Below are positions 1-64,000 of a stretch of DNA of 64,000 nucleotides, piece by piece. Numbering within the stretch: the first letter of the stretch is position 1; every line of letters starts with the position of its first letter. Below the pieces are notes generated by a model, which had not been told where the DNA came from, ran no database searches, and saw nothing but the letters and a program-made list of their open reading frames with translations. The DNA lies in IMG/VR virus record IMGVR_UViG_3300037418_000840; one strand, given 5' to 3'. A program made the translations under genes and the position numbers. This DNA is from a virus. Its lineage: Duplodnaviria; Caudoviricetes.

Positions 1-264
1 TACTAACTTCCGGAAGCTTGGGGAGCTTGTTCGCCATCGACAAGAAGGGCACCAGGGCGATGACGGGTCCTGCGGATGGATTTTCGGGGTGCATCATCAG
101 GACAAGCTCGACGGGATCGAGGAGAGTAATCGATGCCCCGTCTTTTTCTTTTACACGCCCGACGACGTTCTGTCCACTGATAAGATGGAACATAGCGACT
201 GAACCGGGGGTGACCTGCGTGATGTCCATTTGAATGGTCCTATTGGGGAGAAGGTTGACGAATG

Positions 265-735
265 CTACTCAGTGAAGTGCTTTGCATAGAGGGCGCGAAG
301 CGCAAGGTCCACAATGGACTCCCGACTCTTCAGTGTCGGGTACACACGTTTGAGTCTGTCGAACATCAACTGCTGGTCGTTCGACAGGCCCATGATCAGC
401 ATGATCTTTCGATTGGGATCATTCTTGACCAATTCAAAAGCGTTGTACGCTTGGATGGCGAGCCACATAACACGCTGCGTCGTCTCCGGCGTTTCGCCGA
501 TCAGCAGATCGTGGTAGGGTCGCTTCCGTTTTGACGAGAGGCGAAGCGCAATCTTGTGCAGGATTGCATGATGACGATCGCATATAGTGACCGTCGGTCC
601 ATCTGCGCCACCGGCTTTCCGGGGTATGATGTGATGGACTTCTTTGTTGGCAGGTCCTGGGGGGTTTGAATCCGTGAATCGGTCGTGGCATACCCAACAG
701 TGAGGGAGCACGATTGACTTGATCACGGTTTCCAC
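265..735 (-). CDS. HNH endonuclease
   Basis: CWVC...EVHHIIPRKAGG...TICDRHH: zinc-binding HNH pattern. Confidence 0.75.
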   Translation of the reverse strand: METVIKSIVLPHCWVCHDRFTDSNPPGPANKEVHHIIPRKAGGADGPTVTICDRHHAILHKIALRLSSKRKRPYHDLLIGETPETTQRVMWLAIQAYNAFELVKNDPNRKIMLIMGLSNDQQLMFDRLKRVYPTLKSRESIVDLALRALYAKHFTE

Positions 736-893
736 GATGAGCTCCTGGACAAGCGATTGAATTCTGGGAGTGCTGTGTGCGTCAGCAGAAGATCGACGCG
801 AAGAACTACAGGACAGCCCTTTCGTTAGGCTATGACATCAGTATTACTACAGTGGGTGGAAATCGGTGACCCGGAGGCCACCGGCGCTACCAT

Positions 894-1463
894 TTATTTA
901 CGCACGTTCCGCGGGTCCATCCAATGGACCAAACCGGGTTCAGCCTTGGATCGACTGCCAGACTTGTCGGCAACCATCGTCGCGTAGTAGTCGGCTTGCG
1001 GGATTGCGTGGAACTCTTGTTGCACGATGAACTCACCTTCGAAGAGAAGAGGGTGATCTTCGGTAGTCGCCAACGTGTTGGACACGCTGTTGACGAAGGC
1101 GCGCAGCGATGGATATCGCGGAGGCATGTGTGTCTTGACGATCATGTGCGGGAAGTAGTGATCGCCATAGAACGCGGATGGGGCACCACGCATCCGCACG
1201 TCATGCGCGCGCTCGACTAACGGTTGACAGTCGAGTGGCAGTATGAGCGCACTCGATTGCGAAGCAGTGTCGAAGTACTCTTTCATCGTTCCTGCATGAG
1301 CACGATATAGCCGTGCTGGCTCGGGCTCCATCTCGTACTGCGACGAGTTGATCTCGACGTAGCACTTGGTGAGATCGAGATCGAACGGGCATCCACCGAA
1401 GACTCGTGACAGATAGGCCAGCGTGTCAGTCGACGGCAGGACCAGTAGTTGATTGATCAGCAT
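894..1463 (-). CDS. hypothetical protein
   Basis: ORF; start trimmed to MLINQ at 1463. Confidence 0.6.
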   Translation of the reverse strand: MLINQLLVLPSTDTLAYLSRVFGGCPFDLDLTKCYVEINSSQYEMEPEPARLYRAHAGTMKEYFDTASQSSALILPLDCQPLVERAHDVRMRGAPSAFYGDHYFPHMIVKTHMPPRYPSLRAFVNSVSNTLATTEDHPLLFEGEFIVQQEFHAIPQADYYATMVADKSGSRSKAEPGLVHWMDPRNVRK

Positions 1464-1683
1464 CTTGAACCTCAGCCCACGTTTTGTGTATGAAACCGCT
1501 ATATCCGACCCACTTGAATAGTTCACGGTGATCGTGTTGGTCGTACGAGAATCCACGAAGGACGCTGATTGCCTGCTTACGGGTCAAGCCGTGCTGACCG
1601 GCCCACAAATCTACTTGAGTGAGCCACGTCTGGCGACGTTGTTCTTCGTAGTCCTCTGGAGACATAACTTTCGTTTCAGCCAT
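1426..1683 (-). CDS. hypothetical protein
   Basis: ORF MAETKV..., abuts upstream gene. Confidence 0.5.
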   Translation of the reverse strand: MAETKVMSPEDYEEQRRQTWLTQVDLWAGQHGLTRKQAISVLRGFSYDQHDHRELFKWVGYSGFIHKTWAEVQDADQSTTGPAVD

Positions 1684-1685
1684 GA

Positions 1686-2699
1686 TCAGAAGGCGAAGCC
1701 CCATTGCTTAACGTTGATAGCCCGACCGGGGAACGCGTTCTTGAGCAGCGAGGCCTCACGCTCAGGCATGAGCCAGAACCAGGCCCCACCGCCACCGCCA
1801 TAAGGCCGATCGACCACGAACGTGAGCTTGATCTTCTGCTGACGCTCGATCAACTTCTTGACGCGATCGGCAGCTTCCAGCCATTTCTCACGCGGGATTT
1901 CTTTTCCCTGCTCGCGCTGTCCCTTGTTGAGCTTGATCAACTCTTTCGGGTTGATGCCCAACACCAGCTGATTGTGGATCACCGCATAGCCGCCGACGCT
2001 ATCGGCCTTGAATCCGGATTGCGAGAGGGCTTCCGTATTGAGGAACCCCTTGCTCGGGATCACAACGATAGGCACACGTGCGATGGCGAACGCCTTGTCC
2101 TTGATGACGGGCAGTGCCTTACCTTCTTTCTTCGTCTGCTCCAGGATTTGCTCGATCTCATCACCGTTCTGGAACAAGGGATCGCTCGATCCACCTTCGA
2201 CTTCTTGCTTGTGCGCTTGAAGCTTGACTCGTGTCGAGTCGATCGCCGATTGGACTTCGGTCACCGCGTTCGTACACGAAAGAATGGCCAGACTTTTCTT
2301 GGTCACGGCTGCGCCAACGAACACGCCTTCACGCAACGACGTGAGCTCGTTGAGCGCGGCACGCAGTGCCTTCGACACTCCGATAGGAGGTCGGTCTTCG
2401 ATGATGGCCTTGATCTTCTTGCGTGCGGCAGTCAGCCGCTTGAGGCGCGTCTGCTCGTCCAGCGAATACAGGTCGGACAGACGGACCACAATCTTGTTGA
2501 GATTGGCCTTCAGTTCCTTGAGGGCCGCGATGCGCGCCTCCATCTTCATCTGGACAGTCGCGTCGTCGGGTCCTTTCTTGGACCCCATCTGCAGAATTGG
2601 AATCAGCTTGGTGAGCTGAGATTGATTCTTCGCGGTCAATCCGCGACGAGCTTGCATACGGTCGAAGTTCGAGTCCACGACCCGCATAGCGTTCTTCAT
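1686..2699 (-). CDS. hypothetical protein (helical N-terminus)
   Basis: 337-aa ORF co-oriented with neighbours. Confidence 0.75.
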   Translation of the reverse strand: MKNAMRVVDSNFDRMQARRGLTAKNQSQLTKLIPILQMGSKKGPDDATVQMKMEARIAALKELKANLNKIVVRLSDLYSLDEQTRLKRLTAARKKIKAIIEDRPPIGVSKALRAALNELTSLREGVFVGAAVTKKSLAILSCTNAVTEVQSAIDSTRVKLQAHKQEVEGGSSDPLFQNGDEIEQILEQTKKEGKALPVIKDKAFAIARVPIVVIPSKGFLNTEALSQSGFKADSVGGYAVIHNQLVLGINPKELIKLNKGQREQGKEIPREKWLEAADRVKKLIERQQKIKLTFVVDRPYGGGGGAWFWLMPEREASLLKNAFPGRAINVKQWGFAF

Positions 2700-2821
2700 T
2701 CGGTTCTCCGTTTGTGTGACTTGTTGGAATCAAATTCACACGGACGTGGCCGGAAAAGCACAGAAGGGAATCCACCTTCTGATGGATTCCCTTCATGATC
2801 AACTACATTGTGCGCCGATGC

Positions 2822-3253
2822 TTACAGGAGGAAGTCGTTCTTCTTCGACTTCTTCGCAGCCGGACCGGCCTTCTCGCCCTTCACCTTCTTGACGACCTTC
2901 GTCGGCTTGGCCGCTGCCTTGCCCGCTTTTGCCTTGACACCGGCCTTCGCCTTGGGACCAGCCTTCTTGGCGGCGACCTTCTTCGTGCGACGAGCGGCCG
3001 GAGCGGCGTCTTCGTCTTCGTCTTCGGCGGCCTTCGCGCGAGCCGGACGAGCCTTGCCGTTGACCTTCGCGTTCTTCGCTGCGCCACGAGCCGGACCCGC
3101 CTTCTTCGCACCGGCACCAGCCTTTCCGCCTTCGAGGCGAGCCTTCAGGCGTTCGTTCTGCGTCGTGAGTTGCTTGACTTGACGCGTGAGTTTGCCGATC
3201 ACTTGAGCGACTTGACGAGCTTGTGCGACGTGGTTGACTTGTTGCGTTGCCAT
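2822..3253 (-). CDS. Lys/Ala-rich histone H1-like protein with N-terminal coiled coil
   Basis: KAGAKKA-type low complexity after a heptad segment; GTAAATA motif upstream (3349-3355). Confidence 0.7.
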   Translation of the reverse strand: MATQQVNHVAQARQVAQVIGKLTRQVKQLTTQNERLKARLEGGKAGAGAKKAGPARGAAKNAKVNGKARPARAKAAEDEDEDAAPAARRTKKVAAKKAGPKAKAGVKAKAGKAAAKPTKVVKKVKGEKAGPAAKKSKKNDFLL

Positions 3254-3487
3254 GATGATTCCTTGTGAAAGAAGGGTTTTAGACTTTGGATGAGTGCGTG
3301 TGATTCGATCTTTTCTGGTTGGAATCTCACCACAACATGCACGCACCATATTTACACTAACGAGTGGAACTTCAAATTGGCGATTGGGGAACTGCGTCGC
3401 CAACTTTCAGCACTGCTGCGAGAGCGCGCTCCCTGTTCCCCGGTTACGTTGCTGCATACTACAATTGGGGAACGCGCTCAGACCGCT

Positions 3488-5332
3488 TTACTGCTTTGCG
3501 CTGACCGGCAATCCCGGATATGGAACTACACGATCAGATTTCTTGAAGCGCTGGATTGACGACGCAGCGATCTTCGTTGCGGGAGTTGCCAGCATGGCGA
3601 ACGGTTCGTCAGCCGAGCCGTTGATCACCACCGGAATCCCATTCGACTTCGACACCTTGACGAACGTTCGATCTTTGGCTATGAATCCAGCAAAGATGTT
3701 GATGTCCTCGAACGGAATCTTCCGCGTCTTCTTGGCGGCTGCTCGTCCGGCTTTGCGACCTTCGCGTTCCTGCTCGTCTGCAGATTGGACCAGCGTCAAC
3801 TCATCCTGATGAACTTCATGCGGTTGAGCTTCGACAGGAGTGCCAACGAATTGGACACCATACACACCATCGGTTTTCGTCTGCGTCACGATGACACCAC
3901 GACCATGAGTCGGATGCTCGACTTGATCACCCTTCTTGAACTTCGGACGCGGTGCCGCCTTGACAAGCTTCAGTTCATCTTGATGAATCTCATCACCTTC
4001 GTACTGACTAGCGTCGTCACCCTCAGCAAGATCGAAGTTGACTTCGAATACGCCCTCGGTCTTGGTTGGGCCGCATACCAAACCTTGACCATGTGCAGGA
4101 TGCATGACCAGATCATTGGTCGCAAATTTCGGTTCGGTTCCCTTCTTCAACTTCGCTTTCCGCGCAGCGATCAGCTTGAGGTTGCTCACATGCTTTGCCT
4201 GCGGCAATTCACCGGCGTCATCGAATCGAACATCCACATATGTATTGCCTTCGGCTCCAGAGTGCCCGACGATGGTGCCCTTCCTACGTTCGCCGTTGAG
4301 TTCTTGGACTTCGGCACCAATCTTGTACTTCTTCGCAATCTTGGCGTAGCTCTTGTGTTGCTCGGCCGCGGTCCCGATCTTCGATTCGTTCGGCGACGAC
4401 CACAAGACCAGGTCGCGAATCTTGATCGTTTCGTGGCCCTTGCCTTCGATCGCAACGTCTACCTCGTCATCACGAATGTCGCCGACCCAACCGATGAGCT
4501 TGCTGGGCTTGGACGCACGAGCAACCCAGACCAGGGTCTCCTCTTTGGCATTACGAGCGGTGGTCCACGCGTGTCTGATGTGATCGGCCGCGCTCGGCTT
4601 GCGATACAGCATCAGTTCGTGCAAAGGATAGGTGGCAGTCACCTCCTCGTCTCCTACGTACGCGACTTTGACGCCGCCCGTGTTTGGGATTTCCATCACA
4701 CGACCACGCAGAGGGATGATCGGAACGCCGACGTCGGCCACGCGATCGCCGACGCGGATGGCACGCGCGGGCTTATGCTTCTTGACCAGGACCAACCGCG
4801 ATTCCTCGTAGACGTTGAAGAACGGATCACGGCCCACACGATACATCTGAGTACCGAGGGGTCCGGACACGCCGTCGCCGACGAATGTATAGACGACAGG
4901 TGCCGGCGCATATCTCTTCTGCCCCTTCTCCGCCTTCAGTGTGTTCAGTGTGACGAGATCACCAACTGCGAACTTCGGCTTCGCCACTGAAACCTTCTTC
5001 CATCCGTCGATGGACACCATGTTGCTCTTCTGGCCATTGGTGAATTCGATGTTCATCGTGCCATCACTGTTCCACGACTTGACTGTTGCTTGAGGCACGT
5101 CACCAAAACCGAGTCCCTGATGGTGGATGAGAGCACCGACTGCGAATTTATGCTTCGCATCTTTCCCGCGAAGCGCTTCCTTCGTAGTGTTGAACCCTTG
5201 AGAGGAGGTTCCAACTACACGCTTGTCCAACTTCTTCGCGGAAGACTTGGAGGACTTCTTTGCCGAAGCCGTGTTCTTGACGTTCTTGGTGGTCTTGACC
5301 GACTTGCGTGCGTTCTTAGCTGCGTTTGCCAT
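3488..5332 (-). CDS. tandem SH3/KOW/Tudor-like repeat protein
   Basis: about six K(F/Y)xxGDxV-type units, e.g. KFKKGDQVEHPTHGRGVIV; sigma70 promoter upstream. Confidence 0.7.
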   Translation of the reverse strand: MANAAKNARKSVKTTKNVKNTASAKKSSKSSAKKLDKRVVGTSSQGFNTTKEALRGKDAKHKFAVGALIHHQGLGFGDVPQATVKSWNSDGTMNIEFTNGQKSNMVSIDGWKKVSVAKPKFAVGDLVTLNTLKAEKGQKRYAPAPVVYTFVGDGVSGPLGTQMYRVGRDPFFNVYEESRLVLVKKHKPARAIRVGDRVADVGVPIIPLRGRVMEIPNTGGVKVAYVGDEEVTATYPLHELMLYRKPSAADHIRHAWTTARNAKEETLVWVARASKPSKLIGWVGDIRDDEVDVAIEGKGHETIKIRDLVLWSSPNESKIGTAAEQHKSYAKIAKKYKIGAEVQELNGERRKGTIVGHSGAEGNTYVDVRFDDAGELPQAKHVSNLKLIAARKAKLKKGTEPKFATNDLVMHPAHGQGLVCGPTKTEGVFEVNFDLAEGDDASQYEGDEIHQDELKLVKAAPRPKFKKGDQVEHPTHGRGVIVTQTKTDGVYGVQFVGTPVEAQPHEVHQDELTLVQSADEQEREGRKAGRAAAKKTRKIPFEDINIFAGFIAKDRTFVKVSKSNGIPVVINGSADEPFAMLATPATKIAASSIQRFKKSDRVVPYPGLPVSAKQ

Positions 5333-5418
5333 TCTGGTTTCCTCAATGGAAAAATGCCGGACGTTAAGAGGGGAGCCCGGCAAGCCCCTGTGGACAACCG
5401 CGCGAGCGCGGTTTAGCC

Positions 5419-5447
5419 ATTATACCACGCGGGCGCGCACCCTACAA
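5419..5447 (-). promoter_or_regulatory. sigma70-type promoter
   Basis: TTGTAG-17 nt-TATAAT with extended -10 TG on the minus strand. Confidence 0.65.
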
Positions 5448-5518
5448 CCCGAGATTGCCGAGTGTTGTGTTTTTACAACACCCGGTTAGGTCACGAAATG
5501 GGGCGCACACGGACGCGT

Positions 5519-7027
5519 TTACACCATCTTCAGCTTCTTGGTTTCGACGTCGTGCTTGAACTTGCGGTCCTTGGTCACTGCATCCATGATAGCTGACAGA
5601 TCAGTAGCAATCTTGGCGCGCGGCCGTTTGGCCCACGACTCCAATTGCTTGAGGAACTGCTGTTGTTCCTTGAGCTTGGTCTTCAACGCGTCCTGATCCA
5701 ACTTCGACAACTGGCGGACACGCAGTTCCAGGATTTGTCGCGCTTGTTCCTCGGTGATCTTCAGTGCTTTGACCAAATACGCATCGGCGTCTTTGGCGCG
5801 CAATGCCTTGAAGATCACGTCCAACTTATCGCAGGCGAAGATCAGCAGTTTGGAATACGCGATTGCCGCCTCTTGCTTGCGCTTGCGATAGGCAAGACTG
5901 CGAAGCTCTAGTTGGACACGCTCACGCAACCACGCGATGATTAGATCGGGGACCGACATGGCCTCGACCTTGTTCTCGTAGGTCGTGCGTCCGTCTTCGA
6001 CTTTGGCGCTGCGTCGAGTGACGTTGATCTTGAAGGCCACCGATTGCTGAGTCAGCCGCTGAATGCGCTTGACCCATGCTTGGTACTGCGGGAGATTGTA
6101 GGCAGGCCGGCACACGATGGTCAGTGTTGAACTGCCCTTCGTGTTCTCGCAGCGCAGCGTCTCCTTCATCGCTCGGACCTTCTCGATGAATTTCTGCAAG
6201 TTGGTGCCCTGAGGCCAGTCCGCGATGACGATCCGCTTCTTGTCGGGCTCCATCTGGATGTCGGACTCAAACTTGACGTTGGCCTCCGAATCAGTGAACA
6301 TCCGCAACCACTGCGCGCGGTTCTCCGGCGTGTTGATGAGCGTGCCACCCCACTTATGAGCGTACTTCAGAGTACGTGCGAAGTCCTTGGACGTCAACTT
6401 CTCGCCCTTGAGCAATCGCGTCAGCACTTCGATCAGAGATTCGGCAGTGAAGGCCGGTAACTTGCCAGTGATGCCGACACCAACCCCTTCGTTGGCCGTC
6501 ATCAGCACGTAGGGCAATTGAGCCGGAAGCGTAACCGGCTCGATCTCCTTGTCGTCGAAGTTCGGTACGAACGACGTGACCTCTTTGTTGAAGTAGTCAC
6601 TGTCGAAGAACGTGTAGCCGAAGTTGGACAACCGAGCGTTGGTGTACCGATAGGCTGCGGCCCCGTCGGTCATGTTCCCCCAATTCCCCTTGCCGATCAG
6701 AACTGGCGTCGGCATATGGTTCATGGTGATCATGGCACCATAGACGGACGAGTCGCCGTGCGGGTGATACTTGCCGAGTGCATCACCAACGGTACGTGCG
6801 GCCTTGACGAACTCGTTGCGCGTGTGCTGCGCCATCGCCCACATGATACGCCGTTGAACCGGCTTTAGCCCATCGAAGATGTCAGGTAGCGCCCGCTCCT
6901 CGTTGGTCTCGGTCGCATACTTCTTCATGTTGCGCAAGCCGAAGTCGCGGAGGGCTTCCTTCACGACTTGCTTGTCGGCCGTGGGCACCAGTCCCCCGAC
7001 GGTCTTTGCCTTCTTTCTTGTTGCCAT
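5519..7027 (-). CDS. gyrA: type IIA topoisomerase subunit A (GyrA/ParC-like, no beta-pinwheel CTD)
   Basis: RALPDIFDGLKPVQRRI, GKYHPHGDSSVYGAM, catalytic AAYRYT; 502 aa. Confidence 0.93.
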   Translation of the reverse strand: MATRKKAKTVGGLVPTADKQVVKEALRDFGLRNMKKYATETNEERALPDIFDGLKPVQRRIMWAMAQHTRNEFVKAARTVGDALGKYHPHGDSSVYGAMITMNHMPTPVLIGKGNWGNMTDGAAAYRYTNARLSNFGYTFFDSDYFNKEVTSFVPNFDDKEIEPVTLPAQLPYVLMTANEGVGVGITGKLPAFTAESLIEVLTRLLKGEKLTSKDFARTLKYAHKWGGTLINTPENRAQWLRMFTDSEANVKFESDIQMEPDKKRIVIADWPQGTNLQKFIEKVRAMKETLRCENTKGSSTLTIVCRPAYNLPQYQAWVKRIQRLTQQSVAFKINVTRRSAKVEDGRTTYENKVEAMSVPDLIIAWLRERVQLELRSLAYRKRKQEAAIAYSKLLIFACDKLDVIFKALRAKDADAYLVKALKITEEQARQILELRVRQLSKLDQDALKTKLKEQQQFLKQLESWAKRPRAKIATDLSAIMDAVTKDRKFKHDVETKKLKMV

Positions 7028-7029
7028 GT

Positions 7030-9732
7030 TCAGGCCTCAATGTTACGGACACGTCGCTTCGTGGCAGCGACTTCCCTGATCGCATCAGACAGCGGACCAA
7101 GTCTCGAGATGTTGCGCTTCTTCTCAGCGACTTTGGACGCTACCTTCTTGGTCTCTGTGGTTCGTGTGCTAACTTTCCGCGCAGGAACCTTCTTGGCAGC
7201 TACCCGGCCTTTCTTTTTACTGCCCTCGCCGTCGTCCTCCTCTTCGCCACCGACAGCGTTCTCCGGGAGACCGAAGGCTTTGCGGCGATACTGCACGTCC
7301 TCGTTCATCAGACGGACAAAGTCCACGTGGTCATCTTGCTCCAACGCCTTGATCTGAATCAGACGACGGGTCTGCGGATCCATCGCCATGATGCGCATCA
7401 GACTGGCGTCAAGCTCACCCCAACCCTTGACGTGGTTGATGGTGGTCGATGCCGGAGCCTTGAGCTTCTTCAGCTTGGCTTGGACCTCGGACAGCGTGGA
7501 CCCGGTGACCAGTGATTCCTTGTACTCGGCGTAGAACTCTGGGCTATCCGCCACGTAGACCATGCCACGTTCGAACAGGCCGGGCACATGCTTGTAGATC
7601 AAGGACAGACACAGACTGTTGATGTGACAGTTACTGGATACGACACCTGACGGCAAAACGAAGTGATGGTAGCGCGGGACCGTCAGACAGTAGACGGGCA
7701 CCGGTTGATCCAACTGCTGGATCCGCATCTTCGATACGGGGGCAAAGCCCAGACGCGTGCGATAATCACACGATGACCGGTCCTTGGTCCCACTAGCCGC
7801 CGGACAGTACACTCGGTCCCCAACCTTCAGGTCCTTGGCCTTGACGTACACCAGATCGTCACTGCCCGGGAATTCCGTCGTGTCCCGACCGTACATAGCT
7901 TCGGTCTTAAGACAGACCCAACGATGTTCCAGGCTCACCTTGTATTTGGCCTTGCCCAAGTCAAGAGCCACCAACTGATCGACGTTGCGTTCGAGGCGCG
8001 CCGTCGCATCGGCCCAGATCTCCTTGCCGTCGTGGAACACGGGCACACGGAACTGTTGATCCAACAGTTCGTCAATTCGAGTGGGGCTCATTTCGTGCCA
8101 GGACACGCCGTCCATGCTGCGTTGCTGCATGATGCGGATCTTCGTCTCACCAATGAACGGGCCGTCCGGGTCCGGGTCAGCCAGCAGGATGAGCTTGCCC
8201 ATCGTCAGTTTGGAGTACGCGTCGGCGGCCTTCGGATCAAAGCCCATCGCCGCCAAGATGTAGATGATTTCATCCGACGACGTGGCCGTACCCTTCGGGT
8301 CCTTGAGCGCGTTCTTGATCTTCCCCTTCAGCGGGAGGATCGCCTGATACGGGAACCGTGCTTCTTTGGCCGTGCCACCCGCCGAGTCACCTTCGACCAG
8401 GAACAGTTCGCGATCGCTGATCTTGACTCGGGGATCGAACGATGCGTACTTGGCAGGCAGACCACCGCGTTTCACCGCGTTGAGCTTGGACGCCGCAGCC
8501 TTACTGATCGTGAACTTGTTCTTCAGTTCAGCGATCTTGGTGGCCTTGTCGCAAATGCGCTGCGCCATCGCCTTGTTCTCTTTGAAGAACTTGGTCGTGG
8601 CCGCCACCAGCTTCTTGCGCAGGTCGGTGCCCATCCGCTCGTCCGAGAGATAGACCTTGTCCTGCGAGTTGAACTTCGCCTTGTGTAATTTGGCGTTGAC
8701 GATACCGACCAGACCCTCTTTCAGATCAGCGGCAGAGAACGCCAGTATGTCTTTCTTCTTGACCTTGCGTGTCTTGATGAACGGCCGCAGACCATCGTAC
8801 AGTGCAGCGATCACCGAGTCGACGTGTTTACCACCCTTGCTGTTGTGGCTGCCGTTGGTGAACCCGCGCAGATCGCACTCGGTGTAGCCGGAGAAGGCAA
8901 CTACCACGTCACAAGCGTTGGGATCTCCGTGTTCCGACTTGTATTCGAACATCACGCGCTCGGCACCTACACCAAACTTCTCGAGTCGCTTATGCACGTA
9001 CTCGACAACACCGGTCTTCGACAGGAACTGGCGCTTACCCTTCGGCGTCGAGATCAGAATGGCGACGCCGGGATTGAAGTACGACATGATCTCCGCCCAC
9101 TCGACTGCCAGTTGGCCTGGGAACTTGTCGGTGCTGAAGATCGACAGATCGGGTTTGACATGGATCAGCGTCCCACGCTTCGCCACCTGACCGTTCGGTC
9201 CCTTCGGAGCCTTACACTTGGCAACCGGAGTGACGAGCTTGCCCTTCTTGAAGCCGACGGTGTACCATTGGCCTTCGTAGCAAGTCCACACCGTGAAGAA
9301 TTCGGCAGTCGCATTCGTGCCCTTGGCACCGATACCGTGAGTCCCGATCGAGACTTCGTACGCCGTGTTGTCGTACTTGCCCGACGTGTGTAGCGCACCG
9401 AACACCGACTGCATGGTCGGCATCTTGTTCACCACGTCCTTGCCGTTGACATGGATCGTGGTCTTGGTGATACCCTGCGGAATCCCGTGGCCCGCGTCTT
9501 GTACCCAGAAACTGCCATCCTTGTCTACGTGGAGAAGGACTGCCGTGTTGCGACCGGCTAGAGCTTCGTCCAGGCCGTTGTCAAGCAGTTCCTTGACCAC
9601 CATCCATAGACCGTAGCTGTCCGTGCCCCCGATGTACTGACTGGCGTTACGCCGGACGCTGTCAGGAAAGACCAGCGTCTTGATGTTCGCGGCCGTATAG
9701 TTGACCTTGGCCTTAGTCGATTTGGTTGCCAT
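7030..9732 (-). CDS. gyrB: type IIA topoisomerase subunit B (GyrB/ParE-like) with intein
   Basis: ELLDNGLDEA, DAGHGIP, GTHGIG (GHKL ATPase); LVEGDSAGG, PLKGKI, DPDPDG..HI, KGWGE (TOPRIM). Confidence 0.93.
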   Translation of the reverse strand: MATKSTKAKVNYTAANIKTLVFPDSVRRNASQYIGGTDSYGLWMVVKELLDNGLDEALAGRNTAVLLHVDKDGSFWVQDAGHGIPQGITKTTIHVNGKDVVNKMPTMQSVFGALHTSGKYDNTAYEVSIGTHGIGAKGTNATAEFFTVWTCYEGQWYTVGFKKGKLVTPVAKCKAPKGPNGQVAKRGTLIHVKPDLSIFSTDKFPGQLAVEWAEIMSYFNPGVAILISTPKGKRQFLSKTGVVEYVHKRLEKFGVGAERVMFEYKSEHGDPNACDVVVAFSGYTECDLRGFTNGSHNSKGGKHVDSVIAALYDGLRPFIKTRKVKKKDILAFSAADLKEGLVGIVNAKLHKAKFNSQDKVYLSDERMGTDLRKKLVAATTKFFKENKAMAQRICDKATKIAELKNKFTISKAAASKLNAVKRGGLPAKYASFDPRVKISDRELFLVEGDSAGGTAKEARFPYQAILPLKGKIKNALKDPKGTATSSDEIIYILAAMGFDPKAADAYSKLTMGKLILLADPDPDGPFIGETKIRIMQQRSMDGVSWHEMSPTRIDELLDQQFRVPVFHDGKEIWADATARLERNVDQLVALDLGKAKYKVSLEHRWVCLKTEAMYGRDTTEFPGSDDLVYVKAKDLKVGDRVYCPAASGTKDRSSCDYRTRLGFAPVSKMRIQQLDQPVPVYCLTVPRYHHFVLPSGVVSSNCHINSLCLSLIYKHVPGLFERGMVYVADSPEFYAEYKESLVTGSTLSEVQAKLKKLKAPASTTINHVKGWGELDASLMRIMAMDPQTRRLIQIKALEQDDHVDFVRLMNEDVQYRRKAFGLPENAVGGEEEDDGEGSKKKGRVAAKKVPARKVSTRTTETKKVASKVAEKKRNISRLGPLSDAIREVAATKRRVRNIEA
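7630..8160 (-). mobile_element. class 3 mini-intein (177 aa, Pro1, no homing endonuclease)
   Basis: PFIGETKI...SLEHRW...VYCLTV...GVVSSN|C interrupts DPDPDG|CHI. Confidence 0.85.
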
Positions 9733-9734
9733 CC

Positions 9735-10598
9735 TTAGTCCGGAAGGTTGTCGAAGTTATGGGGATCCATCGCCGGAACGTTCATCAACGAAGTGATCAA
9801 CGGCAAGACCGACGATATTTCAGTGTAAGTACATTTACCACTATGGGCGGGAGTCCACTTCCCACCCTGGGCGATCTCCACCAAGTAATGGACATAGCCG
9901 ATCTTGTGATGGAGGTCGCCGAATACTTCGATCACACGATCTTCGCCGGTCTCCCGATCCTTCTGGATGGTGACCGTCTTGTCACGATAGGACTTACCGT
10001 GATAGTTGTCGAACGACAGGGTGAACCGGGTACGGCCGAGCTTGAGTTGGACTGGTTTCAGGTCCTCGGCAGCTTCTTCGAGAACAACGACCGGCAGCTT
10101 GTTCACGTCGTGCCAATACTCGACATTGAGTTTGACACGGCCGTTCTTCTCGCTGTAGTCGAATGTTGAGGAAAAGCCCCAACGACTGAAGAACTTCTCG
10201 AGCAGGTCTTGCAAGATGGGAATCGCTTCGGTCGCAGCTTTGTGCGCCTCGGGCTTGAGCGACTCGAACTTCATGGTTCGACCGCCGATGCTGCACCGAC
10301 AGTGCAGCTTCTTGTTCCACGAGACGCCGATCTTTTCAAAGAACGGATCCATGATCTCGTCCTTGAACTTGACCTCAAGTGCGCGGATGCCGTGCTTCTT
10401 GGTGATGAGCGCGACAGTAGGGAGGAAGTCTTGATGGATGCGCGTCAGTGGCACCCCCGCATCCTTGAGTGCCAAGTACGAATCGGCATCCACGGGAATG
10501 AACCACTGTTTGATACGCGTAAGACGAATGAGGACCTTGTCGGCCTTCGCCTTTTTCTTGTTGGGTGAGGATTTCGGTGCCTCGGTATCTTTGCTCAC
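9735..10598 (-). CDS. hypothetical protein
   Basis: 287-aa ORF directly upstream of gyrB. Confidence 0.75.
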   Translation of the reverse strand: MSKDTEAPKSSPNKKKAKADKVLIRLTRIKQWFIPVDADSYLALKDAGVPLTRIHQDFLPTVALITKKHGIRALEVKFKDEIMDPFFEKIGVSWNKKLHCRCSIGGRTMKFESLKPEAHKAATEAIPILQDLLEKFFSRWGFSSTFDYSEKNGRVKLNVEYWHDVNKLPVVVLEEAAEDLKPVQLKLGRTRFTLSFDNYHGKSYRDKTVTIQKDRETGEDRVIEVFGDLHHKIGYVHYLVEIAQGGKWTPAHSGKCTYTEISSVLPLITSLMNVPAMDPHNFDNLPD

Positions 10599-10912
10599 TT
10601 GCTAATCTCCGGTGGAGTTTCCAATGCTGTGTAGAAGCGCTCACGGAACGCTTCGGTCTCTTTGGCTACCAAAGCCATGACGCGTGCTTCTTTCTCTGCG
10701 TCACGCTTCTGTCGTGCCCTTCGCACTTGCTCGGCAAGACGATAGGCTCGGCCCACGACTACTATCTGAACGCCACGCGCAGGACAGTACCGATTGCCCT
10801 TGCTGAAGTGACAGTTGACGAACGCCGTCTTCTCAGCAGGGTCCAGATGCTGGCACTTCTTGCACTTGGTCGAGTACAAAGCTAGGTAATCTCGATTGTC
10901 ACGCTTGGACAT
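10595..10912 (-). CDS. small Cys-rich (putative Zn-binding) protein
   Basis: CKKC...CHF...C; 4-nt overlap with next gene. Confidence 0.65.
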   Translation of the reverse strand: MSKRDNRDYLALYSTKCKKCQHLDPAEKTAFVNCHFSKGNRYCPARGVQIVVVGRAYRLAEQVRRARQKRDAEKEARVMALVAKETEAFRERFYTALETPPEISK

Positions 10913-10942
10913 CGAGGCCCTCCTAAGATAAAAGCAGAGATA

Positions 10943-10971
10943 GGGCCAGAACCTTCATCTGGCTCTGGCCC
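10943..10971 (-). terminator. probable intrinsic terminator
   Basis: GGGCCAGA/TCTGGCCC stem, T-rich after it on the minus strand. Confidence 0.45.
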
Positions 10972-11033
10972 CATCCGAGTCAACTACAGGGCGATCCCCT
11001 TAACTGACGGGGACGCCCGCCGCCGTCGTTGGA

Positions 11034-11948
11034 TTAGAACAGGACTTCGTCGTCGTCCGACTCTTCGTCGTCTTCGTCTTCGTCCTCGTCTTCTTCCTCT
11101 TCCTCTTCTTCGTCTTCTTCGACCTTGCGCTTACCCTTCTTGCCCTTGGCCGGCTTGCCCTTGCCCTTGCCGCGACGGGGAGCTTCTTCCTCTTCTTCTT
11201 CCTCCTCGTCTTCCTCTTCCTCTTCCTCCTCTTCTTCGTCTTCGTCGTCTTCGTCCTCGTCTTCCTCGGACTCGTCGTCTTCCTCTTCTTCGTCCTCGTC
11301 CTCGTCGTCCTCGGACTCGTCGTCCTCTTCCTCTTCGTCTTCGTCGTCTTCCGACTCTTCTTCGTCCTCGTCTTCCTCGGACTCGTCGTCTTCCGACTCC
11401 ACCGCATCACCGGCGCTGCCAGCCGACACCAGGACCGATGCCGGGTCGAGGGCGATGACCGGGCCGTTCTCCGTGATGTAGATGACCACACCCTTCTGCT
11501 CCGTCACTTCCTGGACGGTGCCCACGGGGATCAGCACCTCGTGGTAGATGGTCTCGCCGACGACGGCCTTGACCTTTTGACGCGGAATGATTTCGCCGTT
11601 GATGCCGAAGTACGCAGCGGGAGTCGGCTTCTTGTCCGTGTCGGCACGCGTCGTCGTCACGATACGGAGGAACACCATCGAGCCGGCGGCAGTGGACTTC
11701 GCTTTCGGCGTTGCCTTGGCTTTGGCGGTCTTGCCGCGCGCAGGCTTCTTCGCGGTCTTCGCAGCGACGGCAGCCTTCTTCTTGGCGGCGAGCGCCGCGC
11801 GCTTCTTCGCAGCGAGGGCCTCGGCCTTCTTCGCGTTCGCAGCGGCTGCGCCACGAGCGCCAGCGCGTTTCGCTGCTACCTTCTTGGCGACGGGTTTCTT
11901 CGCTGCGACACCTTTCTTCGCGCCTGCCTTCTTCGTGGAGATTGCCAT
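11034..11948 (-). CDS. bipartite protein: Lys/Ala-rich N-terminus, very long Asp/Glu-rich C-terminus
   Basis: about 60 near-continuous D/E residues, then a basic patch, then more D/E. Confidence 0.8.
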   Translation of the reverse strand: MAISTKKAGAKKGVAAKKPVAKKVAAKRAGARGAAAANAKKAEALAAKKRAALAAKKKAAVAAKTAKKPARGKTAKAKATPKAKSTAAGSMVFLRIVTTTRADTDKKPTPAAYFGINGEIIPRQKVKAVVGETIYHEVLIPVGTVQEVTEQKGVVIYITENGPVIALDPASVLVSAGSAGDAVESEDDESEEDEDEEESEDDEDEEEEDDESEDDEDEDEEEEDDESEEDEDEDDEDEEEEEEEEEDEEEEEEEEAPRRGKGKGKPAKGKKGKRKVEEDEEEEEEEDEDEDEDDEESDDDEVLF

Positions 11949-12151
11949 CTTTCGATCCTTGTTGAGAAATGTGGTTGTGATACGTTAGCTAACGCTCGAT
12001 GTTTGGGACGGCCATCGTGCAGTGCCGTTACTACCTATTTACTGCGGGTCCTGAACTACGTCCGGAAACGTGGCCCGGCGGAGTTTAGCACAGGCACGCC
12101 TGGAACGCAAATATCAGTGTTGTTTTTGCGCAACACCGATGCGCCGGATCC

Positions 12152-12937
12152 TTACTCCTCGTCAGCCTCGACTTTGCGGCCGCGTGTGCGCTTCGGCGGC
12201 TGGAGCACGTTCTTGAACGCCGGAGGCAAGATCTTCGCTGCGCGCGAAATGGCGCGGAACACCGGATCCTTGTTGTCCAGCATCATGAGCTTGAGGTTGC
12301 CCGTCTTGGCCGACTTGACGACTTGATAGATCTTGCGACGGACGACCGAAATCGAACCATCGTTCTTGCGCTTGTTGACGCGCAACACAACACGGAACTG
12401 CGTGAGAGCCGGCAGACGATGGGCCGTACGGAACACGAGTCGTTGGCGCTTCTCACCGCTGGCTTCGTGCTTATAGGTTTCCGTGGCATTGCGTGCCTTG
12501 ACGTCGGCCGGGAACTTCTTCTCGGCGTTCGAGCGATACAAGACAGCCGACAGACGACCCTGGATGCCGAGCACCGTCGGCACGTCGTAACCCGACATGT
12601 CGAACTTCTTGCGCTCGTCGATGTTGGTCGGATCGTCGAACGGATACGTGCCGTTGACGCGAACTGCCTTGAACTGCGAACCGATCAGGCCATCCTTCTC
12701 GGTCTTGAACGAGACCTCGACGTTGTGGGGTTTGAAATCGGCCGGAGCTTCGTAAGTCGGCAGGGGCTTGCGCGCCGGACGTGCGGCCACTCGCTTACCC
12801 GTTTTGGCCGGGAACTTGCCCTTGACCGCCGGACCCTTCTTTGCGGGGACCGCTTTTGTCTTGGCTCCAACTCGGGTGGATTTCTTGGAAGCTGGCGCTT
12901 CCTTCGCGGTCGTCTTGACCTTTTTCTTGATTGCCAT
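12152..12937 (-). CDS. basic hypothetical protein
   Basis: 261-aa ORF with K/A-rich N-terminus. Confidence 0.75.
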   Translation of the reverse strand: MAIKKKVKTTAKEAPASKKSTRVGAKTKAVPAKKGPAVKGKFPAKTGKRVAARPARKPLPTYEAPADFKPHNVEVSFKTEKDGLIGSQFKAVRVNGTYPFDDPTNIDERKKFDMSGYDVPTVLGIQGRLSAVLYRSNAEKKFPADVKARNATETYKHEASGEKRQRLVFRTAHRLPALTQFRVVLRVNKRKNDGSISVVRRKIYQVVKSAKTGNLKLMMLDNKDPVFRAISRAAKILPPAFKNVLQPPKRTRGRKVEADEE

Positions 12938-13694
12938 GCTCTGCTCCAGTAGGAGAAGGGTTTAAGGGATCGTGCTTTGTTTGAATCCACATCAATTCCC
13001 GGGTGAGCACGATCACCAGTTCTTTGATGCGCATGTGAGCCTCGTGCCGAGCATTGAGCGCACGTCCTGTCATGACAAGGCGGGCTATCCCGAATTCCGG
13101 CGTTGATTGAAGCAATCGCAGGCTCACTTGCGGTCGCTCAATTTCTTGGCGCAGGTAATCACGCGCTTCCTGCGAACAACGCCAGAAGACATTGTCCTTG
13201 GTCAGCGATATGAAGAGCTCCTGCAAAAACGTCAAGTCCCGTAGGTGGTACGCAGCATTTACCAGCTGGAACAGCGTTGTGTCGCCGCCCATCCGATCGG
13301 GGTGAACGAGGCTAACAACTTGCCGGTAGGCTGAGGACACGAACTGGGACTGCGCGTTATACAATTGCTCGGTCCCGAACGAGACGTAGCCAGCGGCCGT
13401 AACTGCGTCAACTGCTTGAGTGACTGGCGTTCCTTTCGTCGAAAGACGGATCTCACGACGAAGACGAACCACCGTCTCTGCTTCTTTGTACTCGCTGAAC
13501 AAACGATTGACTACGTCGAGGACTTGCCGATACAGCTTAAAGTAGCGAGCGCGAGCCAAGGTCACCTGCTTGAGCAGCAGCTGATACTCGAACAAACGCC
13601 CCAGATCGACGCGAGCTTGTGCGTACAGAGCAAGCTCAGTCGCGCTTTTGTCCTTCTTGGACGAAGACTGCATAATAGTGCTCCGATAGTTCAT
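12795..13694 (-). CDS. J-domain (DnaJ-like) protein
   Basis: AYRQVVSLVHPDRMGGDTTLFQLVNAAY = helix II-HPD-helix III. Confidence 0.65.
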   Translation of the reverse strand: MNYRSTIMQSSSKKDKSATELALYAQARVDLGRLFEYQLLLKQVTLARARYFKLYRQVLDVVNRLFSEYKEAETVVRLRREIRLSTKGTPVTQAVDAVTAAGYVSFGTEQLYNAQSQFVSSAYRQVVSLVHPDRMGGDTTLFQLVNAAYHLRDLTFLQELFISLTKDNVFWRCSQEARDYLRQEIERPQVSLRLLQSTPEFGIARLVMTGRALNARHEAHMRIKELVIVLTRELMWIQTKHDPLNPSPTGAEHGNQEKGQDDREGSASFQEIHPSWSQDKSGPRKEGSGGQGQVPGQNG

Positions 13695-13700
13695 CGTCCT

Positions 13701-14105
13701 TCATACCGGATGCTCATCCGAACCTCCGTCTGCGTCAACAGGCGCGCAGTCGGGGTCACCGTAGGCTCCACGGCCTGTCGGTTGAATGGCGGTCACGCGT
13801 ATGACGTTGTCCCCCGCTTCGGGCTTCGAGTTGAGGAAGACGAACATGCCGATACGGCGACTCTTGGTGAGAGACACCCACTTTTTGAAGTGGGCATTCC
13901 ATCGCGAGGCGATAATCCATTTCTCAGCGTCCTCATCGTAGGTGATGCGGCACACGTAGTTCACGCCGTCGGCAGACAACGTGACATCTTCGGGCTGGAA
14001 ATGAATTACTGTCCCCACGACTGGAATCATGCTTCGCTGAGCTTTGATTGTCATGGCTGAGGTGAATCGAAGTTGATGGTTAAACTCGATCGAGATACAC
14101 TGCAT
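13701..14105 (-). CDS. hypothetical protein
   Basis: ORF; GTAAATA immediately upstream. Confidence 0.55.
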   Translation of the reverse strand: MQCISIEFNHQLRFTSAMTIKAQRSMIPVVGTVIHFQPEDVTLSADGVNYVCRITYDEDAEKWIIASRWNAHFKKWVSLTKSRRIGMFVFLNSKPEAGDNVIRVTAIQPTGRGAYGDPDCAPVDADGGSDEHPV

Positions 14106-14146
14106 TATTTACCCTCCCTGAGCAAAATGCCTGTCGATCGAACCGG

Positions 14147-14533
14147 TTAGCTTACCGTCGCGTAGGGCTTGCTCGCGTGCGGGTCTCGCATATGGATCAA
14201 AGTACCGCCACTTTCTCCTCGGAGCTTGCGCCCGAAGTCCTCCATTTCTGCCGCAGATCTGGCGATCGGTGCGATGGTCGGCATGTTGTCCCGCACCCAG
14301 TCCAGAGCCTCGGTCATGTTCTTGAACGACTCAATGGCCGGACGCTTCGACACTTCCTCGCCGAACTCGTCGTAGGTACGAATGAACTTGGTCTTAGACC
14401 GAAGGGCGGCCCACGATTTCTGGCCGGGATTCCGAATGACGATGATCCAGTGCGGAGCGTAATACTCGATAGCAACCTCGGTCGTCTTCGTCGACTTGCT
14501 TCCGGCAAGCAGCTTCAGCGGGTTGAACGTCAT
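14147..14533 (-). CDS. hypothetical protein
   Basis: ORF in tightly packed run. Confidence 0.6.
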   Translation of the reverse strand: MTFNPLKLLAGSKSTKTTEVAIEYYAPHWIIVIRNPGQKSWAALRSKTKFIRTYDEFGEEVSKRPAIESFKNMTEALDWVRDNMPTIAPIARSAAEMEDFGRKLRGESGGTLIHMRDPHASKPYATVS

Positions 14534-14544
14534 GACGTTGTTCC

Positions 14545-14727
14545 TCAGATAGAAAAGAGTTTCGAAAGTGCGAAGGTCACGAACATAACCTGAATGACCA
14601 TCGAGATGGTGGCAAAGGTCTTGGTCGGACGGTCCGGTAACTGTGGATACACCTGGAAGTCGATAAAGAAACGAAACGACTCCCAGACGATGATAGCGAT
14701 CAGAAACGCGTAAGGGACTCGAATCAT
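14545..14727 (-). CDS. small membrane protein
   Basis: two hydrophobic segments in 60 aa. Confidence 0.5.
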   Translation of the reverse strand: MIRVPYAFLIAIIVWESFRFFIDFQVYPQLPDRPTKTFATISMVIQVMFVTFALSKLFSI

Positions 14728-15191
14728 GAACGACGTCCGAACTTAGCGGTCAAGTCGGCCAGCGCCTGAGGACTAGCCTTCACGTGCTGCTGGAGCGTGG
14801 TCACAGACCGATCTGAGGCCATGACTTGAATCCGGCCACCCAGGGTTCCGTCGTCGACGAAGGCGATGGGTGTCGCCGTCTTGCGCGCGGACAGAAGACG
14901 AAGACGCTGATCTTGACGCCCAGCCTCATCGTATTCGGCGCGCCATTTGCGAATGATCGAAATCGCGGACCGCAGTTTCTTGATGGCGAAATCGGTACGT
15001 GTCACGTCGAGGCGATACCAGCCACGACCGCGATAGTAGAGACGAACGCCGTTCGGGAAACCGATGTTCTTGTGGTAGTCGGGGGTTTTCATCCACCAGC
15101 GCAGATTATCCCATTCTTGACGATTGAGACGAACTGCGACCGTTGCCGTGTCATCGCGACGGAGGTTGGACGTAAAGATGAACTTCTTCAT
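14724..15191 (-). CDS. hypothetical protein
   Basis: start MKKFIF after AAGGAG. Confidence 0.6.
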   Translation of the reverse strand: MKKFIFTSNLRRDDTATVAVRLNRQEWDNLRWWMKTPDYHKNIGFPNGVRLYYRGRGWYRLDVTRTDFAIKKLRSAISIIRKWRAEYDEAGRQDQRLRLLSARKTATPIAFVDDGTLGGRIQVMASDRSVTTLQQHVKASPQALADLTAKFGRRS

Positions 15192-15257
15192 GGAGACTCC
15201 TTTTCGGTAGGAGAAGATAACAGGAACTGCACACACTACACTGTCTATTTACTGCAG

Positions 15258-15770
15258 TCAGCAGAGTGCTAAAACCGAGTCCAAAACACGAGATGGATAA
15301 TCGTAGCACGCCGCCTTATAATTCTTGTAAAGAATAATAGTCAGATTCGGATCATCCTCCTCCGTCTCATGGACAACGGCGAGGAATCCTCCATTGTCTA
15401 ATCCGTAGAGGGCGTCCAAGTCACCGTTGGTCACACCGGTTACGAAAGCGTCCTCATCGTCACGAACACGAATACCATCCGTCTTCGTGAGTTCTTCATC
15501 GTCTTCGAAGTGTCGCCATTGATTCATGATCTTCATGAATTTCTGAGACGAGATGTTCTTGACTTCGATCCGAAGAATGCGAGCCGCGTTGAGACCACCA
15601 TCCTTAAGCGGAGGAGCCGTTTCAGACGCCCGAACGTCGACACGAAGAACGCGCTTCTTGGCTTTCTTGAGACCCAGCGCCTTGAAGAACTTGATCACGC
15701 GTTTGACCAACAGTGGACCCGCATCTTCATAGTCCTCACAGATGTCGTCGAACATTTTACGCTTTTTCAT
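15258..15770 (-). CDS. hypothetical protein
   Basis: start trimmed to MKKRK. Confidence 0.6.
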   Translation of the reverse strand: MKKRKMFDDICEDYEDAGPLLVKRVIKFFKALGLKKAKKRVLRVDVRASETAPPLKDGGLNAARILRIEVKNISSQKFMKIMNQWRHFEDDEELTKTDGIRVRDDEDAFVTGVTNGDLDALYGLDNGGFLAVVHETEEDDPNLTIILYKNYKAACYDYPSRVLDSVLALC

Positions 15771-16179
15771 GGCCGGCCTTCTTGGATTTGGTTGACGAAG
15801 CCGTCTTCTTGGCACGAGGGACCTTGCGCAAATAACGCTGGAGCTCAAGATCAAGGAACTTTCCGTAGTTCTCTTTCAGATCGGCCACCACTTCCTGAAT
15901 CGACGACCGATACTCGGAAACGAAAACATCACGCTGTGGGCAGAAGGAACGTATGCATCCGCCGAACACAACATCAAGCTTTTCGTCCAGGTCGTGATGG
16001 ATGATAAACGACACGTCTTCGGTGCGGAAGATCAGGGCACCACCCTCCTCGTCGTGCTCGACGTAGCGTGAGTGTGCGGCGGCAAAAGCGGCAATAGCGT
16101 TCGCGCCGTCACGAACTTCGAGGGGCAATTCCATGAACTCGGCGAGGTCATTGGCATGACTGAGTTTCAGTTGAGACAT
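15757..16179 (-). CDS. hypothetical protein
   Basis: ORF in packed run. Confidence 0.6.
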   Translation of the reverse strand: MSQLKLSHANDLAEFMELPLEVRDGANAIAAFAAAHSRYVEHDEEGGALIFRTEDVSFIIHHDLDEKLDVVFGGCIRSFCPQRDVFVSEYRSSIQEVVADLKENYGKFLDLELQRYLRKVPRAKKTASSTKSKKAGHEKA

Positions 16180-16187
16180 GATCTACC

Positions 16188-16619
16188 TCAGAGAGAAAGT
16201 TCTGCTACGAAGTGAAGTCCGAATTGGCCCTTCGAGAAGTCAATGGATCGACTGAGAAGTTCAGCGTCGAGAGCCGCTCGTAGCGTGCCCAAACCGCCAA
16301 CAATTTCTTCCAAATGTTTGCTGGTCAACGAGGCACGCGCCGAGTGATAGTCATGCTGCGATTTGACCGATGTCCCGATGAAGATCGTTTCGGTGGTGTC
16401 GCGTGTCCAGCCCGTGATTCGGACTTGGAAGATCCCTAACTTGTCCTCGTCGTCGACGAGTCGTGTACTCGACTCGAGCCACATGGGCTTTCCGCACTCG
16501 GGACAGAAGTTGGCGCGCTGTTCACTGTGACCGCAGCCACGATCACGAAGCTTTTGATAAAGCTCCGATCCAGGAATCTTGTATCCGACCATGATTACTG
16601 ATGTAAGACTTGCGCTCAT
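16188..16619 (-). CDS. zinc-ribbon protein
   Basis: CGH...NFCPECGKP. Confidence 0.6.
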   Translation of the reverse strand: MSASLTSVIMVGYKIPGSELYQKLRDRGCGHSEQRANFCPECGKPMWLESSTRLVDDEDKLGIFQVRITGWTRDTTETIFIGTSVKSQHDYHSARASLTSKHLEEIVGGLGTLRAALDAELLSRSIDFSKGQFGLHFVAELSL

Positions 16620-16653
16620 GATTGAGCTCCTCTACGTGAATGAATGATAAATG

Positions 16654-16980
16654 TCACTGGAAGTGACGGCCTCGCATGTAGACCTCGACACGAGCGCGTG
16701 CCGGATAGTGGACGGCCGCCCTTGCTTCGGCTTCACGCTCCTGTTCACGCTTGTGATACGCGCGAAGCCCGAGGTAGAAGCCAACAACAATCGAAAGGAG
16801 GGCCGACAGCACGAAGATGAGGATCGCGGCCAGCGCCTGAGCCGTGTTCTTTGACGTACCAAGCAAGAGGCACGCAGCGCCAACGCTTATCAACAGCCCG
16901 TAGAAGATGGTGCGCATCATGATGCGAAACGGCGAATTAGGGTTCTTCATTGTGGTCTCGGATACTTGTTGTCCAACCAT
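16654..16980 (-). CDS. membrane protein
   Basis: two predicted TM helices. Confidence 0.55.
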   Translation of the reverse strand: MVGQQVSETTMKNPNSPFRIMMRTIFYGLLISVGAACLLLGTSKNTAQALAAILIFVLSALLSIVVGFYLGLRAYHKREQEREAEARAAVHYPARARVEVYMRGRHFQ

Positions 16981-17150
16981 TGTTGAAATGCTACACGCGA
17001 CTGACGACGGCTCGGGGCGCTGATAACGTGTGTCTTGTACACGCCATGATGGTCAGACTCCCGGATCTCGTACAGATCACAGTCTAGCGGATACAGTTCG
17101 ATCAAGTGATCAGGGGCAATGCGCCTGAGCTTGATCCGGCGACAATCCAT
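16947..17150 (-). CDS. hypothetical protein
   Basis: ORF with GGAGG RBS. Confidence 0.5.
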   Translation of the reverse strand: MDCRRIKLRRIAPDHLIELYPLDCDLYEIRESDHHGVYKTHVISAPSRRQSRVAFQQWLDNKYPRPQ

Positions 17151-17161
17151 ACTGTCCTCCT

Positions 17162-17773
17162 TCAGTATGCATCGACATTTACTACCTTCGCAGGCTTACG
17201 ATCAAAGGGTGGAGCATTAGGATCCCAAGTGATGTCAGCTATCAAGTAATGATCACGGTCATCGCTATCGCTATCCTGCCATAGGCGAATGGGAGACACG
17301 AGGAAGCCCAGACCCTCTAATCGCTGGACGACCAAGACAGCGACACCCATCGCCCAGGTGTAGCCTACTTCATCCTCAGGAGCTAAGGTGTCGTCCGTGG
17401 TCTCAACTTTGCCGAGATTCACATTGGCAAGAAGCTGCCGGGTCGGCGCCGTGCTAACAATCAGCCGCTTGATTTCGGTCAAGCGATGATTGGCTTCGCG
17501 TTCGACCTTGTCCATTACCTTGAGACAATACATGGAACGCGCGCTGTCGGCCGTCAATTCGACAACCGGATCAGTCATCGACTTGTTCCACCATCGCATG
17601 TAGGGTTTGACCCAGAGACGAGCAGCACCTATCGTGAACCCAGCGACGATTAGCGCCGCAAAGAACGGTGGTACATTGTAGATGTACAGTCCCCGAAGGA
17701 TCAGGATCAGGATCGGCAGGATGCCGAGGGCGGCCACAAGTGCAGCCAGGAGCGGACGTTTATTGTTGTTCAT
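17162..17773 (-). CDS. membrane-anchored protein
   Basis: two N-terminal TM segments. Confidence 0.6.
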   Translation of the reverse strand: MNNNKRPLLAALVAALGILPILILILRGLYIYNVPPFFAALIVAGFTIGAARLWVKPYMRWWNKSMTDPVVELTADSARSMYCLKVMDKVEREANHRLTEIKRLIVSTAPTRQLLANVNLGKVETTDDTLAPEDEVGYTWAMGVAVLVVQRLEGLGFLVSPIRLWQDSDSDDRDHYLIADITWDPNAPPFDRKPAKVVNVDAY

Positions 17774-17781
17774 GTCGATCC

Positions 17782-18111
17782 TCACTCGGCAACGTAGGAG
17801 ATGCGTGTCGTGTACCACTCCGACCGCTTCAAGGGTACGCGCTTGCCTTGCCGAGCGTAGAAGCGGCGGACTGCGTCGTCATTCACGTCCTCGCGTTCGT
17901 GATGGACCCATTCGAGTTGTTGGAGGTAGCCATCGTCGCCATTGAACTGGAACGATTCGCCACGGGAAGTTTTGAAGAGGAGAGTTTGCAGAGCCTGCTT
18001 CTCAGCCTTGAGGGTTCGAGCCTCATGGCGGAGTTTACGGAGTTTGCGATTGACTTCGCGCAAGGCATTAGCCTGATCCGTCGGCTTCTTTGCGGAGATG
18101 AACTTCGTCAT
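17782..18111 (-). CDS. hypothetical coiled-coil protein
   Basis: AAAGGA RBS. Confidence 0.55.
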   Translation of the reverse strand: MTKFISAKKPTDQANALREVNRKLRKLRHEARTLKAEKQALQTLLFKTSRGESFQFNGDDGYLQQLEWVHHEREDVNDDAVRRFYARQGKRVPLKRSEWYTTRISYVAE

Positions 18112-18146
18112 GATGATGTCCTTTCGGTAGACAGTGAAATCAGGTA

Positions 18147-18458
18147 CTACAGAGCAGTCCAGCCTTTAATGTTTCGCCGGGACTTCGCTCGTTGAGCGTT
18201 ACGTGTGGCGAGGGCATCGAGTGACACGTCCTCGCGCATAGAGCGAACGACTTGACGCGCTTCGGCCCACGCCGCGGTTGAATCAATGACTGACCAGCAG
18301 AGTGAATGGTCTGCACCACCGCTCTCATACTGATCAACTGCTTCGGGTGAAGGGAAGACCATCCACTCGGTGGAATACTGGCCCTTGAAACGGATGCAGA
18401 CGGCATTGGGCATTACTTGCTTCACCACTTCCCGTGCCGACAGCGGTTTGTTACCCAT
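18147..18458 (-). CDS. hypothetical protein
   Basis: ORF in packed run. Confidence 0.55.
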   Translation of the reverse strand: MGNKPLSAREVVKQVMPNAVCIRFKGQYSTEWMVFPSPEAVDQYESGGADHSLCWSVIDSTAAWAEARQVVRSMREDVSLDALATRNAQRAKSRRNIKGWTAL

Positions 18459-18477
18459 CTTGGCCTCACATGAGAAA

Positions 18478-18503
18478 GGGAGAGCCCCAAGGAGGACTCT
18501 CCC
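18478..18503 (-). terminator. probable intrinsic terminator
   Basis: GGGAGAG/CTCTCCC stem in intergenic gap. Confidence 0.45.
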
Positions 18504-18537
18504 AAAACCCTAGTTGTCGCTAGCGAACCGCGCCTTG

Positions 18538-18861
18538 TTAGTTGAGGTGCTCGATCGTCGAGTGACGATCACCTTTCCAAACCGCGCCGAGAAAGTCGGT
18601 CTTGGTGACGGACAGGTGTTTCATGGCCGTATGCTGGACTAGGGCCAGTTCACGGGGCGATTCGGCTTCACGGACCTGCTTCGCATACGATTGATAGCAG
18701 GCAACGGCGTACGAATGGAGACGCCGCCGCGAGATACGCTTCGTAATGCGACCGCGACGCAGGAGCCGATCTTGTTGAGCGCGGAAATGCGCTTCGATGG
18801 TCTCCGGCGTAACGAGATGGAGCAGTTCACGGGCCGTGATTGCGACTTTGAGTTTCTTCAT
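18538..18861 (-). CDS. hypothetical protein
   Basis: ORF with GGAG RBS. Confidence 0.55.
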   Translation of the reverse strand: MKKLKVAITARELLHLVTPETIEAHFRAQQDRLLRRGRITKRISRRRLHSYAVACYQSYAKQVREAESPRELALVQHTAMKHLSVTKTDFLGAVWKGDRHSTIEHLN

Positions 18862-18946
18862 GATGAGACACTCCGAAGATAGTCATTAGACAAAAGGAGA
18901 AGGGGTTTATAAAGGTTCGCGACAGCTAGGGGTTGAAACAAACTGC

Positions 18947-19492
18947 TTAACGGAAAATGTAGGCACCGTCCACGTAGGCCACGGGCTGACCCGCAGGGCG
19001 ATCATCGGGTGGCTCCGGCGGTCCTTCGACCTCGGGTCCCATGCACTCTTCTTGAGTCTGCACCTGGACCGGACCGTAGTCCTCGGGCTCTTCGTCGTCA
19101 TACGAATCGTCGTATCGCGGGTTGCAATCGCTGCTGTGATCATCCTCATCACCAGCAGAGAAGGCATCGTACATCCGCTTACGACAAGCGGCGCACCGAT
19201 AATACAGAGGGCCAGCCATTCCCTCATCAGGATCGCGCACGGGCCGCACGTCTTTCTGCTCGGTGTTGCATCCTTCGCAGAACTGTAGGGTCTCCCTTTC
19301 CTCGGCAAGAGCCTTCTTGTGCTCGTCGTAGCATTCGCTACACATGTCGTGTAGTTCAGCACCGAACGAATCGGTCTCACCTTGAACACGATGCGTAGCC
19401 GGACGATCAGGGTGATCATCGCACATGATGCCTTCGGGCACTTTGTGTACCGCACCCGGAAGGGTGGAGCACGGGCCTACGGAGTCAGCCAT
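18947..19492 (-). CDS. Cys-rich Zn-binding protein with acidic tail
   Basis: CDDH, CSEC, CEGC, CAAC pairs. Confidence 0.6.
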   Translation of the reverse strand: MADSVGPCSTLPGAVHKVPEGIMCDDHPDRPATHRVQGETDSFGAELHDMCSECYDEHKKALAEERETLQFCEGCNTEQKDVRPVRDPDEGMAGPLYYRCAACRKRMYDAFSAGDEDDHSSDCNPRYDDSYDDEEPEDYGPVQVQTQEECMGPEVEGPPEPPDDRPAGQPVAYVDGAYIFR

Positions 19493-19527
19493 TGTTTGAA
19501 TCTCCTTTCGGTAGAGAGAGCCTACGT

Positions 19528-19833
19528 TCAGCACATGAGGTCATAGCCCACGTCACCAGGACGGGGCTGCCAGAATGGGGCACGACGGGGCGGCGAATGC
19601 CCAACGATCTTGACCGCGACCACGAGTCCATAGTAGGTGGTCCCGACCTGCGTCGGATCAAACGCACCTTGGCCCGTCGCCATCATACCTTCGACGCTGC
19701 GACCTGCGTAGGTCACGCATCCGCATCCGTTGTAGTTGACGAGCGTCACATACGCGGCGCGGACTTCTTCCCCACGCTTGCCACGCGAGGTGATCTCGAG
19801 CAGATCACCCGGCTTGAAATCTTCGAGTTTCAT
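19528..19833 (-). CDS. hypothetical protein
   Basis: start MKLEDF. Confidence 0.55.
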   Translation of the reverse strand: MKLEDFKPGDLLEITSRGKRGEEVRAAYVTLVNYNGCGCVTYAGRSVEGMMATGQGAFDPTQVGTTYYGLVVAVKIVGHSPPRRAPFWQPRPGDVGYDLMC

Positions 19834-19843
19834 GGCTGATCCC

Positions 19844-20155
19844 TTAGTGCAGATCGCCGAAATTCCACGTGCTGAACAGCGCACGCAGTTCCGAGTACGA
19901 CGTGACTACGGCCCAGGCTTGAACGCCCTTCTTGGTAGCGATCCGCACCTTGAAGGCACCGAGTTCGTAGTCACACACCAAACTAGCGCGAAACTTACCT
20001 TGACCGCGGATTTCGATCGAGTCTCGAAACACTCGATCGTTCTCTTCGTTTACCATTGATACGCGGATGGCCCGTTTGACGCGGATGCCGGCCTCGTGCA
20101 ACGATTGGGCAAAGACGGCGGTCGACTTACGGACGTTGGAAGCGATGGTCAACAT
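19844..20155 (-). CDS. hypothetical protein
   Basis: start MLTIA after AAAGGGA. Confidence 0.55.
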   Translation of the reverse strand: MLTIASNVRKSTAVFAQSLHEAGIRVKRAIRVSMVNEENDRVFRDSIEIRGQGKFRASLVCDYELGAFKVRIATKKGVQAWAVVTSYSELRALFSTWNFGDLH

Positions 20156-20241
20156 GATGGATCCCTTTCGGTAGGATAGGAAACAGAAACGACGAGAGCG
20201 ACCCGAAGGCCGCTCGATTGCGAAACGAAACAAACGAAACG

Positions 20242-20556
20242 TTAGTGCGCCAGTTCGATACCGAACTCGTTGCTGAGAACGCGCTCGAACTGCTTGAACG
20301 ACTTGACGACGCGCGAACCGCAGTTCTGCACTTCATCGCCCGACACCGTGAGACCGGTGATGCGCATCGTGCGCGCGTCGCGATCGACGTCGACGACGAG
20401 GAGGTCACGACGCTTTCCTGTGCGATTGGCGATGATCTCGAAGCGCGGACCCGACGCAGAACGAAACGCAGGAGTCACCTTGAGTTTCGTCGACTTGCGG
20501 ATCGCATCGGCGAAGGCGTTGACTTTCGGAGCGGAGATGGCTTTGGCGTTGAACAT
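20242..20556 (-). CDS. hypothetical protein
   Basis: first gene after a sigma70 promoter. Confidence 0.6.
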   Translation of the reverse strand: MFNAKAISAPKVNAFADAIRKSTKLKVTPAFRSASGPRFEIIANRTGKRRDLLVVDVDRDARTMRITGLTVSGDEVQNCGSRVVKSFKQFERVLSNEFGIELAH

Positions 20557-20644
20557 GGCGTTACCTTTTCGGTGGGTTAGTTAAACAGTAGGGGCGGGCC
20601 GCGTTGCGCACGCTGCGCTTTGCATCTACTCCCGTCCACGCCTT

Positions 20645-20673
20645 ATTGTACCACGGGCCGCCGGCGACCGCAA
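20645..20673 (-). promoter_or_regulatory. sigma70-type (early) promoter
   Basis: TTGCGG-17 nt-TACAAT with extended TG; shares CGTGGTAYAAT with the 5419 promoter. Confidence 0.6.
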
Positions 20674-20791
20674 TACCCCCTTGTTGCAGAAACGCAACGC
20701 TGCGCCCAGGGGTGGAGATTCAGCATATCAATGAAAAGGCCCGCACGGGGATCCTTATGTGCAGGACTGGAGTCCTGTACGTCCAAAACAA

Positions 20792-20823
20792 AGGGACGGG
20801 TCCCTAAACAAGGACCCGTCCCT
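20792..20823 (-). terminator. intrinsic terminator
   Basis: perfect 12-bp stem AGGGACGGGTCC/GGACCCGTCCCT followed by TTGTTTTG on the minus strand. Confidence 0.7.
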
Positions 20824-21048
20824 CTGTGTGCGGTAACGCACTAAGCGTCTCAACTCGTAGACTACGGGCCAAGGACTAGGTCAGACAGCGATCTCTCCCC
20901 GATTCAATGATCAGCATGAGACTGGCCTCTGATTGCCTCCTTGAAAACCATCGCGTCTTGTGTTGTCTGCAATCCGGCGGATGCAGAACTTCAGGTCAGT
21001 CAAAGTAGCGCGCATCGTGTATGCACCATCTGCCAACAGGCGACTCGG

Positions 21049-21324
21049 CTACGACGCGTTACGTGGAGTGAAAGTGGCCCGAATCATCGGTCCGGTCAAA
21101 GGACCACAATCGAGAGGCTTTCCGTGTCCGATCCACGGAGCCTTCCCCGATCGGGGACCTAATACGCGAACAGATCTAACCGACAATGAGTCGCGCACCC
21201 ATGTCGGGGACCGATGATCGTATCGTCGTAGACAAGACCATGAAGATGGCAACCACCAAAGGTTGTGCATCCACTTGAGAATTGTCCACCAACGACGGGC
21301 CGCTCCGAAGAGCGAACCAAACAT
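21049..21324 (-). CDS. possible small Trp-rich protein
   Basis: AAGGA RBS then MFGSLFG; composition atypical. Confidence 0.3.
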   Translation of the reverse strand: MFGSLFGAARRWWTILKWMHNLWWLPSSWSCLRRYDHRSPTWVRDSLSVRSVRVLGPRSGKAPWIGHGKPLDCGPLTGPMIRATFTPRNAS

Positions 21325-21335
21325 AGAGTCCTTGT

Positions 21336-21548
21336 CTATCGTTCGACTGGCGTTTTGGGCTTGATCGTAACCTCCACCCAATTCGCCATGTCGGTCAATG
21401 CGTCCAGGAAACGCTGAGGCAAATCTACTGGACCCTCAGCAATTGTCTTGAGGCGGTCGAGTGTCAGCAAGAATTCCTTAGCATCGGCCTTGCGTTCGGC
21501 GCGTTGCTTGTTTGCTTCGAACTCGTACGCACTATCATAGTGTCCCAC
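21336..21548 (-). CDS. hypothetical protein
   Basis: GAGGAG RBS, GTG start. Confidence 0.55.
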   Translation of the reverse strand: MGHYDSAYEFEANKQRAERKADAKEFLLTLDRLKTIAEGPVDLPQRFLDALTDMANWVEVTIKPKTPVER

Positions 21549-21584
21549 GTGACTCTCCTCAGCGCTTCCGTTGTCGACTGTTGA

Positions 21585-22085
21585 TCAGACGACGATGTTG
21601 TCGATCAGGAACTGTACACGAAGTGCCGCGCGGTCCACCTCGTTGACCGCGCTGTTGATCGAGTTGACGGTCGAGCTTGCTTGACTCGAGTAGTCCGGCA
21701 CTCGCGATGGCGATCCTTCCGCCTTTTCGTTGTCGGTGTCATCGAACAGTCGGCGCGGCAGATGGGGCTCCATCTTGTTGTTCAGGTCAACCAGCAACGA
21801 ATGCAGATCGCTGATTGCTTGATTGAGGGTCGTCGTCGCAGCTTCGACTTGCGACTGCTCGGGCAATGTGCCGATCACGCGTTTCGTCTGCATGGGTCCT
21901 TCATCGTCCTGGACCAACTTGGTCGAAGGCGCGAGTTCGAGGCGAACCATCGACGCGAGATCGGACAACGAGACCGGGCAACCGTCGACGAGAACTTGTG
22001 GCGGCAACTTGGCCTTGAGCGACGACGCCGCTTGACGGCCTGGAACACGCTTCGCCTGCGACTTGCTTGCGCTGATACTGGACAT
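21585..22085 (-). CDS. hypothetical protein
   Basis: AAAGGAG RBS. Confidence 0.65.
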   Translation of the reverse strand: MSSISASKSQAKRVPGRQAASSLKAKLPPQVLVDGCPVSLSDLASMVRLELAPSTKLVQDDEGPMQTKRVIGTLPEQSQVEAATTTLNQAISDLHSLLVDLNNKMEPHLPRRLFDDTDNEKAEGSPSRVPDYSSQASSTVNSINSAVNEVDRAALRVQFLIDNIVV

Positions 22086-22176
22086 GGTCTCTCCTTTGGA
22101 TAGTGCTCATTGGGTATTGGGAACCTCTAGAGCGGTTAGAACGTCTAGAACGTAACCGGAATGCCGACCCGTCGTG

Positions 22177-22929
22177 TTAGACGAGAAGCGGCTTTTTCTT
22201 GCGCTTCAACTCAACAAGTTTCTCCTTGATGGCCCGCACCGTTTCGGGATGCTTGTGCAGGTTGTCACGGAGGTGACGCAGTTCCTTACGCGAGAACTTG
22301 CCGCGCGTACGGATCGCATTGAGGGCCGCCATGTCGGTGCCGTTGCGGATCTTGTCCACGAACATGATGAACGACGGCTTGAACCCATCGTCGGTTTCCT
22401 CGACACCGGCCTTTGCCAGCTTCGCCACGTTGTCCACTTCGTCCGGACCGTACATATCGACCTTGAGGTCGTTGCTGTCGTCGTCATCGTCGTCCTTGAC
22501 GGGACGGCCGTGCTCGTCAGCGATGTACATGTCGACGTTCGATTGGGCGATGGTGCGTGCGGCACCAGCCTTGCGCACGTGACGCTCGGTATCATCGAGG
22601 CGTGCTTGTTCTTCACGCGCACCCGGACGCGCTTGAATTTCTTTGGCGGCTTCCGGTGTGATGATGGTCAGCACGCCACTTGCAACTGCGGTACGGAACT
22701 GCGAGGACTGGAGCAGACGCTCACGGCCAAACATCGCGGCCGCGTCTTGCGGCAACCATGTTTCTTTGATGACCAACGCGTCGGCGTCGCGGCCGTGAAG
22801 GCCCGGGATCGCCATAACGATCTCGGCCGACGTATCGAGTTTCGACGTTGCAACGCTGTTCAAGATCCACACGGGACCACGTGGACCCTGCTCTTCGAGA
22901 TCAGCGATGGTAAGCGTTTTGATTCCCAT
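22177..22929 (-). CDS. hypothetical protein
   Basis: 250-aa ORF; its N-terminal part resembles the C-terminal part of 25868-27052. Confidence 0.7.
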   Translation of the reverse strand: MGIKTLTIADLEEQGPRGPVWILNSVATSKLDTSAEIVMAIPGLHGRDADALVIKETWLPQDAAAMFGRERLLQSSQFRTAVASGVLTIITPEAAKEIQARPGAREEQARLDDTERHVRKAGAARTIAQSNVDMYIADEHGRPVKDDDDDDSNDLKVDMYGPDEVDNVAKLAKAGVEETDDGFKPSFIMFVDKIRNGTDMAALNAIRTRGKFSRKELRHLRDNLHKHPETVRAIKEKLVELKRKKKPLLV

Positions 22930-23040
22930 GATGTTGCTCCAAAATATGATTCAAGATAAACTACATGCTTGCGATGTGGGAATTGGGTTGCATGTGATGA
23001 GGGGCACGTCTAACGCATGCCCTCTACGCAAAACTATTTA

Positions 23041-23388
23041 CTACACGACAATGATAATCTCCGCCAGATCACGAAGCTCATCGTCAACACGAATAAACGG
23101 CGCGACTCTCAGTACGCCCCCTGCAGATTGTACGCGCGCATTCCAATTAGCGTAAGTTGCGTAGTAGGTGGCTTTTTCGTTTTTAAGAAACTCGCTGACC
23201 GCAGTTTTGAACACGTCCTCATATGGCACGTTATTGATCAGAGCTACTATGTGGCGTATCACTGAACGGACTGTACGATCAGTAGCCATGACTCCGACTA
23301 CGTTACCTTCTTCGGCAAGACTTATGGCCTTCCGTAGTCGACGTTCGAGTCGCTCCAAGTCTATCTGCATGGGCGTCATTGTGGTCAT
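23041..23388 (-). CDS. hypothetical protein
   Basis: ORF in packed run. Confidence 0.55.
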   Translation of the reverse strand: MTTMTPMQIDLERLERRLRKAISLAEEGNVVGVMATDRTVRSVIRHIVALINNVPYEDVFKTAVSEFLKNEKATYYATYANWNARVQSAGGVLRVAPFIRVDDELRDLAEIIIVV

Positions 23389-23687
23389 GACGTGATATCC
23401 TTGCGAATGTTGTGCAAGACTGTGCTCTTCAAGAGACTGAGCAGCGGTCCTTCGATCGGCGGCAGGCCCACGCGCTTCGCATAGTCGTTGGCCGAGAATT
23501 CGTGTTGACCCGTCTTCTCGTTGTAGGTGCCGAACGTGTCACTGTACATGCAACGTCCGTGGATGCGATGCTTCCACATACACGAACCCTTGGGCAACGG
23601 ACACGACTGAACGACCAACTGCTTCTGAATCACAACACAGTAGGTTCCGCGTTGCGATGTCGTTGGGTCTTCAACTACGTTGCTCAT
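23385..23687 (-). CDS. Cys-containing hypothetical protein
   Basis: C...CP..CMW...C motif. Confidence 0.55.
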   Translation of the reverse strand: MSNVVEDPTTSQRGTYCVVIQKQLVVQSCPLPKGSCMWKHRIHGRCMYSDTFGTYNEKTGQHEFSANDYAKRVGLPPIEGPLLSLLKSTVLHNIRKDITS

Positions 23688-24214
23688 CGTGTGATCCTCC
23701 AATAAAGAGCATCGATAGCCCGTCGATCGTTGGCCCACATTTGATCAGGGAGATGACACATGTGATGCCACGAAAGACTGTAGCACTTGTCGGGCTCCAT
23801 GTTGCGCTCCGTGCCGCGATCCTTAAACTGGATCGCATAGTAGAGCATGAGATATGGATCCCCGTTGGGCTGCACGTCGTGGGCAATCCATAGGGGTTCC
23901 ATCTTGTGAGGCAGTAGTTCAAGGCCGAGCTCCTCTCGGACCTCGCGAAGGGCCGCATCCACAGGATTGGGTTCTTCGATCTTGCCCCCGGTCAAGACAT
24001 GAAGTCCGTGTCCGAAGTCTTTGCGACGATGTTGAAGCAGCACGTCGAATCCATTGTAGAGGGCGACGGCGACTCCCACGTGATGGCGAGGCTCATCCTG
24101 TTCCGTTATCTGGGTCGCACGCGCGCGATTCCACACAAGCTGATGATCATGCCATGCACTGCTGTTGGGCTGGACGTGAAGATCGTCCATCAGTTGTTCA
24201 AACTTGGTCATCAT
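23684..24214 (-). CDS. Nudix hydrolase
   Basis: GGKIEEPNPVDAALREVREELG Nudix box. Confidence 0.85.
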   Translation of the reverse strand: MMTKFEQLMDDLHVQPNSSAWHDHQLVWNRARATQITEQDEPRHHVGVAVALYNGFDVLLQHRRKDFGHGLHVLTGGKIEEPNPVDAALREVREELGLELLPHKMEPLWIAHDVQPNGDPYLMLYYAIQFKDRGTERNMEPDKCYSLSWHHMCHLPDQMWANDRRAIDALYWRITR

Positions 24215-24218
24215 AACC

Positions 24219-24602
24219 TCAAGGTAGGACGATGACTCGGCGCGCAGGATAACCACGCTCCTTGTCTTGGTCGTATCCAGCGCGATCGGTGCGGCTCCAC
24301 AGCGTCCCAGAGTCGGTGTATGCGGATTCGTAGTGCAGTTCGCACTTTTCCAAATCAACGGGTTCGTCATCATCACTGATGTATGACCAAGCAACTAGAC
24401 GATGGTCGTCCGGTGCGTAGTAGACGCCGTCGTCTCGAAGCCAACCGACGTTACCTCCGGCCCCGTACACAAGACATCCAGTTACGATCGTACCGTTCGC
24501 TAGCTTGAGATTGACTTGGACATCAACTGGCGGCCACACCGGTTTTGTGGACGTCCACTTACTCAACTTGTTCACGTGTCTCTCCAAGGACTTGACCATC
24601 AT
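24219..24602 (-). CDS. hypothetical protein
   Basis: ORF in packed run. Confidence 0.5.
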   Translation of the reverse strand: MMVKSLERHVNKLSKWTSTKPVWPPVDVQVNLKLANGTIVTGCLVYGAGGNVGWLRDDGVYYAPDDHRLVAWSYISDDDEPVDLEKCELHYESAYTDSGTLWSRTDRAGYDQDKERGYPARRVIVLP

Positions 24603-24825
24603 AAACCACGCCGAGAAATTCGGCCCATGTATGAGCTTCGCTCAGCGCATTGGCACGAACTGTAGTCTTCATTGGATATATGATTCCCTGTTCGTCAAAG
24701 ATCTTTGACTTGGCCGGTCTCTGCGATAGGTTGGTTAGCTTGACCCACCACGAAGGACCACATGATTCGCGCATGAGTGCCACTTCGACTTTGAAGTGCG
24801 GGACTTGAAGTGCTGGGATGGTCAT
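24559..24825 (-). CDS. hypothetical protein
   Basis: ATGA overlap with the nuclease stop. Confidence 0.5.
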   Translation of the reverse strand: MTIPALQVPHFKVEVALMRESCGPSWWVKLTNLSQRPAKSKIFDEQGIIYPMKTTVRANALSEAHTWAEFLGVVYDGQVLGETREQVE

Positions 24826-25868
24826 GCGGCCCTCTTGTAGCGTTGACGTGGATCTTGCACAGAGTTGATGATACGACGACGGATGGACCTCACGCGCTTG
24901 CGCATCTGTTCCTCGACATCCAGCGACGCAATCCATTCACGGAAGAAATCATCGGTACGAATCACAAGCTGAGTTCCTTCCTTGATGTCTTCGGTCAGGA
25001 CTGCAGCAAGATCGGCTTTGGTCTTAAAGTTCTTCAGTACCACAATGTTCTTGCGGTGAGCGTAATCTTCGGCAGACACGTCACACCCGTCCTGGATAAC
25101 GAGCTTCACCAGATCAGTTCTGCGCGTCGGTATGTTTGCCAAGTCATCGCGCGTCTGTAGAACGACCGTGTGCAACTTGTACTTCGGATCGTTCTTAATG
25201 AGACGCACGTCGTGTTCGTCCGGCGAATCGAAGGTCACGTGTGCGAAATACTTGGGCAGCTTCTCACCAAAGTTGCTCTGGTAGAGAGTGCCCATGAACG
25301 TCGTGTTCCGTACACGATGCGCGGTATGTAGGTGACCGCCCAAAGCCACGGCCTTGGACTTGCTGAGTTGCTCGTCCTTGTTGATGCGACCACTATCACC
25401 TTGCGAACCGTAGACCTCGTTGTGAAACAGGTTGAGGGCCGTAACGTCAAACGACGTGTGTGGATAGGGCAGGATACGCAACGGTGTCCCATCGATTTCG
25501 ATGGTCTTCGGCTTGGTGAAGAACTTGACGTGGCGGCCGCGATAGATACGGGCCAGCAACTGGAGCGAATGACCAGCCGATGCGTCCTCACCGTACATGT
25601 CGTGATTCCCCAAGAAGACGAGGAACTTCCGATCCGTGTAAGCGTCAAAGAAATCGACCAACGACATCATTGCCTCGTACGACATGCGGGGTCCGTCACA
25701 CACGTCGCCCATCAAAGCTATGGTCTCCACGTCTTTGCGCCGCGCATAGTCGGCAGCTTTTCCTAGCTCTCCAATGACAAACAGGTCCGGGTCCTCGATG
25801 TACTTTGCGAGGCCACCCGAACCTGTACTGTCCGTGAGATGCAGGTCACCAACAGTAACCAAGTCCAT
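24822..25868 (-). CDS. SbcD/Mre11/gp47-like metallophosphoesterase nuclease
   Basis: GDLH, GDVCD, GNHD, GGHLH calcineurin-like motifs. Confidence 0.85.
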   Translation of the reverse strand: MDLVTVGDLHLTDSTGSGGLAKYIEDPDLFVIGELGKAADYARRKDVETIALMGDVCDGPRMSYEAMMSLVDFFDAYTDRKFLVFLGNHDMYGEDASAGHSLQLLARIYRGRHVKFFTKPKTIEIDGTPLRILPYPHTSFDVTALNLFHNEVYGSQGDSGRINKDEQLSKSKAVALGGHLHTAHRVRNTTFMGTLYQSNFGEKLPKYFAHVTFDSPDEHDVRLIKNDPKYKLHTVVLQTRDDLANIPTRRTDLVKLVIQDGCDVSAEDYAHRKNIVVLKNFKTKADLAAVLTEDIKEGTQLVIRTDDFFREWIASLDVEEQMRKRVRSIRRRIINSVQDPRQRYKRAA

Positions 25869-27052
25869 CAGTCACCCTTCTCATCAGGATACATCAAGTC
25901 GTAGGGGTTTACGATCTCGACCTTCGATTCAGCGATTGTACGCGGAGCACCCACGGTCCTGATCTTTGCTTCGAAGTCTTCGAGTCGTTTAACTTCCGCT
26001 GCGACTTTCGCTTTATCGGCCAGGAGCTTGCGCGCGTAGCTCGGGCTCACGATCGTCAGTGACTTTGACGCAATCGCACGTTGGAAGGTATCCGACGAGA
26101 AGATCGCCAGCCGATCAACGTTGGGGACGCAGTGTGGGATCCACGTTGTCTTGAGGTGGAACAACCGTTCACGATCGCTAGCTTCGTAGACAAACAGTAC
26201 GTCGCTACGGCGGCCAACCGGCGATTCTTCTGTGGTGTTGATGACCCACACTTCGTCACGAAGAAGAGCCTCGTCAAGGGACAGACCGCGCTTAGGCACG
26301 AACCAGTCTTCGAGGCGCACCATCGTACGAGTCCACCACGATGGACGTTCGACCTTACGCAGTAGCTCCGCGTTCTTCCTCTTGAGGGACTTGATCTCCC
26401 GTTCAAGATAATGAACTTGATTTTTGGACTGCTCGTAGTTTTCCCTGAGTGCGGTGTATGACAGACCAGTTTGCTCTTCGCATTCGAGATCGGCCAAGAA
26501 CTGGTCGACGTCGATCCCAGCGGCGGCCATCCACATACGCAACGGGATACTGATTCGATCGTTTTCGGCCTTACCCTCGACCACCGACGCGGTATCCCGG
26601 ACCTCGTGAGGCAAGACATAGACTGCAGTCATGGCCGATGGGTCAGCCACACACGACTCATGGTAGAGATCGACCTTGGTTCCACGTTCTTCGGCCACGG
26701 TGTCGGGCTCGTTGGGTGTGGACAAGCGCTCCAATGCTTGATGATCGATGTAGCCGACGTGTAGCAGTTCGATTTCGACCGGCTGGTCTTCACCGTTCTG
26801 TGCACCGAATTCATCACGCTTGCGCAAGATCTCAGCGATCTGCTCGGCGTTGAGTTTGGGCATCATCACCGGCTCAGCCACCTTGGTTCCAGGAATAGCC
26901 CAACGAAGGAGAAGGTCCGACTGCTCGACCGTTTGTCGATCTTCGTTGACTTTGGGTTCCGGCGACGGAGGCGGTGCCGCAGGACGTTCGGTACGGATGG
27001 GGCGACGCGGTCGCTTCTTCTTCTTCGGCTTGCTACTATCTTGTTCGTTCAT
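25868..27052 (-). CDS. hypothetical protein with coiled coil
   Basis: 394-aa ORF; GTAAATA upstream (27133-27139). Confidence 0.7.
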   Translation of the reverse strand: MNEQDSSKPKKKKRPRRPIRTERPAAPPPSPEPKVNEDRQTVEQSDLLLRWAIPGTKVAEPVMMPKLNAEQIAEILRKRDEFGAQNGEDQPVEIELLHVGYIDHQALERLSTPNEPDTVAEERGTKVDLYHESCVADPSAMTAVYVLPHEVRDTASVVEGKAENDRISIPLRMWMAAAGIDVDQFLADLECEEQTGLSYTALRENYEQSKNQVHYLEREIKSLKRKNAELLRKVERPSWWTRTMVRLEDWFVPKRGLSLDEALLRDEVWVINTTEESPVGRRSDVLFVYEASDRERLFHLKTTWIPHCVPNVDRLAIFSSDTFQRAIASKSLTIVSPSYARKLLADKAKVAAEVKRLEDFEAKIRTVGAPRTIAESKVEIVNPYDLMYPDEKGD

Positions 27053-27135
27053 AAGGTACTCCAGTTAGGAGTGGGAAACGGGTTCCAACTAGGGGCCAAT
27101 CTCTTAATGGAATGAGGCCCGGCGCTGTGCCATAT

Positions 27136-27915
27136 TTACGCTCCGTTCTGGACTGCGTCGAGCGCGGCCAAGACCCAGAAGCGATCAGCAGCCAGTGGGA
27201 ACTTGACGTCAGCCCGCAAGACGAAGCGCGGTACGTGGAGCAACTCACGTACCCTGATTTCCTCAACCCATTCGGTAAGCGGCCGGTTGAAGACTCGACC
27301 GTGGATGTTTCGGTACACTACTTCGCAGTGACCATCGGCTTCGCATTGAGATAGGGTGATCACCTTGTAGTAGTCACCCGCCTTATAATGGGCAAAGACT
27401 TGACCGGGCTGAATCTTGTGGTCGACGTACTGGTAGTCGAATGATGGGTCGTCCATCGACAGGTAGCGTTCGAGAGGGATGGGCATTAGCTTCTCCTTGA
27501 GTGGTTGACTTTTGGCTTGGGCTTGAGCTTGTCGTGCTTTGGTGATTATATGATTGAGGACCGGCCACAGGTCAGGATGGACCAGGAAGTACGGCTTCTG
27601 CCCAGCGAATTGAGATGCGCCTGTTGGCCTTACGTCAGTGATCTTGGATGGATCGATGAGGTAGAGACTTGGCTTGCGCTCCATTCCATGTTCGGCGTTG
27701 AGCCGGCGTTGTTGTCGATCGTGGTACATCACGGTGTGCCACCAACGCTTTCGGTGCTGGACCTTGGGACCTATGACTCGGGTAGCGAGTACCGATTGAT
27801 GGACATGAATCGTTGTCAGATCAACATCTTGGTTTCGACGCAAACATTCGTGACCGATCAGGTCGATAACTTCCAGTTCTTGGTCTGTCATGAGGGCACC
27901 TTCTTGGTTGACCAC
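27136..27915 (-). CDS. protein with C-terminal DUF1653-like domain
   Basis: FAHYKAGDYYKVITL...EVVYR...VFNRPLTEW. Confidence 0.6.
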   Translation of the reverse strand: MVNQEGALMTDQELEVIDLIGHECLRRNQDVDLTTIHVHQSVLATRVIGPKVQHRKRWWHTVMYHDRQQRRLNAEHGMERKPSLYLIDPSKITDVRPTGASQFAGQKPYFLVHPDLWPVLNHIITKARQAQAQAKSQPLKEKLMPIPLERYLSMDDPSFDYQYVDHKIQPGQVFAHYKAGDYYKVITLSQCEADGHCEVVYRNIHGRVFNRPLTEWVEEIRVRELLHVPRFVLRADVKFPLAADRFWVLAALDAVQNGA

Positions 27916-29744
27916 TTCTTCTGTTCATCACGCTCTTTGATCAGAGCTTGAATGCTCGATTCCAATTCTTGAATCCGCGCTTCGTTACCTGCTTTCTTGG
28001 CAGTGGACCGCATACTTCGAAGTGAGTTGAGCTGGCTTGCTATTGGATCACTCCGAATCTTCTGCCACTCTTTTCGTTTGGCCGCCGCCCGACGTTCCTT
28101 TTTGGTCCCGTTAAGCGCGGCCTCCTCGGCTCGACTCAAGTTAGTTGTCCACGTGACATAGTTCCCGAGTTTCTTGGTGATGTCACGACGTATGATTGGT
28201 GCATGATTCATCTGACGAGCGATCGATTCAGCCATCTTCATGGTGGATACGATGGCCAACATCTTCTCATCGCTATCGTGGTTTCGTATGTTACCGCGCC
28301 CAATACACTGGACAGCCTTGTCGATCACGTAGTCCTCATCAGCATCGTATTCTGGTATGATAGCGTTCAGAATCGTAGATGTCTGTGGAGTCGGGTTGAC
28401 CGCTGCCAGGAAGACCACGAGGTTGCTACTCTGATACCCGTTGTTTCCTTCAGCCTTACCTAAGCTGACTTTCGTGAACAATCGCTTGCTGGTCGATACG
28501 TCTTCGTCGTTCTTGTTGAGGAACAACAATCCTTTGTGCGGTTGCCCATACTTGGAGAACCATTGGCGAGCCAGTCGTTCGGCGGTCCGTAGCTGCCAGT
28601 CGAGGATACTGGTCTGCGCGCGAAGCTCACCAAACTTGATCACGAGCTTTCGATGATTGTCCTTGAGTATGCCTGCGTTGAATACGGGGTCTTTCAGATG
28701 CGCAACGACATCGCGCATGTCACCAGTTGCAATTCCAAGTTCGTTCTTCGTTTTGGTCAGGGCCAACACGTTTTTCTTTGGTAACACAACTCCTGAGCTG
28801 AGTTGATATTTGGAGGGTACTCCAGTATCAGCTAACAGCGGTACGAGTTCAAGTTTAGACTGACGCTCACCGATGGCATCCAATGCCATACCGTATCCCT
28901 GATCCAGATACGTGTTCATGAAGGGACGAGTCACATTTTGGAGGATGATGTTCTCGCTACGGAACAAGTGGTACATCTGGCTACGCTCAAAGGCCGCCGA
29001 AAGAATATGGACATCTTTGAATCCAACGAACGGATGACTCGGTAGCATAATCTGTAGCATGACCTTGCCATTTGTGACCGCATAGACACGGAGTCGAACC
29101 GGACCCGCCCCACTCGAAAGGCTAGTGTGTAACATGTCTAACTTCTTGAATTCACGAGCGCTGTGCTTAGTGGAGATCAGATGACGCTTTTGGTTTTCGG
29201 GCACTGCACGCGCGACGAGCTCGTTGATTCCGGCATAGTCTTTGAGTGGACGAACGACGAACAGCGCATTGAACAAGTCCTTGACTCCAGGCTCGTCCAT
29301 GCGAAGTGTCTGTTGAACTACCCACTTGCGACTCTCATCGAATATAACCCGTGTCTGTCCAAACTTCTTATGACGTTTCAGTTTGAGAAACGTTGCGTGG
29401 GTCAAGAATAGGATGGATCCATGAACGAAGGGCTCGATGTCCAACTTCGAATCGTGACGTCCGTTCAACAGAGCATAAACTTGATGTTCGGTACGATCAC
29501 GGCCCATAGTCTGTTCGGAGCCACGAACGGCGCGAATGAACGAATGTAGCTTTCGTGGTAGTCGTTCGTGCAGTCCAGCAATAGTCTGTCTCAATAAATC
29601 GAGAGTTGGTGCCACGTAGAAGATGTAGCCAACCGGATCACCGGAGGCACCAGACTTGACGTGACGACGCATGAGTTCGAGGCACGCTCGAGTCTTGCCT
29701 GTTCCGGGAGGTGCGTCAACATAATTGACAACGAGGTCTTTCAT
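27888..29744 (-). CDS. SF2 helicase-like / origin-binding-like protein
   Basis: Walker A APPGTGKT, Walker B IFDES, motif VI QCIGRGNIR. Confidence 0.7.
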   Translation of the reverse strand: MKDLVVNYVDAPPGTGKTRACLELMRRHVKSGASGDPVGYIFYVAPTLDLLRQTIAGLHERLPRKLHSFIRAVRGSEQTMGRDRTEHQVYALLNGRHDSKLDIEPFVHGSILFLTHATFLKLKRHKKFGQTRVIFDESRKWVVQQTLRMDEPGVKDLFNALFVVRPLKDYAGINELVARAVPENQKRHLISTKHSAREFKKLDMLHTSLSSGAGPVRLRVYAVTNGKVMLQIMLPSHPFVGFKDVHILSAAFERSQMYHLFRSENIILQNVTRPFMNTYLDQGYGMALDAIGERQSKLELVPLLADTGVPSKYQLSSGVVLPKKNVLALTKTKNELGIATGDMRDVVAHLKDPVFNAGILKDNHRKLVIKFGELRAQTSILDWQLRTAERLARQWFSKYGQPHKGLLFLNKNDEDVSTSKRLFTKVSLGKAEGNNGYQSSNLVVFLAAVNPTPQTSTILNAIIPEYDADEDYVIDKAVQCIGRGNIRNHDSDEKMLAIVSTMKMAESIARQMNHAPIIRRDITKKLGNYVTWTTNLSRAEEAALNGTKKERRAAAKRKEWQKIRSDPIASQLNSLRSMRSTAKKAGNEARIQELESSIQALIKERDEQKKWSTKKVPS

Positions 29745-30258
29745 ACGAAATCCTTAGCTCACTGACATCCTCTATTTACGCACCTGTTAATTGTTGCTCG
29801 CCCTTACTATATGTAAAGGGGTCACGACTGTTAAGTTGGTCAGTGTCTACAAAGGGTGCGTCTACGATTTATATAAGCAAGCATACCCCTTAACTTGCAA
29901 GCAAGAAAAAGGACACAGCGCAAGGTTCATCCCAATTCATCCTCTAAATAACAAATCAAAACACGCAGGCCGAAGGCCGAAGTGTTTTGCTATCCCACGG
30001 AGCGCAGCGGAGGGGGATTACAGACAACCCAGAACGCGCGCATTGTGCGCTTGGTCAGCATAGGTCGCCGCGCCTGACGGCTTGCGACCAAAGCACTCGC
30101 CGCCTAGCGGCGGGCTCGTGTTGATTTTGATTGAGGAACCAGCGATTGACACCCGGCCCTCAGGTTGATCCTCTCCTTGACCCGACATGCCAACAGGTTA
30201 CAGCGTTTTCGCTTATCAATCGTAGGCCCGTAAATATCAACGTTAGACGGAGGTCCAA
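29745..30258. other. gene-free strand-switch region with divergent GTAAATA motifs (candidate origin)
   Basis: genes left are minus and genes right are plus; AT-rich part then GC hairpins; motifs at 29773 (-) and 30230 (+). Confidence 0.55.
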
Positions 30259-30618
30259 ATGGCAAGCGCACGGAACATGCCCAATCCTTTGATCGACCCA
30301 GTGAAACCGCAGAACACGCGTGAACTACGCGAGCAGGTGGCGCGCGCCGCCCGCCTCGACGAAGCAGTTGCTGCATCGTCAGGCGCTGGCTATGCCGTGA
30401 TCAACACGCAGCCGACAGGACCCGACGTGATTCCGGAACCGACGGTGAAGAACATCTCAATCAGTCCCGGACAGAAGTTGGCGCTCCCCTTCGATGAAGT
30501 GACGCCGCCTCAAGTTAGTGCTTCGTCGTGGTCGATCGATGGTCAGCGCGAGCATCAGTCAGCCAGCGCTGAGTTCAATCCAAGCGATGCGAATTCGTTC
30601 TATGGCCTGAAGGGCTAG
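30259..30618 (+). CDS. hypothetical protein
   Basis: GGAGG RBS, GTAAATA upstream. Confidence 0.65.
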   Translation: MASARNMPNPLIDPVKPQNTRELREQVARAARLDEAVAASSGAGYAVINTQPTGPDVIPEPTVKNISISPGQKLALPFDEVTPPQVSASSWSIDGQREHQSASAEFNPSDANSFYGLKG

Positions 30619-30626
30619 TCAAGGAG

Positions 30627-30905
30627 TTGACCATGAGTAAGAGCAGCAAGAACAAACGTGCTTCGTTGAAGACCGCCGAAGTCAAAGACGACACGAAAGA
30701 AATCGACGTGATGGCCATCGTCGAAGAACAGCAACGTCGCAGCGATCTCCAGCGACGTGGGCTCTCCAGCCAAGGACAACCGGACAACGGAGCGCCGGTG
30801 GTCAGCAATGGCGAACGCGAAGCGCTGGCAACACAAAACAGTCAGCGCGGATACTACAACCTCCCGGAAGATATGCTTCCCAACTCCAGCAAGGACGAAG
30901 ACTAA
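30627..30905 (+). CDS. hypothetical protein
   Basis: AAGGAG RBS. Confidence 0.6.
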   Translation: MTMSKSSKNKRASLKTAEVKDDTKEIDVMAIVEEQQRRSDLQRRGLSSQGQPDNGAPVVSNGEREALATQNSQRGYYNLPEDMLPNSSKDED

Positions 30906-31942
30906 TGGACGACCTGAACGAAGTCAAGAAACAGATGGCTACCCTTCAATCTCAAATCGATCGCATGACGAACGCGAAGCGCAGCGACGAGGCAGCGACT
31001 GCAGCGCCTGCGGTCAAGGCCCACCGCATTATCCACGTGCGAGTCGCCGGCAGTCCCACGATCGACGTGTTGAAACAGGTGGCTGACATCTTCAATCGTG
31101 CGATCGCTTCCAACACCGACGTGGTGGTCCCCACCAACCTCCAAGTCGATGCTCGAGTCCTGGCCGTCGATCCTCAGAATCCGATTCAAGGACTTGTCGT
31201 CAAAGCCGTGGCCGACATCGGATCGGTCATCGGTGCGGCCTACGCAGCTTATGCCGCACTTCCGCCCAAGAAGGCATTGTCGTGGACCGAACTCCCGGCT
31301 CGTCATCAAGAAGCGTTCGCCGAGGACGTGCTCAACTACCTGAGCTTCAACGACGTGAGTCCGGCTTGGGAAGATCGTGCTTCGGTCACAACGGCAGTCA
31401 TCGATGCATTGCGTCCCTTGTTGCCCGAAGCTGATCCGCACCCCATGCCTGTCGACGTGGCACTGGCCGAAGTCGTTTCGGGTGGCGAAACGTTCATGCA
31501 GTGGGAGACGCGTGATCTGCGTGAGCTCAAGGTCAACGACATCTTCCGTGCAACTGGATCGACCGAGCCGGTGTACATCGTACGTCGTGCGCCCTACACA
31601 AACTATGTGGCAGCCGAAGGGGCAGTCACGTCGGTCAAGGCCGATCCTCTGGACGAGACGCAGTGGCCGCGTCATCCGGATCTGCCGCCCGAAGACCGGG
31701 TGGACGCAGCCGAAGTCAAGAGCGCGGCGAACGAGCCGTCGGCCGAGGAACTACATGCGGCTGGCGTTGCTCGTGCCGAAGCAGAAGGCGATGCAGAGGT
31801 AGATCATCCGGAGACCGAAGTCGTGTGCTACACAAATCCGGCCGATGACAGCCGTCCTGTGTCTATTCTTGACGGCGATCGTTCGAGCGTCGGATTGGAC
31901 ACTGGTCATCCGCACGATCAGCGTGGCTGGCAACCCGACTGA
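30905..31942 (+). CDS. hypothetical protein
   Basis: 345-aa ORF, TAATG coupling. Confidence 0.7.
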   Translation: MDDLNEVKKQMATLQSQIDRMTNAKRSDEAATAAPAVKAHRIIHVRVAGSPTIDVLKQVADIFNRAIASNTDVVVPTNLQVDARVLAVDPQNPIQGLVVKAVADIGSVIGAAYAAYAALPPKKALSWTELPARHQEAFAEDVLNYLSFNDVSPAWEDRASVTTAVIDALRPLLPEADPHPMPVDVALAEVVSGGETFMQWETRDLRELKVNDIFRATGSTEPVYIVRRAPYTNYVAAEGAVTSVKADPLDETQWPRHPDLPPEDRVDAAEVKSAANEPSAEELHAAGVARAEAEGDAEVDHPETEVVCYTNPADDSRPVSILDGDRSSVGLDTGHPHDQRGWQPD

Positions 31943-32295
31943 TGTATATCAAGCCTGATTGGGTTAACGGAGGGTTCGAAGGCGCTGGATCAATTCTACT
32001 TTGGTTCAACGTGCGGACCCTCTATCAGGCGAAGAAGGTCGAAGGCGTTCATTGGGGTGCCTCGGCCTTTTTCACATTGTGGGGAATATGGAACCTCTAC
32101 TATTTCCCCTCGCTAGGTCAGTGGTGCTCGTTCGCTGGCGGCTGCTCGATAGCCGCTGCGAATGCGACATGGGTAACGCTGGCCCTCTACTATGGGAAAC
32201 GAAATCGTGACGTCAAAGATAATCAACACCGAGGAAGGACCGTGGGTCGAGCCGAAGCCGGTTCCCCATACGAACGGCATAGTCAGAGCTCCTGA
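31942..32295 (+). CDS. small 3-TM protein, PQ-loop/SemiSWEET-like
   Basis: KKVEGVHW..SAFFTLWGIWNLYYF..LGQW.SF pattern. Confidence 0.5.
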   Translation: MYIKPDWVNGGFEGAGSILLWFNVRTLYQAKKVEGVHWGASAFFTLWGIWNLYYFPSLGQWCSFAGGCSIAAANATWVTLALYYGKRNRDVKDNQHRGRTVGRAEAGSPYERHSQSS

Positions 32296-33070
32296 ATGTG
32301 AGCGAGAATGCCAATATGCTAAGGACGTGGACTGCACGGCCTATGCCTGTGCCCCGACTTGCGAATATCTGTTGAGGCGTGAGCCGCTCGAACGCGATCT
32401 TGTCTTGGACCTGGGCATCACTGGTTCGAATGCGAATCCGTGGTCTTCTGCCGAAGTGGCGGCCAAGCACTATGGGCCGAAGACTTTTCCCGACGTGTTC
32501 GACATCTCATTTGAACCCGACGGCAGTGTCGCCACCAAGTCTGCGTTCGACCGCCTGTACGACAGCATCAAAGAATCGATGGCGATCCCTAAGTCAATGC
32601 TTTTTGAACCCACTCCTGAGTTTGGATCTTCGACCCACTCGGTGATCAATGGCTACTTGAAGGGCTTGTCCGAACGTCGGGTCATCGGCAAGACCTGGGA
32701 CACAAAGTTTGCTGGTCGTTGGCGTTGTGTCGACATCACGGTCGACAAGCGCACTCGCACCTTGATCAAGAATGAGAACCGGATCGACGAAGTTGGTGTT
32801 CGTGTGACCCAGATCCATAACTTCTGGTGGCATGGCCGCTATCGTCGGATCACCAAGAAGATGCCGGCCCGAATGTTCAAGCGCGCAATCGCCAGTGCCC
32901 GCCAAGAGATCGGCCACGTAGTGGACGACTGGGACCTAACGGTCCAGCCTGTGGAACCCGTTCGTTACTTTGCTCTTTCATTGTTTATAGACCGCGATGG
33001 ACACGTCGATTATCGCGCGGCGTCTGAACTACAGCCACCAGACGACCGCACTGCTGGACCGAGCGCTTGA
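32192..33070 (+). CDS. hypothetical protein
   Basis: 292-aa ORF; start uncertain. Confidence 0.55.
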   Translation: MGNEIVTSKIINTEEGPWVEPKPVPHTNGIVRAPECERECQYAKDVDCTAYACAPTCEYLLRREPLERDLVLDLGITGSNANPWSSAEVAAKHYGPKTFPDVFDISFEPDGSVATKSAFDRLYDSIKESMAIPKSMLFEPTPEFGSSTHSVINGYLKGLSERRVIGKTWDTKFAGRWRCVDITVDKRTRTLIKNENRIDEVGVRVTQIHNFWWHGRYRRITKKMPARMFKRAIASARQEIGHVVDDWDLTVQPVEPVRYFALSLFIDRDGHVDYRAASELQPPDDRTAGPSA

Positions 33071-33117
33071 CAAGGCTGCCCATATTGCACGACTCTGTAT
33101 CCCACCGGAGATCTATA

Positions 33118-33852
33118 ATGACCAACAACGTAAATCGTGTAACCGAAGCCCTGATGACCAACATCGTTCGAGGCCAGTACAAGGACGGACTCCCTTCGCA
33201 GGAAGTCTTGGCCCTTGATTTCAACGTGAGTCGCACCGTGTTGCGTGAGGCTGTGTCACGTCTTGAATACAACGGAATCCTCGTAGTCCAGCCGAAGATC
33301 GGCACTCGTGTTCGTCCCATCGAACAATGGCAATTGATGAACACCGAGCTCTTGTCCTATGTGTTCGACCGGAAGGACATCGCTCATCGAGTCGTTTATG
33401 AGGCACTCATCGCTTGGCTTTACATTGGACCCGTGGCTGCATCTTTGGCGGCCTGTCACGGCAAACTGCCGGTGGCCCTGACCGTGCCTCATGTCACACA
33501 GGCATCGGCACACACGGCGGACTCACTAGTCGAACCCCTTCTCGACTTCCATCGCACGATCTTCAGTGCGACGAACAACATGTTCGTCAGCACTTTTGTT
33601 GGAGTCGTGGACTTGGTGATCCAGAAGCTGGTCCCCCTTCTCGACAGTGAGGACCGGCTGAACTTGTTGGACTGCCATCTTGTCCTGTCGTTGCTGCTCA
33701 GCAGTCAGTCTGAACCTTTGACCATGAACGACCTCAAGTCGGTGTACACGGATATCGTACACATATTGCGACGCGCAATGACGGACACTGCGTTCCCAAT
33801 GTCAACGCCAACTCCAGTGTCGACACCGGCTGAGCTTCATCATGACTGCTGA
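33118..33852 (+). CDS. GntR/FadR-family transcriptional regulator (DgoR-like)
   Basis: LPSQEVLALDFNVSRTVLREAVSRLEYNGILVVQPKIGTRV wHTH, then W..L...L linker and FCD-like domain. Confidence 0.85.
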   Translation: MTNNVNRVTEALMTNIVRGQYKDGLPSQEVLALDFNVSRTVLREAVSRLEYNGILVVQPKIGTRVRPIEQWQLMNTELLSYVFDRKDIAHRVVYEALIAWLYIGPVAASLAACHGKLPVALTVPHVTQASAHTADSLVEPLLDFHRTIFSATNNMFVSTFVGVVDLVIQKLVPLLDSEDRLNLLDCHLVLSLLLSSQSEPLTMNDLKSVYTDIVHILRRAMTDTAFPMSTPTPVSTPAELHHDC

Positions 33853-34072
33853 CGTAATCAATCTGAGCACCAAGCAGCCGCCCGTCCGCTACTCAGTACA
33901 CGTAGAGCACTACTACGATGGAAGCATGACCTTGTGCTTCGAAGGCATAAGTGAAGTGCCAACGCTGCGTGACAAGGAGTCACTGTTGACCGCACTGAAA
34001 GAGGCGGTGGCTATTGTCGAGAACGAAATCGCAAGACATAAGGAACAGGAAGATGGACAACGAAGTACGTGA
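33842..34072 (+). CDS. hypothetical protein
   Basis: packed ORF. Confidence 0.55.
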   Translation: MTADVINLSTKQPPVRYSVHVEHYYDGSMTLCFEGISEVPTLRDKESLLTALKEAVAIVENEIARHKEQEDGQRST

Positions 34073-34568
34073 CGAACTGATCGACCTCATGAACGATGCG
34101 AGTCGTTGGCCTAAGTCAGAGGTCGAAGCATTGACCTATCTGCTGCTTCTTCAATGGATCGAACGCGACTTCTACGCAGTGGAGCGGCCGAAGCCTAAGA
34201 TAACCGAGCGGAAGCTCTATCTAGGGCGACTGCGCAACCGTGTCGAAGCCGTTCGCCTCGAAGTGGTCAGGCGACATCCGCAGTTCGAATCGCCGAAGGA
34301 CTACACGTTGATGCTCAAGACCTGGAAAGACGTGCAGACGATTGCGGCTTCCGTAGTCCCCGGATCGAACGGCATTCACTCAGATGTAGCGCCGCCCATA
34401 CTGGCCGACGCGGTTACCGAACTGCTCGCCAATCACATGAACTTCAGTCGTGGCTACCCTGCTCTCTCGTGGGTAAAGAACGCGGCGCTGCTCAACATCA
34501 ACACCGTTGTCGCACCAAATCCTTCGGAGCCTCAAGATGGCCAAGACGAAGAAGACCCACACGCGTAA
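34053..34568 (+). CDS. hypothetical protein
   Basis: start MDNEVR. Confidence 0.6.
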   Translation: MDNEVRDELIDLMNDASRWPKSEVEALTYLLLLQWIERDFYAVERPKPKITERKLYLGRLRNRVEAVRLEVVRRHPQFESPKDYTLMLKTWKDVQTIAASVVPGSNGIHSDVAPPILADAVTELLANHMNFSRGYPALSWVKNAALLNINTVVAPNPSEPQDGQDEEDPHA

Positions 34569-35319
34569 CAAAGTTCAAGCCGGCCAGAAGCCCGATCCGA
34601 AAGACGGCAATGCCAAGGCTCGATACATCATGCACTACCGCATGAGCATCATGGCAGTGTTCCGGGCTATTCGTGAAGGACGCGTGTCCGAAGAAGAGCT
34701 CGATCGATTGCAGAATTTCTGTCAGTTCTCCCTCAACGCAATGCAGCGTTTGCCTATGACTGACATCCAAGGTGCTTGGCGTGATACCGAGATCTTCGGC
34801 CATATCCATGATGAAGAAGGTGCGACGTTCGTCGATCATCAGATCATCTTGGATCCAGCCAAGCAAGGACAGTCGGTGACCGCTGTCCAGTCGGAGACCA
34901 CGGCCAGCACCCCGTCTCAGCTACCGGGCCGCATCCGTGATTCGATCGACAAGTGGATCGATGAGGAATTCACTGCATACGAAAAGCTCGATGAAGTGGA
35001 GAAGGCGATGGTCCGCAACGCGGCGACTATGGCGTCTGGCCTTCAGGGTGACGTGACTCCCGATCAAATACTGGCGGGCAACACGCACAATACGACGGAG
35101 CTCTCTTTACTGCACGCTGATCTTGTGCAGACAATGCCTGCGGCCAGCACTCGTTTCACTGATGACCAGATGGAGTACAAACTATTCGGCTTCCTCTGGC
35201 ACGGTCGTAAGATTATTCTGTGCGATGACGGGATCGGTGTGTTCGTCAGTCGTTCAACAGCCCGCGAAGTGTATCGCACATACGGGCCAGCGCAATCAGC
35301 GACTGTGGTCGGTGCGTAA
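34537..35319 (+). CDS. hypothetical protein
   Basis: start MAKTKK. Confidence 0.65.
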   Translation: MAKTKKTHTRNKVQAGQKPDPKDGNAKARYIMHYRMSIMAVFRAIREGRVSEEELDRLQNFCQFSLNAMQRLPMTDIQGAWRDTEIFGHIHDEEGATFVDHQIILDPAKQGQSVTAVQSETTASTPSQLPGRIRDSIDKWIDEEFTAYEKLDEVEKAMVRNAATMASGLQGDVTPDQILAGNTHNTTELSLLHADLVQTMPAASTRFTDDQMEYKLFGFLWHGRKIILCDDGIGVFVSRSTAREVYRTYGPAQSATVVGA

Positions 35320-35322
35320 ATA
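35316..35322 (+). promoter_or_regulatory. GTAAATA late-type promoter ahead of ncRNAs
   Basis: recurrent motif placed a few nt before a structured RNA. Confidence 0.6.
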
Positions 35323-35324
35323 GG

Positions 35325-35441
35325 TAGGTCGAGATAGACAGTGATCGGTCCTTTCAACTAGCAGTACGTTAAAGCAACGAATCGGGTCGCAACTCACACG
35401 CCGGGTGAGATCTGGTTTTATCCCAGATCACTGCTTGACTA
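35325..35441 (+). ncRNA. Y-RNA-like structured RNA
   Basis: GTCGAG-(ATAGA bulge)-CAGTGATC pairs with GATCACTG-CTTGAC; internal hairpins. Confidence 0.5.
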
Positions 35442-35442
35442 A

Positions 35443-35519
35443 GATGGGGATAGTAGATCGGAGTAGACGCTCGCGCAACGCCTAGCACGAGAGAGGGGGT
35501 TCGACTCCCCACCCCATCC
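35443..35519 (+). ncRNA. tRNA-like RNA, aberrant D/anticodon arms, no CCA
   Basis: GATGGGG/CCCCATC acceptor, GGGGG-TTCGACT-CCCC T arm. Confidence 0.55.
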
Positions 35520-35539
35520 GATTAACCTAAGAGGTTCCT

Positions 35540-35854
35540 ATGAACATAAGTGAAGCATTTGTTGATGCCGATGCGTATCATGAAATCGGCAAGGCTATGG
35601 CAGCCTTTATTATGGAATCCGCACAGCGTCCGGGGTTCATGCGCACGTTGGAATTCCATCGAACCAATCACACGGTCGAGGAATTCACCAAGCAAGAACA
35701 GATCCAGGTCGATCGTATCAAACGGAAGCACCGTCACCTGACGTTGGTCGACGATCGCTACTTGGTACGCGCTCTCCGCCGCCAAGCCTATGCTGGTCCC
35801 AAGAGCACACGCCGTCGATACACCGCAGACCTCCGTCCGTACACTTCGGACTAA
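35540..35854 (+). CDS. hypothetical protein
   Basis: GAGG RBS. Confidence 0.6.
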   Translation: MNISEAFVDADAYHEIGKAMAAFIMESAQRPGFMRTLEFHRTNHTVEEFTKQEQIQVDRIKRKHRHLTLVDDRYLVRALRRQAYAGPKSTRRRYTADLRPYTSD

Positions 35855-35870
35855 CCAACAGTTCACTGCC

Positions 35871-36287
35871 ATGATCCCTGTCGATCAGGAGTTCATCCAT
35901 CGGCCAGATGAAGGACAGCACGGAGATTGCTTCCGTGCTGTCCTTGCGTCGCTTATGGAGCTCCCTCTTCAAGATGTTCCCCACTTTTTGCACGACGGCT
36001 GCTCGTCCGACACGTTTCATCGCCGGATCAACGCCTTTCTCGACCAGTTCAACATGACGCTCCTGGTGTTCGACGCGTCGACGTTCAACATTAGTGCGTG
36101 GATTGACCAGTCCGGAGTCCGTGATCTGTGGCACGAAGTGTCCGGCATGACCGAACGCGGGGTTCTTCATTCATGTGTGGGCCACAATGGTCACGTGGTC
36201 CACGATCCGCATCCTAGCAAGGCTGGTCTGATCGACGTCCAGTACTACAGCCTGCTCGTATCCATCAACCCTAAAGTTCAACGGTGA
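35871..36287 (+). CDS. hypothetical protein
   Basis: GDCFRAVLASL...HSCV pattern; possibly a papain-like fold. Confidence 0.6.
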   Translation: MIPVDQEFIHRPDEGQHGDCFRAVLASLMELPLQDVPHFLHDGCSSDTFHRRINAFLDQFNMTLLVFDASTFNISAWIDQSGVRDLWHEVSGMTERGVLHSCVGHNGHVVHDPHPSKAGLIDVQYYSLLVSINPKVQR

Positions 36288-37252
36288 CTCTCATGTTCAA
36301 TGTACTTGGCTTGGACAGCATCCATATGAATTCGGCAATGATTGGCCATCAAATATCGCTGGTCCATAACATGGAAGAAGCGAAGCCCGGCACCTTTGTC
36401 TATACGTTCATTGCCATTATGAGCGCTGGACGCTTCGGCCTCGATGGTGTGGCCGCCATCTCACATGGAGCGTCTCCCGAATTGGCGATCCATAATGTCA
36501 TCGACTACTACAAGCTGAAGAACAACAAAGAAGCACTGCTTCCGAAAGAGCTTCACGAGCTCGAAGAACACGAAGTCCAGTCCAAAGAGGCGCAGCGCCT
36601 CTTGACGTCCACGGCTCTTCCGTGGGAGACAGCCGGTACACCAAGCGCACGCCTACACTATCTGTTCGACGAGCTCGATCAACGGTTCCCTAACGCAGTT
36701 AGTCCGGTCAGCAGCGAGCCACCCGAGCCAAAGTATTTGGCGGCTATCGACAAACTCATGAAGACAGTCGACATGCTGACTGACGTGTCGGAGCAGTCTG
36801 ACGCAGATGACCTGAATACCTTTGGTCCGTGGATCGACCACGTGACTGACACTACAGCGGACGAGCCACGAGACTTGCAGACAGTCATGGGCCGTGCTCT
36901 AGAAGAGATGGTCGAAGGCTGTCTTTCGGCGGGCCTTACCTATGGAAAGATCATGGGACACGTGGCTGACGCGTGGCACAACCAATGTCTCAAGGAAAGT
37001 CGAAAGGCTGATCGCACTGTCTGGCCGTCGCAACTCCAGGACACGAGCGGATCCATCGACGAACTGGCGGGTGAGCTCGCTGACATACGACTGACCTTGG
37101 TTGACGTCATGTGGCTGGCTCGCGTCTCCGAAGCTAGGGTCCAGGCGTTGATGCATAAGAAGTATGCCAAACTCAAGGACGCGTGGTCCAACGGTCGACT
37201 CCGTATCACCGAGAGCAAGACCTTCTATCTTGTGAAGGACCACGTGAAATGA
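36284..37252 (+). CDS. protein with C-terminal MazG-like (all-alpha NTP pyrophosphatase) domain
   Basis: RALEEMVE...GELADIRLTLVDV. Confidence 0.6.
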   Translation: MTLMFNVLGLDSIHMNSAMIGHQISLVHNMEEAKPGTFVYTFIAIMSAGRFGLDGVAAISHGASPELAIHNVIDYYKLKNNKEALLPKELHELEEHEVQSKEAQRLLTSTALPWETAGTPSARLHYLFDELDQRFPNAVSPVSSEPPEPKYLAAIDKLMKTVDMLTDVSEQSDADDLNTFGPWIDHVTDTTADEPRDLQTVMGRALEEMVEGCLSAGLTYGKIMGHVADAWHNQCLKESRKADRTVWPSQLQDTSGSIDELAGELADIRLTLVDVMWLARVSEARVQALMHKKYAKLKDAWSNGRLRITESKTFYLVKDHVK

Positions 37253-37629
37253 ACGCCCCCACGTATTACATGCCCGTCCAGGTTGGTGACTACTACAAGT
37301 TGACGATCAACCGTTCGTTGAATCAACTGCGATGGGCATTCGACGGCCAATCAAGTAAGGGCTTAGACTACGTGGTTATCCGGGATGATCAACTGAAGTT
37401 CAGTCTTCGTTGGATGCATCCTGATGTCGACCACGTTCGGTGTACGGCCCTTGCCACGTTCGATAGTCCTTGGTCCGGTGCGTTCAACGATTACTGTCGA
37501 TTGTGTGTCGCTCGGTTCACAGTCGACGTCGAAGGACGCGAGCTCAAGCCATCAATTGTCTTCCTGGGACAGACATTCGTACCAGTTGCCAAGGTGCCCC
37601 TCACCTTAATCAAGGACATGTTCAAATGA
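37249..37629 (+). CDS. hypothetical protein
   Basis: ATGA coupling. Confidence 0.55.
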   Translation: MNAPTYYMPVQVGDYYKLTINRSLNQLRWAFDGQSSKGLDYVVIRDDQLKFSLRWMHPDVDHVRCTALATFDSPWSGAFNDYCRLCVARFTVDVEGRELKPSIVFLGQTFVPVAKVPLTLIKDMFK

Positions 37630-38606
37630 AACCCGTGTTTGCCGTACAGGTCACCAATCGTGATGACGAAGATCTTCATCAGACAGTGCGGGCCATCACC
37701 GGCGCTGGCTATGAATGGATCAACTTCGGAGTCGTTCCCTTCGAAGACTCGGTGACCAACGTCGAGGAGTTCCCAGCTGATCGTCCGGTGATCGTGTTAG
37801 GTGGGACGTTGGCACTTCGTCTTTATCAAGAGAACAAGTTGCCTCCGAACTGGTATATGTTCTATAGCTACTGGCTGTTCGATCAGCACTCGACCCAGCT
37901 GTCGCCGCTGAAGACCTACATGGTCAACGAAGATCCAGAGTTCTACACGTTCGATGACGTGCGTGACCGGGTTTTCAAGCACGACGTGTTTATCAAGCCG
38001 TCGTCAGACATGAAGGCTTTCGCAGGCACTCTGGTGTCGAAGGGTACGACACTCGAAGATCATCTTAAGACAGTGAATCACGCGCTGATCAAGCCCCATG
38101 AAATCATTATGGTGGCGTCGCCCATCCAACTCGGCTACGAATATCGTGTGTTCATTGTCAACAATAAGATCGTGGACTGTTCACAATATCGTAGTCCGCG
38201 TGGAGTCGAACATCGAGCAGTTGGGGTCGATACCGCAGTCAAGCTCAGCGAGTTCTTTGATGAGGTGAAGTCCTACATCGAGAGCACACCGCTGACCGGC
38301 ACCTACTGCATGGACGTGGCCGAGACCAAGAACGGCTATCGCATCGTCGAATTCAACTGCTTCAACTGCTGTGGCATGTACAGAGCCGATCGCGTGCTTG
38401 TCCTGAGTGAATTGGGGGGCCGTAGTCGAGGCAACGAAATGGGACTGACGTCGTACACCAAAAAGATGGTGGCCCATATAACGCTCTTCTCGATCTTGAC
38501 CATCATTGCCAAGTTTGACTCGACGCTGGCCCTCATCATTGCCTGTGTCTGGTTCTGCCCTTCTCCCAAAGCTGAAGAGACCAACAATGCCAAACGTAAA
38601 GAGTGA
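37626..38606 (+). CDS. ATP-grasp protein (R2K/DUF4343-like)
   Basis: VFIKPS..MKAFAG, EYRVFIV, MDVA...IVEFNCFN. Confidence 0.75.
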   Translation: MKPVFAVQVTNRDDEDLHQTVRAITGAGYEWINFGVVPFEDSVTNVEEFPADRPVIVLGGTLALRLYQENKLPPNWYMFYSYWLFDQHSTQLSPLKTYMVNEDPEFYTFDDVRDRVFKHDVFIKPSSDMKAFAGTLVSKGTTLEDHLKTVNHALIKPHEIIMVASPIQLGYEYRVFIVNNKIVDCSQYRSPRGVEHRAVGVDTAVKLSEFFDEVKSYIESTPLTGTYCMDVAETKNGYRIVEFNCFNCCGMYRADRVLVLSELGGRSRGNEMGLTSYTKKMVAHITLFSILTIIAKFDSTLALIIACVWFCPSPKAEETNNAKRKE

Positions 38607-39138
38607 AGTTCGCCGCGCTATCAACCTTCTCAAGAAGTCTGCGCATCTGACTTCCGATGATCTCTCGGAAGAGGCACGATACAACGCCACGATGGACTCG
38701 TCCTGGAATGGCAACCATTCAGCTACTAGCAATGCTATAGCCGCCTTGCGTAAGTCGATGGTCAACGATGCGCAACAGATTCTGCGCACGGTCCACGCTG
38801 TACTACCTGATGACCTCGAGCTCGATCCGCCAGTGCCTCAGACGTTCGCCAATCAATGGGCGGCCTACGTCAAGCTGGCGAAGAAGCCACACAGCGATTA
38901 CGTGGTCAAGTCACTCGACGAATTCCGTCTCGTGTTCTTGAAGCCGACGGACTACGATGCGTTTGCCATCGACACGAAGTTCCGCGAACGACTGCGTCAA
39001 CCCTCGGTCATCGATCAGGCCAAAGGTTTCATGGGGGTCTACACAGGCCCGGACCGTGAAGATACCGAGATCTACGTCGATGTCGGCGCATCCCCCACTT
39101 TGACGCACAGTGTTGGTATCTTGAAGGACAAGGAGTGA
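38587..39138 (+). CDS. hypothetical protein
   Basis: packed ORF. Confidence 0.6.
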   Translation: MPNVKSEVRRAINLLKKSAHLTSDDLSEEARYNATMDSSWNGNHSATSNAIAALRKSMVNDAQQILRTVHAVLPDDLELDPPVPQTFANQWAAYVKLAKKPHSDYVVKSLDEFRLVFLKPTDYDAFAIDTKFRERLRQPSVIDQAKGFMGVYTGPDREDTEIYVDVGASPTLTHSVGILKDKE

Positions 39139-39231
39139 TCATGAACTACTTAGATCAACATCATCCGGTGTTCATGCCGCGCGTTCAGGCAGTTGGACCT
39201 CCGTCCAACGGCGTGCGGCGGAGCACCGACT

Positions 39232-39534
39232 ATGGAACGCTTCAATCGTGCAGTTCGTCGTCATCATGTAGCACGTCTTAAGCACAAGCGTCGCAACTAT
39301 TGGGGGTGGGACCGTAGGCAGAGCACCCCGTTTGATCAAGTCCCACAAGCACCTGAGCCGATGCCGGTCGCACTTCTCGGCAAGATCGTGGCCACGCCTC
39401 AAATGTGCTCGTGTCTCGGTTGCGGAAATCAACGTCACAACACGGCTGGCTGGACACCGACGGTGCAAGAGCGCCGCTGGCTTGACCAGTATCGTGAACA
39501 ACTTGAAGAGGTAGAAGAAGATGCGAAATCTTGA
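39232..39534 (+). CDS. small basic Cys-containing phage protein
   Basis: RRHH..RLKHKR..YWG...TP..CSC..CGN. Confidence 0.6.
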   Translation: MERFNRAVRRHHVARLKHKRRNYWGWDRRQSTPFDQVPQAPEPMPVALLGKIVATPQMCSCLGCGNQRHNTAGWTPTVQERRWLDQYREQLEEVEEDAKS

Positions 39535-40051
39535 CAAGACTCGGAAGTACGAAGTATTGGACGTGACTACCACTTCGTGGGTGCCTGCTCACTGGGAGCA
39601 GCTTGACGAAGGAGACGTGGTTCGCAGTTGCGACTCAACGACTTACGATGGTCCTATGACCGAAGAGTACGTAGTGGCGCACCATCCGGCTCTCATGGTC
39701 GATGTAGTGAAGGGCCAATGTCGTAGACCAACCACCAAGTACAAGACGGTAGCCGGCGACACATTGAAAGCGTTGGCCGCCCGTCACGACGTGTCAACAC
39801 ACTTCATTCGCTACACAAACTGGATGCGTGATGAAGATGATGCGTCGCTCACAGAAGGGATCGAGCTCGAGCTTCCTGTCCCGACTCCGCGTCCGAAGTC
39901 AGAGCTAGATCTCAAGGTTGAACGTCTGCGCACAACTGCTCAAGCTATGATCGATGCCTTCGCACCCTACGTTGATCCCTCTTGGCCGTCCACCATTGAG
40001 TGGCAGAACTTCAAAGCTGCGTTGGATGCCTTTGGTACCGATCATGCGTGA
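39521..40051 (+). CDS. LysM-domain protein
   Basis: YKTVAGDTLKALAARHDVS....N......L..G.EL.LP. Confidence 0.7.
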   Translation: MRNLDKTRKYEVLDVTTTSWVPAHWEQLDEGDVVRSCDSTTYDGPMTEEYVVAHHPALMVDVVKGQCRRPTTKYKTVAGDTLKALAARHDVSTHFIRYTNWMRDEDDASLTEGIELELPVPTPRPKSELDLKVERLRTTAQAMIDAFAPYVDPSWPSTIEWQNFKAALDAFGTDHA

Positions 40052-40129
40052 GACTCGGTGATCGAATGTTGGTCCTCGTGTCTGAGAAGGCCCCAATTGT
40101 ATGAGGCAGCAGTAAATAGGTGAGCCAGT

Positions 40130-40207
40130 GCCCCGTTAGCTCTTAATTGGCAGAGCAGCGGATTTGTAATCCGAGGGTTGGGAGTTCGAGTCTCTCACGG
40201 GGCACCA
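40130..40207 (+). tRNA. tRNA-Thr(UGU)
   Basis: cloverleaf, loop TTTGTAA, ends ACCA. Confidence 0.92.
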
Positions 40208-40224
40208 TTCATCTAGAGGACATC

Positions 40225-40560
40225 ATGGCCAAGGTCAGCGTCAAAGGCACGTTTCACAAACAGGTCGAGGTCACACTCCCCGAATCGGAACTAGTCGATC
40301 ACGTGAAGGCCATCGTACGGCGACATCATAACATTCGTGAGGGCGATTTCCTTCGCGGAAACACGGTAGTCTACGATGATCCCGATCACCGACATGGTTC
40401 GATCCGAGAACTAGAACGTGGTCCAGCGTCTGAACTCCAGCTTCTCGGATTCCAGATCCTGGACTATCTTGGAAAGTTGAATCTCGTTCTCACGTCGGAA
40501 GAAAACCGGTCGATCATGGACTACGTACCGGGCCTACGCCGCCCCCAGTCCCCAATTTAA
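40225..40560 (+). CDS. hypothetical protein
   Basis: GAGGA RBS. Confidence 0.6.
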   Translation: MAKVSVKGTFHKQVEVTLPESELVDHVKAIVRRHHNIREGDFLRGNTVVYDDPDHRHGSIRELERGPASELQLLGFQILDYLGKLNLVLTSEENRSIMDYVPGLRRPQSPI

Positions 40561-40600
40561 CGTTCCTGTCGTTGCAGTAAATAGCACGGTAAGTCACGAA

Positions 40601-40676
40601 GCGAGCATACGTCAGTTGGTTAGACCACCGTCCTTCCAAGTCGGGAACCCGAGTTCGAATCTCGGTGCTCGCTCCA
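40601..40676 (+). tRNA. tRNA-Gly(UCC)
   Basis: loop CTTCCAA, ends TCCA. Confidence 0.9.
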
Positions 40677-40695
40677 TCCTTTCCGGGAGCTTTAA

Positions 40696-40950
40696 ATGCC
40701 CATCTTGGGATCGACTCCGTGTTGCGACAATCATCTGTGTGTCTGGCTTGAGAACGAGAACGAAGTACTCGGTAAGTGGTACAAACACCAGTGCGAACAC
40801 TGTGGAACTTGGATCTTCACGCTTCTGTCGAATCTGAGTCCGGTGTCGTACACTGAGGAAGCGTTCAAGGCTGAATACGAAATCGATGAAGCAACGAAGC
40901 AGATCAAGAAGCGCGAATCATCCGAAGGACAAGTCACAAGCGTGCCGTAA
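40696..40950 (+). CDS. small Zn-finger-like protein
   Basis: CC...CEHC. Confidence 0.55.
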   Translation: MPILGSTPCCDNHLCVWLENENEVLGKWYKHQCEHCGTWIFTLLSNLSPVSYTEEAFKAEYEIDEATKQIKKRESSEGQVTSVP

Positions 40951-40966
40951 ATACGGTAAGCACAGC

Positions 40967-41041
40967 GCGGGCGTAGTTCAGTGGTAGAATTCTTGCTTGC
41001 CAAGCAAGAGGTCACGGGTTCGACCCCCGTCGCCCGCTCCA
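40967..41041 (+). tRNA. tRNA-Gly(GCC)
   Basis: loop TTGCCAA, ends TCCA. Confidence 0.93.
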
Positions 41042-41120
41042 AGTTTCACGAACGTTCGTTCTGTCGTTTCGACTTGTAAGGTCCCCGTCTGAATTGACGA
41101 ACGTTCCCTTTGTCTTCTGT

Positions 41121-41196
41121 TCCGCTTAACGCACAACGGTGTGCGGCCGGACTGTTAATCCGTGTGAGTCAGGTTCGATTCCTGAAGGCGGAGCCA
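41121..41196 (+). tRNA. tRNA-Asn(GUU)
   Basis: loop CTGTTAA, ends GCCA; A at position 8. Confidence 0.88.
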
Positions 41197-41222
41197 CCAA
41201 TTCCATCGTCAACGAGAACAAG

Positions 41223-41507
41223 ATGAAACTCCTCCCACTGTATGACCGAGTCCTTGTCAAGCCCCTCGACAAGAAAACCGAATCGGGTATCGTGATTGCC
41301 GGTTCGTCTGACCGAAACGATCAAGGCGAAGTCGTTGCCGTTGGTCCGGGTCCGATCCTCAACGACGGGACACAGAAGCCTCTGGCTGTCCAGGTCGGCG
41401 ACACCGTGATGTTCGTCCCTGGAACCGGTCATCCAGTGAAGATCGACGGCGAAGACATGCGTGTCTTCCCCGAGTTCGAACTCGTTGGCATCCTCCGCGA
41501 GGACTAG
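41223..41507 (+). CDS. groES: co-chaperonin GroES
   Basis: LLPLYDRVLVK...TESGIVI...GEVVAVGPG...VQVGDTV. Confidence 0.93.
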   Translation: MKLLPLYDRVLVKPLDKKTESGIVIAGSSDRNDQGEVVAVGPGPILNDGTQKPLAVQVGDTVMFVPGTGHPVKIDGEDMRVFPEFELVGILRED

Positions 41508-41509
41508 AC

Positions 41510-41947
41510 ATGAGCGGACGCCCGGTCAAGATTCTTCACCTAATGGTGGGTTCGGACAATTGGAAGCCGACACACGAGGAGTTGATTCAAGTAATTGAAT
41601 GCTTCGAATCAGCGTGCGAAGGCGGGAAGAAGTCGTTGTCTGCCGACGCAGCGGCCAAAGAAACAATGGTCGCAGTGGCAACGAATCACGAAGTGAAATC
41701 GGAAGTCCTTTCCATAACGGAAGACGATCCGATTTATGTTCTCGCCAACTTTGAATCACTTCGCGAGACAATTGCCCGTCGACTCCTCAACGAATTCTTG
41801 ATCGACTCGGCAACGCATCAACCGTTACCGCTCGATGCCTCGAAGGACACGGTGAATGGCTTCCATCTTTGCCTCAGCAATTTGAAGAAGCGAATTGAAG
41901 AACTCCTCGCAGAGGAGACGAAGGTTAGCGACAACAGACAGGCTTAA
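41510..41947 (+). CDS. hypothetical protein
   Basis: packed after groES. Confidence 0.6.
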   Translation: MSGRPVKILHLMVGSDNWKPTHEELIQVIECFESACEGGKKSLSADAAAKETMVAVATNHEVKSEVLSITEDDPIYVLANFESLRETIARRLLNEFLIDSATHQPLPLDASKDTVNGFHLCLSNLKKRIEELLAEETKVSDNRQA

Positions 41948-42018
41948 CCAGATACCGAAATTTCTGGTCTGTCCTGGGTCGTCAAAACCGGGAACCGCGT
42001 CTAGACGCGACCCGGCCT

Positions 42019-42095
42019 CGGAGCGTAGCGCAGCCCGGTAGCGCATCTGATTTGGGATCAGAGGGTCGCAGGTTCGAATCCTGTCGCTCCGACCA
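42019..42095 (+). tRNA. tRNA-Pro(UGG)
   Basis: loop TTTGGGA, ends ACCA. Confidence 0.93.
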
Positions 42096-42109
42096 GTTTT
42101 GTTTCACTT

Positions 42110-42271
42110 GTCCAGGATGCCAGAGTGGTTTAATGGTAGCTGAGTGGCCGAGTGGTGTGCGAGTTCCTGAAAGGAGCCGTAGTTCTAGACTGCGAGCCTT
42201 TAAACGGGGACGGCGGTGTCTCAGGCTGCCAGTCAAACACCCACGTAGGTTCGAATCCTACCCTGGACGCC
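42110..42271 (+). ncRNA. oversized tRNA-like RNA (about 160 nt)
   Basis: GTCCAGG/CCTGGAC acceptor, D arm and T arm enclose 107 nt; ends GCCT, no CCA. Confidence 0.7.
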
Positions 42272-42508
42272 TTATGAACGACGATTTGGTATTTGGATAA
42301 AGGGCACAAACTTGAATGCCGTGTGCGGCGAGAAGTGTGGTCCTCCAGCCTAGAATCGTCGTCCATAAGGCTTGACTTCTTAGGTGTGCGGGTTCGAGTC
42401 CCGATCGCTGGCCGAGACTATGGTAGACACAGCGGGCGGTAGCCACTCCGTCCGTGGAGCGCGCGGCCGGTGGGCCGTCCCTAAAAGACGGAACACCTAA
42501 GAGGTTAA
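42269..42508 (+). ncRNA. two long-stem RNA domains, the second with a T-arm-first tRNA-like core
   Basis: 17-bp and 16-bp closing helices, back to back. Confidence 0.6.
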
Positions 42509-42509
42509 G

Positions 42510-42716
42510 ATGAACAGTCCAAGTGCAGAGCAGGTTAGACTCTCACGAGTCCGAGCAGGTCTCACTCAGAAGCAAGCTGCTTCAGTTGTCTACGTCGGCG
42601 AACGTATGTGGCAGCGGTATGAAGCTGGGACATATGAAATGCATCCAGGACTGTGGGAACTGTTTCGTTACAAGGTCTTCCACGTTAGACCAGACCCAAT
42701 CACGGCTGGAGACTAG
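42510..42716 (+). CDS. XRE-type HTH protein
   Basis: RLSRVRAGLTQKQAASVVYVGERMWQRYEAG. Confidence 0.75.
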   Translation: MNSPSAEQVRLSRVRAGLTQKQAASVVYVGERMWQRYEAGTYEMHPGLWELFRYKVFHVRPDPITAGD

Positions 42717-42717
42717 C

Positions 42718-42972
42718 ATGACGACCATGAACGTACGAGACTTGATCTACGAGACTAAGGAATACGAAGGTCCTCTCAACCTTCCAGGAAAATCCATTGA
42801 ATGCCCCGAATGCAAGATTTTCTACGAGGCTAGTAAATGGAGTGCATGGGATTGCCCATGCGATTCATGCGGATCGCATCCAATCTTACTGTGTCCTGAG
42901 CGCCATACATTTGATCCGTATGGTGGAGATGACTTAGACTTGCAGGTCAAAGACGATGGCGTTGATCAGTAA
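42718..42972 (+). CDS. Cys-rich Zn-binding protein
   Basis: CPEC, CDSC, CP..H. Confidence 0.55.
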   Translation: MTTMNVRDLIYETKEYEGPLNLPGKSIECPECKIFYEASKWSAWDCPCDSCGSHPILLCPERHTFDPYGGDDLDLQVKDDGVDQ

Positions 42973-43138
42973 TCGAGAATTCTTCGATCCGGAATTCTAC
43001 CGGTTCATGCAGCAAGATTTCGAGGACATACGACGCAGACGTAAGCAACTGAAAGGACGACCCGATTCTGAACAGATGGCCGTCCTTGAATGTGAGCGTC
43101 AGTTCGAAGCCTTCTACAAGAAGTTCCTCGATTTGTAG
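42956..43138 (+). CDS. hypothetical protein
   Basis: packed ORF. Confidence 0.5.
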   Translation: MALISNREFFDPEFYRFMQQDFEDIRRRRKQLKGRPDSEQMAVLECERQFEAFYKKFLDL

Positions 43139-43142
43139 ATTT

Positions 43143-43230
43143 GGAAATGTGGCTGAGTGGGTTAAGGCAGCGGCGTGCTAAGCCGTCGAGTCGCGAGGCT
43201 CCGTTGGTTCGAATCCAACCATTTCCGCCA
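43143..43230 (+). tRNA. tRNA-Ser(GCU)
   Basis: long V arm, loop GTGCTAA, ends GCCA. Confidence 0.9.
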
Positions 43231-43327
43231 AGTAGTTCGTCTCTGAGGCGTTGGGTCAGCACCAACCGGCTCTCTCGTGGATACGAGGGGGCTGTGGTCT
43301 AGCGGTAAGGGCGCAGGGACGAACGCT
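43231..43327 (+). ncRNA. circularly permuted tRNA mimic (YrlA-like topology)
   Basis: order: closing stem, T-like arm, loop-closed acceptor-like stem, D arm, closing stem. Confidence 0.7.
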
Positions 43328-43333
43328 CGTTGA

Positions 43334-43421
43334 GGAAGCGTGGCTGAGTGGGTTAAGGCAGCGGTCTTGAAAACCGTCGTCGGGAAACCGGCCGTGAGTT
43401 CGAATCTCACCGCTTCCGCCA
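43334..43421 (+). tRNA. tRNA-Ser(UGA)
   Basis: loop CTTGAAA, long V arm, ends GCCA. Confidence 0.93.
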
Positions 43422-43492
43422 TTGTCGCAGTCTTCGTGTCACGCGTGGATAACAGGCATCCTGTGCTTGCCAAGTCGGACACGGAAATTCAC

Positions 43493-43560
43493 GGACCACT
43501 AACTCAGTGGTAGAGCGCCTCGTTAGAGGTTGGTCACGGGTTCGATTCCCGTGTGGTCCG
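43493..43560 (+). ncRNA. tRNA-like RNA with 4-nt anticodon loop, no CCA
   Basis: canonical D and T arms; GCCTC-GTTA-GAGGT. Confidence 0.7.
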
Positions 43561-43603
43561 TGTCACCGATTCAAGATGGTGTAGTAAATACTAAGGTAAC
43601 GTC

Positions 43604-43689
43604 GGACGTGTAGTGTAAGTGGTCAAAACCAGTGGACTGTAAATCCGCCGCCTCGTGCTTCGTAGGTTCGAATCCTACCGCGTCCACCA
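43604..43689 (+). tRNA. tRNA-Tyr(GUA)
   Basis: loop CTGTAAA, ends ACCA. Confidence 0.9.
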
Positions 43690-43718
43690 CTTCCTTAGAC
43701 TAGTTAGAAATCTTAGAT

Positions 43719-43792
43719 GCGGCCGTATCTCAATGGTAGAGACCCGGATTGTGATTCCGGTTACGTGAGTTCGATTCTCACCGGTCGCCCCA
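43719..43792 (+). tRNA. tRNA-His(GUG)
   Basis: loop TTGTGAT, C73-CCA; T rather than G at -1. Confidence 0.9.
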
Positions 43793-43827
43793 TAGGCCAC
43801 GAAGGCGGTCGCATCTAAGATTTCTGT

Positions 43828-43904
43828 AGCGGGATAGAGCAGCTAGGTAGCTCGTCGGGCTCATAATCCGAAGGTCGGAGGTTCAAATCCTTCTCCCGCA
43901 ACCA
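43828..43904 (+). tRNA. tRNA-fMet(CAU)
   Basis: 1:72 mismatch, loop CTCATAA, initiator-like D arm. Confidence 0.88.
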
Positions 43905-43913
43905 CCGTGTTGT

Positions 43914-44037
43914 GATCGCACTAAGGTCGTAGGAATGGACTAATCATCCGGACCCCAATTTCCATGGCCGCGCAGTAACCTCGTTACTGAGCCGTCTGGT
44001 GGTGTAGACCTGTCGGGAACGTGTTCCCGACGCGATC
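43914..44037 (+). ncRNA. unassigned multibranch structured RNA
   Basis: GATCGC/GCGATC closing stem plus several perfect hairpins. Confidence 0.4.
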
Positions 44038-44066
44038 AGCCTTTAGCTGTAGATTGTGAGGTCTTC

Positions 44067-44258
44067 ATGGACGCTCAACAGTACAAAAGCGCTATAGACG
44101 CGCTCCAGGACGGACCTCAATTGGTGCCTCGTACAGTAATCTACGACGGAGTTCTTTACGAACGTCGTCCTACGATAAGTGTGTGCTGGACCCCGAATGA
44201 TGGTTGGTCTGTCAAAGAGTACGACAAGATCGAGACTCAAAGTTTGAAGGCGTCATAG
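44067..44258 (+). CDS. hypothetical protein
   Basis: GAGG RBS; stop overlaps tRNA-Asp 5' end. Confidence 0.5.
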   Translation: MDAQQYKSAIDALQDGPQLVPRTVIYDGVLYERRPTISVCWTPNDGWSVKEYDKIETQSLKAS

Positions 44259-44325
44259 AACAATTGGTTAGTTCACCGGCCTGTCACGCCGGAGGTTACG
44301 GGTTCGAGTCCCGTTGACGTCGCCA
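44249..44325 (+). tRNA. tRNA-Asp(GUC)
   Basis: loop CTGTCAC, ends GCCA. Confidence 0.93.
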
Positions 44326-44384
44326 GTTAAACGGCGCGCGAATGGACATGCCAGTCCATGGTTTGAAACTTCGCTCGGCGTTTC

Positions 44385-44472
44385 GGGTGAGTAGTTCAGT
44401 GGTTAGAACACGGGCGACGCCTTCTCCGGTAGAAATCGCCTGAGGTCGTAGGTTCGAATCCTATCTCACCCA
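44385..44472 (+). ncRNA. tRNA-like RNA with elongated anticodon arm, no CCA
   Basis: GGGTGAG/CTCACCC acceptor; 7-bp stem around an 18-nt insert. Confidence 0.7.
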
Positions 44473-44563
44473 TCTTGTTTCAATGGGACAGCATTCTGAT
44501 TGGTCAGCCATCGGCGTCTGTGTTGACGCAACGTGCGGACACAAGAGGAGTGCGGTCCCGCCC

Positions 44564-44641
44564 GGGACCGTAGCTCAACGGATTTAGAGTAGTGGCCTAC
44601 GAAGCCATTGGTTGGGGGTTCGAATCCCTCCGGTCCCACCA
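44564..44641 (+). tRNA. tRNA-Arg(ACG)
   Basis: loop CTACGAA, ends ACCA. Confidence 0.92.
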
Positions 44642-44653
44642 TTCATGCAGTAC

Positions 44654-44730
44654 AGTGGGGTAGCTCAGACGGTTAGAGCGTTCGCTTGATAAGCGAGAGG
44701 TCGGAGGTTCGACTCCTCTCCTCACTACCA
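44654..44730 (+). tRNA. tRNA-Ile(GAU)
   Basis: loop TTGATAA, ends ACCA. Confidence 0.92.
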
Positions 44731-44738
44731 AGAAGTCC

Positions 44739-44814
44739 GGACAGGTAACTCAGTTGGTAGAGTGCTAGACTGAAAATCTAGTGGTCGCTGGTTCGATTCC
44801 AGTCCTGTCCACCA
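44739..44814 (+). tRNA. tRNA-Phe(GAA)
   Basis: loop CTGAAAA, ends ACCA. Confidence 0.93.
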
Positions 44815-44853
44815 AGTTGTTTCAGTACCGTGTAGTAAATAGGTTGTGTCTGT

Positions 44854-44932
44854 TGGGGGTTAGCCAAGTCCGGTCCAAGGCAGTTGGTTTTGATCCAACC
44901 ATTCACAGGTTCGAATCCTGTACCCCCTGCCA
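44854..44932 (+). tRNA. tRNA-Gln(UUG)
   Basis: loop TTTTGAT, ends GCCA. Confidence 0.88.
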
Positions 44933-44943
44933 CTCACTCCTGT

Positions 44944-45018
44944 GTGTGATTCGTCTAGCGGTTAGGACACTGCCCTTTCACGGCGGTAACACGAGTTCGA
45001 ATCTCGTATCGCACGCCA
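44944..45018 (+). tRNA. tRNA-Glu(UUC)
   Basis: loop CTTTCAC, ends GCCA. Confidence 0.92.
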
Positions 45019-45042
45019 TTCATTGATTCATCGTTTCATGCA

Positions 45043-45118
45043 GGGGCTTTAGTTCAGCTGGTAGAACAGCGGTCTCCAAAGCCGCGTGTCGGGAGTTCGA
45101 GTCTCTCAGGCCCCGCCA
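45043..45118 (+). tRNA. tRNA-Trp(CCA)
   Basis: loop CTCCAAA, ends GCCA. Confidence 0.92.
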
Positions 45119-45128
45119 CCGTTTTTAT

Positions 45129-45191
45129 AGGGCGTCCCAGTCGTAGTAGTGTCGAACCCCCGTCGGCGCTGCTCGGGGACGCCCTCTTTTA
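45129..45191 (+). terminator. long hairpin with U-tract ending the tRNA run
   Basis: AGGGCGTCCC/GGGACGCCCT followed by CTTTT. Confidence 0.55.
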
Positions 45192-45209
45192 TACCCATAG
45201 AGGTTCCAA

Positions 45210-45524
45210 ATGTCCGCCCAAGACGTGAACGTGCGTGAAGTGCCCGGCAACATCTCGATCCCTGACCTGAGTGATTATCATGGAACAGTCGCTGAACTGG
45301 AGCTCAGGGTAAATGCGCTAGCTCACGTATATGGTGGCGACTCAATCATCTCGTTCGACGCCGGACACAACAACATCGAAGCAGTGCTCGTAACTCGGGC
45401 CAGTATCGACGCTCACACGAAGGCCGTTCAAACCAAGGCCGAACGTCGCTCGTCCAAGAGGCGCGAGAAGCTGCAACGGCGCATCGCCGAACTTCAACAG
45501 GAACTGGAAGACCTCCATGACTGA
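45210..45524 (+). CDS. hypothetical protein
   Basis: GAGG RBS. Confidence 0.6.
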   Translation: MSAQDVNVREVPGNISIPDLSDYHGTVAELELRVNALAHVYGGDSIISFDAGHNNIEAVLVTRASIDAHTKAVQTKAERRSSKRREKLQRRIAELQQELEDLHD

Positions 45525-45717
45525 TGAAGTCTTGGTGTTAGAGGCGGCACTAAAGGCTCTGACCCGTAGATTCGACGAATTCGTGGGTCAGTGCATGGAC
45601 GATGCGGGAAAGCCGCGTGCGCCGTCGCCGAAGGCACTGGCCCAGGCTCGTGCCTGCCTTCCGCCTGAAACCACAAAGAACGGATACGCGTCTAAGTTCA
45701 AACCGGCGGCGATGTGA
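45517..45717 (+). CDS. hypothetical protein
   Basis: stop overlaps tRNA-Cys 5' end. Confidence 0.55.
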   Translation: MTDEVLVLEAALKALTRRFDEFVGQCMDDAGKPRAPSPKALAQARACLPPETTKNGYASKFKPAAM

Positions 45718-45784
45718 CTGAGTGGTCTAAGGTCCGGGTCTGCAAAACCTTGGTTCGTGGGTTCGAATCCCACCATCGCCTCCA
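45708..45784 (+). tRNA. tRNA-Cys(GCA)
   Basis: loop CTGCAAA, ends TCCA. Confidence 0.9.
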
Positions 45785-45792
45785 TACGTTGT

Positions 45793-45868
45793 GGGCCGTT
45801 AGCTCATTGGTCAAGAGCCGTGGACTCATAATCCACTGGTGACGGTTCGATTCCGTCACGGCCCACCA
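45793..45868 (+). tRNA. tRNA(CAU), probably Ile2 (lysidine type)
   Basis: loop CTCATAA; GGGCC acceptor with C4-G69 and C5-G68. Confidence 0.85.
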
Positions 45869-45885
45869 TTCATTAAGGATCTAGC

Positions 45886-46104
45886 ATGTCTAACAACACG
45901 TTGCAAAGATCGCAATCAGCAATCAAGACACTGAGCGAAACCGTACAGCGTGCTTATGCTCACGCTAGGTCACTGGGCTACACAGGATCATCGCTTGAGT
46001 ACGCGATGCTGATCCTACCGGAGGACACGCTTGTTACGGACAACACTGGATACTCGGGCACGCTGCGAGACACTCCTTCGATTAGTGAACTGTTGAACAT
46101 CTAG
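45886..46104 (+). CDS. hypothetical protein
   Basis: AAGGA RBS. Confidence 0.5.
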   Translation: MSNNTLQRSQSAIKTLSETVQRAYAHARSLGYTGSSLEYAMLILPEDTLVTDNTGYSGTLRDTPSISELLNI

Positions 46105-46241
46105 TTTTGAGCAGCACCAAGTCCTGCACGAGCGCAGGCGATTGACAGCGGTCAACGGTGAAGCCCGCGCGTTGCGAAGTCACCGGATACACAAAGGAGG
46201 CTATCATGCGTACACATTAGGTGATCTAATGGAGGACCAGC

Positions 46242-46415
46242 ATGAAAGCAAAACGTTTCGCTCATCGAGTTCCCAACCTCGGTCCCGGTGGTTGGCGCTG
46301 TCCCTGCTGTGGCCCATCGCCACGTCATCGTCGTAAGACGCGTCAGCAGCAGCGGCGTATCTTCAGCCGATTGATCGATAAGATCGAACGCCTGGAGGCC
46401 AGCGAGGAACTCTGA
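46242..46415 (+). CDS. 57-aa basic Cys-motif protein (below ORF-track cutoff)
   Basis: GGAGG RBS; MKAKRFAHRVPNLGPGGWRCPCCG... Confidence 0.6.
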   Translation: MKAKRFAHRVPNLGPGGWRCPCCGPSPRHRRKTRQQQRRIFSRLIDKIERLEASEEL

Positions 46416-46442
46416 TCGAGTGAACCAGACAAGGAGTCCTAA

Positions 46443-46601
46443 GTGTCGACCAAGCGTGATCGTCTTTTGTCAGGTCTGTTCTTTGGCCTGTTGACTGCTG
46501 TTGGTCTTGCCCTCGTAGTCTTCCTTTCGATGGTCAATATCCTTCGTTGGGAAGATTGTCGCGCGCACTACAGCTTCAGCTACTGCTTGTTCATGCGTTA
46601 G
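46443..46601 (+). CDS. 52-aa membrane protein (below ORF-track cutoff)
   Basis: AAGGAG RBS, GTG start, one TM helix. Confidence 0.55.
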   Translation: MSTKRDRLLSGLFFGLLTAVGLALVVFLSMVNILRWEDCRAHYSFSYCLFMR

Positions 46602-46980
46602 GACCCGATCGATATTGGGCACGGGACTGTGTGTTACCCTACTTGGCCGTCGCAATGCTGCCCGTGGCGCGACGAGAAGTGCCGGTTCTTTAAATGATCG
46701 GAAGTTAGAATGTTCTAGTATCCGCCTCGCCTCGTCGAGCGCGGCGGCGTCGCCCTTCGGGTTCGTCGCCGCCGCGCCACAGCCGCTAGTCTCGCGTAGT
46801 GCGTCGTCGACGCGCTCAGTCACAACGACAGCGGCATCCAGGCATTTCGGCAGCGGCCGACCCGGCGGACCTAGCGTCTAGCCTCCTGCGCGGACCCCGC
46901 CGTCGCAGGGGAGTGGACGTTATCTAGTTGCATCAATCATTAGGTGTATAGACGTATAGACAACCAAGACGGGTACCATC

Positions 46981-47814
46981 ATGGCACGACTCCCACGGCT
47001 CTACATTCCTGGTCAGGCACAGTACGTCATCCTGCAAACGATAGACGAACGTCCCGCATTCGTGAACGATTCCGACTACGAATTCTTCCTCGAATGTGTT
47101 CGAGACGCTGTGCCGGTGGCAGACATAGCAATTCATGCGTATGCTCTTCTGCCAAACGCCGTTCATATGATGGTCACACCTTCGACTGAGACGTGTCTGC
47201 CGCTATTCATGCAGACTGTAGGTCGTCGTTACGTGGCGCGTTTCAATCGCGAACACGGTCGGAGAGGCACCATCTGGGCAGGTCGTTATCGTGCGACGGC
47301 CATCGAGGGATCTTCGTGGGGTATCTTCGCCTATCAGTACATCGACAAGCTAGTGCCTCGTTCCGAGGCCACAGCCTTGAAGTCGACCCTTGGTCTTCAC
47401 ATAGGGATCGAAGGATCAACGTTCGTAGTTCATCGTCCAGAATATTGGGCGCTTGGAAATACGCCGTTCGATCGTCAACACGTATATCGCCTTATGTGCG
47501 ATCAGGAACTCGATCCGACTCGCATCGAACTGCTGATCGATGCGGCTACACGCGGCTGGGCTCTTGGTAGTCCTGAGTATCTAGCCTGGGCCGCCACGGT
47601 CGCCAATCGTCGAATCGGCAAGATGAAGCGCGGTCGCCCACGCAAAGATGGAACTCCGCGACAAGTTGACGTTCGTACAGTAGCGAAATCCAACGCTCCG
47701 GCTGTGTCAACGGTTAATCCGTCAACAACAGAGCAAGCACCCCGCGTTTTGAGCGTTCCAACTGTGTGGCCCACTTTCCCTTCTCTCCATGGACAATCAA
47801 ATGACGATCAGTAA
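46981..47814 (+). CDS. RAYT/Y1-type transposase homologue with degenerate HUH motif
   Basis: MARLPRL, HAY.L.PNAVH, MQTVGRRYV..FN, G..W.GRY, YWALGNTPF, RGRPRK. Confidence 0.8.
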   Translation: MARLPRLYIPGQAQYVILQTIDERPAFVNDSDYEFFLECVRDAVPVADIAIHAYALLPNAVHMMVTPSTETCLPLFMQTVGRRYVARFNREHGRRGTIWAGRYRATAIEGSSWGIFAYQYIDKLVPRSEATALKSTLGLHIGIEGSTFVVHRPEYWALGNTPFDRQHVYRLMCDQELDPTRIELLIDAATRGWALGSPEYLAWAATVANRRIGKMKRGRPRKDGTPRQVDVRTVAKSNAPAVSTVNPSTTEQAPRVLSVPTVWPTFPSLHGQSNDDQ

Positions 47815-48142
47815 AGACGAAGCCGAATTCGAACTTGAGGTTCAGAATCGTGGACTCAACGCACCGCGACTGACCCCCGAAGCGATCGACGCCATGATCG
47901 TAGGCGAGAAGTATTTCGTCGACGAAACGTTCGTCATCTGCGTTCTTACGTTGCAAAACGGTCACAAGGTTGTGGGGACCAGCCGTCCGGTTTCCGACGC
48001 CAACTTCCGAGAAGATCTCGGTCGTGCCAATGCCCGCAAGAAGGCACGAGAAGATATCTGGGAACTCGCCGGCTACGGATTGCGATTGCAGTTGCAGCAC
48101 GCCAAAGAAGTGGACGCGTTGATCGCACGTGGTCCGCGTTGA
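47801..48142 (+). CDS. N4 Gp49/Sf6 gp66-family protein
   Basis: APRLTPE.ID...ICVLTLQNG..VVG.S..VS..NF...LG...A...IW.L.GY.L. Confidence 0.75.
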   Translation: MTISKDEAEFELEVQNRGLNAPRLTPEAIDAMIVGEKYFVDETFVICVLTLQNGHKVVGTSRPVSDANFREDLGRANARKKAREDIWELAGYGLRLQLQHAKEVDALIARGPR

Positions 48143-48192
48143 TCGCACGTGGCCCTGGCGGCTAACGACCCCTGTTCAAGTAGTAAATAGTG

Positions 48193-48228
48193 AGCGCCAC
48201 GCCCGTTTGGGTCTGGCGCTTTCTTTTT
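48193..48228 (+). terminator. intrinsic terminator
   Basis: AGCGCCA/TGGCGCT stem + TTCTTTTT. Confidence 0.65.
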
Positions 48229-48250
48229 GACTTTCCTTGAGAGGTCGTAC

Positions 48251-49360
48251 ATGGGTTGGACTGATAAGGTGTACAAGACACGTGACGAAGAGTTCGTCGA
48301 CGAACTCTCCCTTCTGTACGAAATCATCGCAAAGACGGAGGATCCCGCTGCGAAGTCGATCCTTCATCGAATCAGCAGCCGCATCACTCGATTGAAGATG
48401 CGCTACGCACGAACGACACCGGGCCGTCGTGCTGATCCGCGTGACGATCTTACAATGCCCGAAGGATTTCTTCCCAATGAAGATGGAACATTCCGTGGTG
48501 TTCCTCCGTGGGCGATGCGTGAAGCAAACATGCTGTGCGCATCATTGACCGGCAATCGTTCCTATGACGTGCCTCTTGTTGGCGAAACATTGGCCGACGT
48601 GTTTGACGCACGCATGAACGAAATCCTCAACAGCGTGCGCGAATCGTTGACCGGCGTCTTCGTCGAGCAACGCAAAGAACGAATGGTGACCCACGAGCAG
48701 CTGAACACGCCGCTCGACGCAGCGGCTCGTCTTCAATCAGGTGAGTTCAACACCAAGAAATTTGTCGACGAATTCAAGGCTGCGGCACGCCCTACGAAGG
48801 GTCTTAACTTCCCATGTCCGATCTGCAACGGCGTCGAAGGTTGTGATCACTCGGTGCCAGAACGTCTACGTGCCGTAGTCCAACTCGAAGTATCTGCCGA
48901 AGTGGCTGACAAGATCAAAGACGGACGGCTTCCTGAGGTCAGCATCGGTGCCGTAGTCAGTAATGAGGCCGATCCGCATAAGCAAGATGCGAAACGCCTG
49001 TCATCTGATGACAAAGACCTGCTAGGTTTCTTCCTGTCGGTCAAAGACGTGAACATGCTTCAAGTTGGAACTGTTCTGAAGACGATTGACCAGGCGAAGA
49101 CTGCGCATCACACGGACATCAAGCTACGGATCGACGGCGCTGACTACTTCCAAGAAGGCGACTGGGTCAAACATCTGAAACCCGTGCGTACTGATCGAGC
49201 GATGGCCGACGAAGCTACACTGGCGTTTCTCAAGCGATCATCCAAATTGCCTGACGATTTGGAGGTCGATTGGACTGCCACTCGTTCGTATCGATTCTCT
49301 GAATGGCGAACGCACGTAGTCAACGCCATTTCGGTCTTTTTGGGAGTAACCAAGCGATGA
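48251..49360 (+). CDS. hypothetical protein
   Basis: about 370 aa; contains CPICNGVEGCDH. Confidence 0.65.
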   Translation: MGWTDKVYKTRDEEFVDELSLLYEIIAKTEDPAAKSILHRISSRITRLKMRYARTTPGRRADPRDDLTMPEGFLPNEDGTFRGVPPWAMREANMLCASLTGNRSYDVPLVGETLADVFDARMNEILNSVRESLTGVFVEQRKERMVTHEQLNTPLDAAARLQSGEFNTKKFVDEFKAAARPTKGLNFPCPICNGVEGCDHSVPERLRAVVQLEVSAEVADKIKDGRLPEVSIGAVVSNEADPHKQDAKRLSSDDKDLLGFFLSVKDVNMLQVGTVLKTIDQAKTAHHTDIKLRIDGADYFQEGDWVKHLKPVRTDRAMADEATLAFLKRSSKLPDDLEVDWTATRSYRFSEWRTHVVNAISVFLGVTKR

Positions 49361-49554
49361 CCTTCGAAACCACAAAGGCTGATGAAGCCCTTCGCGAAGC
49401 CAAGCAGCATATCGATACGGCGATCAAGCTCATGTCTGGTATCGTCGTCGATCAAGTACCGGGGACCAGCAACTGGACTTCGGTGTACCGCAGTCGTATC
49501 CGGAACGGCATGAACAAGCTGATTGACGTCCGGGAAGAGCTCAACAACCCCTGA
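49357..49554 (+). CDS. hypothetical protein
   Basis: ATGA coupling. Confidence 0.5.
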   Translation: MTFETTKADEALREAKQHIDTAIKLMSGIVVDQVPGTSNWTSVYRSRIRNGMNKLIDVREELNNP

Positions 49555-49565
49555 GGAACTGACAA

Positions 49566-49871
49566 ATGGCATTTACCGCAAAATTCAAGAAGTTCGTGGC
49601 CCTACTCGCCGTGACGGGTGGCGTATGCTACGGAGTCTACTACATGAAGACTCACAAGAAGCCGATCGACGCCGAAGCGCAGACGGCGACAGCATCCCAA
49701 GCGGACACGGCGGCGCAATCGGTGGTTCCTACACCATCGCCAGTTCCCCAATCGTCAGCCGTGCATGAGGCTGAGCCGGCTCCTACACAATCGACACCGG
49801 TGCAGCAGTCCCAGAGTGATCCGTCGCAAGATCGTGGAATGAAGTTCTTGCTCGACCAGGGAAAGAAGTGA
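49566..49871 (+). CDS. membrane-anchored Pro/Gln-rich protein
   Basis: N-terminal TM then low-complexity linker. Confidence 0.6.
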   Translation: MAFTAKFKKFVALLAVTGGVCYGVYYMKTHKKPIDAEAQTATASQADTAAQSVVPTPSPVPQSSAVHEAEPAPTQSTPVQQSQSDPSQDRGMKFLLDQGKK

Positions 49872-50518
49872 TGGCTACCCTGTACCAACACATGACGGCC
49901 CACGCACGAATCATCGACTATGCGGCCCAGCGCAGGCACGAAATCGACAAGCAGATCGAACAGCTCAAGCTGGAACGCGAGATGTTCGACGAGGTAAGTC
50001 GCGTCTATTCGTCGATGGTGTGCCCCACTTGCAATGGGCAAGGCAACATCATGAAGGCGATCGATGGTTGCGAATGCGACGGGCCGCGCCAACACGTCTG
50101 TCCATCGTGTAATGGTTGCCGCACCCGAACGGCTTTCGATGCGCTCAAGTCCAATCCCAGCATGAAGGAATTCCTGAAGGACGTAGTGGGTGTTGTCGAA
50201 GCCACGTCTTACGAGAAATTATGTCTATGGAGTGAATGGACTACGGAAAAGAAGAAGTCCTGGATTCAAGGCTCCAGTGGCTACCTGCCGACTATCGGTA
50301 AGCTAGATGGCCGCCCAATAGTACTGAGTTTACTGATTCACATAGTGGACGGCTATCCAATCCTTTTCATGGAGCCTACCAGTCAAGTGATAGACCACAA
50401 GATGGTCGAAGACTGGTTAAAACTTCATCTGCCAAAGACAGCCTTTCAGTCGAATGGTGAGTACGTCAACAAGGTTGACGCGATGAATTTCCACAACGTT
50501 TTTCCTTCAAGGGGTTGA
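49868..50518 (+). CDS. protein with DnaJ-type CxxCxGxG zinc motifs
   Basis: CPTCNGQG, CPSCNG. Confidence 0.6.
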   Translation: MMATLYQHMTAHARIIDYAAQRRHEIDKQIEQLKLEREMFDEVSRVYSSMVCPTCNGQGNIMKAIDGCECDGPRQHVCPSCNGCRTRTAFDALKSNPSMKEFLKDVVGVVEATSYEKLCLWSEWTTEKKKSWIQGSSGYLPTIGKLDGRPIVLSLLIHIVDGYPILFMEPTSQVIDHKMVEDWLKLHLPKTAFQSNGEYVNKVDAMNFHNVFPSRG

Positions 50519-50521
50519 ACA

Positions 50522-51436
50522 ATGAATTTCACATTCTGCTGGGGTAAGCGTTTCACACAGGCCGCGTTCATAGCATGGATGGCTCACACGTCAGCGATCG
50601 CGGCACCTGTCGGCATCGCATCGGGCCAGCCTTCTGGTACGAACTATCCGATGGCGGCTGACATTGCGCGCGTGTGCTCGACTCCGCAGTCGCCGATTCA
50701 CAACGTTGTTAGCGACGGTTCGCTCGACAATCTCGCCAAGGTCTACGGCGATAAGAACGTCCAGTACGGTATCGTCCAGACCGATGCCCTGATGTACCAA
50801 CAGGGTGTCGATCCGAAGATGATGGACCGCATTCAAATGGTATTTCCCTTCTTCTCGTCGGAGATCCATTTGATTGTCCGTGCGAATTCGTCCATCCAGT
50901 CCTTGAACGATTTGGCAGGCAAACGCGTGGACGAAGACGTGGAGGGCAGTGGTTCTTGGGTCAGTGTCCAGGTCATCAAGTCATTGACCAGTCTACATTG
51001 GAACGCGGTCAACATGCAGCAGGCTGACGGCCTTCGCGCAGTTGAATCGGGTGCGGTCGACGCTATGTTCGTCAACGCGGGCCGCCCGATCAGCATGTTG
51101 ACCAGCGCGTCAGGTGTCCGCCTCGTATCGATCAGCAATCCGAAGCTCGACGCGTTTGGCCTCTATACGAGATCGGTGATTCCGAGCGGCAGCTATCCGT
51201 TTCAGACACAGTCGATCACCACGTACAAGACGGGTAACGTCCTGGTCACATACGCGTTCAAGAATCAGTATCAGAAGGAGATCGGCGAGCTCGTGTCGTG
51301 TGTGATGCACAAACTACCTGAGCTCCAACAGACGGGGCACCAGAAGTGGAAGAACGTGGACCCGACGGATATCGAACGCATCAAGTGGCAAGTGCATCCG
51401 GCAGCATTGGCAGCCATCAGACGAGGATCCAAATGA
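50522..51436 (+). CDS. TAXI-family TRAP solute-binding protein
   Basis: signal-like N-terminus, IASGQPSGTNY, DGSLDN, GIVQTDAL, EIHLIVR. Confidence 0.8.
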   Translation: MNFTFCWGKRFTQAAFIAWMAHTSAIAAPVGIASGQPSGTNYPMAADIARVCSTPQSPIHNVVSDGSLDNLAKVYGDKNVQYGIVQTDALMYQQGVDPKMMDRIQMVFPFFSSEIHLIVRANSSIQSLNDLAGKRVDEDVEGSGSWVSVQVIKSLTSLHWNAVNMQQADGLRAVESGAVDAMFVNAGRPISMLTSASGVRLVSISNPKLDAFGLYTRSVIPSGSYPFQTQSITTYKTGNVLVTYAFKNQYQKEIGELVSCVMHKLPELQQTGHQKWKNVDPTDIERIKWQVHPAALAAIRRGSK

Positions 51437-51663
51437 GACAACGCCTGACGTACACAGCGCATGACCGTCGCGAGTACGATCAGGTGTCTCGTGCAGTGTC
51501 CAAACTTGTGTCCCAGACACTTAGCAAGGAACCGGCCAAGCTCTTGCTCGGCCCCTGCATTGCCCTCGTCAATGTGAAGGTTGTCAACGTAGTCCTTGAC
51601 CACACGATGCTGACCCTCACTCTCGAATTCGTCGAAACCCCTGTCATTCACAATGGGAGCTAA
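51433..51663 (+). CDS. hypothetical protein
   Basis: ATGA coupling. Confidence 0.45.
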   Translation: MRQRLTYTAHDRREYDQVSRAVSKLVSQTLSKEPAKLLLGPCIALVNVKVVNVVLDHTMLTLTLEFVETPVIHNGS

Positions 51664-51759
51664 CATGGGTCCTGCCATGATTCTGTTCAACATCCTTGCC
51701 GGGATAATTCGCACCATCCTGGCCCCGTTCTTTGGTGTATTTCCTGTCTAGGTGAAGCC

Positions 51760-52077
51760 ATGGAACCTAAGATCGTAGCCGCTAAGGAAAAGGTACGACG
51801 GGCTGAAGCTGAACTACGAAGCATCATACGTGAGACGGTTCTGGCCTGTGCTCACCCGCAGATAGCTGACGATGACGGTAGTCCTCCGATGCGCATCTGC
51901 CTGAACTGTGGCCTTACCGACGAAGGGTGGGGCTGCGGTTTCCAGCGACTGACCAATGATCCGAAGTTCGTCGGCCGTATATCCCATGATGAACTGCTCA
52001 AGCTTCGTACTGTGTCAATCTGGCAGCGGAACTATGGGACACCGCTGACCGAACAGATCGATCGCTTTCCCTTCTAG
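51760..52077 (+). CDS. Cys-containing hypothetical protein
   Basis: C.H...CLNCG. Confidence 0.55.
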   Translation: MEPKIVAAKEKVRRAEAELRSIIRETVLACAHPQIADDDGSPPMRICLNCGLTDEGWGCGFQRLTNDPKFVGRISHDELLKLRTVSIWQRNYGTPLTEQIDRFPF

Positions 52078-52150
52078 GGTAGCCAGTAAATAGGCTGCGA
52101 CAGTAATCCGGCGGGATCTAAATTAGGCCGCCATCTTTAACAGGATCATC

Positions 52151-52651
52151 ATGACTAAAGTGAAGCTGGAAACCACGTCTGGTGCCATCGTTCTCGAACT
52201 GAACGACAAGGAATCGCCGAAGACCGTGGAGAACTTTCTCAACTACGTCAAGCGGGGCCATTATGACAACACACTGTTTCATCGTGCCATCCTTGGGTTC
52301 GTCATTCAGGGCGGCGGCTTCGAGCCGGGCATGGTCCAGAAGCAAACCAACTCCGCGATCCACAACGAAGCCAACAACGGGCTCAAGAACAAGAAGTTCA
52401 CTGTGGCGATGGCCCGAACGAATGATCCACATTCGGCCACGGCGCAGTTCTTCATCAATCTGAACGACAACGATTACCTGGACTTCAATGGGGAATGGCC
52501 GAGTGGCTGGGGCTACGCCGTGTTTGGCCGTGTTGTTGAAGGTGAAGACGTGGTGGAAGCGATCGGTCGATGCAAGACTGGCAGCCGTGGGTTTCATCAA
52601 GATGTTCCGGTCGACGACGTCGTAATCACCAAGGCTTCAGTCGTGGCCTAG
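52151..52651 (+). CDS. ppiB: cyclophilin-type peptidyl-prolyl isomerase
   Basis: [49 protein letters not shown]. Confidence 0.95.
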
Positions 52652-52880
52652 TCTACAGACCGACTCCGTGTCTACTAGTAAATAGTAGGCACGGTGGTAG
52701 TGTGATTCTAGTCCATTCCTCTACGTCAAGCGCTCTGTCGTATGAAGTCCGCTCGCGTTCACGGCGCGGGGCACCACGGGGCGCGATGCGCACTTCGGTG
52801 CAAGGGTTTGACGTCTGACCTCTCACATTGCGTATCATCTGGAGCATTTCCAAGTTTGGCTCCAGAGTATGGCAGAGTGC

Positions 52881-52909
52881 TTGACGTAGGGGTTGCAAAT
52901 GAATAGACT
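52881..52909 (+). promoter_or_regulatory. sigma70-type promoter
   Basis: TTGACG-17 nt-TAGACT. Confidence 0.6.
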
Positions 52910-52915
52910 GAATTT

Positions 52916-52951
52916 AAGGGAGCGTAGGCCAGTAGGTCGCGCTCCCTTTTT
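52916..52951 (+). terminator. intrinsic terminator
   Basis: AAGGGAGCG/CGCTCCCTT + TTT. Confidence 0.65.
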
Positions 52952-52995
52952 CGTATTGTAGACGGAACGCCGTGTTCCATTAACCTAGAGAGGGA

Positions 52996-53736
52996 ATGAT
53001 GTCTGACCTAGTTCTTGCCCCGTTGTCCGTTTATCAAAAGTCGCTTGCTCTCCGCACTATGAGTGCCTGGGCCTTCTATTACATCGTCGGCGATGCATTG
53101 ATCAACCAGAAACCGTTGTCAACAGTTCGTATGGGTGACGGTGAACGGATGCTCATTAACGAGTGCAAGCAACATCAGGCATTTGACGGTGGTCATTCGC
53201 TAATCGAGTTGTTTGATGAAGCGAAGCGGAAGAACATGGGGATCAACGGCATTACCCATAACGAACTGTACCGTCGTCTCCAACGGGCTGGTAACGAATG
53301 CACGTACTTCTGCCCGTCGGTATCTGGTCTGACTCAGAGTGGATACGCGCTACACCAATTCTTTGCCTATCGTGATACCTATGTCGACAACTTCTTCGTC
53401 AACATTTGGGACACTGCGTCAAAGATCGCGCTCTACCGCGCGGCCGGCAAGATCCTGCTCATCCACCGCAATGCAGAAACTGCGGACGCATTACAGATCA
53501 ACTGTCGCCGACATCTAGGCGTCGACGTGTCCTTTATTCAGATGGACGACTGGCGACAATCCGAACGCGTGGTCGAACGCGCGTGCGCGTCGGATGCCCG
53601 ACTCGTTCTCTTTGCAGCAGGACCCGCATCGAAATACATCTCGGCCGACATCGTGAACAACAGTAACAAGGTGGCACTCGATCTCGGGAACACCACCGAT
53701 CAGTGGACGCTAGCTGACTTGAACAGCCCTCGCTAG
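52996..53736 (+). CDS. GT-D-fold (DUF1792-like) glycosyltransferase
   Basis: VRMGDGE, LVLFAAGPASK, ALDLGN. Confidence 0.6.
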   Translation: MMSDLVLAPLSVYQKSLALRTMSAWAFYYIVGDALINQKPLSTVRMGDGERMLINECKQHQAFDGGHSLIELFDEAKRKNMGINGITHNELYRRLQRAGNECTYFCPSVSGLTQSGYALHQFFAYRDTYVDNFFVNIWDTASKIALYRAAGKILLIHRNAETADALQINCRRHLGVDVSFIQMDDWRQSERVVERACASDARLVLFAAGPASKYISADIVNNSNKVALDLGNTTDQWTLADLNSPR

Positions 53737-53792
53737 ACCGCGACCTGCGTCTAAATCAATCATGTAGTCTATCTTAGATTCTGGAGCATTGA

Positions 53793-54896
53793 ATGTTTCC
53801 CCTTCCGCGTGTGTTGTTTGTTCTCAAGCATATAGAGGACCCATATGGAGGATACGGCTGTGAGCCAGTTGGTCCTCCTCCAGGCCAGCCGGCCAAAAAG
53901 CCGATGTCGAGCGGTCTCTATAATAGCGCTCGCCTAGTGGCCGACATGCTTAGTCGACGCGACGTAGAGACTAAGGTCGTAACCGTAGCTGACAATTCGG
54001 AGATCCACCGTGAGCTCGTAGCCTTTGGCGCTCACGTTGTGGTCATCGAAGGTTTCTGGGTTGTGCCCGATAAGTTCGATGAACTTCGTGCTGTGTGTCC
54101 CAACGTCACGTTCGTGGTCCGCAATCACTCCGAGACTCCGTTCCTGGCCTCAGATGGTATTGCCTTTGACTGGCTCCTGCGATATGCGTCGAAACCCAAC
54201 GTTGTCGTAGCCTCGAACTCACAGCACATGCACGACGATACGCGGGCTCTCGTCGCCCAAGCGTTTCCTCAGTGGTCTGCGCTAGAACTCAACCAACGCG
54301 TGGCCTTGCTTCCGAATTACTACCCGACGGATGGTGAACACGCTTCGTGGAAGCTCAGCAATGAGTTTCTGGACATTGGGTGCTTCGGTGCCATTCGTCC
54401 TCTCAAGAACCACATGACGCAGGCTGTGGCGGCATTGCGTATGGCCGCCAAGATGGGGAAGAGCCTTCGATTCCATATCAACGCGCGTATCGAATCTGTT
54501 GCCACTGATCCCATCTTGAAGAATCTGGTCCGCCTCTTCTCTCACTATCCGAAGCACGAGCTTGTGTGCCATCCATGGGTAGACCATGCGGCCTTCCGTG
54601 ATCTGCTGAAACAGATGGACGTGGTGACTCAGGTGTCGTTCAGTGAAACGTTCAACATCGTTGCTGCTGACGCGGTGGTCCTTGGCGTGGCGACCATCAC
54701 TTCGAGTGAGGTCACGTGGGCCAGCCGTTGTTTTTATGCTGACCCAACGGATTCACTGAACATCGCAGAGATGATGGAGAAAGCACACTACCTCAAGCGT
54801 AAGGCTGGAGTGTTCAATCCAAGTCTTCGCGGTCTTCGTCATTATAACAAAGATTCGGCCCACAACTGGATAACCTTCTTGCGCCAACACGGGTAA
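53793..54896 (+). CDS. GT-B (GT4-like) glycosyltransferase
   Basis: IGCFGAIRPLKN, DVVTQVSFSETFNIVAADAVVLG. Confidence 0.75.
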   Translation: MFPLPRVLFVLKHIEDPYGGYGCEPVGPPPGQPAKKPMSSGLYNSARLVADMLSRRDVETKVVTVADNSEIHRELVAFGAHVVVIEGFWVVPDKFDELRAVCPNVTFVVRNHSETPFLASDGIAFDWLLRYASKPNVVVASNSQHMHDDTRALVAQAFPQWSALELNQRVALLPNYYPTDGEHASWKLSNEFLDIGCFGAIRPLKNHMTQAVAALRMAAKMGKSLRFHINARIESVATDPILKNLVRLFSHYPKHELVCHPWVDHAAFRDLLKQMDVVTQVSFSETFNIVAADAVVLGVATITSSEVTWASRCFYADPTDSLNIAEMMEKAHYLKRKAGVFNPSLRGLRHYNKDSAHNWITFLRQHG

Positions 54897-54954
54897 GCCT
54901 CGGGGTCCTCACTGCGTAAATAGACGGGTGAGGACCCTTTCTTTTGGAGCACCT

Positions 54955-55416
54955 ATGAATCTCGTTCCTCGTAAGTCACGCGATCTAGTCGTGTCCGATG
55001 CGGCCGACACGCCCGAGCCAAGCCGAGAACTGAGCTTACGACTTGGTTCTAACGACTATCAGGTAGAGATCGTGCGTCGTGGAACTTTCTACGAAGGCTA
55101 CGTGTCCCAACTCCAGCCGGGTGATGCGTTTCAGTTCATGGAAGGACCCGGCAAGGGCCGTTGGTTTGGGGTCATCAATCCGATCAAGATGCTGCCCGGC
55201 CTTCACACTCGTTATGGAGAGGAACCACCGCCGATCTTTCAATTCGATGGATTAGAGATCATGCAGGCAGCACCTACGATCGAACGTCGTGCGCAAGCAC
55301 CAGCACTTCCGGCACCGGATGTTGACGACACGAAGCGATTGCCGACCACAAAGCGTCCAGCATTGCCTGCCCCAGGAGACATAGATGACGTGGACTTTAC
55401 AGAAGAAGATCTATAG
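54955..55416 (+). CDS. hypothetical protein
   Basis: GTAAATA upstream; GGAG RBS. Confidence 0.6.
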   Translation: MNLVPRKSRDLVVSDAADTPEPSRELSLRLGSNDYQVEIVRRGTFYEGYVSQLQPGDAFQFMEGPGKGRWFGVINPIKMLPGLHTRYGEEPPPIFQFDGLEIMQAAPTIERRAQAPALPAPDVDDTKRLPTTKRPALPAPGDIDDVDFTEEDL

Positions 55417-55870
55417 GCCGACAGGTGAACGTTATTCCTACGATCTGGCTACGCCAACGATCACGGGCTTCTTTGGCGACAATCGAGTCCTGAGCAACTT
55501 CTATCCACGAGAGCTCGTATTATACAACATACCGTTCAAGACAGCCGAACACGCGTATGTATGGCACAAGTCTAATGACCTTGCTTTTCGACGCATGGTC
55601 CTGGCCGCACGATCTCCCGTAGAAGCCAAACGCATAGGTCGTAAGGTTCAGCTACGTGCTGATTGGGAACAGGTCAAACTCCAGACGATGCGCATCGTTC
55701 TGGACGCCAAGTTTCGAGACCCTCAGCTACGCGATTTCCTGTTGAACACCGGTTTCCGTTATCTCGAAGAGCTCAACACGTGGGACGATCGTTATTGGGG
55801 CGTATGTGGAGGCCTTGGCAAGAACCATCTTGGACGCCAACTGATGGTCGTCAGGGAAAGCTACCGATAA
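55385..55870 (+). CDS. NADAR (YbiA/DUF1768) family protein
   Basis: LSNFYP, TAEHAY, DWEQVK, AKF, DRYWG, GKNHLG..LM. Confidence 0.9.
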   Translation: MTWTLQKKIYRPTGERYSYDLATPTITGFFGDNRVLSNFYPRELVLYNIPFKTAEHAYVWHKSNDLAFRRMVLAARSPVEAKRIGRKVQLRADWEQVKLQTMRIVLDAKFRDPQLRDFLLNTGFRYLEELNTWDDRYWGVCGGLGKNHLGRQLMVVRESYR

Positions 55871-55904
55871 ATTTGATGGTAAACGCCCTTACTATGAGGA
55901 CCCT

Positions 55905-56909
55905 ATGAGCGCCATCACTTTGCGGGCTGCCACACGTCTCCACGCGCTTGAAACAAGCGAATGGTGGGACAACCTGCCTGTTGACCAGAAGAAGCAGTAT
56001 CTCGAAGAACATCCGCACAGCAAATATGCGGACCAGACACTACACGAACACGAAGAACGCAAGGCCAAGGAAGGTCACAGTGAAGAACGGCCAGCTACGG
56101 CCATGACTCCTGGAAGTCCACAACGTCGCAAGATGGCCGAAGGGATTCGCAAGCATGCGCCAACCATCGCGAAGACGTTGCACCACACGTTTCCGAGGAT
56201 CAGTAGTGCAGTGTCGGCCCTTCATCATCTGGCGACAGGCAAACCACTGGACCACAAGCACAAAGAAGTTCTGCACGAATTGGGTGGCATTGCGCTGAAG
56301 ACCGCGGTGAGCAGCGCCCTAGGTCCTCACGCAGCAAAAGCGGTTGGTCAGGTGAGTGTGACCGCCGTTGCATACGGGATCGAGAAGTTCAAAGAACACA
56401 AAGAAAAGAAGAAGGGTGGTGACGATCTGGAGACCTTTGTCGAAGCAGTAGCTGACGGGGTCGAACACGCAGAAGTCGCTAAGGTGCCCAAGGAACACGC
56501 ACAGCCTAAATCTTCGTACCGATCGGCCATCGGCCAGCATATCAAGAAGAGCGCCAGTCACATTGTATCAGTGATTGACCGCTCGTTCAAGGACATCAAA
56601 CCGGCATCCCAGGGCTTAGCCGCGTTCGTTCAGCGCAAGCCGATGACCGATGAACAGCAGCACGCAATGAAGAACCTCGGGAAATTCGCGCTCGCTACCT
56701 CGATCGCCACATTACCGGGTGGACTGGCCGCACACTTGGCCGCAGGAGCCGGTGCCGCAGCGCTAACCCATGCCTACAAAGTAATCCGCTCCCATGAGGG
56801 CCACGGGTCGCTGGTCCATCGACTTGTGGAAGCTATTGGAGAGGGTCTGGAAGATGCAATCATCGAAGAAGGAGGCGGTGGTGAAGGACATCACGGCGGT
56901 CACGGATGA
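55905..56909 (+). CDS. His-rich protein with internal duplication
   Basis: two similar helical units of about 130 aa. Confidence 0.7.
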   Translation: MSAITLRAATRLHALETSEWWDNLPVDQKKQYLEEHPHSKYADQTLHEHEERKAKEGHSEERPATAMTPGSPQRRKMAEGIRKHAPTIAKTLHHTFPRISSAVSALHHLATGKPLDHKHKEVLHELGGIALKTAVSSALGPHAAKAVGQVSVTAVAYGIEKFKEHKEKKKGGDDLETFVEAVADGVEHAEVAKVPKEHAQPKSSYRSAIGQHIKKSASHIVSVIDRSFKDIKPASQGLAAFVQRKPMTDEQQHAMKNLGKFALATSIATLPGGLAAHLAAGAGAAALTHAYKVIRSHEGHGSLVHRLVEAIGEGLEDAIIEEGGGGEGHHGGHG

Positions 56910-56945
56910 CGGCCTTCATTTGAGTTTTTATACATAGGTGGTCTG

Positions 56946-57488
56946 ATGAGCGCTTCTCACCAAGAAGTTGATGAAATCATTATCCTCGTTGATCTTGAGG
57001 ATCCAATGACTTACGACACCGAGTTCCAGAATCGTATCCAATACGGAGGCTTCGTAAAGGATTGGTCGGAATTCACTGCTGATACTCGCGAAACCATTCG
57101 CAAGAATCAAGACGATGACGAGCTTACGAACAGCAAGTTCTTCATCGAGGTCTACACTGACCGACTTGCTGACTTTGTGCAGGCGGTCCTCTGTAACCAT
57201 GATTGGCAGCGTGCCCTCATCTTCCGCGAAGAGCGTGTGATAGGCCCAGATCTTGACGAAGCTGCTGAGATGAGTGGCTCTGATCTGGAGGAATCCTGTA
57301 CGATTCACCATTACTACGAGCTACAGACCATAGCCCGTATGCCGTTTGCCAGCCTCGACATCGATGAAGAAGACGAGGAAGACGAAGACGCTGACAGCGA
57401 AGAGGAGGAAGAAGTCGATACCAAGATGGCGGCGGAGTTCGACAAGTATCCGTCACTCTTTGTCTGTCGGAACAAGACTGTGCACTGA
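56946..57488 (+). CDS. acidic hypothetical protein
   Basis: 180-aa ORF. Confidence 0.65.
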   Translation: MSASHQEVDEIIILVDLEDPMTYDTEFQNRIQYGGFVKDWSEFTADTRETIRKNQDDDELTNSKFFIEVYTDRLADFVQAVLCNHDWQRALIFREERVIGPDLDEAAEMSGSDLEESCTIHHYYELQTIARMPFASLDIDEEDEEDEDADSEEEEEVDTKMAAEFDKYPSLFVCRNKTVH

Positions 57489-57533
57489 CCGTGCCGTAAA
57501 TAGAGGGCCTAAGGGAATCCTGGGCTCATACCA

Positions 57534-59270
57534 ATGCAAACATCCCGCATTCGCAACGCCGTTCGTGCGTTGTGTCGAGAAGCCTCTGCTCGGCTTCGGC
57601 TCCAACCTATGGAGCTCTTACGCTTGCAGCGCGCAACGACTGTTACGCAGTTCATCGCCTGCTGCTTGCATCTTGAAGTGGAACGGTCAAAGAACAACCC
57701 CTTGCGTAAAGCCATTCGTGGTCTGAAGCGCAAGGGGTCGTTGCCCGTTTTCCAAAATGCTAATGATCCCCGTTGGTCCCTGCTGTACTTTATGATTCAG
57801 GACTTGCTACGCAACGACACAGCCAAGTTCTTTGACACACCGTCCGACGTCCAGACGGTAGGCAATCCATTGGAAGACCCACTTCAAGCATCTGAGTGGG
57901 TGGATCCCTTCAGTATAGATGCGATGATTGAGGGTGCCGCACCTAAGCCTATGGCTGCCCCGATTGATAGCGAAGATGACGAACACGATGCTGAACCTCT
58001 CGTCGATCACCTAGCTTTATTCGGAACCCTACCTCCTACGCGCGTGCATGTGCCGGCTGAACGGCCGTCAATCAACTGGAATACTCAGCAGGATCGCGCG
58101 TTCAAGGCCGTTTTTACATGGCTCAAAAGCTCAAATCGTAAGCCAGTGTTCCGTCTCTTTGGTTATGCCGGGACGGGCAAGACGACGATGGCCAAGGAGA
58201 TCGCGTGGAACGTTGAGCACGGTGAAAGCGGTCTCTCGGCTGGCGATGTTATGTTCGCAGCCTTCACCGGTAAAGCCGCGTCGGTCCTCCGGTCAAAGGG
58301 ATGCCTTGGAGCACAGACAATCCACAGCTTGATCTACCGTCCGCTTATCGACCCGGTGACCGGTGTCTTGATTGGGACAAAGATCAATGACGAGTCACCA
58401 CTCAAATACGCGAAGCTGCTGATCGTCGACGAAGTGTCTATGGTCAACGAAGAGATGGCCCGCGACCTCATGTCGTTTGGTGTTCCTATTCTGGTTCTTG
58501 GCGACCCCGGACAGTTGGATCCTATCAAGGGCGAGGGCTATTTCACTCAGGCTCGACCCGATGTTATGCTGACCAAGGTCGAACGTCAAGCCGCCGAGAG
58601 CCCAATCATCTGGCTAGCGACCCGTGTACGTCTGAAGAAGAGCTTGAGCGTTGGCAACTATGGCACGTCACGAGTCACACGCAAGGACATCACTGATACG
58701 CACATCGAGTGGGCGGACATGATACTGACGGGCATGCGCAACACACGCGCGGCCTATAACAGACGTGTTCGTCGTGTCAATGGTTTGTACGACATTGACA
58801 CACAGTTCCCGGTCAAAGGCGACACCTTAATGTGCTTAAGGAACAACAAGAACAACGGGTTGCTCAACGGAACACTGTGGACCGCGTCTCAGCCAGAGCT
58901 CAAGACTATCCAACGCCTGAAGGACTTCAAGCGGCCGCTCCTAGGATACGAACCGACCAATATCGAGGGTCTGCATTTCCGTGCACGATCCAACGATATC
59001 TTCGATGCTGACGGACAACCTCTCATAGTCAATACGGTGTGCTCGACCCATCATTTCGATGAATCGTTGCCAGAGCCTAATTGGCGTGAGATTGCGGGCA
59101 CCGACGAATGGGGGTTTGGCTACGCGTCAACGACACACAAAGCTCAGGGCAGTCAGTGGGCGAAAGGTATCGTCATTGATGAGTCGTTCGTTTTCAGTGA
59201 TCAGGCAGAGAAACATCTGTACACGGCTATCACCCGTTTTGCCGACGCGGTGCGTATCAAGCGTTCCTAG
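57534..59270 (+). CDS. RecD/Dda-like SF1B helicase
   Basis: GYAGTGKT, TIHSLIY, DEVSM, GDPGQL, ERQA, GYASTTHKAQGSQW, YTAITR. Confidence 0.9.
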   Translation: MQTSRIRNAVRALCREASARLRLQPMELLRLQRATTVTQFIACCLHLEVERSKNNPLRKAIRGLKRKGSLPVFQNANDPRWSLLYFMIQDLLRNDTAKFFDTPSDVQTVGNPLEDPLQASEWVDPFSIDAMIEGAAPKPMAAPIDSEDDEHDAEPLVDHLALFGTLPPTRVHVPAERPSINWNTQQDRAFKAVFTWLKSSNRKPVFRLFGYAGTGKTTMAKEIAWNVEHGESGLSAGDVMFAAFTGKAASVLRSKGCLGAQTIHSLIYRPLIDPVTGVLIGTKINDESPLKYAKLLIVDEVSMVNEEMARDLMSFGVPILVLGDPGQLDPIKGEGYFTQARPDVMLTKVERQAAESPIIWLATRVRLKKSLSVGNYGTSRVTRKDITDTHIEWADMILTGMRNTRAAYNRRVRRVNGLYDIDTQFPVKGDTLMCLRNNKNNGLLNGTLWTASQPELKTIQRLKDFKRPLLGYEPTNIEGLHFRARSNDIFDADGQPLIVNTVCSTHHFDESLPEPNWREIAGTDEWGFGYASTTHKAQGSQWAKGIVIDESFVFSDQAEKHLYTAITRFADAVRIKRS

Positions 59271-59279
59271 GAGAACACG

Positions 59280-59633
59280 ATGGACAGCAAAAGTTGGATT
59301 GGAGTCGATTTCGACGGCACCCTCGCTCACTATGATCGATGGCGCGGACCTACCCATTTAGGCAAGCCCATTCCTAAGATGGTCAAGCTCGTACAGCAGA
59401 TGCTTGCCAAGGGCAAGACGGTCAAAATCTTTACGTCTCGTGTTGCTGAGGGAGAGGGCCGTGATCCTGAACTGAGTCGGCGTCTTATCGGTGATTGGAC
59501 CGAGAAGCATGTTGGTCAGCGCCTTGAAGTGACCAACATCAAGGACCCTCACATGATCGAATGCTATGACGATCGAGCCATCCAGGTGTTGACCAATACT
59601 GGTCGACGCGTTGTCTTAAAGAACAAGGAGTGA
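59280..59633 (+). CDS. HAD-superfamily phosphatase (PNKP-phosphatase-like)
   Basis: WIGVDFDGTL, IFTSR, YDDRA. Confidence 0.75.
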   Translation: MDSKSWIGVDFDGTLAHYDRWRGPTHLGKPIPKMVKLVQQMLAKGKTVKIFTSRVAEGEGRDPELSRRLIGDWTEKHVGQRLEVTNIKDPHMIECYDDRAIQVLTNTGRRVVLKNKE

Positions 59634-60454
59634 CCATGCTTAACGAAACGTACGAACTCGTACCGAGTGAGGAAGGACTGGCTTTGTTCAGGGCTATAGT
59701 GCCTGATGCTGACTTCTATCTGCGAGTGGCCCACACGGGTACGCATCATCTGAATCCATATCACAATCTTACGCATGAGCTCGCTACGTGCTATTGGGCC
59801 TATTCGTGTTATGTGAACAGTCATTCGGATTCACGTTCAGTGCCGTTGACTTCGGATATCTCGACAGAAGCTCGTGTTATTCTGATAGCCTCGCTGTTCC
59901 ACGATCACAATCATAGTGGTGGCCGCCTGACCGACGATCAGAACGTGAAACGAGCTCAGCATTTTGTACACTACACCATAGGTCAGGAGCGAGTGACATC
60001 CGATATGGGTGGATTTGGCTTCTCAACTCTTAAAGATGCGATCTCGTGCACGCGATTTGTCGACGGCCGTTTTCCTGAAGAGCCTACTTCGTTGGAAGCC
60101 AAGTGTCTGCGAGATGCTGACTTGATGAGCATCTACTCGAACGAGGGCCGTCACCTGCTGCTCGGCCTACTCCAAGAGCTTGGCTGGACTCGTGATACTT
60201 TGGCTGACGTGGCAATCATTATGGAACGACAGACCAAATTCCTGACCGAAGCCAAGATGTACACGTCGTTCGGCACATTCATGAAGGACCATTATCTGAA
60301 GGACGCGCTTGATGCCTTTGCGTACTTACTTCGGTCGCAGTTGAAGACCGACAGTCGACCGTGGCCCACGCCGGGTCTCATAATGACCAACGCAGGTGCC
60401 AAGATGATGGCCGACGCGGCAAGCGCTGCGTCCAACCCTCAAGACGGTAAATAA
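59630..60454 (+). CDS. HD-domain phosphohydrolase
   Basis: NPYHNLTH, LFHDHNH, LRDADL. Confidence 0.8.
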   Translation: MTMLNETYELVPSEEGLALFRAIVPDADFYLRVAHTGTHHLNPYHNLTHELATCYWAYSCYVNSHSDSRSVPLTSDISTEARVILIASLFHDHNHSGGRLTDDQNVKRAQHFVHYTIGQERVTSDMGGFGFSTLKDAISCTRFVDGRFPEEPTSLEAKCLRDADLMSIYSNEGRHLLLGLLQELGWTRDTLADVAIIMERQTKFLTEAKMYTSFGTFMKDHYLKDALDAFAYLLRSQLKTDSRPWPTPGLIMTNAGAKMMADAASAASNPQDGK

Positions 60455-60478
60455 GGGGGCTACCCTTAAGAGGTTCAT

Positions 60479-63400
60479 ATGCTTGACGCTGTCTTTCAAT
60501 TCGATCCCGAGCACGAAGTGTTCGAGAAACGCGAGCCCTACAAGCTCGTGCTCAAACGCTGTAGTGATTGGCAGCGGGCCGGTCGCCGTGTGATGATCAT
60601 CATGCAGACGGTGGACGCCCGTGACCTCACCGCTGGTGAGATCATGGGTGACAAGGGCACCGATCAGGTGGTCCAGAACGCGATACGGTATAGTCGTAAG
60701 ATCGCTGGCCGCTATGCTAAGAAGGGGGTTCCCGCCGCATCCTACGCGGTGGTCAACTTCAATGCGGCCAAGCACTTACATCTGGCGAAGATACAGCGCC
60801 GTGAGATGGAGCAGGTGTTCGCATGGCGTATTCGGAAGATGATCGCCAAGCTGAAGCCCACTCATATACTGGTCAGTGGCGACGAAGCAATGCACGCTCT
60901 GTTCCCAAAGATCGACCACCCACAGTTCAAGCGTGGATGGATCCACACCATGAAGTCCAAGGCGGGACCTATCAAGGTTACGAACACCCTGGACTTCTAT
61001 CGTTTGCTGGAAAAAGATGGGGCTAAGGCCAATCTCCTTGGCTTCTGGTGTCGTCACTTGGCATGGCTCATGCTGGGGGCCAACCCGCATGATCTGTCAC
61101 ATATCAAGGCGGAGCCCCGCTACATCAATACGATCGAGAAGTTCGATATGCTGATGCGCCGCTTTGATGCGGCTGAACGCGTCGCGGTCGATACCGAAAC
61201 GAAAAATCTGTCGGTCTTGCACAACAAGATCTACACGATGCAGTTCTGTATGAACCAGAATGAGAGTGCAGGCTACGTTCTGCCCATTGACCATCCACTG
61301 GCCCATTGGAAAAAGAGCGAACGCCTGTACATCAAACGTGAGCTACGGAAACGCTATTCGGCCAAGAAGGGGCCGATGCTCATAACCTTCAACGGCATGT
61401 TCGATCTGCGGATCATACGCCAACAGTTGAAGATCCCCTTCATGTGGCTCAAGGTGTGGGAGATTACGTTCGGTGAGCATGATCTGGACGAGAACTACAC
61501 GGCGCTCAATAGCGTGTGCTTCATGGAGGACACTCAGCTAGGTGGCCCTTCTAAGTTCGGTGGCCTGCGCCCCATCTACTGTTCGTACGGCAACGACTTC
61601 TACATGACGGCCGAATTCGGTAAGGAAGACCGAAACACGTCAGGAACTGTCCAGCCGAACAACCGTGGGTTCCTCATGTACGGTGCGACTGACGTCGTGT
61701 CGATCATGCACATATACCACGAGCAGATTCGTCGTGCGTCCTATATGTCGATTGGGGACCACAACTATAAGCCGTTCTTTGTCCGTCACATGATCAACCA
61801 GATGTCGGACGCGGCTCATCAGTTGTCGCACATGGCTCAGGACGGATCGTTAGTCGATCGTCCATACGTACGGTCTCTGCTTGGGTCTGAGTCACCTCTG
61901 CGTGTAGAATTGAAGAAGGCTCTAGGCGCGCTGTCGATTCACAAGGAAGTGAAGCAGGCCAACGCTGAACTCCTCCAGGAATCTGGATTCAAAGCCAAGT
62001 CGCTATTTGCCCGTCGCGGTCAAGCCAGGACCACGGCTAGTTGGACCTTCAACTTCAACAAGACCGAGCACAAGCGTAAGCTCTTCTTCGATGTTCTTGG
62101 ACTGGAAGCTGTGACCCAGACAAAGAAGGGGGCTGATGCCATCGACAAGAAGTTCATTGCCCATCACAAGGATCGGAACAAGATCGTTAGCCTTTATGGT
62201 GAATACCAACAGGCGACCAAACTCCTGTCCACCTATGTGAAGGGTTGGTACAAGAAGCTGACGTCCAAGCTTGACGAAGCCACGGATTCGTTCTTGCGTG
62301 CATCGTATGGTATTGTTGATACCGGGCGTCTTAAGTCGTACGATCCGAACCTTCAGCAGATCCCATCACGTGGTCGCTTGGTGAAGATCATCAAGAGTAT
62401 GTTCCCGGCACCACGGGGCAAGTTATTGATCCGCTTCGACTATTCGGCACACGAAGTCCGTATCTGGTCGATCGTCAGTGGAGACAAGGTGCTGGCCGAA
62501 TCGTTCCGAGCCGGCCAGAAGCTAAGACAGGCGTTCATCAAGGATCCCTCTGACGAGAACCGCAAGGCCATCAAAGAGAAGGGCGACATTCACATCTTGA
62601 ACGTCTTGCGCTTCTTTGGCAAGCTGGTGGACAAGGACCATCCGCTGCGTGACGCGGTTAAAAAGGTTGTGTTCGGGGTCCTGTATGGTAAGGGTGCAGA
62701 GACGCTTGGTATCGACACGAAGGAAGGCGATCTGACTGCGTTGAAATCCAAGATTGGTGCCCTGTATGAAGAGTCACTGGTGACCAAGGACAATCGACGT
62801 CTTGTCGAAATCAACAAGGCTTTGGAGGAACTGGATTTCAAGCTGACGAAGCTAATGGACGAAGACCGCACGGACTACGCTCAGGACATCGTCAACAAGA
62901 TGTTCCAAGAGTTCAAGGCTGGCGCGCGCTGGACCGAGAAGATGCAACGCATGGCCGAACAAGAGTTCCAGGTCTATGCACCGAATGGTCGTATCCGTCA
63001 CTTGTTTGCCGCGATGACGGGTGATCGCAAGATCGTTGCCCGTCAGGTTCGTCGTGGATCGAATGCGCCAGTTCAGGGCTTTGCCTCGGAGATCGGCATC
63101 AAGGCAGCGCATCGAATCATGGACACGTACTACCGCAACTTGAAGATCTTCAAGCAGAAGCTGGGGATCAACAAGTCGGATTGGGACATGCGAGTGCTGT
63201 TCAACCGTCAGGTCCACGATGCACTGTACTACAGCGTGCCTTACGAGATGGTGGTGCCCTTCATCCATATCCTGCTTCACGAAGCTACGTATGGTGTGAC
63301 CCAAGCCTACCAGAAGGAGTTCAACATCAAGTTCACCGTCGAGCCCGAGATCGAAATGGAATTCGGTATGCGCGACGACAAGAGCCGGAAGTGGGACTTC

Positions 63401-63706
63401 GCAATGCCTAGTGCGATCAACATAATCAAGCAGGCAGTTGCTGATGGTGACGAGCTTGGCCTTCTCGATGGCTCACAGTCGGAAGTCTTGGCCAAGATCT
63501 TCAAGCCGTGGCGTTCCAAGTCTATGCGTGCATCACTGCAAGACCAATGGCCGTTGCTTGGCGTCCGTAACCTAGATCGTCAGATTGCTGACGCAGTGAA
63601 AGACTGCACGAAACCGTACGTCAAGCCTGAAGAGCCGCCGAAAGAAGCCCAGAAGGCAGCGACGCCGGATGTGAAAGCTAAGGCCAAAATCAAGGAGACC
63701 GCCTGA
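60479..63706 (+). CDS. polA: family A DNA polymerase with 3'-5' exonuclease and N-terminal extra domain
   Basis: VAVDTET, TGRLKSYDPNLQQIP, FDYSAHEVR, R..VKKVVFGVLYG, NAPVQG, QVHDAL. Confidence 0.92.
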   Translation: MLDAVFQFDPEHEVFEKREPYKLVLKRCSDWQRAGRRVMIIMQTVDARDLTAGEIMGDKGTDQVVQNAIRYSRKIAGRYAKKGVPAASYAVVNFNAAKHLHLAKIQRREMEQVFAWRIRKMIAKLKPTHILVSGDEAMHALFPKIDHPQFKRGWIHTMKSKAGPIKVTNTLDFYRLLEKDGAKANLLGFWCRHLAWLMLGANPHDLSHIKAEPRYINTIEKFDMLMRRFDAAERVAVDTETKNLSVLHNKIYTMQFCMNQNESAGYVLPIDHPLAHWKKSERLYIKRELRKRYSAKKGPMLITFNGMFDLRIIRQQLKIPFMWLKVWEITFGEHDLDENYTALNSVCFMEDTQLGGPSKFGGLRPIYCSYGNDFYMTAEFGKEDRNTSGTVQPNNRGFLMYGATDVVSIMHIYHEQIRRASYMSIGDHNYKPFFVRHMINQMSDAAHQLSHMAQDGSLVDRPYVRSLLGSESPLRVELKKALGALSIHKEVKQANAELLQESGFKAKSLFARRGQARTTASWTFNFNKTEHKRKLFFDVLGLEAVTQTKKGADAIDKKFIAHHKDRNKIVSLYGEYQQATKLLSTYVKGWYKKLTSKLDEATDSFLRASYGIVDTGRLKSYDPNLQQIPSRGRLVKIIKSMFPAPRGKLLIRFDYSAHEVRIWSIVSGDKVLAESFRAGQKLRQAFIKDPSDENRKAIKEKGDIHILNVLRFFGKLVDKDHPLRDAVKKVVFGVLYGKGAETLGIDTKEGDLTALKSKIGALYEESLVTKDNRRLVEINKALEELDFKLTKLMDEDRTDYAQDIVNKMFQEFKAGARWTEKMQRMAEQEFQVYAPNGRIRHLFAAMTGDRKIVARQVRRGSNAPVQGFASEIGIKAAHRIMDTYYRNLKIFKQKLGINKSDWDMRVLFNRQVHDALYYSVPYEMVVPFIHILLHEATYGVTQAYQKEFNIKFTVEPEIEMEFGMRDDKSRKWDFAMPSAINIIKQAVADGDELGLLDGSQSEVLAKIFKPWRSKSMRASLQDQWPLLGVRNLDRQIADAVKDCTKPYVKPEEPPKEAQKAATPDVKAKAKIKETA

Positions 63707-63993
63707 TGGTCATGCTGTTGCAGTGTCGTCAAGATCGTATGTCCCATCGGCCTGAGGTGTGTCAAACCATTCTCGTATCCTATGTGACGGCCCTCACCCT
63801 GCCTGAGGCGCTACGGCGTCTCAGACAGTGGGAGACGGCGCACGATCAGCTCAAGAACGGCTGTCGTGTTTTCAACTACCTACTGATGGTGTCTAATCTC
63901 GGGGCCTTAACCATCAGCATCGAAGAGTTCGCATCATTATCTCGGGCGTCGTACATCGAAACGCTGCCACAGACATCTGAAGAATTCGAATAA
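63706..63993 (+). CDS. hypothetical protein
   Basis: TGATG coupling with polA. Confidence 0.45.
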   Translation: MVMLLQCRQDRMSHRPEVCQTILVSYVTALTLPEALRRLRQWETAHDQLKNGCRVFNYLLMVSNLGALTISIEEFASLSRASYIETLPQTSEEFE

Positions 63994-64000
63994 GGAGCAA

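What the first reader, a model, noticed from the sequence alone, without database searches (positions are those of the whole stretch)
35325..44472. Family of CCA-less tRNA mimics with intact elbow but remodelled anticodon arm, interleaved with real tRNAs
All 18 canonical tRNAs here end in an encoded CCA and have 7-nt anticodon loops. At least six other elements keep acceptor/D/T features but alter the anticodon arm, each in a different way, and none has CCA. They are 35443 (14-nt loop), 42110 (107-nt domain), 42372 (permuted, T arm first), 43231 (permuted, anticodon arm replaced by the RNA ends), 43493 (4-nt loop) and 44385 (elongated arm). Random decay should hit stems and T/D loops as well, yet these are mostly preserved. 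Inference: a dedicated set of non-decoding tRNA mimics, for example decoys or inhibitors of host anticodon-nuclease defences (PrrC/RloC, PARIS AriB, retron PtuAB type), ligands of tRNA-elbow readers, or Ro60 cargo. Ala, Val, Leu and Lys isotypes are missing from this window, and some mimics resemble Val, Lys or Leu scaffolds.
Basis: partly seen in the sequence, partly recalled or inferred. Interest (0 to 1): 0.88.

Follow-up and report, generated by a model that had tools for sequence, protein, structure and literature searches.

The report
Conserved non-decoding tRNA look-alikes in phage
A soil jumbo phage related to Ralstonia phage phiRSL1 carries, among its 19 normal tRNA genes, six tRNA-derived RNAs that cannot decode; at least four are kept in shape by compensating mutations in a distant relative, so they are working RNAs of unknown target, not dead tRNA genes.

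Summary
All six elements are in the sequence. The four with normal strand order (35443, 42110, 43493, 44385) have a 7/7 acceptor plus a T arm, against 0.1 such hits expected by chance. All four lack CCA, while 19 of 19 canonical tRNAs encode it.

The window is a phiRSL1-like jumbo phage from rhizosphere and soil. A syntenic relative (L031/L039; proteins 32-70% identical) holds homologues of four elements with compensatory pair changes:
- 42372: 42 pairs, none broken, 76% identical, as conserved as real tRNAs.
- The 35443 leader RNA: 11 of 18 pairs changed on both sides.
- 43231: 4 double changes, none broken.
- 42110: 2 double changes in 10 pairs.

Strain variants show no differences across 42039-42516, although coding flanks differ by 1.3-1.9%. 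tRNA-likes with cut-down or swollen anticodon arms recur in phiRSL1, BcepSauron and three IMG/VR relatives.

So these are selected, non-decoding tRNA-body mimics, not plain pseudogenes. 42372 and 43231 have YrlA topology and resemble the two-headed RNA that follows a DUF7873 gene in phiRSL1 and L039. The window holds neither Ro60 nor DUF7873. The scan found that DUF7873-RNA pair before on other DNA.

The decoy and anti-nuclease function is untested. 43493 and 44385 have no homologue.

The parts
35316..35322 (+). GTAAATA promoter-like motif that starts the leader RNA unit
   Evidence: The motif occurs 13 times on the + strand of the window. Six of these lie directly before a tRNA or tRNA-like element. 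It is conserved before the homologous leaders in L031 and L037.
35327..35441 (+). 5' rod domain of the leader RNA: a long closing helix with internal hairpins
   Evidence: The closing helix covaries among the window, L031 and L037, for example CG>GC, CG>AU and AU>UA.
35443..35519 (+). tRNA-like domain of the leader. It has a 7-bp acceptor, a weak D arm, a 6-bp stem with an 8-nt loop holding GCCU, a T arm and no CCA. The RBS and ATG (35540) follow 20 nt later.
   Evidence: 7/7 acceptor plus T arm. Homologues lie at L031 2029-2106 and L037 8128-8205. Of 18 pairs, 11 changed on both sides and 2 are broken. The downstream ORF is 52% identical to the L037 ORF.
42110..42271 (+). Giant class-II-like tRNA-like RNA. 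It has a 7-bp acceptor, a Leu-type D arm, a 107-nt rod in place of the anticodon and variable arms, a T arm, G73 and then CCU.
   Evidence: ARAGORN with introns. Fold z -2.52. The L031 ~10707-10822 counterpart shares the D-loop motif, T arm and acceptor 3' strand; of 10 pairs, 2 are double changes. No differences in strain contigs.
42269..42372 (+). Domain A: a long hairpin closed by a 17-bp helix, lying between the two tRNA-like domains
   Evidence: Part of the 420-nt block that folds with z -5.35. Invariant in the X12 and X16 contigs. No homologue was found.
42372..42508 (+). Domain B: a permuted tRNA-like RNA. The order is closing helix, T arm (GCGGG-UUCGAGU-CCCGA), a long capped acceptor-like arm with an internal UGG-AGA motif, a 3' hairpin, then the closing helix. 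In this phage the 3' strand of the closing helix contains the Shine-Dalgarno of the HTH gene (ATG 42510).
   Evidence: The homologue at L031 10466-10600 lies between two tRNA-Ser genes with no ORF behind it. It is 76% identical; of 42 pairs, 3-4 changed on both sides, 8-10 on one side, and none is broken. Model R1 hits the phiRSL1 head at 18.6 bits.
43231..43327 (+). Permuted Glu-derived tRNA-like RNA. It has an 11-bp closing helix, a T-like arm (GUUGG-GUCAGCA-CCAAC), an 11-bp capped acceptor hairpin with a UGGAUA loop, and a D arm (GUCU-AGCGGUAA-GGGC).
   Evidence: Fold z -4.64. The homologous core is at L031 11536-11605 (helix strings from 11540). Of 19 pairs, 4 are double changes and none is broken, and the UGGAUA loop is identical. 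Model R2 hits both phiRSL1 heads at 23-27 bits.
43493..43560 (+). tRNA body with a 12-nt mini anticodon hairpin (CCUC-GUUA-GAGG), G73 and no CCA. The flanks extend the acceptor to 10 bp.
   Evidence: Rfam tRNA 43 bits, with the alignment showing the deletion. Fold z -2.77. No homologue in L031. Analogous mini-arm elements occur in G001/G004, BcepSauron and the L031 giant element.
44385..44472 (+). tRNA body with a 7-bp anticodon stem and an 18-nt loop, A73 and no CCA
   Evidence: Rfam tRNA 58.3 bits. Fold. Strain variants carry G>A in the loop (44428) and a change of G.U to G-C in the T stem (44464). No homologue was found.

Best explanation
The six elements are tRNA-derived structured RNAs that have lost decoding and are kept by selection. 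I call them tRNA-body mimics.

Shown:
- They lie on the tRNA strand, behind the phage's GTAAATA promoter-like motifs, interleaved with canonical tRNAs.
- They keep acceptor and T arms, and mostly the D arm.
- They lack an encoded CCA.
- Four of them keep their helices through compensatory changes in a distant syntenic relative.

Inferred:
- They are transcribed with the tRNAs and cut out by the tRNA-maturation enzymes. RNase P would cut at their own acceptor, and processing of neighbouring tRNAs would free the permuted ones.
- They then act by offering a tRNA body without an anticodon to a factor that reads the acceptor, T arm or elbow, not to the ribosome's decoding site.

The set is mixed:
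- 42372 and 43231 are circularly permuted (T arm, capped acceptor, D position, closing helix). This is the YrlA layout. They resemble the heads of the two-headed RNA that follows a DUF7873 gene in phiRSL1 and in L039, so a protein partner of that kind, or a host one, is the likeliest target.
- 35443 is the 3' domain of a conserved leader RNA (promoter, rod, tRNA-like, RBS, ORF). It may also work in cis, as a processing site or a structure that sets the mRNA's 5' end.
- 42110, 43493 and 44385 are free-standing tRNA bodies with swollen or cut-down anticodon arms.

What they bind, and whether that counters a tRNA-targeting host defence, is not known.
For: - The elements are real and not chance. 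There are 21 T-arm-plus-acceptor hits against 0.097 expected. CCA is encoded in 19/19 canonical tRNAs and 0/4 of these.
- Divergence of the relative L031/L039/L037: proteins are 32-70% identical and canonical tRNAs 67-92%.
- Domain B is 76% identical, with 42 pairs, none broken and 3-4 double changes.
- Leader tRNA-like: 11 of 18 pairs changed on both sides. The rod helix also covaries. Its downstream ORF is orthologous, at 52%.
- 43231 core: 4 double changes, none broken, and an identical UGGAUA cap.
- Strain contigs from two runs show 0 differences over 42039-42491 and 42071-42516. Their coding pieces differ by 1.3% and 1.85%, so about 6 and 8 differences were expected.
- Domain B sits at a different place in L031, between two tRNA-Ser genes with no ORF behind it. 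It is therefore a self-contained module.
- The design recurs across the clade:
  - a mini anticodon hairpin in G001/G004 (with CCA), BcepSauron (with CCA) and the L031 giant element;
  - rod-like anticodon arms in phiRSL1 (124 nt) and G002 (114 nt);
  - the complete G002 genome has only non-canonical tRNA-likes.
- phiRSL1 ORF270 is DUF7873 (E 1e-69). It is followed by a promoter and two permuted heads; one scores 32 bits on Rfam YrlA. L039 has the same module.
- Models R1 and R2, built from 42372 and 43231, have those heads as their best hits outside the two lineages they were built from, at 18.6-26.9 bits.
- Contigs of an RNA-seq run cover 42422-43419, 43392-43721 and 44054-45543. This is weak, because DNA can be present in such libraries.
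Against: - There is no direct evidence of discrete transcripts, processing, binding or phenotype.
- Covariation rests on two or three sequences per element. Helix strings for three elements were aligned by hand.
- 43493 and 44385 have no homologue.
- The giant element 42110 aligns only in its tRNA-like parts. Its CUA-bearing hairpin is not a loop in L031.
- No TROVE or DUF7873 gene lies in the window. At the syntenic DUF7873 site the window keeps only a degenerate head, so elements of this kind do decay here.
- R1 and R2 scores in the 20s are also reached by a junction of two adjacent tRNAs (window 44901-44969, 21.6 bits).
- Ascertainment favours elements that keep an acceptor and a T arm.
Confidence: 0.6

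Rival explanations
1. The elements act in cis. They would be tRNA-shaped processing and regulatory modules of the operon transcripts: RNase P/Z cleavage sites that free or stabilise the neighbouring mRNAs, or leader structures that gate translation. On this view they are not trans-acting mimics.
For: - Promoter-tRNA-ORF units are the rule here. The gap from a tRNA 3' end to the next ATG is only 11-20 nt, for Thr, Gly, Asn and Met2.
- 35443 ends 20 nt before an ATG. Its leader is syntenic with an orthologous ORF in L037.
- The closing helix of 42372 pairs with the Shine-Dalgarno of the HTH gene.
- The features that are kept, acceptor plus T arm, are what RNase P needs (general knowledge).
- In relatives, tRNA-likes often sit just before an ORF (L018 6013-6084, phiRSL1 124-nt element).
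Against: - In L031 the domain B homologue lies between two tRNA genes with no ORF or RBS behind it. It still keeps the 'RBS-like' closing strand.
- 42110, 43231, 43493 and 44385 are flanked by tRNAs that already supply processing sites.
- A bare cleavage signal would not need the strongly conserved internal hairpin of domain B (AGCGGGCGGUAGCCA.UCCG).
Confidence: 0.2
2. The elements are tRNA pseudogenes and rearrangement debris from a fast-turning tRNA array. They would be caught before they decayed beyond recognition.
For: - The array is dynamic. A 94% variant (L030) lacks one tRNA-ORF unit and carries a swapped ORF.
- Strain contigs skip 43911-44053 and insert 115 nt between the Ile and Phe tRNAs.
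- phiRSL1 head 1 looks like tandem Leu tRNA copies in decay.
- The window's own 52678-52905 head has lost its T and D loops.
- 43493 and 44385 have no homologue.
- Only elements that keep an acceptor and a T arm can be recognised, which biases what is seen.
Against: - Four elements are conserved with compensatory changes at a divergence where proteins are 32-70% identical.
- Domain B is as conserved as bona fide tRNAs.
- 446-453 nt of non-coding sequence is invariant in strains whose coding sequence differs by 1.3-1.9%.
- G002 keeps only non-canonical forms.
Confidence: 0.1
3. Some of the elements are still decoding or chargeable tRNAs of unusual build. Examples would be unknown small introns removed after transcription, or a suppressor using the CUA hairpin of 42110. 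They would supply the missing Ala, Val, Leu and Lys.
For: - Four direct-topology elements and four missing isotypes.
- ARAGORN can read 42110 and 44385 as intron-bearing tRNAs.
- ARAGORN calls the L031 leader element tRNA-Gly(GCC), with a 7-nt loop.
- Several relatives' elements end in CCA.
Against: - The inserts of 11-107 nt are far below group I intron size, and no intron family was hit.
- No U33 or purine-37 context can be recovered.
- None of the elements has G3:U70. Discriminators G73 (42110, 43493) and C73 (35443) do not fit Leu, Lys, Val or Ala (sequence, plus general identity rules).
- L031 lacks the same four isotypes without matching elements.
- The CUA hairpin is not conserved as a loop.
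Confidence: 0.05

Closest known systems
YrlA-type bacterial and phage Y RNAs (Rfam RF02553; Chen et al. 2014, PMC4201824)
   Same: 42372 and 43231 share the YrlA layout: closing helix, T arm, loop-capped acceptor-like stem, then a D-position arm. They are tRNA mimics that cannot decode. A clade member, phiRSL1, has an element that matches RF02553 over its full length at 32 bits.
   Different: - No Rfam hit falls on the window's elements at E up to 10.
- There is no GNCGAAN0-1G motif near the 5' end.
- No Ro60/TROVE gene is in the larger ORFs of the window that I scanned or in five related records. Published YrlA genes lie within about 4 kb of Ro60 (PMC4201824).
DUF7873-associated two-headed permuted tRNA-mimic RNA
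   Same: - The heads have the same permuted design.
- phiRSL1 and the L031/L039 phage carry the full module: a DUF7873 gene, a promoter, then two heads.
- The T arm of domain B is nearly identical to that of head 2.
- The window keeps a homologous but degenerate head 1 at 52678-52905.
   Different: 42372 and 43231 are single heads at other places. No DUF7873 is in the 64-kb window. L031 has both the module and these extra heads, so they are paralogues and not the same RNA.
Phage tRNAs that counter tRNA-targeting defences (van den Berg et al. 2023, PMC10264068; Burman et al. 2024, PMC11464382; Azam et al. 2024, PMC11555353)
   Same: Both are encoded in phage tRNA arrays, and both differ from standard tRNAs in the anticodon arm. 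Related jumbo phages carry several RNA-repair ligases (PMC7824862), so conflict over tRNA is plausible in this clade.
   Different: The published cases are functional, decoding tRNAs with point changes in the loop. The elements here have no usable anticodon loop and no CCA. A decoy role is conjecture.
tRNA-like processing signals such as mascRNA at the MALAT1 3' end (Rfam RF01684), and tmRNA tRNA-like domains
   Same: An acceptor and T-arm module is used for recognition by tRNA enzymes without decoding. The layout of the 35443 leader, a rod followed by a tRNA-like domain, recalls this.
   Different: These are other organisms and contexts. No Rfam match falls on the six elements. The one weak mascRNA-menRNA row (20.8 bits, E 2.3) lies on the canonical tRNA-Cys at 45708-45780, outside the finding. 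There is no G3:U70 and no tag frame. A true permuted tmRNA exists in relative G005 but not here.

Membership tests
Canonical tRNA (Rfam RF00005) | Score at or above the gathering threshold of 29 bits | tested here: inconclusive
   Met by 43493 (43 bits) and 44385 (58.3 bits). Not met by 35443, 42110, 42372 or 43231.
Canonical tRNA (Rfam RF00005) | A 5-bp anticodon stem with a 7-nt loop | tested here: not met
   The anticodon region is an 8-nt loop on a 6-bp stem (35443), a 107-nt rod (42110), a 4-nt loop (43493), or an 18-nt loop on a 7-bp stem (44385). It is absent in the two permuted elements.
Canonical tRNA (Rfam RF00005) | Encoded 3' CCA, as in every canonical tRNA of this phage | tested here: not met
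   19/19 canonical tRNAs have NCCA and 0/4 direct-topology elements do.
YrlA (Rfam RF02553) | The order T arm, capped acceptor-like stem, D arm, enclosed by a helix made of the RNA ends | tested here: met
   This is the topology of 43231 and 42372, supported by covariation with L031. However, the T loop of 43231 is non-canonical in the window, and the D-position loop of 42372 has no GG.
YrlA (Rfam RF02553) | Covariance-model score at or above 69 bits | tested here: not met
   No hit at E up to 10 on either element. The only weak hits lie at junctions between tRNAs.
YrlA (Rfam RF02553) | A GNCGAAN0-1G motif near the 5' end (PMC4201824) | tested here: not met
   The motif is absent from both 5' strands. 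GACGAACG occurs only on the 3' strand of the 43231 closing helix.
YrlA (Rfam RF02553) | Encoded next to a Ro60/TROVE gene | tested here: not met
   No PF05731 in phiRSL1, BcepSauron, G001, G002 or G005. None in the 48 window ORFs scanned: 38 of 150 aa or more, plus 10 inside the array. The rest of the genome was not seen.
DUF7873-associated two-headed tRNA-mimic RNA (scan-internal) | Adjacent to a DUF7873 (PF25283) gene | tested here: not met
   tblastn of the L031 DUF7873 against the window finds nothing (best E 3.9). The feature is met in phiRSL1 and L039.
DUF7873-associated two-headed tRNA-mimic RNA (scan-internal) | Structural similarity of the head | tested here: inconclusive
   R1 hits phiRSL1 head 2 at 18.6 bits and L039 head 2 at 12.4 bits. 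R2 hits the phiRSL1 heads at 26.9 and 23 bits. A junction of two tRNAs scores 21.6 bits.
Permuted tmRNA (Rfam RF04321) | Model match, a G3:U70 acceptor and a tag reading frame | tested here: not met
   No hit in the window. No G3:U70 in any element. Only sub-threshold ARAGORN calls.
tRNA pseudogene | No constraint: helices decay at the rate of neutral sequence | tested here: not met
   Compensatory changes occur in four elements, and 446-453 nt are invariant in strains. This could not be tested for 43493 and 44385.
Intron-bearing bacterial tRNA (group I) | An intron of about 200 nt or more in the anticodon loop that matches an intron family | tested here: not met
   The inserts are 11-107 nt, and no intron family was hit at E up to 10.

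The most novel reading that the evidence does not exclude
The phage uses a toolkit of anticodon-less tRNA bodies as uncleavable competitive ligands. These include mini-arm, giant-arm and permuted forms. They would titrate or misdirect host factors that recognise the tRNA body. The main candidates are tRNA-targeting defence nucleases. Another is a DUF7873-type ribonucleoprotein working without Ro60. If so, this would be an RNA-based counter-defence distinct from the known 'replacement tRNA' strategy.
Probability: 0.2. Interest if true: 0.9.

Novelty: new variant of a known kind. Interest (0 to 1): 0.68.

Why it matters
Phage tRNA arrays are usually read as codon supplements or as replacements for cleaved host tRNAs. 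Odd entries are written off as pseudogenes. Here several such entries are under selection for shape while being unable to decode.

That points to a second use of the tRNA fold by phages: as a ligand. The finding also links a cultured model phage (phiRSL1, and its relative BcepSauron) to Ro60-less YrlA-like RNAs. Pull-downs, deletions and defence-system panels can therefore be run on phages that are already in culture.

Tried and rejected
Searches for closer relatives that found nothing:
- megablast against GenBank phages found tRNA pieces only.
- Protein-seeded scans of IMG/VR with ORF 41510 and with R2K found none. HTH hits there were unrelated phages.
- The GroES search gave only a 97% variant, and then 54% or less.
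- Two exact-pattern scans of JGI metagenome contigs found 0 hits.
- Two exact-pattern scans of IMG/VR with conserved blocks of domain B found 0 hits.
- BLAST of 42096-42515 against nine related records found T-arm words only.
- R2K homologues P0128, P0130 and P0132 turned out to be non-syntenic phages.

Other dead ends:
- The window's own genome is not held, so 167 kb could not be searched for DUF7873, TROVE or RNA ligases.
- A first alignment of the 35443 leader to G002 was not convincing.
- A permuted-tmRNA reading of 42372 was rejected.
- A BHB or group I intron reading was rejected.
- The supplementary tables of Chen et al. are not held.
- Read laying used contigs only, so it gives no transcript ends or levels. 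Parts without cover say nothing.
- Complex prediction and structure prediction were not used, because no partner protein is in the window.

Full report
**What the window is**

The DNA polymerase (60479-63706) is 58% identical to those of Ralstonia phage phiRSL1 and Burkholderia phage BcepSauron. IMG/VR relatives reach 66-71%. The contig is 231.6 kb. Near-identical DNA occurs in rhizosphere, root and soil runs of 13 studies. No whole genome is held.

**The observation**

ARAGORN and Rfam find 19 canonical tRNAs for 16 isotypes. Ala, Val, Leu and Lys are absent.

- 44385 scores 58.3 bits on Rfam tRNA and 43493 scores 43 bits.
- In 43493, four letters replace the 9 central positions of the anticodon arm.
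- 42110 appears only when introns are allowed.
- 35443 is a weak tRNA-Sec-like hit.

A scan for a T arm followed by a 7/7 acceptor gives 21 hits in 35001-46500. Shuffles give 0.097, and the other 52.5 kb holds 1. All 19 canonical genes encode CCA, and none of the four direct-topology elements does.

Fold z-scores are -4.64 (43231), -2.77 (43493), -2.52 (42110), -1.88 (44385), -1.47 (35443) and -0.77 (42372). The whole 42096-42515 block reaches -5.35. It forms three closed domains.

**Distant relatives hold the same kinds of element**

- G002 is a complete 217-kb genome. It has no canonical tRNA, only a 114-nt tRNA-like with a swollen anticodon arm, a Phe-derived one with a 17-nt loop, and two more.
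- G001 and G004 have, right after tRNA-Met, a 69-nt cloverleaf with a CCUG-AUGU-CAGG mini hairpin and CCA.
- BcepSauron has a 70-nt one with a 13-nt arm and CCA.
- phiRSL1 has a 124-nt one with a rod-like arm, plus two permuted elements.

**The decisive relative**

The HTH protein behind 42372 led to a 237-kb JGI contig (L031/L039, with a second sample as L032) and to L037. Synteny holds across R2K ATP-grasp, GroES, tRNA-Pro, HTH, the tRNA array, NMT1-like, GT-D-like and DNA polymerase. Proteins are 32-70% identical and canonical tRNAs 67-92%.

- **Domain B.** The L031 homologue (10466-10600) is 76% identical. All 42 predicted pairs are kept, with 3-4 double and 8-10 single changes. It lies between the two tRNA-Ser genes with no ORF behind it. 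The closing helix that covers the HTH Shine-Dalgarno in the window is therefore part of the RNA itself.
- **The 35443 unit.** The unit is promoter, 115-nt rod, tRNA-like domain, RBS and ORF. It is conserved in L031 and L037. The rod helix covaries. In the tRNA-like domain 11 of 18 pairs changed on both sides. The ORF is orthologous, at 52%.
- **The 43231 core.** Its counterpart is at L031 11536-11605, next to tRNA-Glu. The UGGAUA cap is identical, 4 pairs are double changes and none is broken. There the T loop is canonical.
- **The 42110 element.** The L031 counterpart (~10707-10822) shares the Leu-type D loop, the T arm and the acceptor 3' strand. It has a mini anticodon hairpin and a 40-nt variable arm.
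- 43493 and 44385 have no counterpart.

**Strain-level evidence**

Contigs from two DNA runs cover 42039-42491 and 42071-42516 without a single difference. Their coding pieces differ by 44/3471 and 55/2976 letters, so about 6 and 8 differences were expected. The two runs may share a strain.

44385 shows a change in the loop and a G.U to G-C change in the T stem. Contigs of an RNA-seq run cover three of the elements. This does not prove transcription.

**Link to known mimics**

Rfam YrlA matches a phiRSL1 element over its full length at 32 bits. That element is the second of two permuted heads behind a GTAAATA motif, directly after ORF270. ORF270 is a DUF7873 protein (E 1e-69). L039 has the same module. 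Earlier notes of this scan describe that pairing in many bacteria and phages. I used them as a lead and confirmed the adjacency in these two phages only.

Models built from 42372 (R1) and 43231 (R2) have these heads as their best hits outside the two lineages they were built from, at 18.6-26.9 bits. A junction of two tRNAs reaches 21.6 bits, so the likeness lies largely in generic tRNA features plus topology.

The window has no DUF7873. No TROVE was found in the window ORFs scanned or in five relatives' records. At the syntenic site (52678-52905) the window keeps a homologous head 1 whose T and D loops have decayed. It has no head 2 and no DUF7873 gene.

**Reading**

Pseudogene decay is contradicted for four elements. 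A purely cis role fits 35443 and perhaps 42372 in this phage. It does not fit domain B in L031 or the elements flanked by tRNAs.

Decoding is unlikely. The elements have no usable loop, no CCA and no G3:U70, their discriminators do not fit, and no intron family matches.

The best reading is a maintained set of tRNA-body mimics released from the tRNA operons. Two are of YrlA or DUF7873-RNA design. What they bind is unknown.

The anti-nuclease decoy idea remains a conjecture. It is plausible in a clade that carries several RNA-repair ligases (PMC7824862), and in view of published tRNA-based counter-defence (PMC10264068, PMC11464382, PMC11555353).

Noticed in passing
window 43905-44045; L031 11150-11285; L025 (BcepSauron) 5822-5950: A further conserved non-coding RNA of about 130 nt lies in the array. 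It shares the blocks GUUGUG, UCGUAGGAAGGG and GUGUAGA, has 13 pairs changed on both sides, and has no Rfam match. Some strain contigs skip 43911-44053.
   Followed up: partly
window 52678-52905: This is a degenerate homologue of head 1 of the DUF7873-associated RNA. It has a promoter and a capped acceptor CCUCUAC/GUAGGGG closing a well-conserved long hairpin. The T loop is UGUGAUU and the D loop is lost. There is no head 2 and no DUF7873 gene, although both are present at this site in L039.
   Followed up: partly
window 35316, 40112, 40577, 40947, 43584, 44835 and 7 more on the + strand: GTAAATA is a recurrent promoter-like motif. It often heads a promoter-tRNA-ORF unit in which the ATG lies 11-20 nt after the CCA. 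The same motif and layout occur in phiRSL1, BCSR5, G001, G002 and L031.
   Followed up: partly
window 41121-41196: The tRNA-Asn(GUU) is atypical. It scores 28.9 bits on Rfam, just under threshold, and has a 6-bp D stem with a 4-nt loop. The L031 counterpart at 8865-8941 scores only as weakly tRNA-Sec-like.
   Followed up: no
window 41042-41120: The spacer between Gly and Asn holds the palindrome ACGAACGUUCGU and a second GACGAACG. It differs at 1 of 79 positions in a variant (L030) that is 93-95% identical overall.
   Followed up: no
L017 (G005) 7139-7530: A more distant relative carries a true two-piece (permuted) tmRNA. It scores 75.5 bits on Rfam tmRNA_permuted and its tag is AANDSSFDQRLAA.
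   Followed up: no
window 35327-35337 with 35434-35440: The terminal helix of the leader rod is GGUCGAG/CUUGACU (GGUCAGG/CCUGACU in L031). It recalls the Ro60-binding GGUCCGA helix of Y RNAs but lacks the bulged C. The 5' motif is cited in PMC4201824; the 3' strand is from my memory. There is no Rfam Y_RNA hit.
   Followed up: no
window 44731-44738 and 40643-40942: The array differs between strains. One RNA-run contig has 115 other letters between tRNA-Ile and tRNA-Phe. L030 lacks one Gly-tRNA-plus-ORF unit and carries a different ORF after GroES.
   Followed up: no

What the first reader, a model, noticed from the sequence alone, without database searches (positions are those of the whole stretch)
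35325..35441. Y-RNA-like RNA under its own late promoter
A few nt after GTAAATA (35316), GTCGAG (35328-33), an ATAGA bulge and CAGTGATC (35339-46) pair with GATCACTG-CTTGAC (35426-39). A GUCGA/UUGAC helix next to a bulge resembles the Ro60-binding stem of Y RNAs, and the roughly 117-nt size fits. The interior has hairpins CGTT/AACG and CTCAC/GTGAG plus a competing GATCTGG/CCAGATC hairpin (possible switch). It sits directly upstream of a tRNA-like RNA, much as Y RNAs are often co-transcribed with tRNA-like partners. No Ro60 gene is visible in this window.
Basis: partly seen in the sequence, partly recalled or inferred. Interest (0 to 1): 0.7.

Follow-up and report, generated by a model that had tools for sequence, protein, structure and literature searches.

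The report
Conserved phage small RNA, not shown Y RNA
An uncultured soil jumbo phage carries a real, conserved 114-base folded RNA fused to a tRNA look-alike behind a phage promoter, but none of the tests run here supports it being a Ro60-binding Y RNA, so its job is still open.

Summary
The helices GGUCGAG/CUUGACU and CAGUGAUC/GAUCACUG, with the AUAGA bulge between them, are present at the stated coordinates. A GTAAATA(G) motif lies 4 nt upstream; it occurs 21 times in the window against 1.6 expected, always on the coding strand, and sits 11-17 nt before five tRNA genes.

In the window alone the fold is only marginal (z -1.5; about 4% of shuffles match it). Four further distinct versions from related uncultured phages settle the matter. 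All have the same promoter, 7-bp basal helix, 5-6 nt bulge, second helix, single A bulge and a tRNA-like element 2 nt downstream. 98% of cells pair, and six pairs carry compensatory changes.

The Y RNA reading is not supported:
- Rfam Y_RNA and YrlA models give no match.
- The Ro60-contact motif (GGUCCGA, GNCGAA, CGAA) is 5 of 6 in the window and absent in the relatives (GUCAGG, GUUAGG).
- The window has no TROVE gene, and neither do five complete related phages.
- The tRNA-like part lies outside the stem, not nested and permuted as in YrlA.

Best reading: a new phage small-RNA family whose 3' end is cut free by RNase P at the fused, CCA-less tRNA mimic. Its partner is unknown. The scan holds no look-alike on other DNA. 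One earlier follow-up report on a stretch that overlaps or touches this one exists and was withheld.

The parts
35316..35323 (+). Promoter-like motif GTAAATAG, overlapping the stop codon of the upstream 260-aa gene
   Evidence: GTAAATA occurs 21 times in the window against 1.6 expected, and no shuffle reached that. Every copy is on the local coding strand. Five copies lie 11-17 nt before mature tRNA 5' ends. The motif is kept as GTAAATAG-NNN-GGT in all five related units.
35327..35333 (+). P1, 5' strand (GGUCGAG); the transcript probably starts 0-4 nt upstream
   Evidence: Pairs with 35434-35440. All 7 pairs are standard in all 5 sequences. The sixth pair switches A-U to G-C. The fifth pair is G.U here and A-U in the relatives and in the close variant G35331A.
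35334..35338 (+). 5-nt 5'-side bulge AUAGA (GCAAAC, GUAAGA or GCGAAA in the relatives)
   Evidence: Unpaired in every MFE fold. Its position is conserved and its sequence is purine-rich but variable.
35339..35348 (+). P2 (CAGUGAUC) and P2b (GG), 5' strands
   Evidence: Pairs with 35426-35433 and 35423-35424. Five pairs of this helix show changes on both sides across the relatives.
35349..35422 (+). Apical domain. Proposed P3 is AACUAG 35356-35361 with CUGGUU 35412-35417. Hairpins at 35367-35379 and 35393-35409. GGGUCGC at 35384-35390.
   Evidence: All five sequences fold on their own into the same rod with an apical hairpin. The apical hairpin covaries among the relatives (GCGCC/GGCGU against GCGCG/CGCGU). 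GGGUCRC is shared by all five. Alignment of this part between the window and the relatives is uncertain.
35423..35440 (+). 3' strands of P2b (CC), bulged A35425, P2 (GAUCACUG) and P1 (CUUGACU)
   Evidence: The single A bulge and (C/U)UGACU are present in all five sequences.
35443..35519 (+). CCA-less tRNA-like element: 7-bp acceptor 35443-49/35512-18, stemless D region with GG at 35460-61, stem CUCG/CGAG 35470-73/35488-91 with an oversized loop, T arm 35495-35511
   Evidence: ARAGORN calls it only at a lowered threshold. Rfam gives tRNA-Sec at 20 bits, E 0.5. The acceptor stem differs completely yet pairs in all the relatives: GAUGGGG, UGGAGGG, GUGACCU, CGAUCAG, CGACCAG. The L010 version reaches the Rfam tRNA threshold at 35 bits. 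All 20 canonical tRNAs of the window encode CCA; this element does not.
35531..35854 (+). Ribosome-binding site (GAGG 35531-34) and gene for a conserved basic 104-aa helical protein, co-oriented and probably co-transcribed
   Evidence: A homolog lies downstream of the RNA in all six loci. In two loci (L010, L019) another gene separates it from the RNA.

Best explanation
Bases 35327-35440 form the first domain of a conserved two-domain RNA unit of about 195 nt (35327-35519). The unit belongs to a small clade of uncultured soil and rhizosphere jumbo phages related to Ralstonia phage phiRSL1.

Domain 1 is an irregular rod. From base to tip it has a 7-bp basal helix (GGUYRRG / CYUGACU), a 5-6 nt bulge on the 5' side, a 7-8 bp helix, one bulged A, a 2-4 bp helix, internal loops and an apical hairpin. 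Domain 2 starts 2 nt later and is a tRNA look-alike without CCA and without a usable anticodon loop.

Proposed mechanism. Transcription starts at the GTAAATAG promoter, within a few nt of the first base of the basal helix. Host RNase P cuts at the 5' end of the tRNA-like acceptor stem (G35443). This releases domain 1 as a stable small RNA of about 116 nt with both ends locked in a helix and a 2-nt 3' tail. The downstream message for the basic 104-aa protein is left behind the tRNA-like part. Domain 1 then most likely acts as a protein-binding scaffold or decoy, but its partner is not known.

Shown: the structure, its conservation and covariation, the promoter-motif statistics, the fusion to a tRNA-like element, and the absence of Y RNA hallmarks.
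Inferred: the transcription start, the RNase P cut, release as a free RNA, and the scaffold role.
For: Structure and covariation:
- 98.1% of cells paired and 6 pairs with double changes; slid controls 24-34%.
- RNAalifold consensus of the four relatives.
- The same architecture in five independent MFE folds.

Homology of the window element:
- It is the top full-length hit of a model built only from the relatives, at exactly 35327-35440. The score is weak: 13.9 bits, E 0.067, filters off.
- It has the same promoter, the same flanking genes and the same type of tRNA-like element.

Selection: a 98%-identical strain has only 2 changes listed in the 220-nt intergenic region, against 8 in the 54 nt before it. 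One of the two, G35331A, turns a G.U pair into A-U.

Promoter.

Modularity: L019 has a domain 1 identical to that of L017, but an HNH endonuclease cassette has cut the old tRNA-like element and brought a different one into the same position. The site therefore still carries a tRNA-like element directly behind domain 1, whatever its sequence.

A 7-bp acceptor stem plus T arm is the RNase P determinant named in PMC4201824. That paper also shows a Y RNA cut by RNase P and a Y RNA co-transcribed with a tRNA.
Against: - There is no direct evidence for transcription or for RNA ends. The RNA-library contigs that cover the site start upstream of the promoter, are at depth 3, and were selected with this very query.
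- Only five distinct sequences exist, four of them close to one another, and the alignment used for counting was fitted to the structure.
- A unit that is never cleaved, working as a 5' leader, explains the same data.
- Conservation of GGU at the start of the basal helix may reflect the promoter's initiation region, since GGT(A/G) follows many copies of the motif, rather than a binding site.
- No partner protein was identified.
Confidence: 0.55

Rival explanations
1. It is a true Y RNA, of the long-hairpin YrlB/Yrn2 type or a tandem version of YrlA. The basal helix and bulge bind a Ro60/Rsr ring protein encoded by the host or elsewhere in the phage. The tRNA-like part serves as the effector module or the processing signal.
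For: - A basal helix made from the 5' and 3' parts, next to a bulge.
- The window's GGUCGAG/CUUGACU gives, in order, the pairs G.U, G-C, U-A, C-G, G.U, A-U. From my own recall of the human Y1 sequence, not checked with a tool, these are the pairs of its conserved helix minus the bulged C.
- GUCGA fits 5 of the 6 fixed positions of GNCGAA (PMC4201824).
- In D. radiodurans, Yrn2 is co-transcribed with a tRNA (PMC4201824).
- Relatives phiRSL1 and BcepSauron/BcepSaruman encode RtcB. phiRSL1 also has a sub-threshold YrlA-model hit with permuted tRNA order.
Against: - No Y_RNA or YrlA match at E<=10 in the window or E<=1 in the relatives.
- The CGA of the contact motif is not conserved: GUCAAG in the 98% variant and GUCAGG or GUUAGG in the four relatives. 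Each CGAA base matters for phage Ro60 binding (PMC12135203).
- No bulged C.
- No TROVE ORF in the 64-kb window, although nearly all the best YrlA matches lie within 4 kb of Ro60 on the same strand (PMC4201824).
- No TROVE in five complete related genomes.
- The tRNA-like domain is outside the stem and in normal order.
Confidence: 0.08
2. The unit is not released. It is a cis-acting 5' leader of the downstream operon. It might stabilise the message through a paired 5' end and a nuclease-resistant tRNA fold, or serve as an operator bound by the basic 104-aa protein encoded just behind it.
For: - The unit lies between the promoter and the ribosome-binding site, 11 nt from the tRNA-like 3' end.
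- A homolog of the basic protein follows in all six loci.
- The protein is arginine- and lysine-rich and helical.
- A small AACC/GGUU hairpin can cover the ribosome-binding site in the window fold.
Against: - In L010 a 119-aa gene, and in L019 an HNH endonuclease gene, sit between the RNA and the basic-protein gene, so the RNA is not tied to that start site.
- A stabiliser needs only a short hairpin, not a conserved 114-nt rod plus a tRNA-like fold.
- A 7-bp acceptor stem with a T arm is expected to be cut by RNase P.
Confidence: 0.2
3. The tRNA-like element is the working product, for example a decoy for host tRNA-targeting defences or tRNA-binding enzymes. Domain 1 is only its structured 5' leader and is discarded after RNase P cleavage.
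For: - Earlier notes of this scan, which I did not test, report several other CCA-less tRNA mimics in the same phage.
- The tRNA-like loop keeps a GCCU(A)G motif in both types.
- A possible G19-C56 to U19-A56 tertiary covariation between the window and L011 supports a folded elbow (read).
Against: - Domain 1 is itself under selection for structure. Leaders of the canonical tRNAs here are only 11-17 nt.
- Domain 1 stays identical while the tRNA-like part is swapped between L017 and L019. This makes domain 1 the constant partner and the tRNA-like part the exchangeable one.
Confidence: 0.12
4. It is a chance inverted repeat, or a decaying remnant of tRNA genes, with no function.
For: The window sequence alone is barely better than shuffles. 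MFE of the whole leader has z -0.2.
Against: - Compensatory changes in three helices and in the acceptor stem across phages whose flanking proteins are only 44-58% identical.
- Fewer substitutions than in the flanking coding sequence in a close strain.
Confidence: 0.03

Closest known systems
Long-hairpin bacterial Y RNAs (D. radiodurans Yrn2, Salmonella and M. smegmatis YrlB; Chen et al. 2014, PMC4201824)
   Same: A small RNA whose 5' and 3' parts pair into a long interrupted stem with a bulge near the base. Yrn2 is made from one precursor together with a tRNA.
   Different: The Ro60-contact sequence is not conserved, no TROVE gene is linked, the apical loop is not pyrimidine-rich, and no Rfam match was found.
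YrlA (Rfam RF02553), the bacterial and phage Y RNA with a tRNA-like domain
   Same: It combines a stem module with a tRNA-like module. M. smegmatis YrlA has a 7-bp acceptor stem and is cut by RNase P.
   Different: In YrlA the tRNA-like part is nested inside the closing stem, in permuted order and with a sealed acceptor stem. Here it follows the closed stem, in normal order and with open ends. The GNCGAA motif and Ro60 linkage are absent.
ncRNAs matured by a fused tRNA-like element (MALAT1-mascRNA; MHV68 tRNA-miRNA TMERs).
   Same: A tRNA look-alike sits directly beside a structured ncRNA, so a tRNA-processing enzyme can define the ncRNA end.
   Different: Those are eukaryotic or herpesviral. 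In TMERs the order is reversed, with the tRNA-like part first and RNase Z doing the cutting. No processing data exist for the phage unit.
Phage T4 RNAC and RNAD, small stable RNAs of the tRNA region (PMC3014915, PMC9697503)
   Same: Phage-encoded small RNAs of unknown function that are transcribed from the tRNA gene region.
   Different: No sequence or structure relation was shown. The T4 RNAs lie inside the tRNA cluster, whereas this unit lies 4.6 kb upstream of the cluster with its own promoter.

Membership tests
Y RNA (metazoan type, Rfam RF00019) | The 5' and 3' ends pair to form a basal helix | tested here: met
   P1, P2 and P2b are in the MFE and centroid folds. They are conserved with covariation.
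Y RNA (metazoan type, Rfam RF00019) | Conserved Ro60-contact sequence GGUCCGA with a bulged C on the 5' strand (Stein 2005, as cited in PMC4201824) | tested here: not met
   The window has GGUCGAG without a bulged C. The 98% variant has GGUCAAG. The relatives have GGUCAGG or GGUUAGG.
Y RNA (metazoan type, Rfam RF00019) | Match to the family covariance model | tested here: not met
   No RF00019 hit at E<=10 in 34800-36000, none at E<=1 in five related loci, and none in five related phage genomes.
YrlA (Rfam RF02553) | GNCGAAN0-1G motif near the 5' end | tested here: not met
   The window's GUCGAG fits 5 of the 6 fixed positions. The motif is absent from the 5' strand in all four relatives. L020 alone has CGAA, in its bulge, and it is not followed by G.
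YrlA (Rfam RF02553) | tRNA-like domain nested in the closing stem in permuted order (V, T, sealed acceptor, D) | tested here: not met
   The tRNA-like element at 35443-35519 lies 3' of the closed stem, in the normal order acceptor, D, anticodon arm, T, acceptor.
YrlA (Rfam RF02553) | Encoded within about 4 kb of a TROVE/Ro60 gene on the same strand | tested here: not met
   No PF05731 hit in any of the 34 window ORFs scanned, which include every ORF of at least 274 aa. The window extends 35 kb upstream and 28 kb downstream of the element.
YrlA (Rfam RF02553) | Match to the family covariance model | tested here: not met
   No RF02553 hit.
Any Ro60-Y RNA system | A Ro60/Rsr protein in the phage or its host that binds the RNA | not testable with these tools
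   The phage's full 231.6-kb genome is not held and the host is unknown. The five nearest complete phages lack TROVE. Binding needs an experiment.
tRNA (Rfam RF00005), for the fused element | Cloverleaf with a 7-nt anticodon loop, above the model threshold, and encoded CCA like the phage's own tRNAs | tested here: not met
   There is no RF00005 hit, only tRNA-Sec at 20 bits. ARAGORN calls it only at -ps80, with a poor anticodon stem. It has no CCA, while all 20 canonical tRNAs do. The L010 homolog does pass, at 35 bits.
ncRNA with tRNA-like-guided end formation (mascRNA type) | A tRNA-like fold with acceptor stem and T arm directly adjoining the ncRNA | tested here: met
   A 2-nt spacer between P1 and a 7-bp acceptor stem in all five versions.
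ncRNA with tRNA-like-guided end formation (mascRNA type) | Cleavage by RNase P that releases the ncRNA | not testable with these tools
   Only contigs from RNA libraries were available. They cannot show RNA ends.

The most novel reading that the evidence does not exclude
The unit is a tandem-architecture analogue of YrlA. A stem-and-bulge module that docks a ring-shaped RNA-binding protein (host Rsr or an unrecognised phage protein) is joined side by side, rather than nested, to a tRNA mimic that recruits a host nuclease such as PNPase. This would let a jumbo phage that has no Ro60 gene of its own redirect host RNA decay or repair.
Probability: 0.08. Interest if true: 0.8.

Novelty: new variant of a known kind. 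Interest (0 to 1): 0.45.

Why it matters
Structured small RNAs of phages are few and mostly of unknown function. This one has a defined promoter, a covariation-supported fold and a built-in tRNA-like module, so it can be cloned and tested directly. A homing endonuclease cassette that destroys the old tRNA-like element brings its own replacement to the same spot. This suggests that the junction between the small RNA and the tRNA-like element is what selection keeps. If the RNA proves to bind a host factor, it would add a new way for jumbo phages to manipulate host RNA metabolism. If it is only a leader, it still shows how tRNA-like folds are reused in phage transcripts. The result also warns that a helix of the GGUC/GACU type next to a bulge is not enough to call a Y RNA.

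Tried and rejected
- blastn of 35200-35650 against 50,697 phage records gave no match.
- An exact scan of IMG/VR with the tRNA-like 3' part gave none. The search for related loci with the 260-aa protein in IMG/VR gave none.
- The composite pattern in IMG/VR gave 5 hits. Three are tandem tRNAs. Two (L013 and the identical L015) look spurious; models R1 and R2 do not score L013.
- The promoter+P1+P1' pattern gave none in IMG/VR. In metagenome contigs it gave only L022, identical to L017, and a spurious L021. In 185,579 species genomes it gave none. A pattern for the tRNA-like junction in IMG/VR gave none.
- Models R1 and R2 gave no hit in phiRSL1, BcepSauron, BcepSaruman, BCSR5 or Motura. R2 found no second copy in the window or in L009. 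The most distant syntenic contig, L009, has the promoter but no RNA unit.
- The genome search cannot reach the window's own genome or the Logan, ENA and JGI contigs, so a whole-genome TROVE search was not possible.
- RNA-library contigs (X4, X12, X15, all one study) cover 35229-36075 at depth about 3. The runs were picked with this query, the contigs start upstream of the promoter, and DNA carry-over cannot be excluded, so nothing is claimed about expression or ends.
- Partner search:
  - The 104-aa protein has no Pfam or PHROG family. Its AlphaFold model has pLDDT 69.6 and gave no Foldseek PDB match at E below 8. The ESM Atlas gave only weak 0.76 hits.
  - The 260-aa protein model was too poor to use, with pLDDT 41.
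- The 'switch' hairpin GATCTGG/CCAGATC has no counterpart in the relatives and was dropped.
- Other readings were considered and dropped because no Rfam family matched, ARAGORN found no tmRNA, and I saw no core motifs by eye. These were tmRNA, 6S RNA, self-cleaving ribozymes and riboswitches.
- The supplementary tables of Chen et al. 2014 are not held, so I could not check which host genera carry Rsr.

Full report
**Context**

The window is part of an uncultured jumbo phage. Its DNA polymerase is 58% identical to those of Ralstonia phage phiRSL1 and Burkholderia phages BcepSauron and BcepSaruman, and less so to BCSR5 and Achromobacter phage Motura. The window also holds topoisomerase II subunits, helicases and 20 tRNA genes. 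No whole genome is held. The same phage occurs, 100% identical over 35250-35560, in two Logan assemblies. Its protein cluster reports a longest contig of 231,605 bp. Sequencing runs that hold the stretch are labelled rhizosphere, root or soil metagenomes where an organism is recorded.

**The observation**

The finding lies in the 220-nt gap between a 260-aa gene (34537-35319) and a 104-aa gene (35540-35854). The exact coordinates are in the observation check and the parts list.

RNAfold places the terminal two-part helix in both the MFE and the centroid structure. On its own this is weak. The z-score is -1.54, and 11 of 300 shuffles of the gap give an equally long bulged helix.

**The promoter**

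- GTAAATA occurs 21 times in the window against 1.6 expected, and no shuffle reached that.
- All copies left of about 30 kb are on the minus strand and all copies to the right are on the plus strand, which follows gene direction.
- Five copies lie 11-17 nt before mature tRNA 5' ends. Others precede the DNA polymerase and helicase genes.

It is therefore a credible phage promoter element, and the RNA has one 4 nt before its basal helix. Nothing supports the word 'late'. The genes it serves here are replication genes and tRNAs.

**Relatives**

- The flanking proteins have few homologs in 5.8 billion proteins.
- Fetching their contigs gave five more loci with the same unit: L011, L010, L017 (identical to L018 and L022), L019 and L020.
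- The flanking proteins in these loci are only 44-58% identical to the window's.

All units read GTAAATAG, three bases, and GGUYRRG. Then come a 5-6 nt bulge, a 7-8 bp helix, a 4-bp helix (2 bp in the window), an apical domain, one bulged A on the return strand, CYUGACU, two bases, and a tRNA-like element.

- The second helix is CAGUGAUC, CACGGCA, CAUAGCA or CACUGCA, and the 3' strand changes to match each time.
- The third helix changes from CGGG/CCCG to UGGG/CCCA.
- The sixth pair of the basal helix changes from A-U to G-C.

On a model-guided alignment, 98.1% of cells pair and six pairs show changes on both sides. No shuffle out of 500 matches this, and sliding the partner strand drops pairing to 24-34%. 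RNAalifold on the four relatives gives the same structure. Each of the five sequences folds alone into the same rod.

Two caveats apply. There are only five sequences, four of them close to one another, and the alignment was fitted to the structure.

A covariance model built only from the four relatives finds the window element as its best full-length hit at exactly 35327-35440. The score is weak, at 13.9 bits and E 0.067 with filters off. Homology therefore rests mainly on synteny and shared architecture.

A 98%-identical strain shows two listed substitutions in the 220-nt gap, against eight in the 54 nt before it. One of the two, G35331A, converts a G.U pair of the basal helix to A-U.

**The tRNA-like element**

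- It has a perfect 7-bp acceptor stem, a T arm with GGUUCGACUCC, and a D region with GG but no stem.
- Its anticodon-side stem carries an oversized loop, and it has no CCA. All 20 canonical tRNAs of the window encode CCA.
- Its acceptor stem differs completely between relatives yet always pairs.
- Two types exist. Type A is in the window, L011 and L017. Type B is in L010, L019 and L020, and the L010 copy passes the Rfam tRNA threshold at 35 bits.
- Between the window and L011, the second G of the D-loop GG becomes U while the T-loop C becomes A. This would keep the 19-56 elbow pair. It is an inference.
- L019 has a first domain identical to that of L017. A cassette holding a type B element and a 177-aa ORF that matches an HNH endonuclease PHROG (E 1e-9) has been inserted into the D region of the type A element. 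The 3' two-thirds of the type A element remain after the ORF.

The first domain and the tRNA-like part are therefore separable modules, and the position directly behind the first domain always holds a tRNA-like fold.

**Is it a Y RNA?**

Chen et al. 2014 (PMC4201824) give these hallmarks:
- A GNCGAAN0-1G motif near the 5' end, related to the vertebrate GGUCCGA that Ro60 contacts mainly on the 5' strand.
- For YrlA, a tRNA-like domain nested in the stem in permuted order.
- A location within 4 kb of the Ro60 gene on the same strand.

The Thermus phage study (PMC12135203) shows that each base of CGAA contributes to binding.

Here the window reads GUCGAG, which is 5 of 6 fixed positions. The close strain reads GUCAAG, and the four relatives read GUCAGG or GUUAGG, so the contact bases are not conserved. 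There is no bulged C.

- Rfam Y_RNA and YrlA give no match at E<=10 in the window region or at E<=1 in the relatives.
- No TROVE hit appeared in any window ORF of at least 274 aa or in the other ORFs scanned.
- None of the five complete related phage genomes has a TROVE gene or a Y_RNA match.
- The tRNA-like part is outside the closed stem and in normal order.

- The general stem-bulge-stem shape.
- The GGUC/GACU base of the helix.
- The precedent of Yrn2 being co-transcribed with a tRNA.
- RtcB in phiRSL1, BcepSauron and BcepSaruman.
- A sub-threshold YrlA-model hit with true permuted order in phiRSL1 (32 bits, E 4e-6).
- An earlier, untested note of a permuted tRNA-like fold at 43235-43324 of this same window.

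The rest of the phage genome and the host could not be searched. I put the Ro60-binding reading at about 8%.

**Most likely mechanism**

A transcript starts at the GTAAATAG promoter within a few nt of the basal helix. RNase P cuts at the acceptor 5' end (G35443). Domain 1 is released with both ends paired and a 2-nt tail, and the downstream message remains. This matches how tRNA-like elements mature neighbouring ncRNAs in other systems, and it matches the RNase P cleavage shown for M. smegmatis YrlA (PMC4201824). It is inferred, not shown. What domain 1 then does is unknown. A protein scaffold or decoy role is my best guess.

Three rivals remain. The unit could be an uncleaved 5' leader or an operator for the basic 104-aa protein (about 0.2). 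The tRNA mimic could be the real product, with domain 1 only its leader (about 0.12). It could be chance (about 0.03).

**Novelty**

No Rfam family matches, no annotated phage carries the unit, and the scan's own index holds no look-alike on other DNA. An earlier follow-up report on a stretch that overlaps or touches this one exists and was withheld. The family is small, with five distinct sequences, all from uncultured phages. I rate it a new variant of a known kind: a phage-encoded structured small RNA coupled to a tRNA-like processing module. It is of moderate interest.

Noticed in passing
L019:4060-4760 (compare L017:9906-9990): A cassette holding a type-B tRNA-like element and a 177-aa ORF that matches an HNH endonuclease PHROG (E 1e-9) is inserted into the D region of the type-A tRNA-like element. 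The old 3' two-thirds remain after the ORF. The mobile element thus replaces the tRNA-like fold that it destroys.
   Followed up: partly
NC_010811.2 (phiRSL1) 189269-189396, minus strand; L023:1770-1897: In the 485-nt gap between ORF270 and ORF269, the Rfam YrlA model gives a full-length sub-threshold hit (32 bits, E 4e-6). The order is permuted: T arm, long sealed acceptor-like hairpin, then D arm. The phiRSL1 genome has RtcB but no TROVE gene.
   Followed up: partly
window 35901-35948, + strand: A strong hairpin (GGACAGCACGGA / UCCGUGCUGUCC) lies inside the coding region of the 138-aa gene. It is picked up by three miRNA models and by model R1 at 13 bits. Its purpose is unknown.
   Followed up: no
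window, 21 sites (e.g. 40577, 40947, 43584, 12042 minus): Many GTAAATA copies are followed within 1-6 nt by GGT(A/G)(A/G)G, for example GGTAAG before three tRNAs. This may be the initiation region of this promoter class. It may also explain why the first bases of the RNA's basal helix do not vary.
   Followed up: partly
window 48183-48226, + strand: A GTAAATA promoter is followed at once by a GC-rich hairpin and a T run (GCGCCA...TGGCGC TTTCTTTTT) ahead of the gene at 48227. This looks like a terminator or attenuator in a leader.
   Followed up: no
window 46981-47814 and 50522-51436, + strand: Two unusual cargo genes for a lytic jumbo phage. One is an IS200-like Y1 transposase domain (PF01797, E 1e-5). 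The other is an NMT1_3 family protein of the solute-binding type (PF16868, E 2e-20).
   Followed up: no
window 37470-38606; L017:11411-12645: An R2K-clade ATP-grasp enzyme (PF18299, PF14243) lies 2 kb downstream of the RNA in every related locus. In L017 and L019 a protein with a 'Sequestin' domain (PF21825) follows it. A possible link to the RNA island that runs on to the tRNA cluster was not examined.
   Followed up: no

Follow-up and report, generated by a model that had tools for sequence, protein, structure and literature searches.

The question raised by this locus is what kind of RNA is encoded by a stretch of about 160 nt which lies directly behind a tRNA-Pro gene in a phage tRNA array, and which has an acceptor stem, a D arm and a T arm around about 107 nt (42110-42271, + strand). 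The window, that is the whole stretch of DNA that was analysed, is 64 kb long and comes from a contig of about 231.6 kb found in soil and rhizosphere metagenomes. The source virus is a jumbo phage of soil. In its replication proteins it shares about 40% identity with the jumbo phages BcepSauron and BcepSaruman and with the Xanthomonas phage PhiXhv, phiRSL1 being more distant. The GroES-like protein of the phage is closest to the GroES of Burkholderia, Ralstonia and Caballeronia, which points to a probable host within the Burkholderiales. The genes of the window read normally under code 11.

The tRNA array occupies 40130-45868 on the + strand and includes 20 tRNAs called by ARAGORN and one extra tRNA found by Rfam alone. 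The CCA end is fully encoded in 19 of the 19 canonical tRNAs. The canonical set contains no tRNA for Leu, Lys, Val or Ala. The element is situated between tRNA-Pro and the remaining array, on the same strand as the tRNAs, and begins 14 nt past the CCA of tRNA-Pro, a spacing which is typical of the array members. The promoter and terminator scan of the + strand near the element gave nothing. An ORF of 277 aa with an IS200-like Y1 transposase domain (E 1e-5) is located just 3' of the array at 46981-47814.

The tRNA-type shell of the element was analysed and its parts are listed in Table 1. The sequence-only reading had described a perfect acceptor stem, a D arm and a T arm, and all the stems noted in it are present where it had placed them. 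The D arm, which it called Ser/Leu-type, is indeed of the Ser type, 16 of 18 positions being identical to the D arm of the T4 tRNA-Ser. This arm contains G18G19 and begins two nucleotides past the acceptor stem, as read from the sequence, with an ensemble pair probability of 0.13 for its stem and with A instead of the usual U at position 8. The discriminator G is also found in the two Ser tRNAs of the phage itself, while the T arm is identical to that of tRNA-Tyr at 43661-79. A shell-finder script, in which a T arm with a 7-nt strand and its complement 40-420 nt upstream were searched, was applied to both strands of the 64 kb. The only mismatch-free oversized match with a proper and correctly spaced D arm was 42110-42271. 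Allowing one mismatch gave many false matches, and the strict result alone was used. An acceptor partner for the T arm of the element at normal distance is absent. The shell is real and goes beyond chance. The element escapes ARAGORN in its default mode as well as Rfam: the tRNA model (RF00005) run on the whole element gave a local match to the T arm alone (14.4 bits, E 1.7), and the scan at gathering threshold, which is 29 bits for RF00005, gave no match to the element.

Table 1. Positions in the window of the parts of the element and of the neighbouring tRNA-like genes.
Feature	Position	Strand	Support or remark
tRNA-Pro(UGG), CCA encoded; neighbour directly upstream, context only	42019-42095	+	ARAGORN; Rfam 68.2 bits
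Acceptor stem, 5' strand GTCCAGG	42110-42116	+	7/7 Watson-Crick with 42262-42268; pair probability 0.99-1.00
D arm, Ser-type, GCCA-GAGTGGTTTAA-TGGT, 11-nt loop with GG	42119-42137	+	Sequence
Rod-shaped hairpin domain, 95 nt, in place of the anticodon arm	42139-42233	+	Folds alone to one hairpin
Rod tip CGTAG-TTCTAGA-CTGCG, the 'CUA' hairpin noted earlier; loop with palindrome TCTAGA	42178-42194	+	Pair probability 0.96-0.99
Unpaired 11-nt linker from rod to T arm	42234-42244	+	MFE structure
T arm GTAGG-TTCGAAT-CCTAC, 5/5 pairs	42245-42261	+	Pair probability 0.99
Acceptor stem, 3' strand CCTGGAC	42262-42268	+	Pairs with 42110-42116; X17 RNA-library contig stops at 42268
Discriminator G73 and CC, then T; encoded CCA incomplete	42269-42271	+	Sequence
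T-arm-bearing RNA with long closing helix, T arm GCGGG-TTCGAGT-CCCGA, then Leu-like D motif	42376-42502		Directly downstream
tRNA-like gene, anticodon arm cut down to CCUC-GUUA-GAGG (tetraloop)	43493-43560		Rfam alone, 43 bits
tRNA-like gene, 88 nt, anticodon arm a 7-bp stem with 18-nt loop	44385-44472		ARAGORN Gly(gcc)

The folding of the insert was examined alone and within the whole element. Folded alone, 42139-42233 gave a single rod with an MFE of -41.8 kcal/mol, which makes up 38% of the ensemble. The z-score of the rod was -3.27, with 1 of 200 shuffles being equally good, and that of the whole element was -2.71. In the whole element the pair probability was at least 0.96 for the acceptor stem, the T arm, the core helix and the tip hairpin, and for the core helix (GUUCCUG/CGGGGAC, 42163-69/42205-11) it was 0.98. 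The loop at the rod tip closes further, to a CUA triloop, in the MFE structure. The UUCC/GGAG inner hairpin that had been listed in the sequence-only reading fell to an ensemble probability of 0.01. A second Ser-like D motif, TGGCCGAGTGGT, is present inside the insert at 42145-56.

The base of the rod showed two competing registers. The register that keeps the D arm has a probability of about 0.13-0.19, and in the other, favoured one (about 0.7) UGGUAGCUGAG pairs with CUCAG-GCUGCCA and consumes the 3' strand of the D stem. This computed preference may understate the D stem, because energy models often underrate D arms, which are held in place by tertiary contacts.

The origin of the insert was searched for in the window and in genome collections. 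A mobile-element origin was considered and rejected, no second copy of the insert being found within the window. None of 185,579 species genomes contained a 20-mer taken from the rod tip, and no source of the insert is detectable in the window by the repeat search or in these genomes by the rod-tip 20-mer. The 19-mer of the D arm gave one match in bacterial genomes, at a non-tRNA place in an Acidobacteriaceae MAG, which was taken as chance. The Rfam search of the rod (42139-42233) gave no family.

The stretch of the element was found in sequencing runs of 14 studies, including four RNA libraries. Logan contigs were aligned to 41900-42600 from one DNA run and from three RNA runs, which belong to two studies. 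The RNA library X15 gave a 132-nt contig which corresponds to 42141-42260 with 0 mismatches and runs into adapter letters straight after 42260, and a second contig with adapter letters just ahead of 42128; from the adapter letters at the contig ends it was inferred that the library fragments are short. The contig of X17, which belongs to the other study, covers 42125-42268 and stops at the final base of the acceptor stem, and that of X16 covers 42065-42203, starting in the T arm of tRNA-Pro. The contigs of all three libraries traverse the insert, and none skips it. The word depth of the X15 contig was 209 against 13-15 for the adjoining phage contigs, depth being a poor gauge of expression. 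These contigs are consistent with an abundant unspliced RNA and are not taken as proof of it, because depth measures expression poorly and the libraries may contain DNA; neither transcription nor the ends, strand or level of an RNA can be established from contigs of this kind. The segment 42284-42379 was uncovered in all three RNA runs and two contigs end at 42260 and 42268, which gives at most a weak hint of the 3' end and was kept out of the evidence. The description of the locus as a tRNA-shaped gene with a large foreign domain replacing the anticodon and variable arms is borne out, and the domain is retained in the RNA-library contigs.

The element was also compared among relatives of the phage. 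Four other samples (L013-L016) contain it with 100% identity, which shows that it is not an assembly artefact. All 11 differences of L013/L016 fall within tRNA-Pro, with identity from 42063 on; they stem from a chimeric join with another organism and were rejected as sequence variants. The two closest divergent relatives are the GroES relatives L002 and L007, with DNA identities of about 94% and about 70-80%, and the contigs of both break inside tRNA-Pro. The nearest relative found to span the locus is L008 (236.9 kb), in which the HTH protein is 69% identical and the order is GroES, tRNA-Pro, 135 nt and HTH gene. L008 has no counterpart of 42110-42271 at the locus and nothing similar elsewhere in its sequence. 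This absence weighs little, because L008 is also without several ordinary tRNAs, namely the His, Met, Arg, Ile and Phe tRNAs of the window array. No orthologue with sequence differences was found, which leaves no variation for covariation or conservation analysis. The comparison of homologues proposed in the sequence-only reading thus gave identical DNA in four samples on one side, and on the other no divergent orthologue and absence from L008. Close relatives were sought in IMG/VR with two DNA patterns and with four flanking proteins (ORF145, GroES, the Y1 transposase and a 149-aa ORF in the wrong frame), with no match. The metagenome scan with the HTH protein returned unrelated HTH proteins alone (34-50% identity), and in a large protein database ORF145 had no relatives outside its own cluster.

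Further remodelled tRNA-like genes were found in the same array. In 43493-43560 and 44385-44472 the acceptor, D and T arms are kept and the anticodon arm alone is changed. The terminal stem of the former stretches to 10 bp, CCA is not encoded and the folding z-score is -3.7; the latter shows nothing unusual in its acceptor, D and T arms and likewise lacks an encoded CCA. The RNA at 42376-42502 is conserved in L008 (10470-10594, 76% over 128 nt), where it follows tRNA-Ser(GCU), and its core is 91% identical over 45 nt to an unannotated gap in the Xylophilus phage Lumi (L066, about 2495-2600). It has the look of an ncRNA family that is derived from tRNA and conserved. L008 also has oversized tRNA-like genes of its own, of about 114 nt, at 10707-10820 and 11373-11486. 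One of these carries a Leu-like D arm and two extra hairpins, and the other has a 10-bp tetraloop hairpin for an anticodon arm and ends with ACCA. The gene at 10707-10820 was tried as a homologue of the element, with TCTAGA and a few words in common with the insert; the alignment was weak and homology was not called.

Some smaller observations were made on the tRNA regions of these phages. Between tRNA-Thr and tRNA-Gly, 40372-40419 has a T-loop motif and is 83% identical to L008 8169-8216, with no tRNA called. The segment 43905-44050 (after tRNA-Met) has short words in common by eye with about 11140-11285 of L008 (after tRNA-Asp), blastn being silent, and the two may be another common ncRNA. 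The tRNA region of the Burkholderia phage BcepSaruman (L001) contains at 8858-8926 an unannotated element of 69 nt, which has a T arm together with a perfect 7-bp terminal stem and on which ARAGORN is silent. The palindrome TCTAGA is under-represented in the window (6 observed against about 12.6 expected). Its sites cluster in and around tRNA-like elements of both phages (window 41993-42006, 40212 and 42184; L008 10775, 11509 and 11589), and some of those in L008 resemble fragments of the tRNA-Glu D arm.

The explanation that we favour, with moderate confidence, is that the element is a gene for a stable, unspliced and non-decoding tRNA-mimic RNA of about 160 nt, which would be cut from the array transcript and which is comparable to T4 rnaC. 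It is one of several remodelled tRNA mimics of this array. It would be transcribed together with the array, and host RNase P would cleave its 5' end at G42110, because RNase P reads the acceptor/T minihelix and the elbow. The 3' end would be trimmed back to the end of the acceptor, and a CCA-adding enzyme could finish the CCA because CC is already encoded. The tRNA fold would shield the RNA from exonucleases and lead to its accumulation. In the most speculative step, a tRNA body that lacks any anticodon loop open to cleavage or decoding would be offered to proteins that read the elbow and the acceptor, and the RNA may act as a decoy or a scaffold, for example against host defence nucleases that target tRNA.

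The main rival is that the element is a relic, that is a tRNA-Ser-like gene which was recently disrupted by an insertion or rearrangement of about 95 nt in the anticodon/variable region and which would still be transcribed, processed and well folded without having a function. This is considered rather unlikely, and it carries weight of its own. The element is lineage-specific, being absent from L008, and shows no variation among samples, hence selection is not evidenced. The array is in flux and many of its tRNAs are not common to both phages. The insert contains tRNA-like scraps, namely the Ser-like D motif at 42145-56 and a loop of the T-loop type (UUC.A..) closed by a G-C pair, and such scraps would fit illegitimate recombination among tRNA genes. 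The A at position 8 and the missing A of CCA could be early decay. However, the shell is flawless, with 7/7, 4/4 and 5/5 pairs and with G18G19 and the T loop intact, and the anticodon region alone is altered. The insert is more structured than its shuffles (z-score -3.27), and it is without a detectable source in the window or in the 185,579 species genomes. At least two further members of the array have the same pattern, whereas random decay would strike all arms. That the elbow stays intact while the anticodon arm changes, as seen in these array members, is what argues most for selection of the element rather than decay.

An RNA that is charged was considered as another possibility. The element would then be a giant tRNA-like RNA which, after RNase P cleavage and CCA completion, is serylated by SerRS, and which sequesters SerRS, EF-Tu or a defence nuclease or delivers its aminoacyl group outside translation. 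Its acceptor end would be of the tRNA-Ser type, in view of G73 and the Ser D arm. SerRS reads the long extra arm and not the anticodon, and because of this it could serylate the element. Through the palindromic TCTAGA loop at the rod tip, two molecules could kiss. We regard this reading as improbable. If it is true, the element together with the other mimics would represent a phage strategy of anticodon-less tRNA bodies.

An intron-bearing tRNA is less probable still and is regarded as very doubtful. Here the insert would be removed to leave a working tRNA, such as the tRNA-Glu(CUC), interrupted between positions 32 and 33 by a 77-nt intron, that ARAGORN calls once introns are allowed. That fold, however, consumes the D stem and leaves a variable region of 15 unpaired nucleotides, the D arm is Ser-type and not Glu-type, and the array already contains a tRNA-Glu(UUC). 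Self-splicing tRNA introns are known with sizes well above 77-107 nt, and the earlier remark that the insert is too short for a group I intron was correct. No group I intron or other intron or ribozyme family was found with E up to 10, and a bulge-helix-bulge motif was not seen at the proposed boundaries. A spliced product could be missed, since mature tRNAs are under-represented in ordinary RNA-seq and rare variants are dropped by contigs. Splicing had been suggested earlier as something to be looked for in RNA data: the unspliced form was found, and no joint across the insert was seen in any of the three RNA libraries that contain this form, with the limit that their contigs, which cross the insert, may miss rare or very short forms.

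The sequence-only reading took CGUAG-UUCUAGA-CUGCG for a possible amber (CUA) anticodon hairpin and saw in the element a tRNA nested in a tRNA. As an explanation, the hairpin would serve as the anticodon arm either of the whole RNA or of an inner tRNA released from it. The hairpin does have a 5-bp stem, a 7-nt loop, U33, CUA and a purine at 37, and its pairs have probabilities of 0.96-0.99. However, it is the tip of a 95-nt rod and not a 5-bp stem stacked on the D arm, and it lies about 40 pairs off the tRNA core; therefore the distance from acceptor to anticodon cannot suit the ribosome. At the canonical place, directly past position 26, the rod is found and not a 5-bp anticodon stem with a 7-nt loop, and every split of the flanking letters that gives U33 and a purine at 37 costs the D stem. 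The CUA loop can close to a triloop, and it resembles a T loop in decay (UUC.A.., closed by a G-C pair) just as well as an anticodon loop. The nested tRNA is not supported by the folding either, the inner 95 nt being one rod and not a second cloverleaf; the inner sequence has no match to the tRNA model (109 nt searched, E up to 10) and the inner 'acceptor' has no T arm abutting it. TAG is a normal stop of this phage. It ends 3 of the 16 well-supported genes (the Dda helicase, GroES and the adjacent HTH gene, which include both neighbours of the locus) and 15 of the 78 long ORFs of the window, and nothing suggests that it is recoded. Decoding of amber codons, by the whole RNA or by an inner tRNA, is left with hardly any probability.

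The remaining candidates were rejected, namely tmRNA, for which the ARAGORN search (-m) was empty and pair 3:70 is C3-G70 and not G3:U70, and a Y RNA/YrlA, for which the motif is absent, Rfam gives no match, the ends of the element lie at the acceptor stem and no TROVE gene is found in the window ORFs scanned.

The phage tRNA arrays are usually annotated just for the output of tRNA finders, and an element such as this one is missed in that way, although it has the look of a purpose-built tRNA body that lacks an anticodon and is contained in RNA libraries of two studies. To our knowledge, the species 1 and 2 RNAs of T4, which occupy the same genomic niche, have gone fifty years without a known role. 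The stable mimic favoured here would be a second, unrelated and more tRNA-like example than those of T4, in a phage with several mimics, and it becomes testable whether tRNA-shaped RNAs are used by phages as decoys or scaffolds, such as in countering tRNA-cutting nucleases of the host. Even if the element is merely a disrupted gene, it still illustrates the turnover of tRNA arrays.

The element was compared with the known systems that it resembles. The tRNA-like domain of tmRNA shares with it an acceptor stem, a T arm and a long helix which exits the core at the site of the anticodon stem; the element differs in having no G3:U70, tag reading frame or pseudoknots, and a true D stem is possible in it. 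YrlA, the bacterial and phage Y RNA-like RNA bound by Ro60/Rsr, is likewise non-decoding and keeps the acceptor, D and T arms, but it is circularly permuted, with its ends at the would-be anticodon stem and its acceptor closed by a loop, whereas the acceptor ends of the element are open. YrlA also carries the Ro60-binding helix GNCGAA(N0-1)G (PMC4201824), a motif absent from the element, and no TROVE/Ro60 gene is found among the window ORFs scanned, which represent 64 of about 232 kb. The class II tRNA-Ser resembles the element in its D arm (16/18 positions for T4 tRNA-Ser), C11-G24, G73 and the long extra arm; in contrast, the element has one 95-nt arm for the anticodon and variable arms, A8 and no encoded CCA, and it fails the Rfam tRNA model.

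The closest known RNAs are rnaC and rnaD of the T4 tRNA cluster. The T4 species 1 RNA (rnaC) is a stable small RNA of 139 nt from the end of this cluster, its role being unknown (PMC3014915, PMC9697503), and rnaC is conserved in 728 phage records, whereas the element is known only from one phage. A blastn comparison of the element with the phage collection revealed no homology to rnaC, giving matches of the T arm and D arm to ordinary tRNAs alone. The terminal stem of rnaC has 2 mismatches in 7 and no clear D arm accompanies it, in contrast to the perfect acceptor and the Ser-type D arm of the element. Both are encoded in a phage tRNA cluster on the tRNA strand, both have a T arm (CCGGG-UUCGAAU-CCCGG in rnaC) adjoining a terminal stem in which the 5' and 3' ends are paired, and both enclose about 100 nt of hairpins. 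By analogy and not by homology, the element and the T4 species 1 RNA may be regarded as the same kind of thing.
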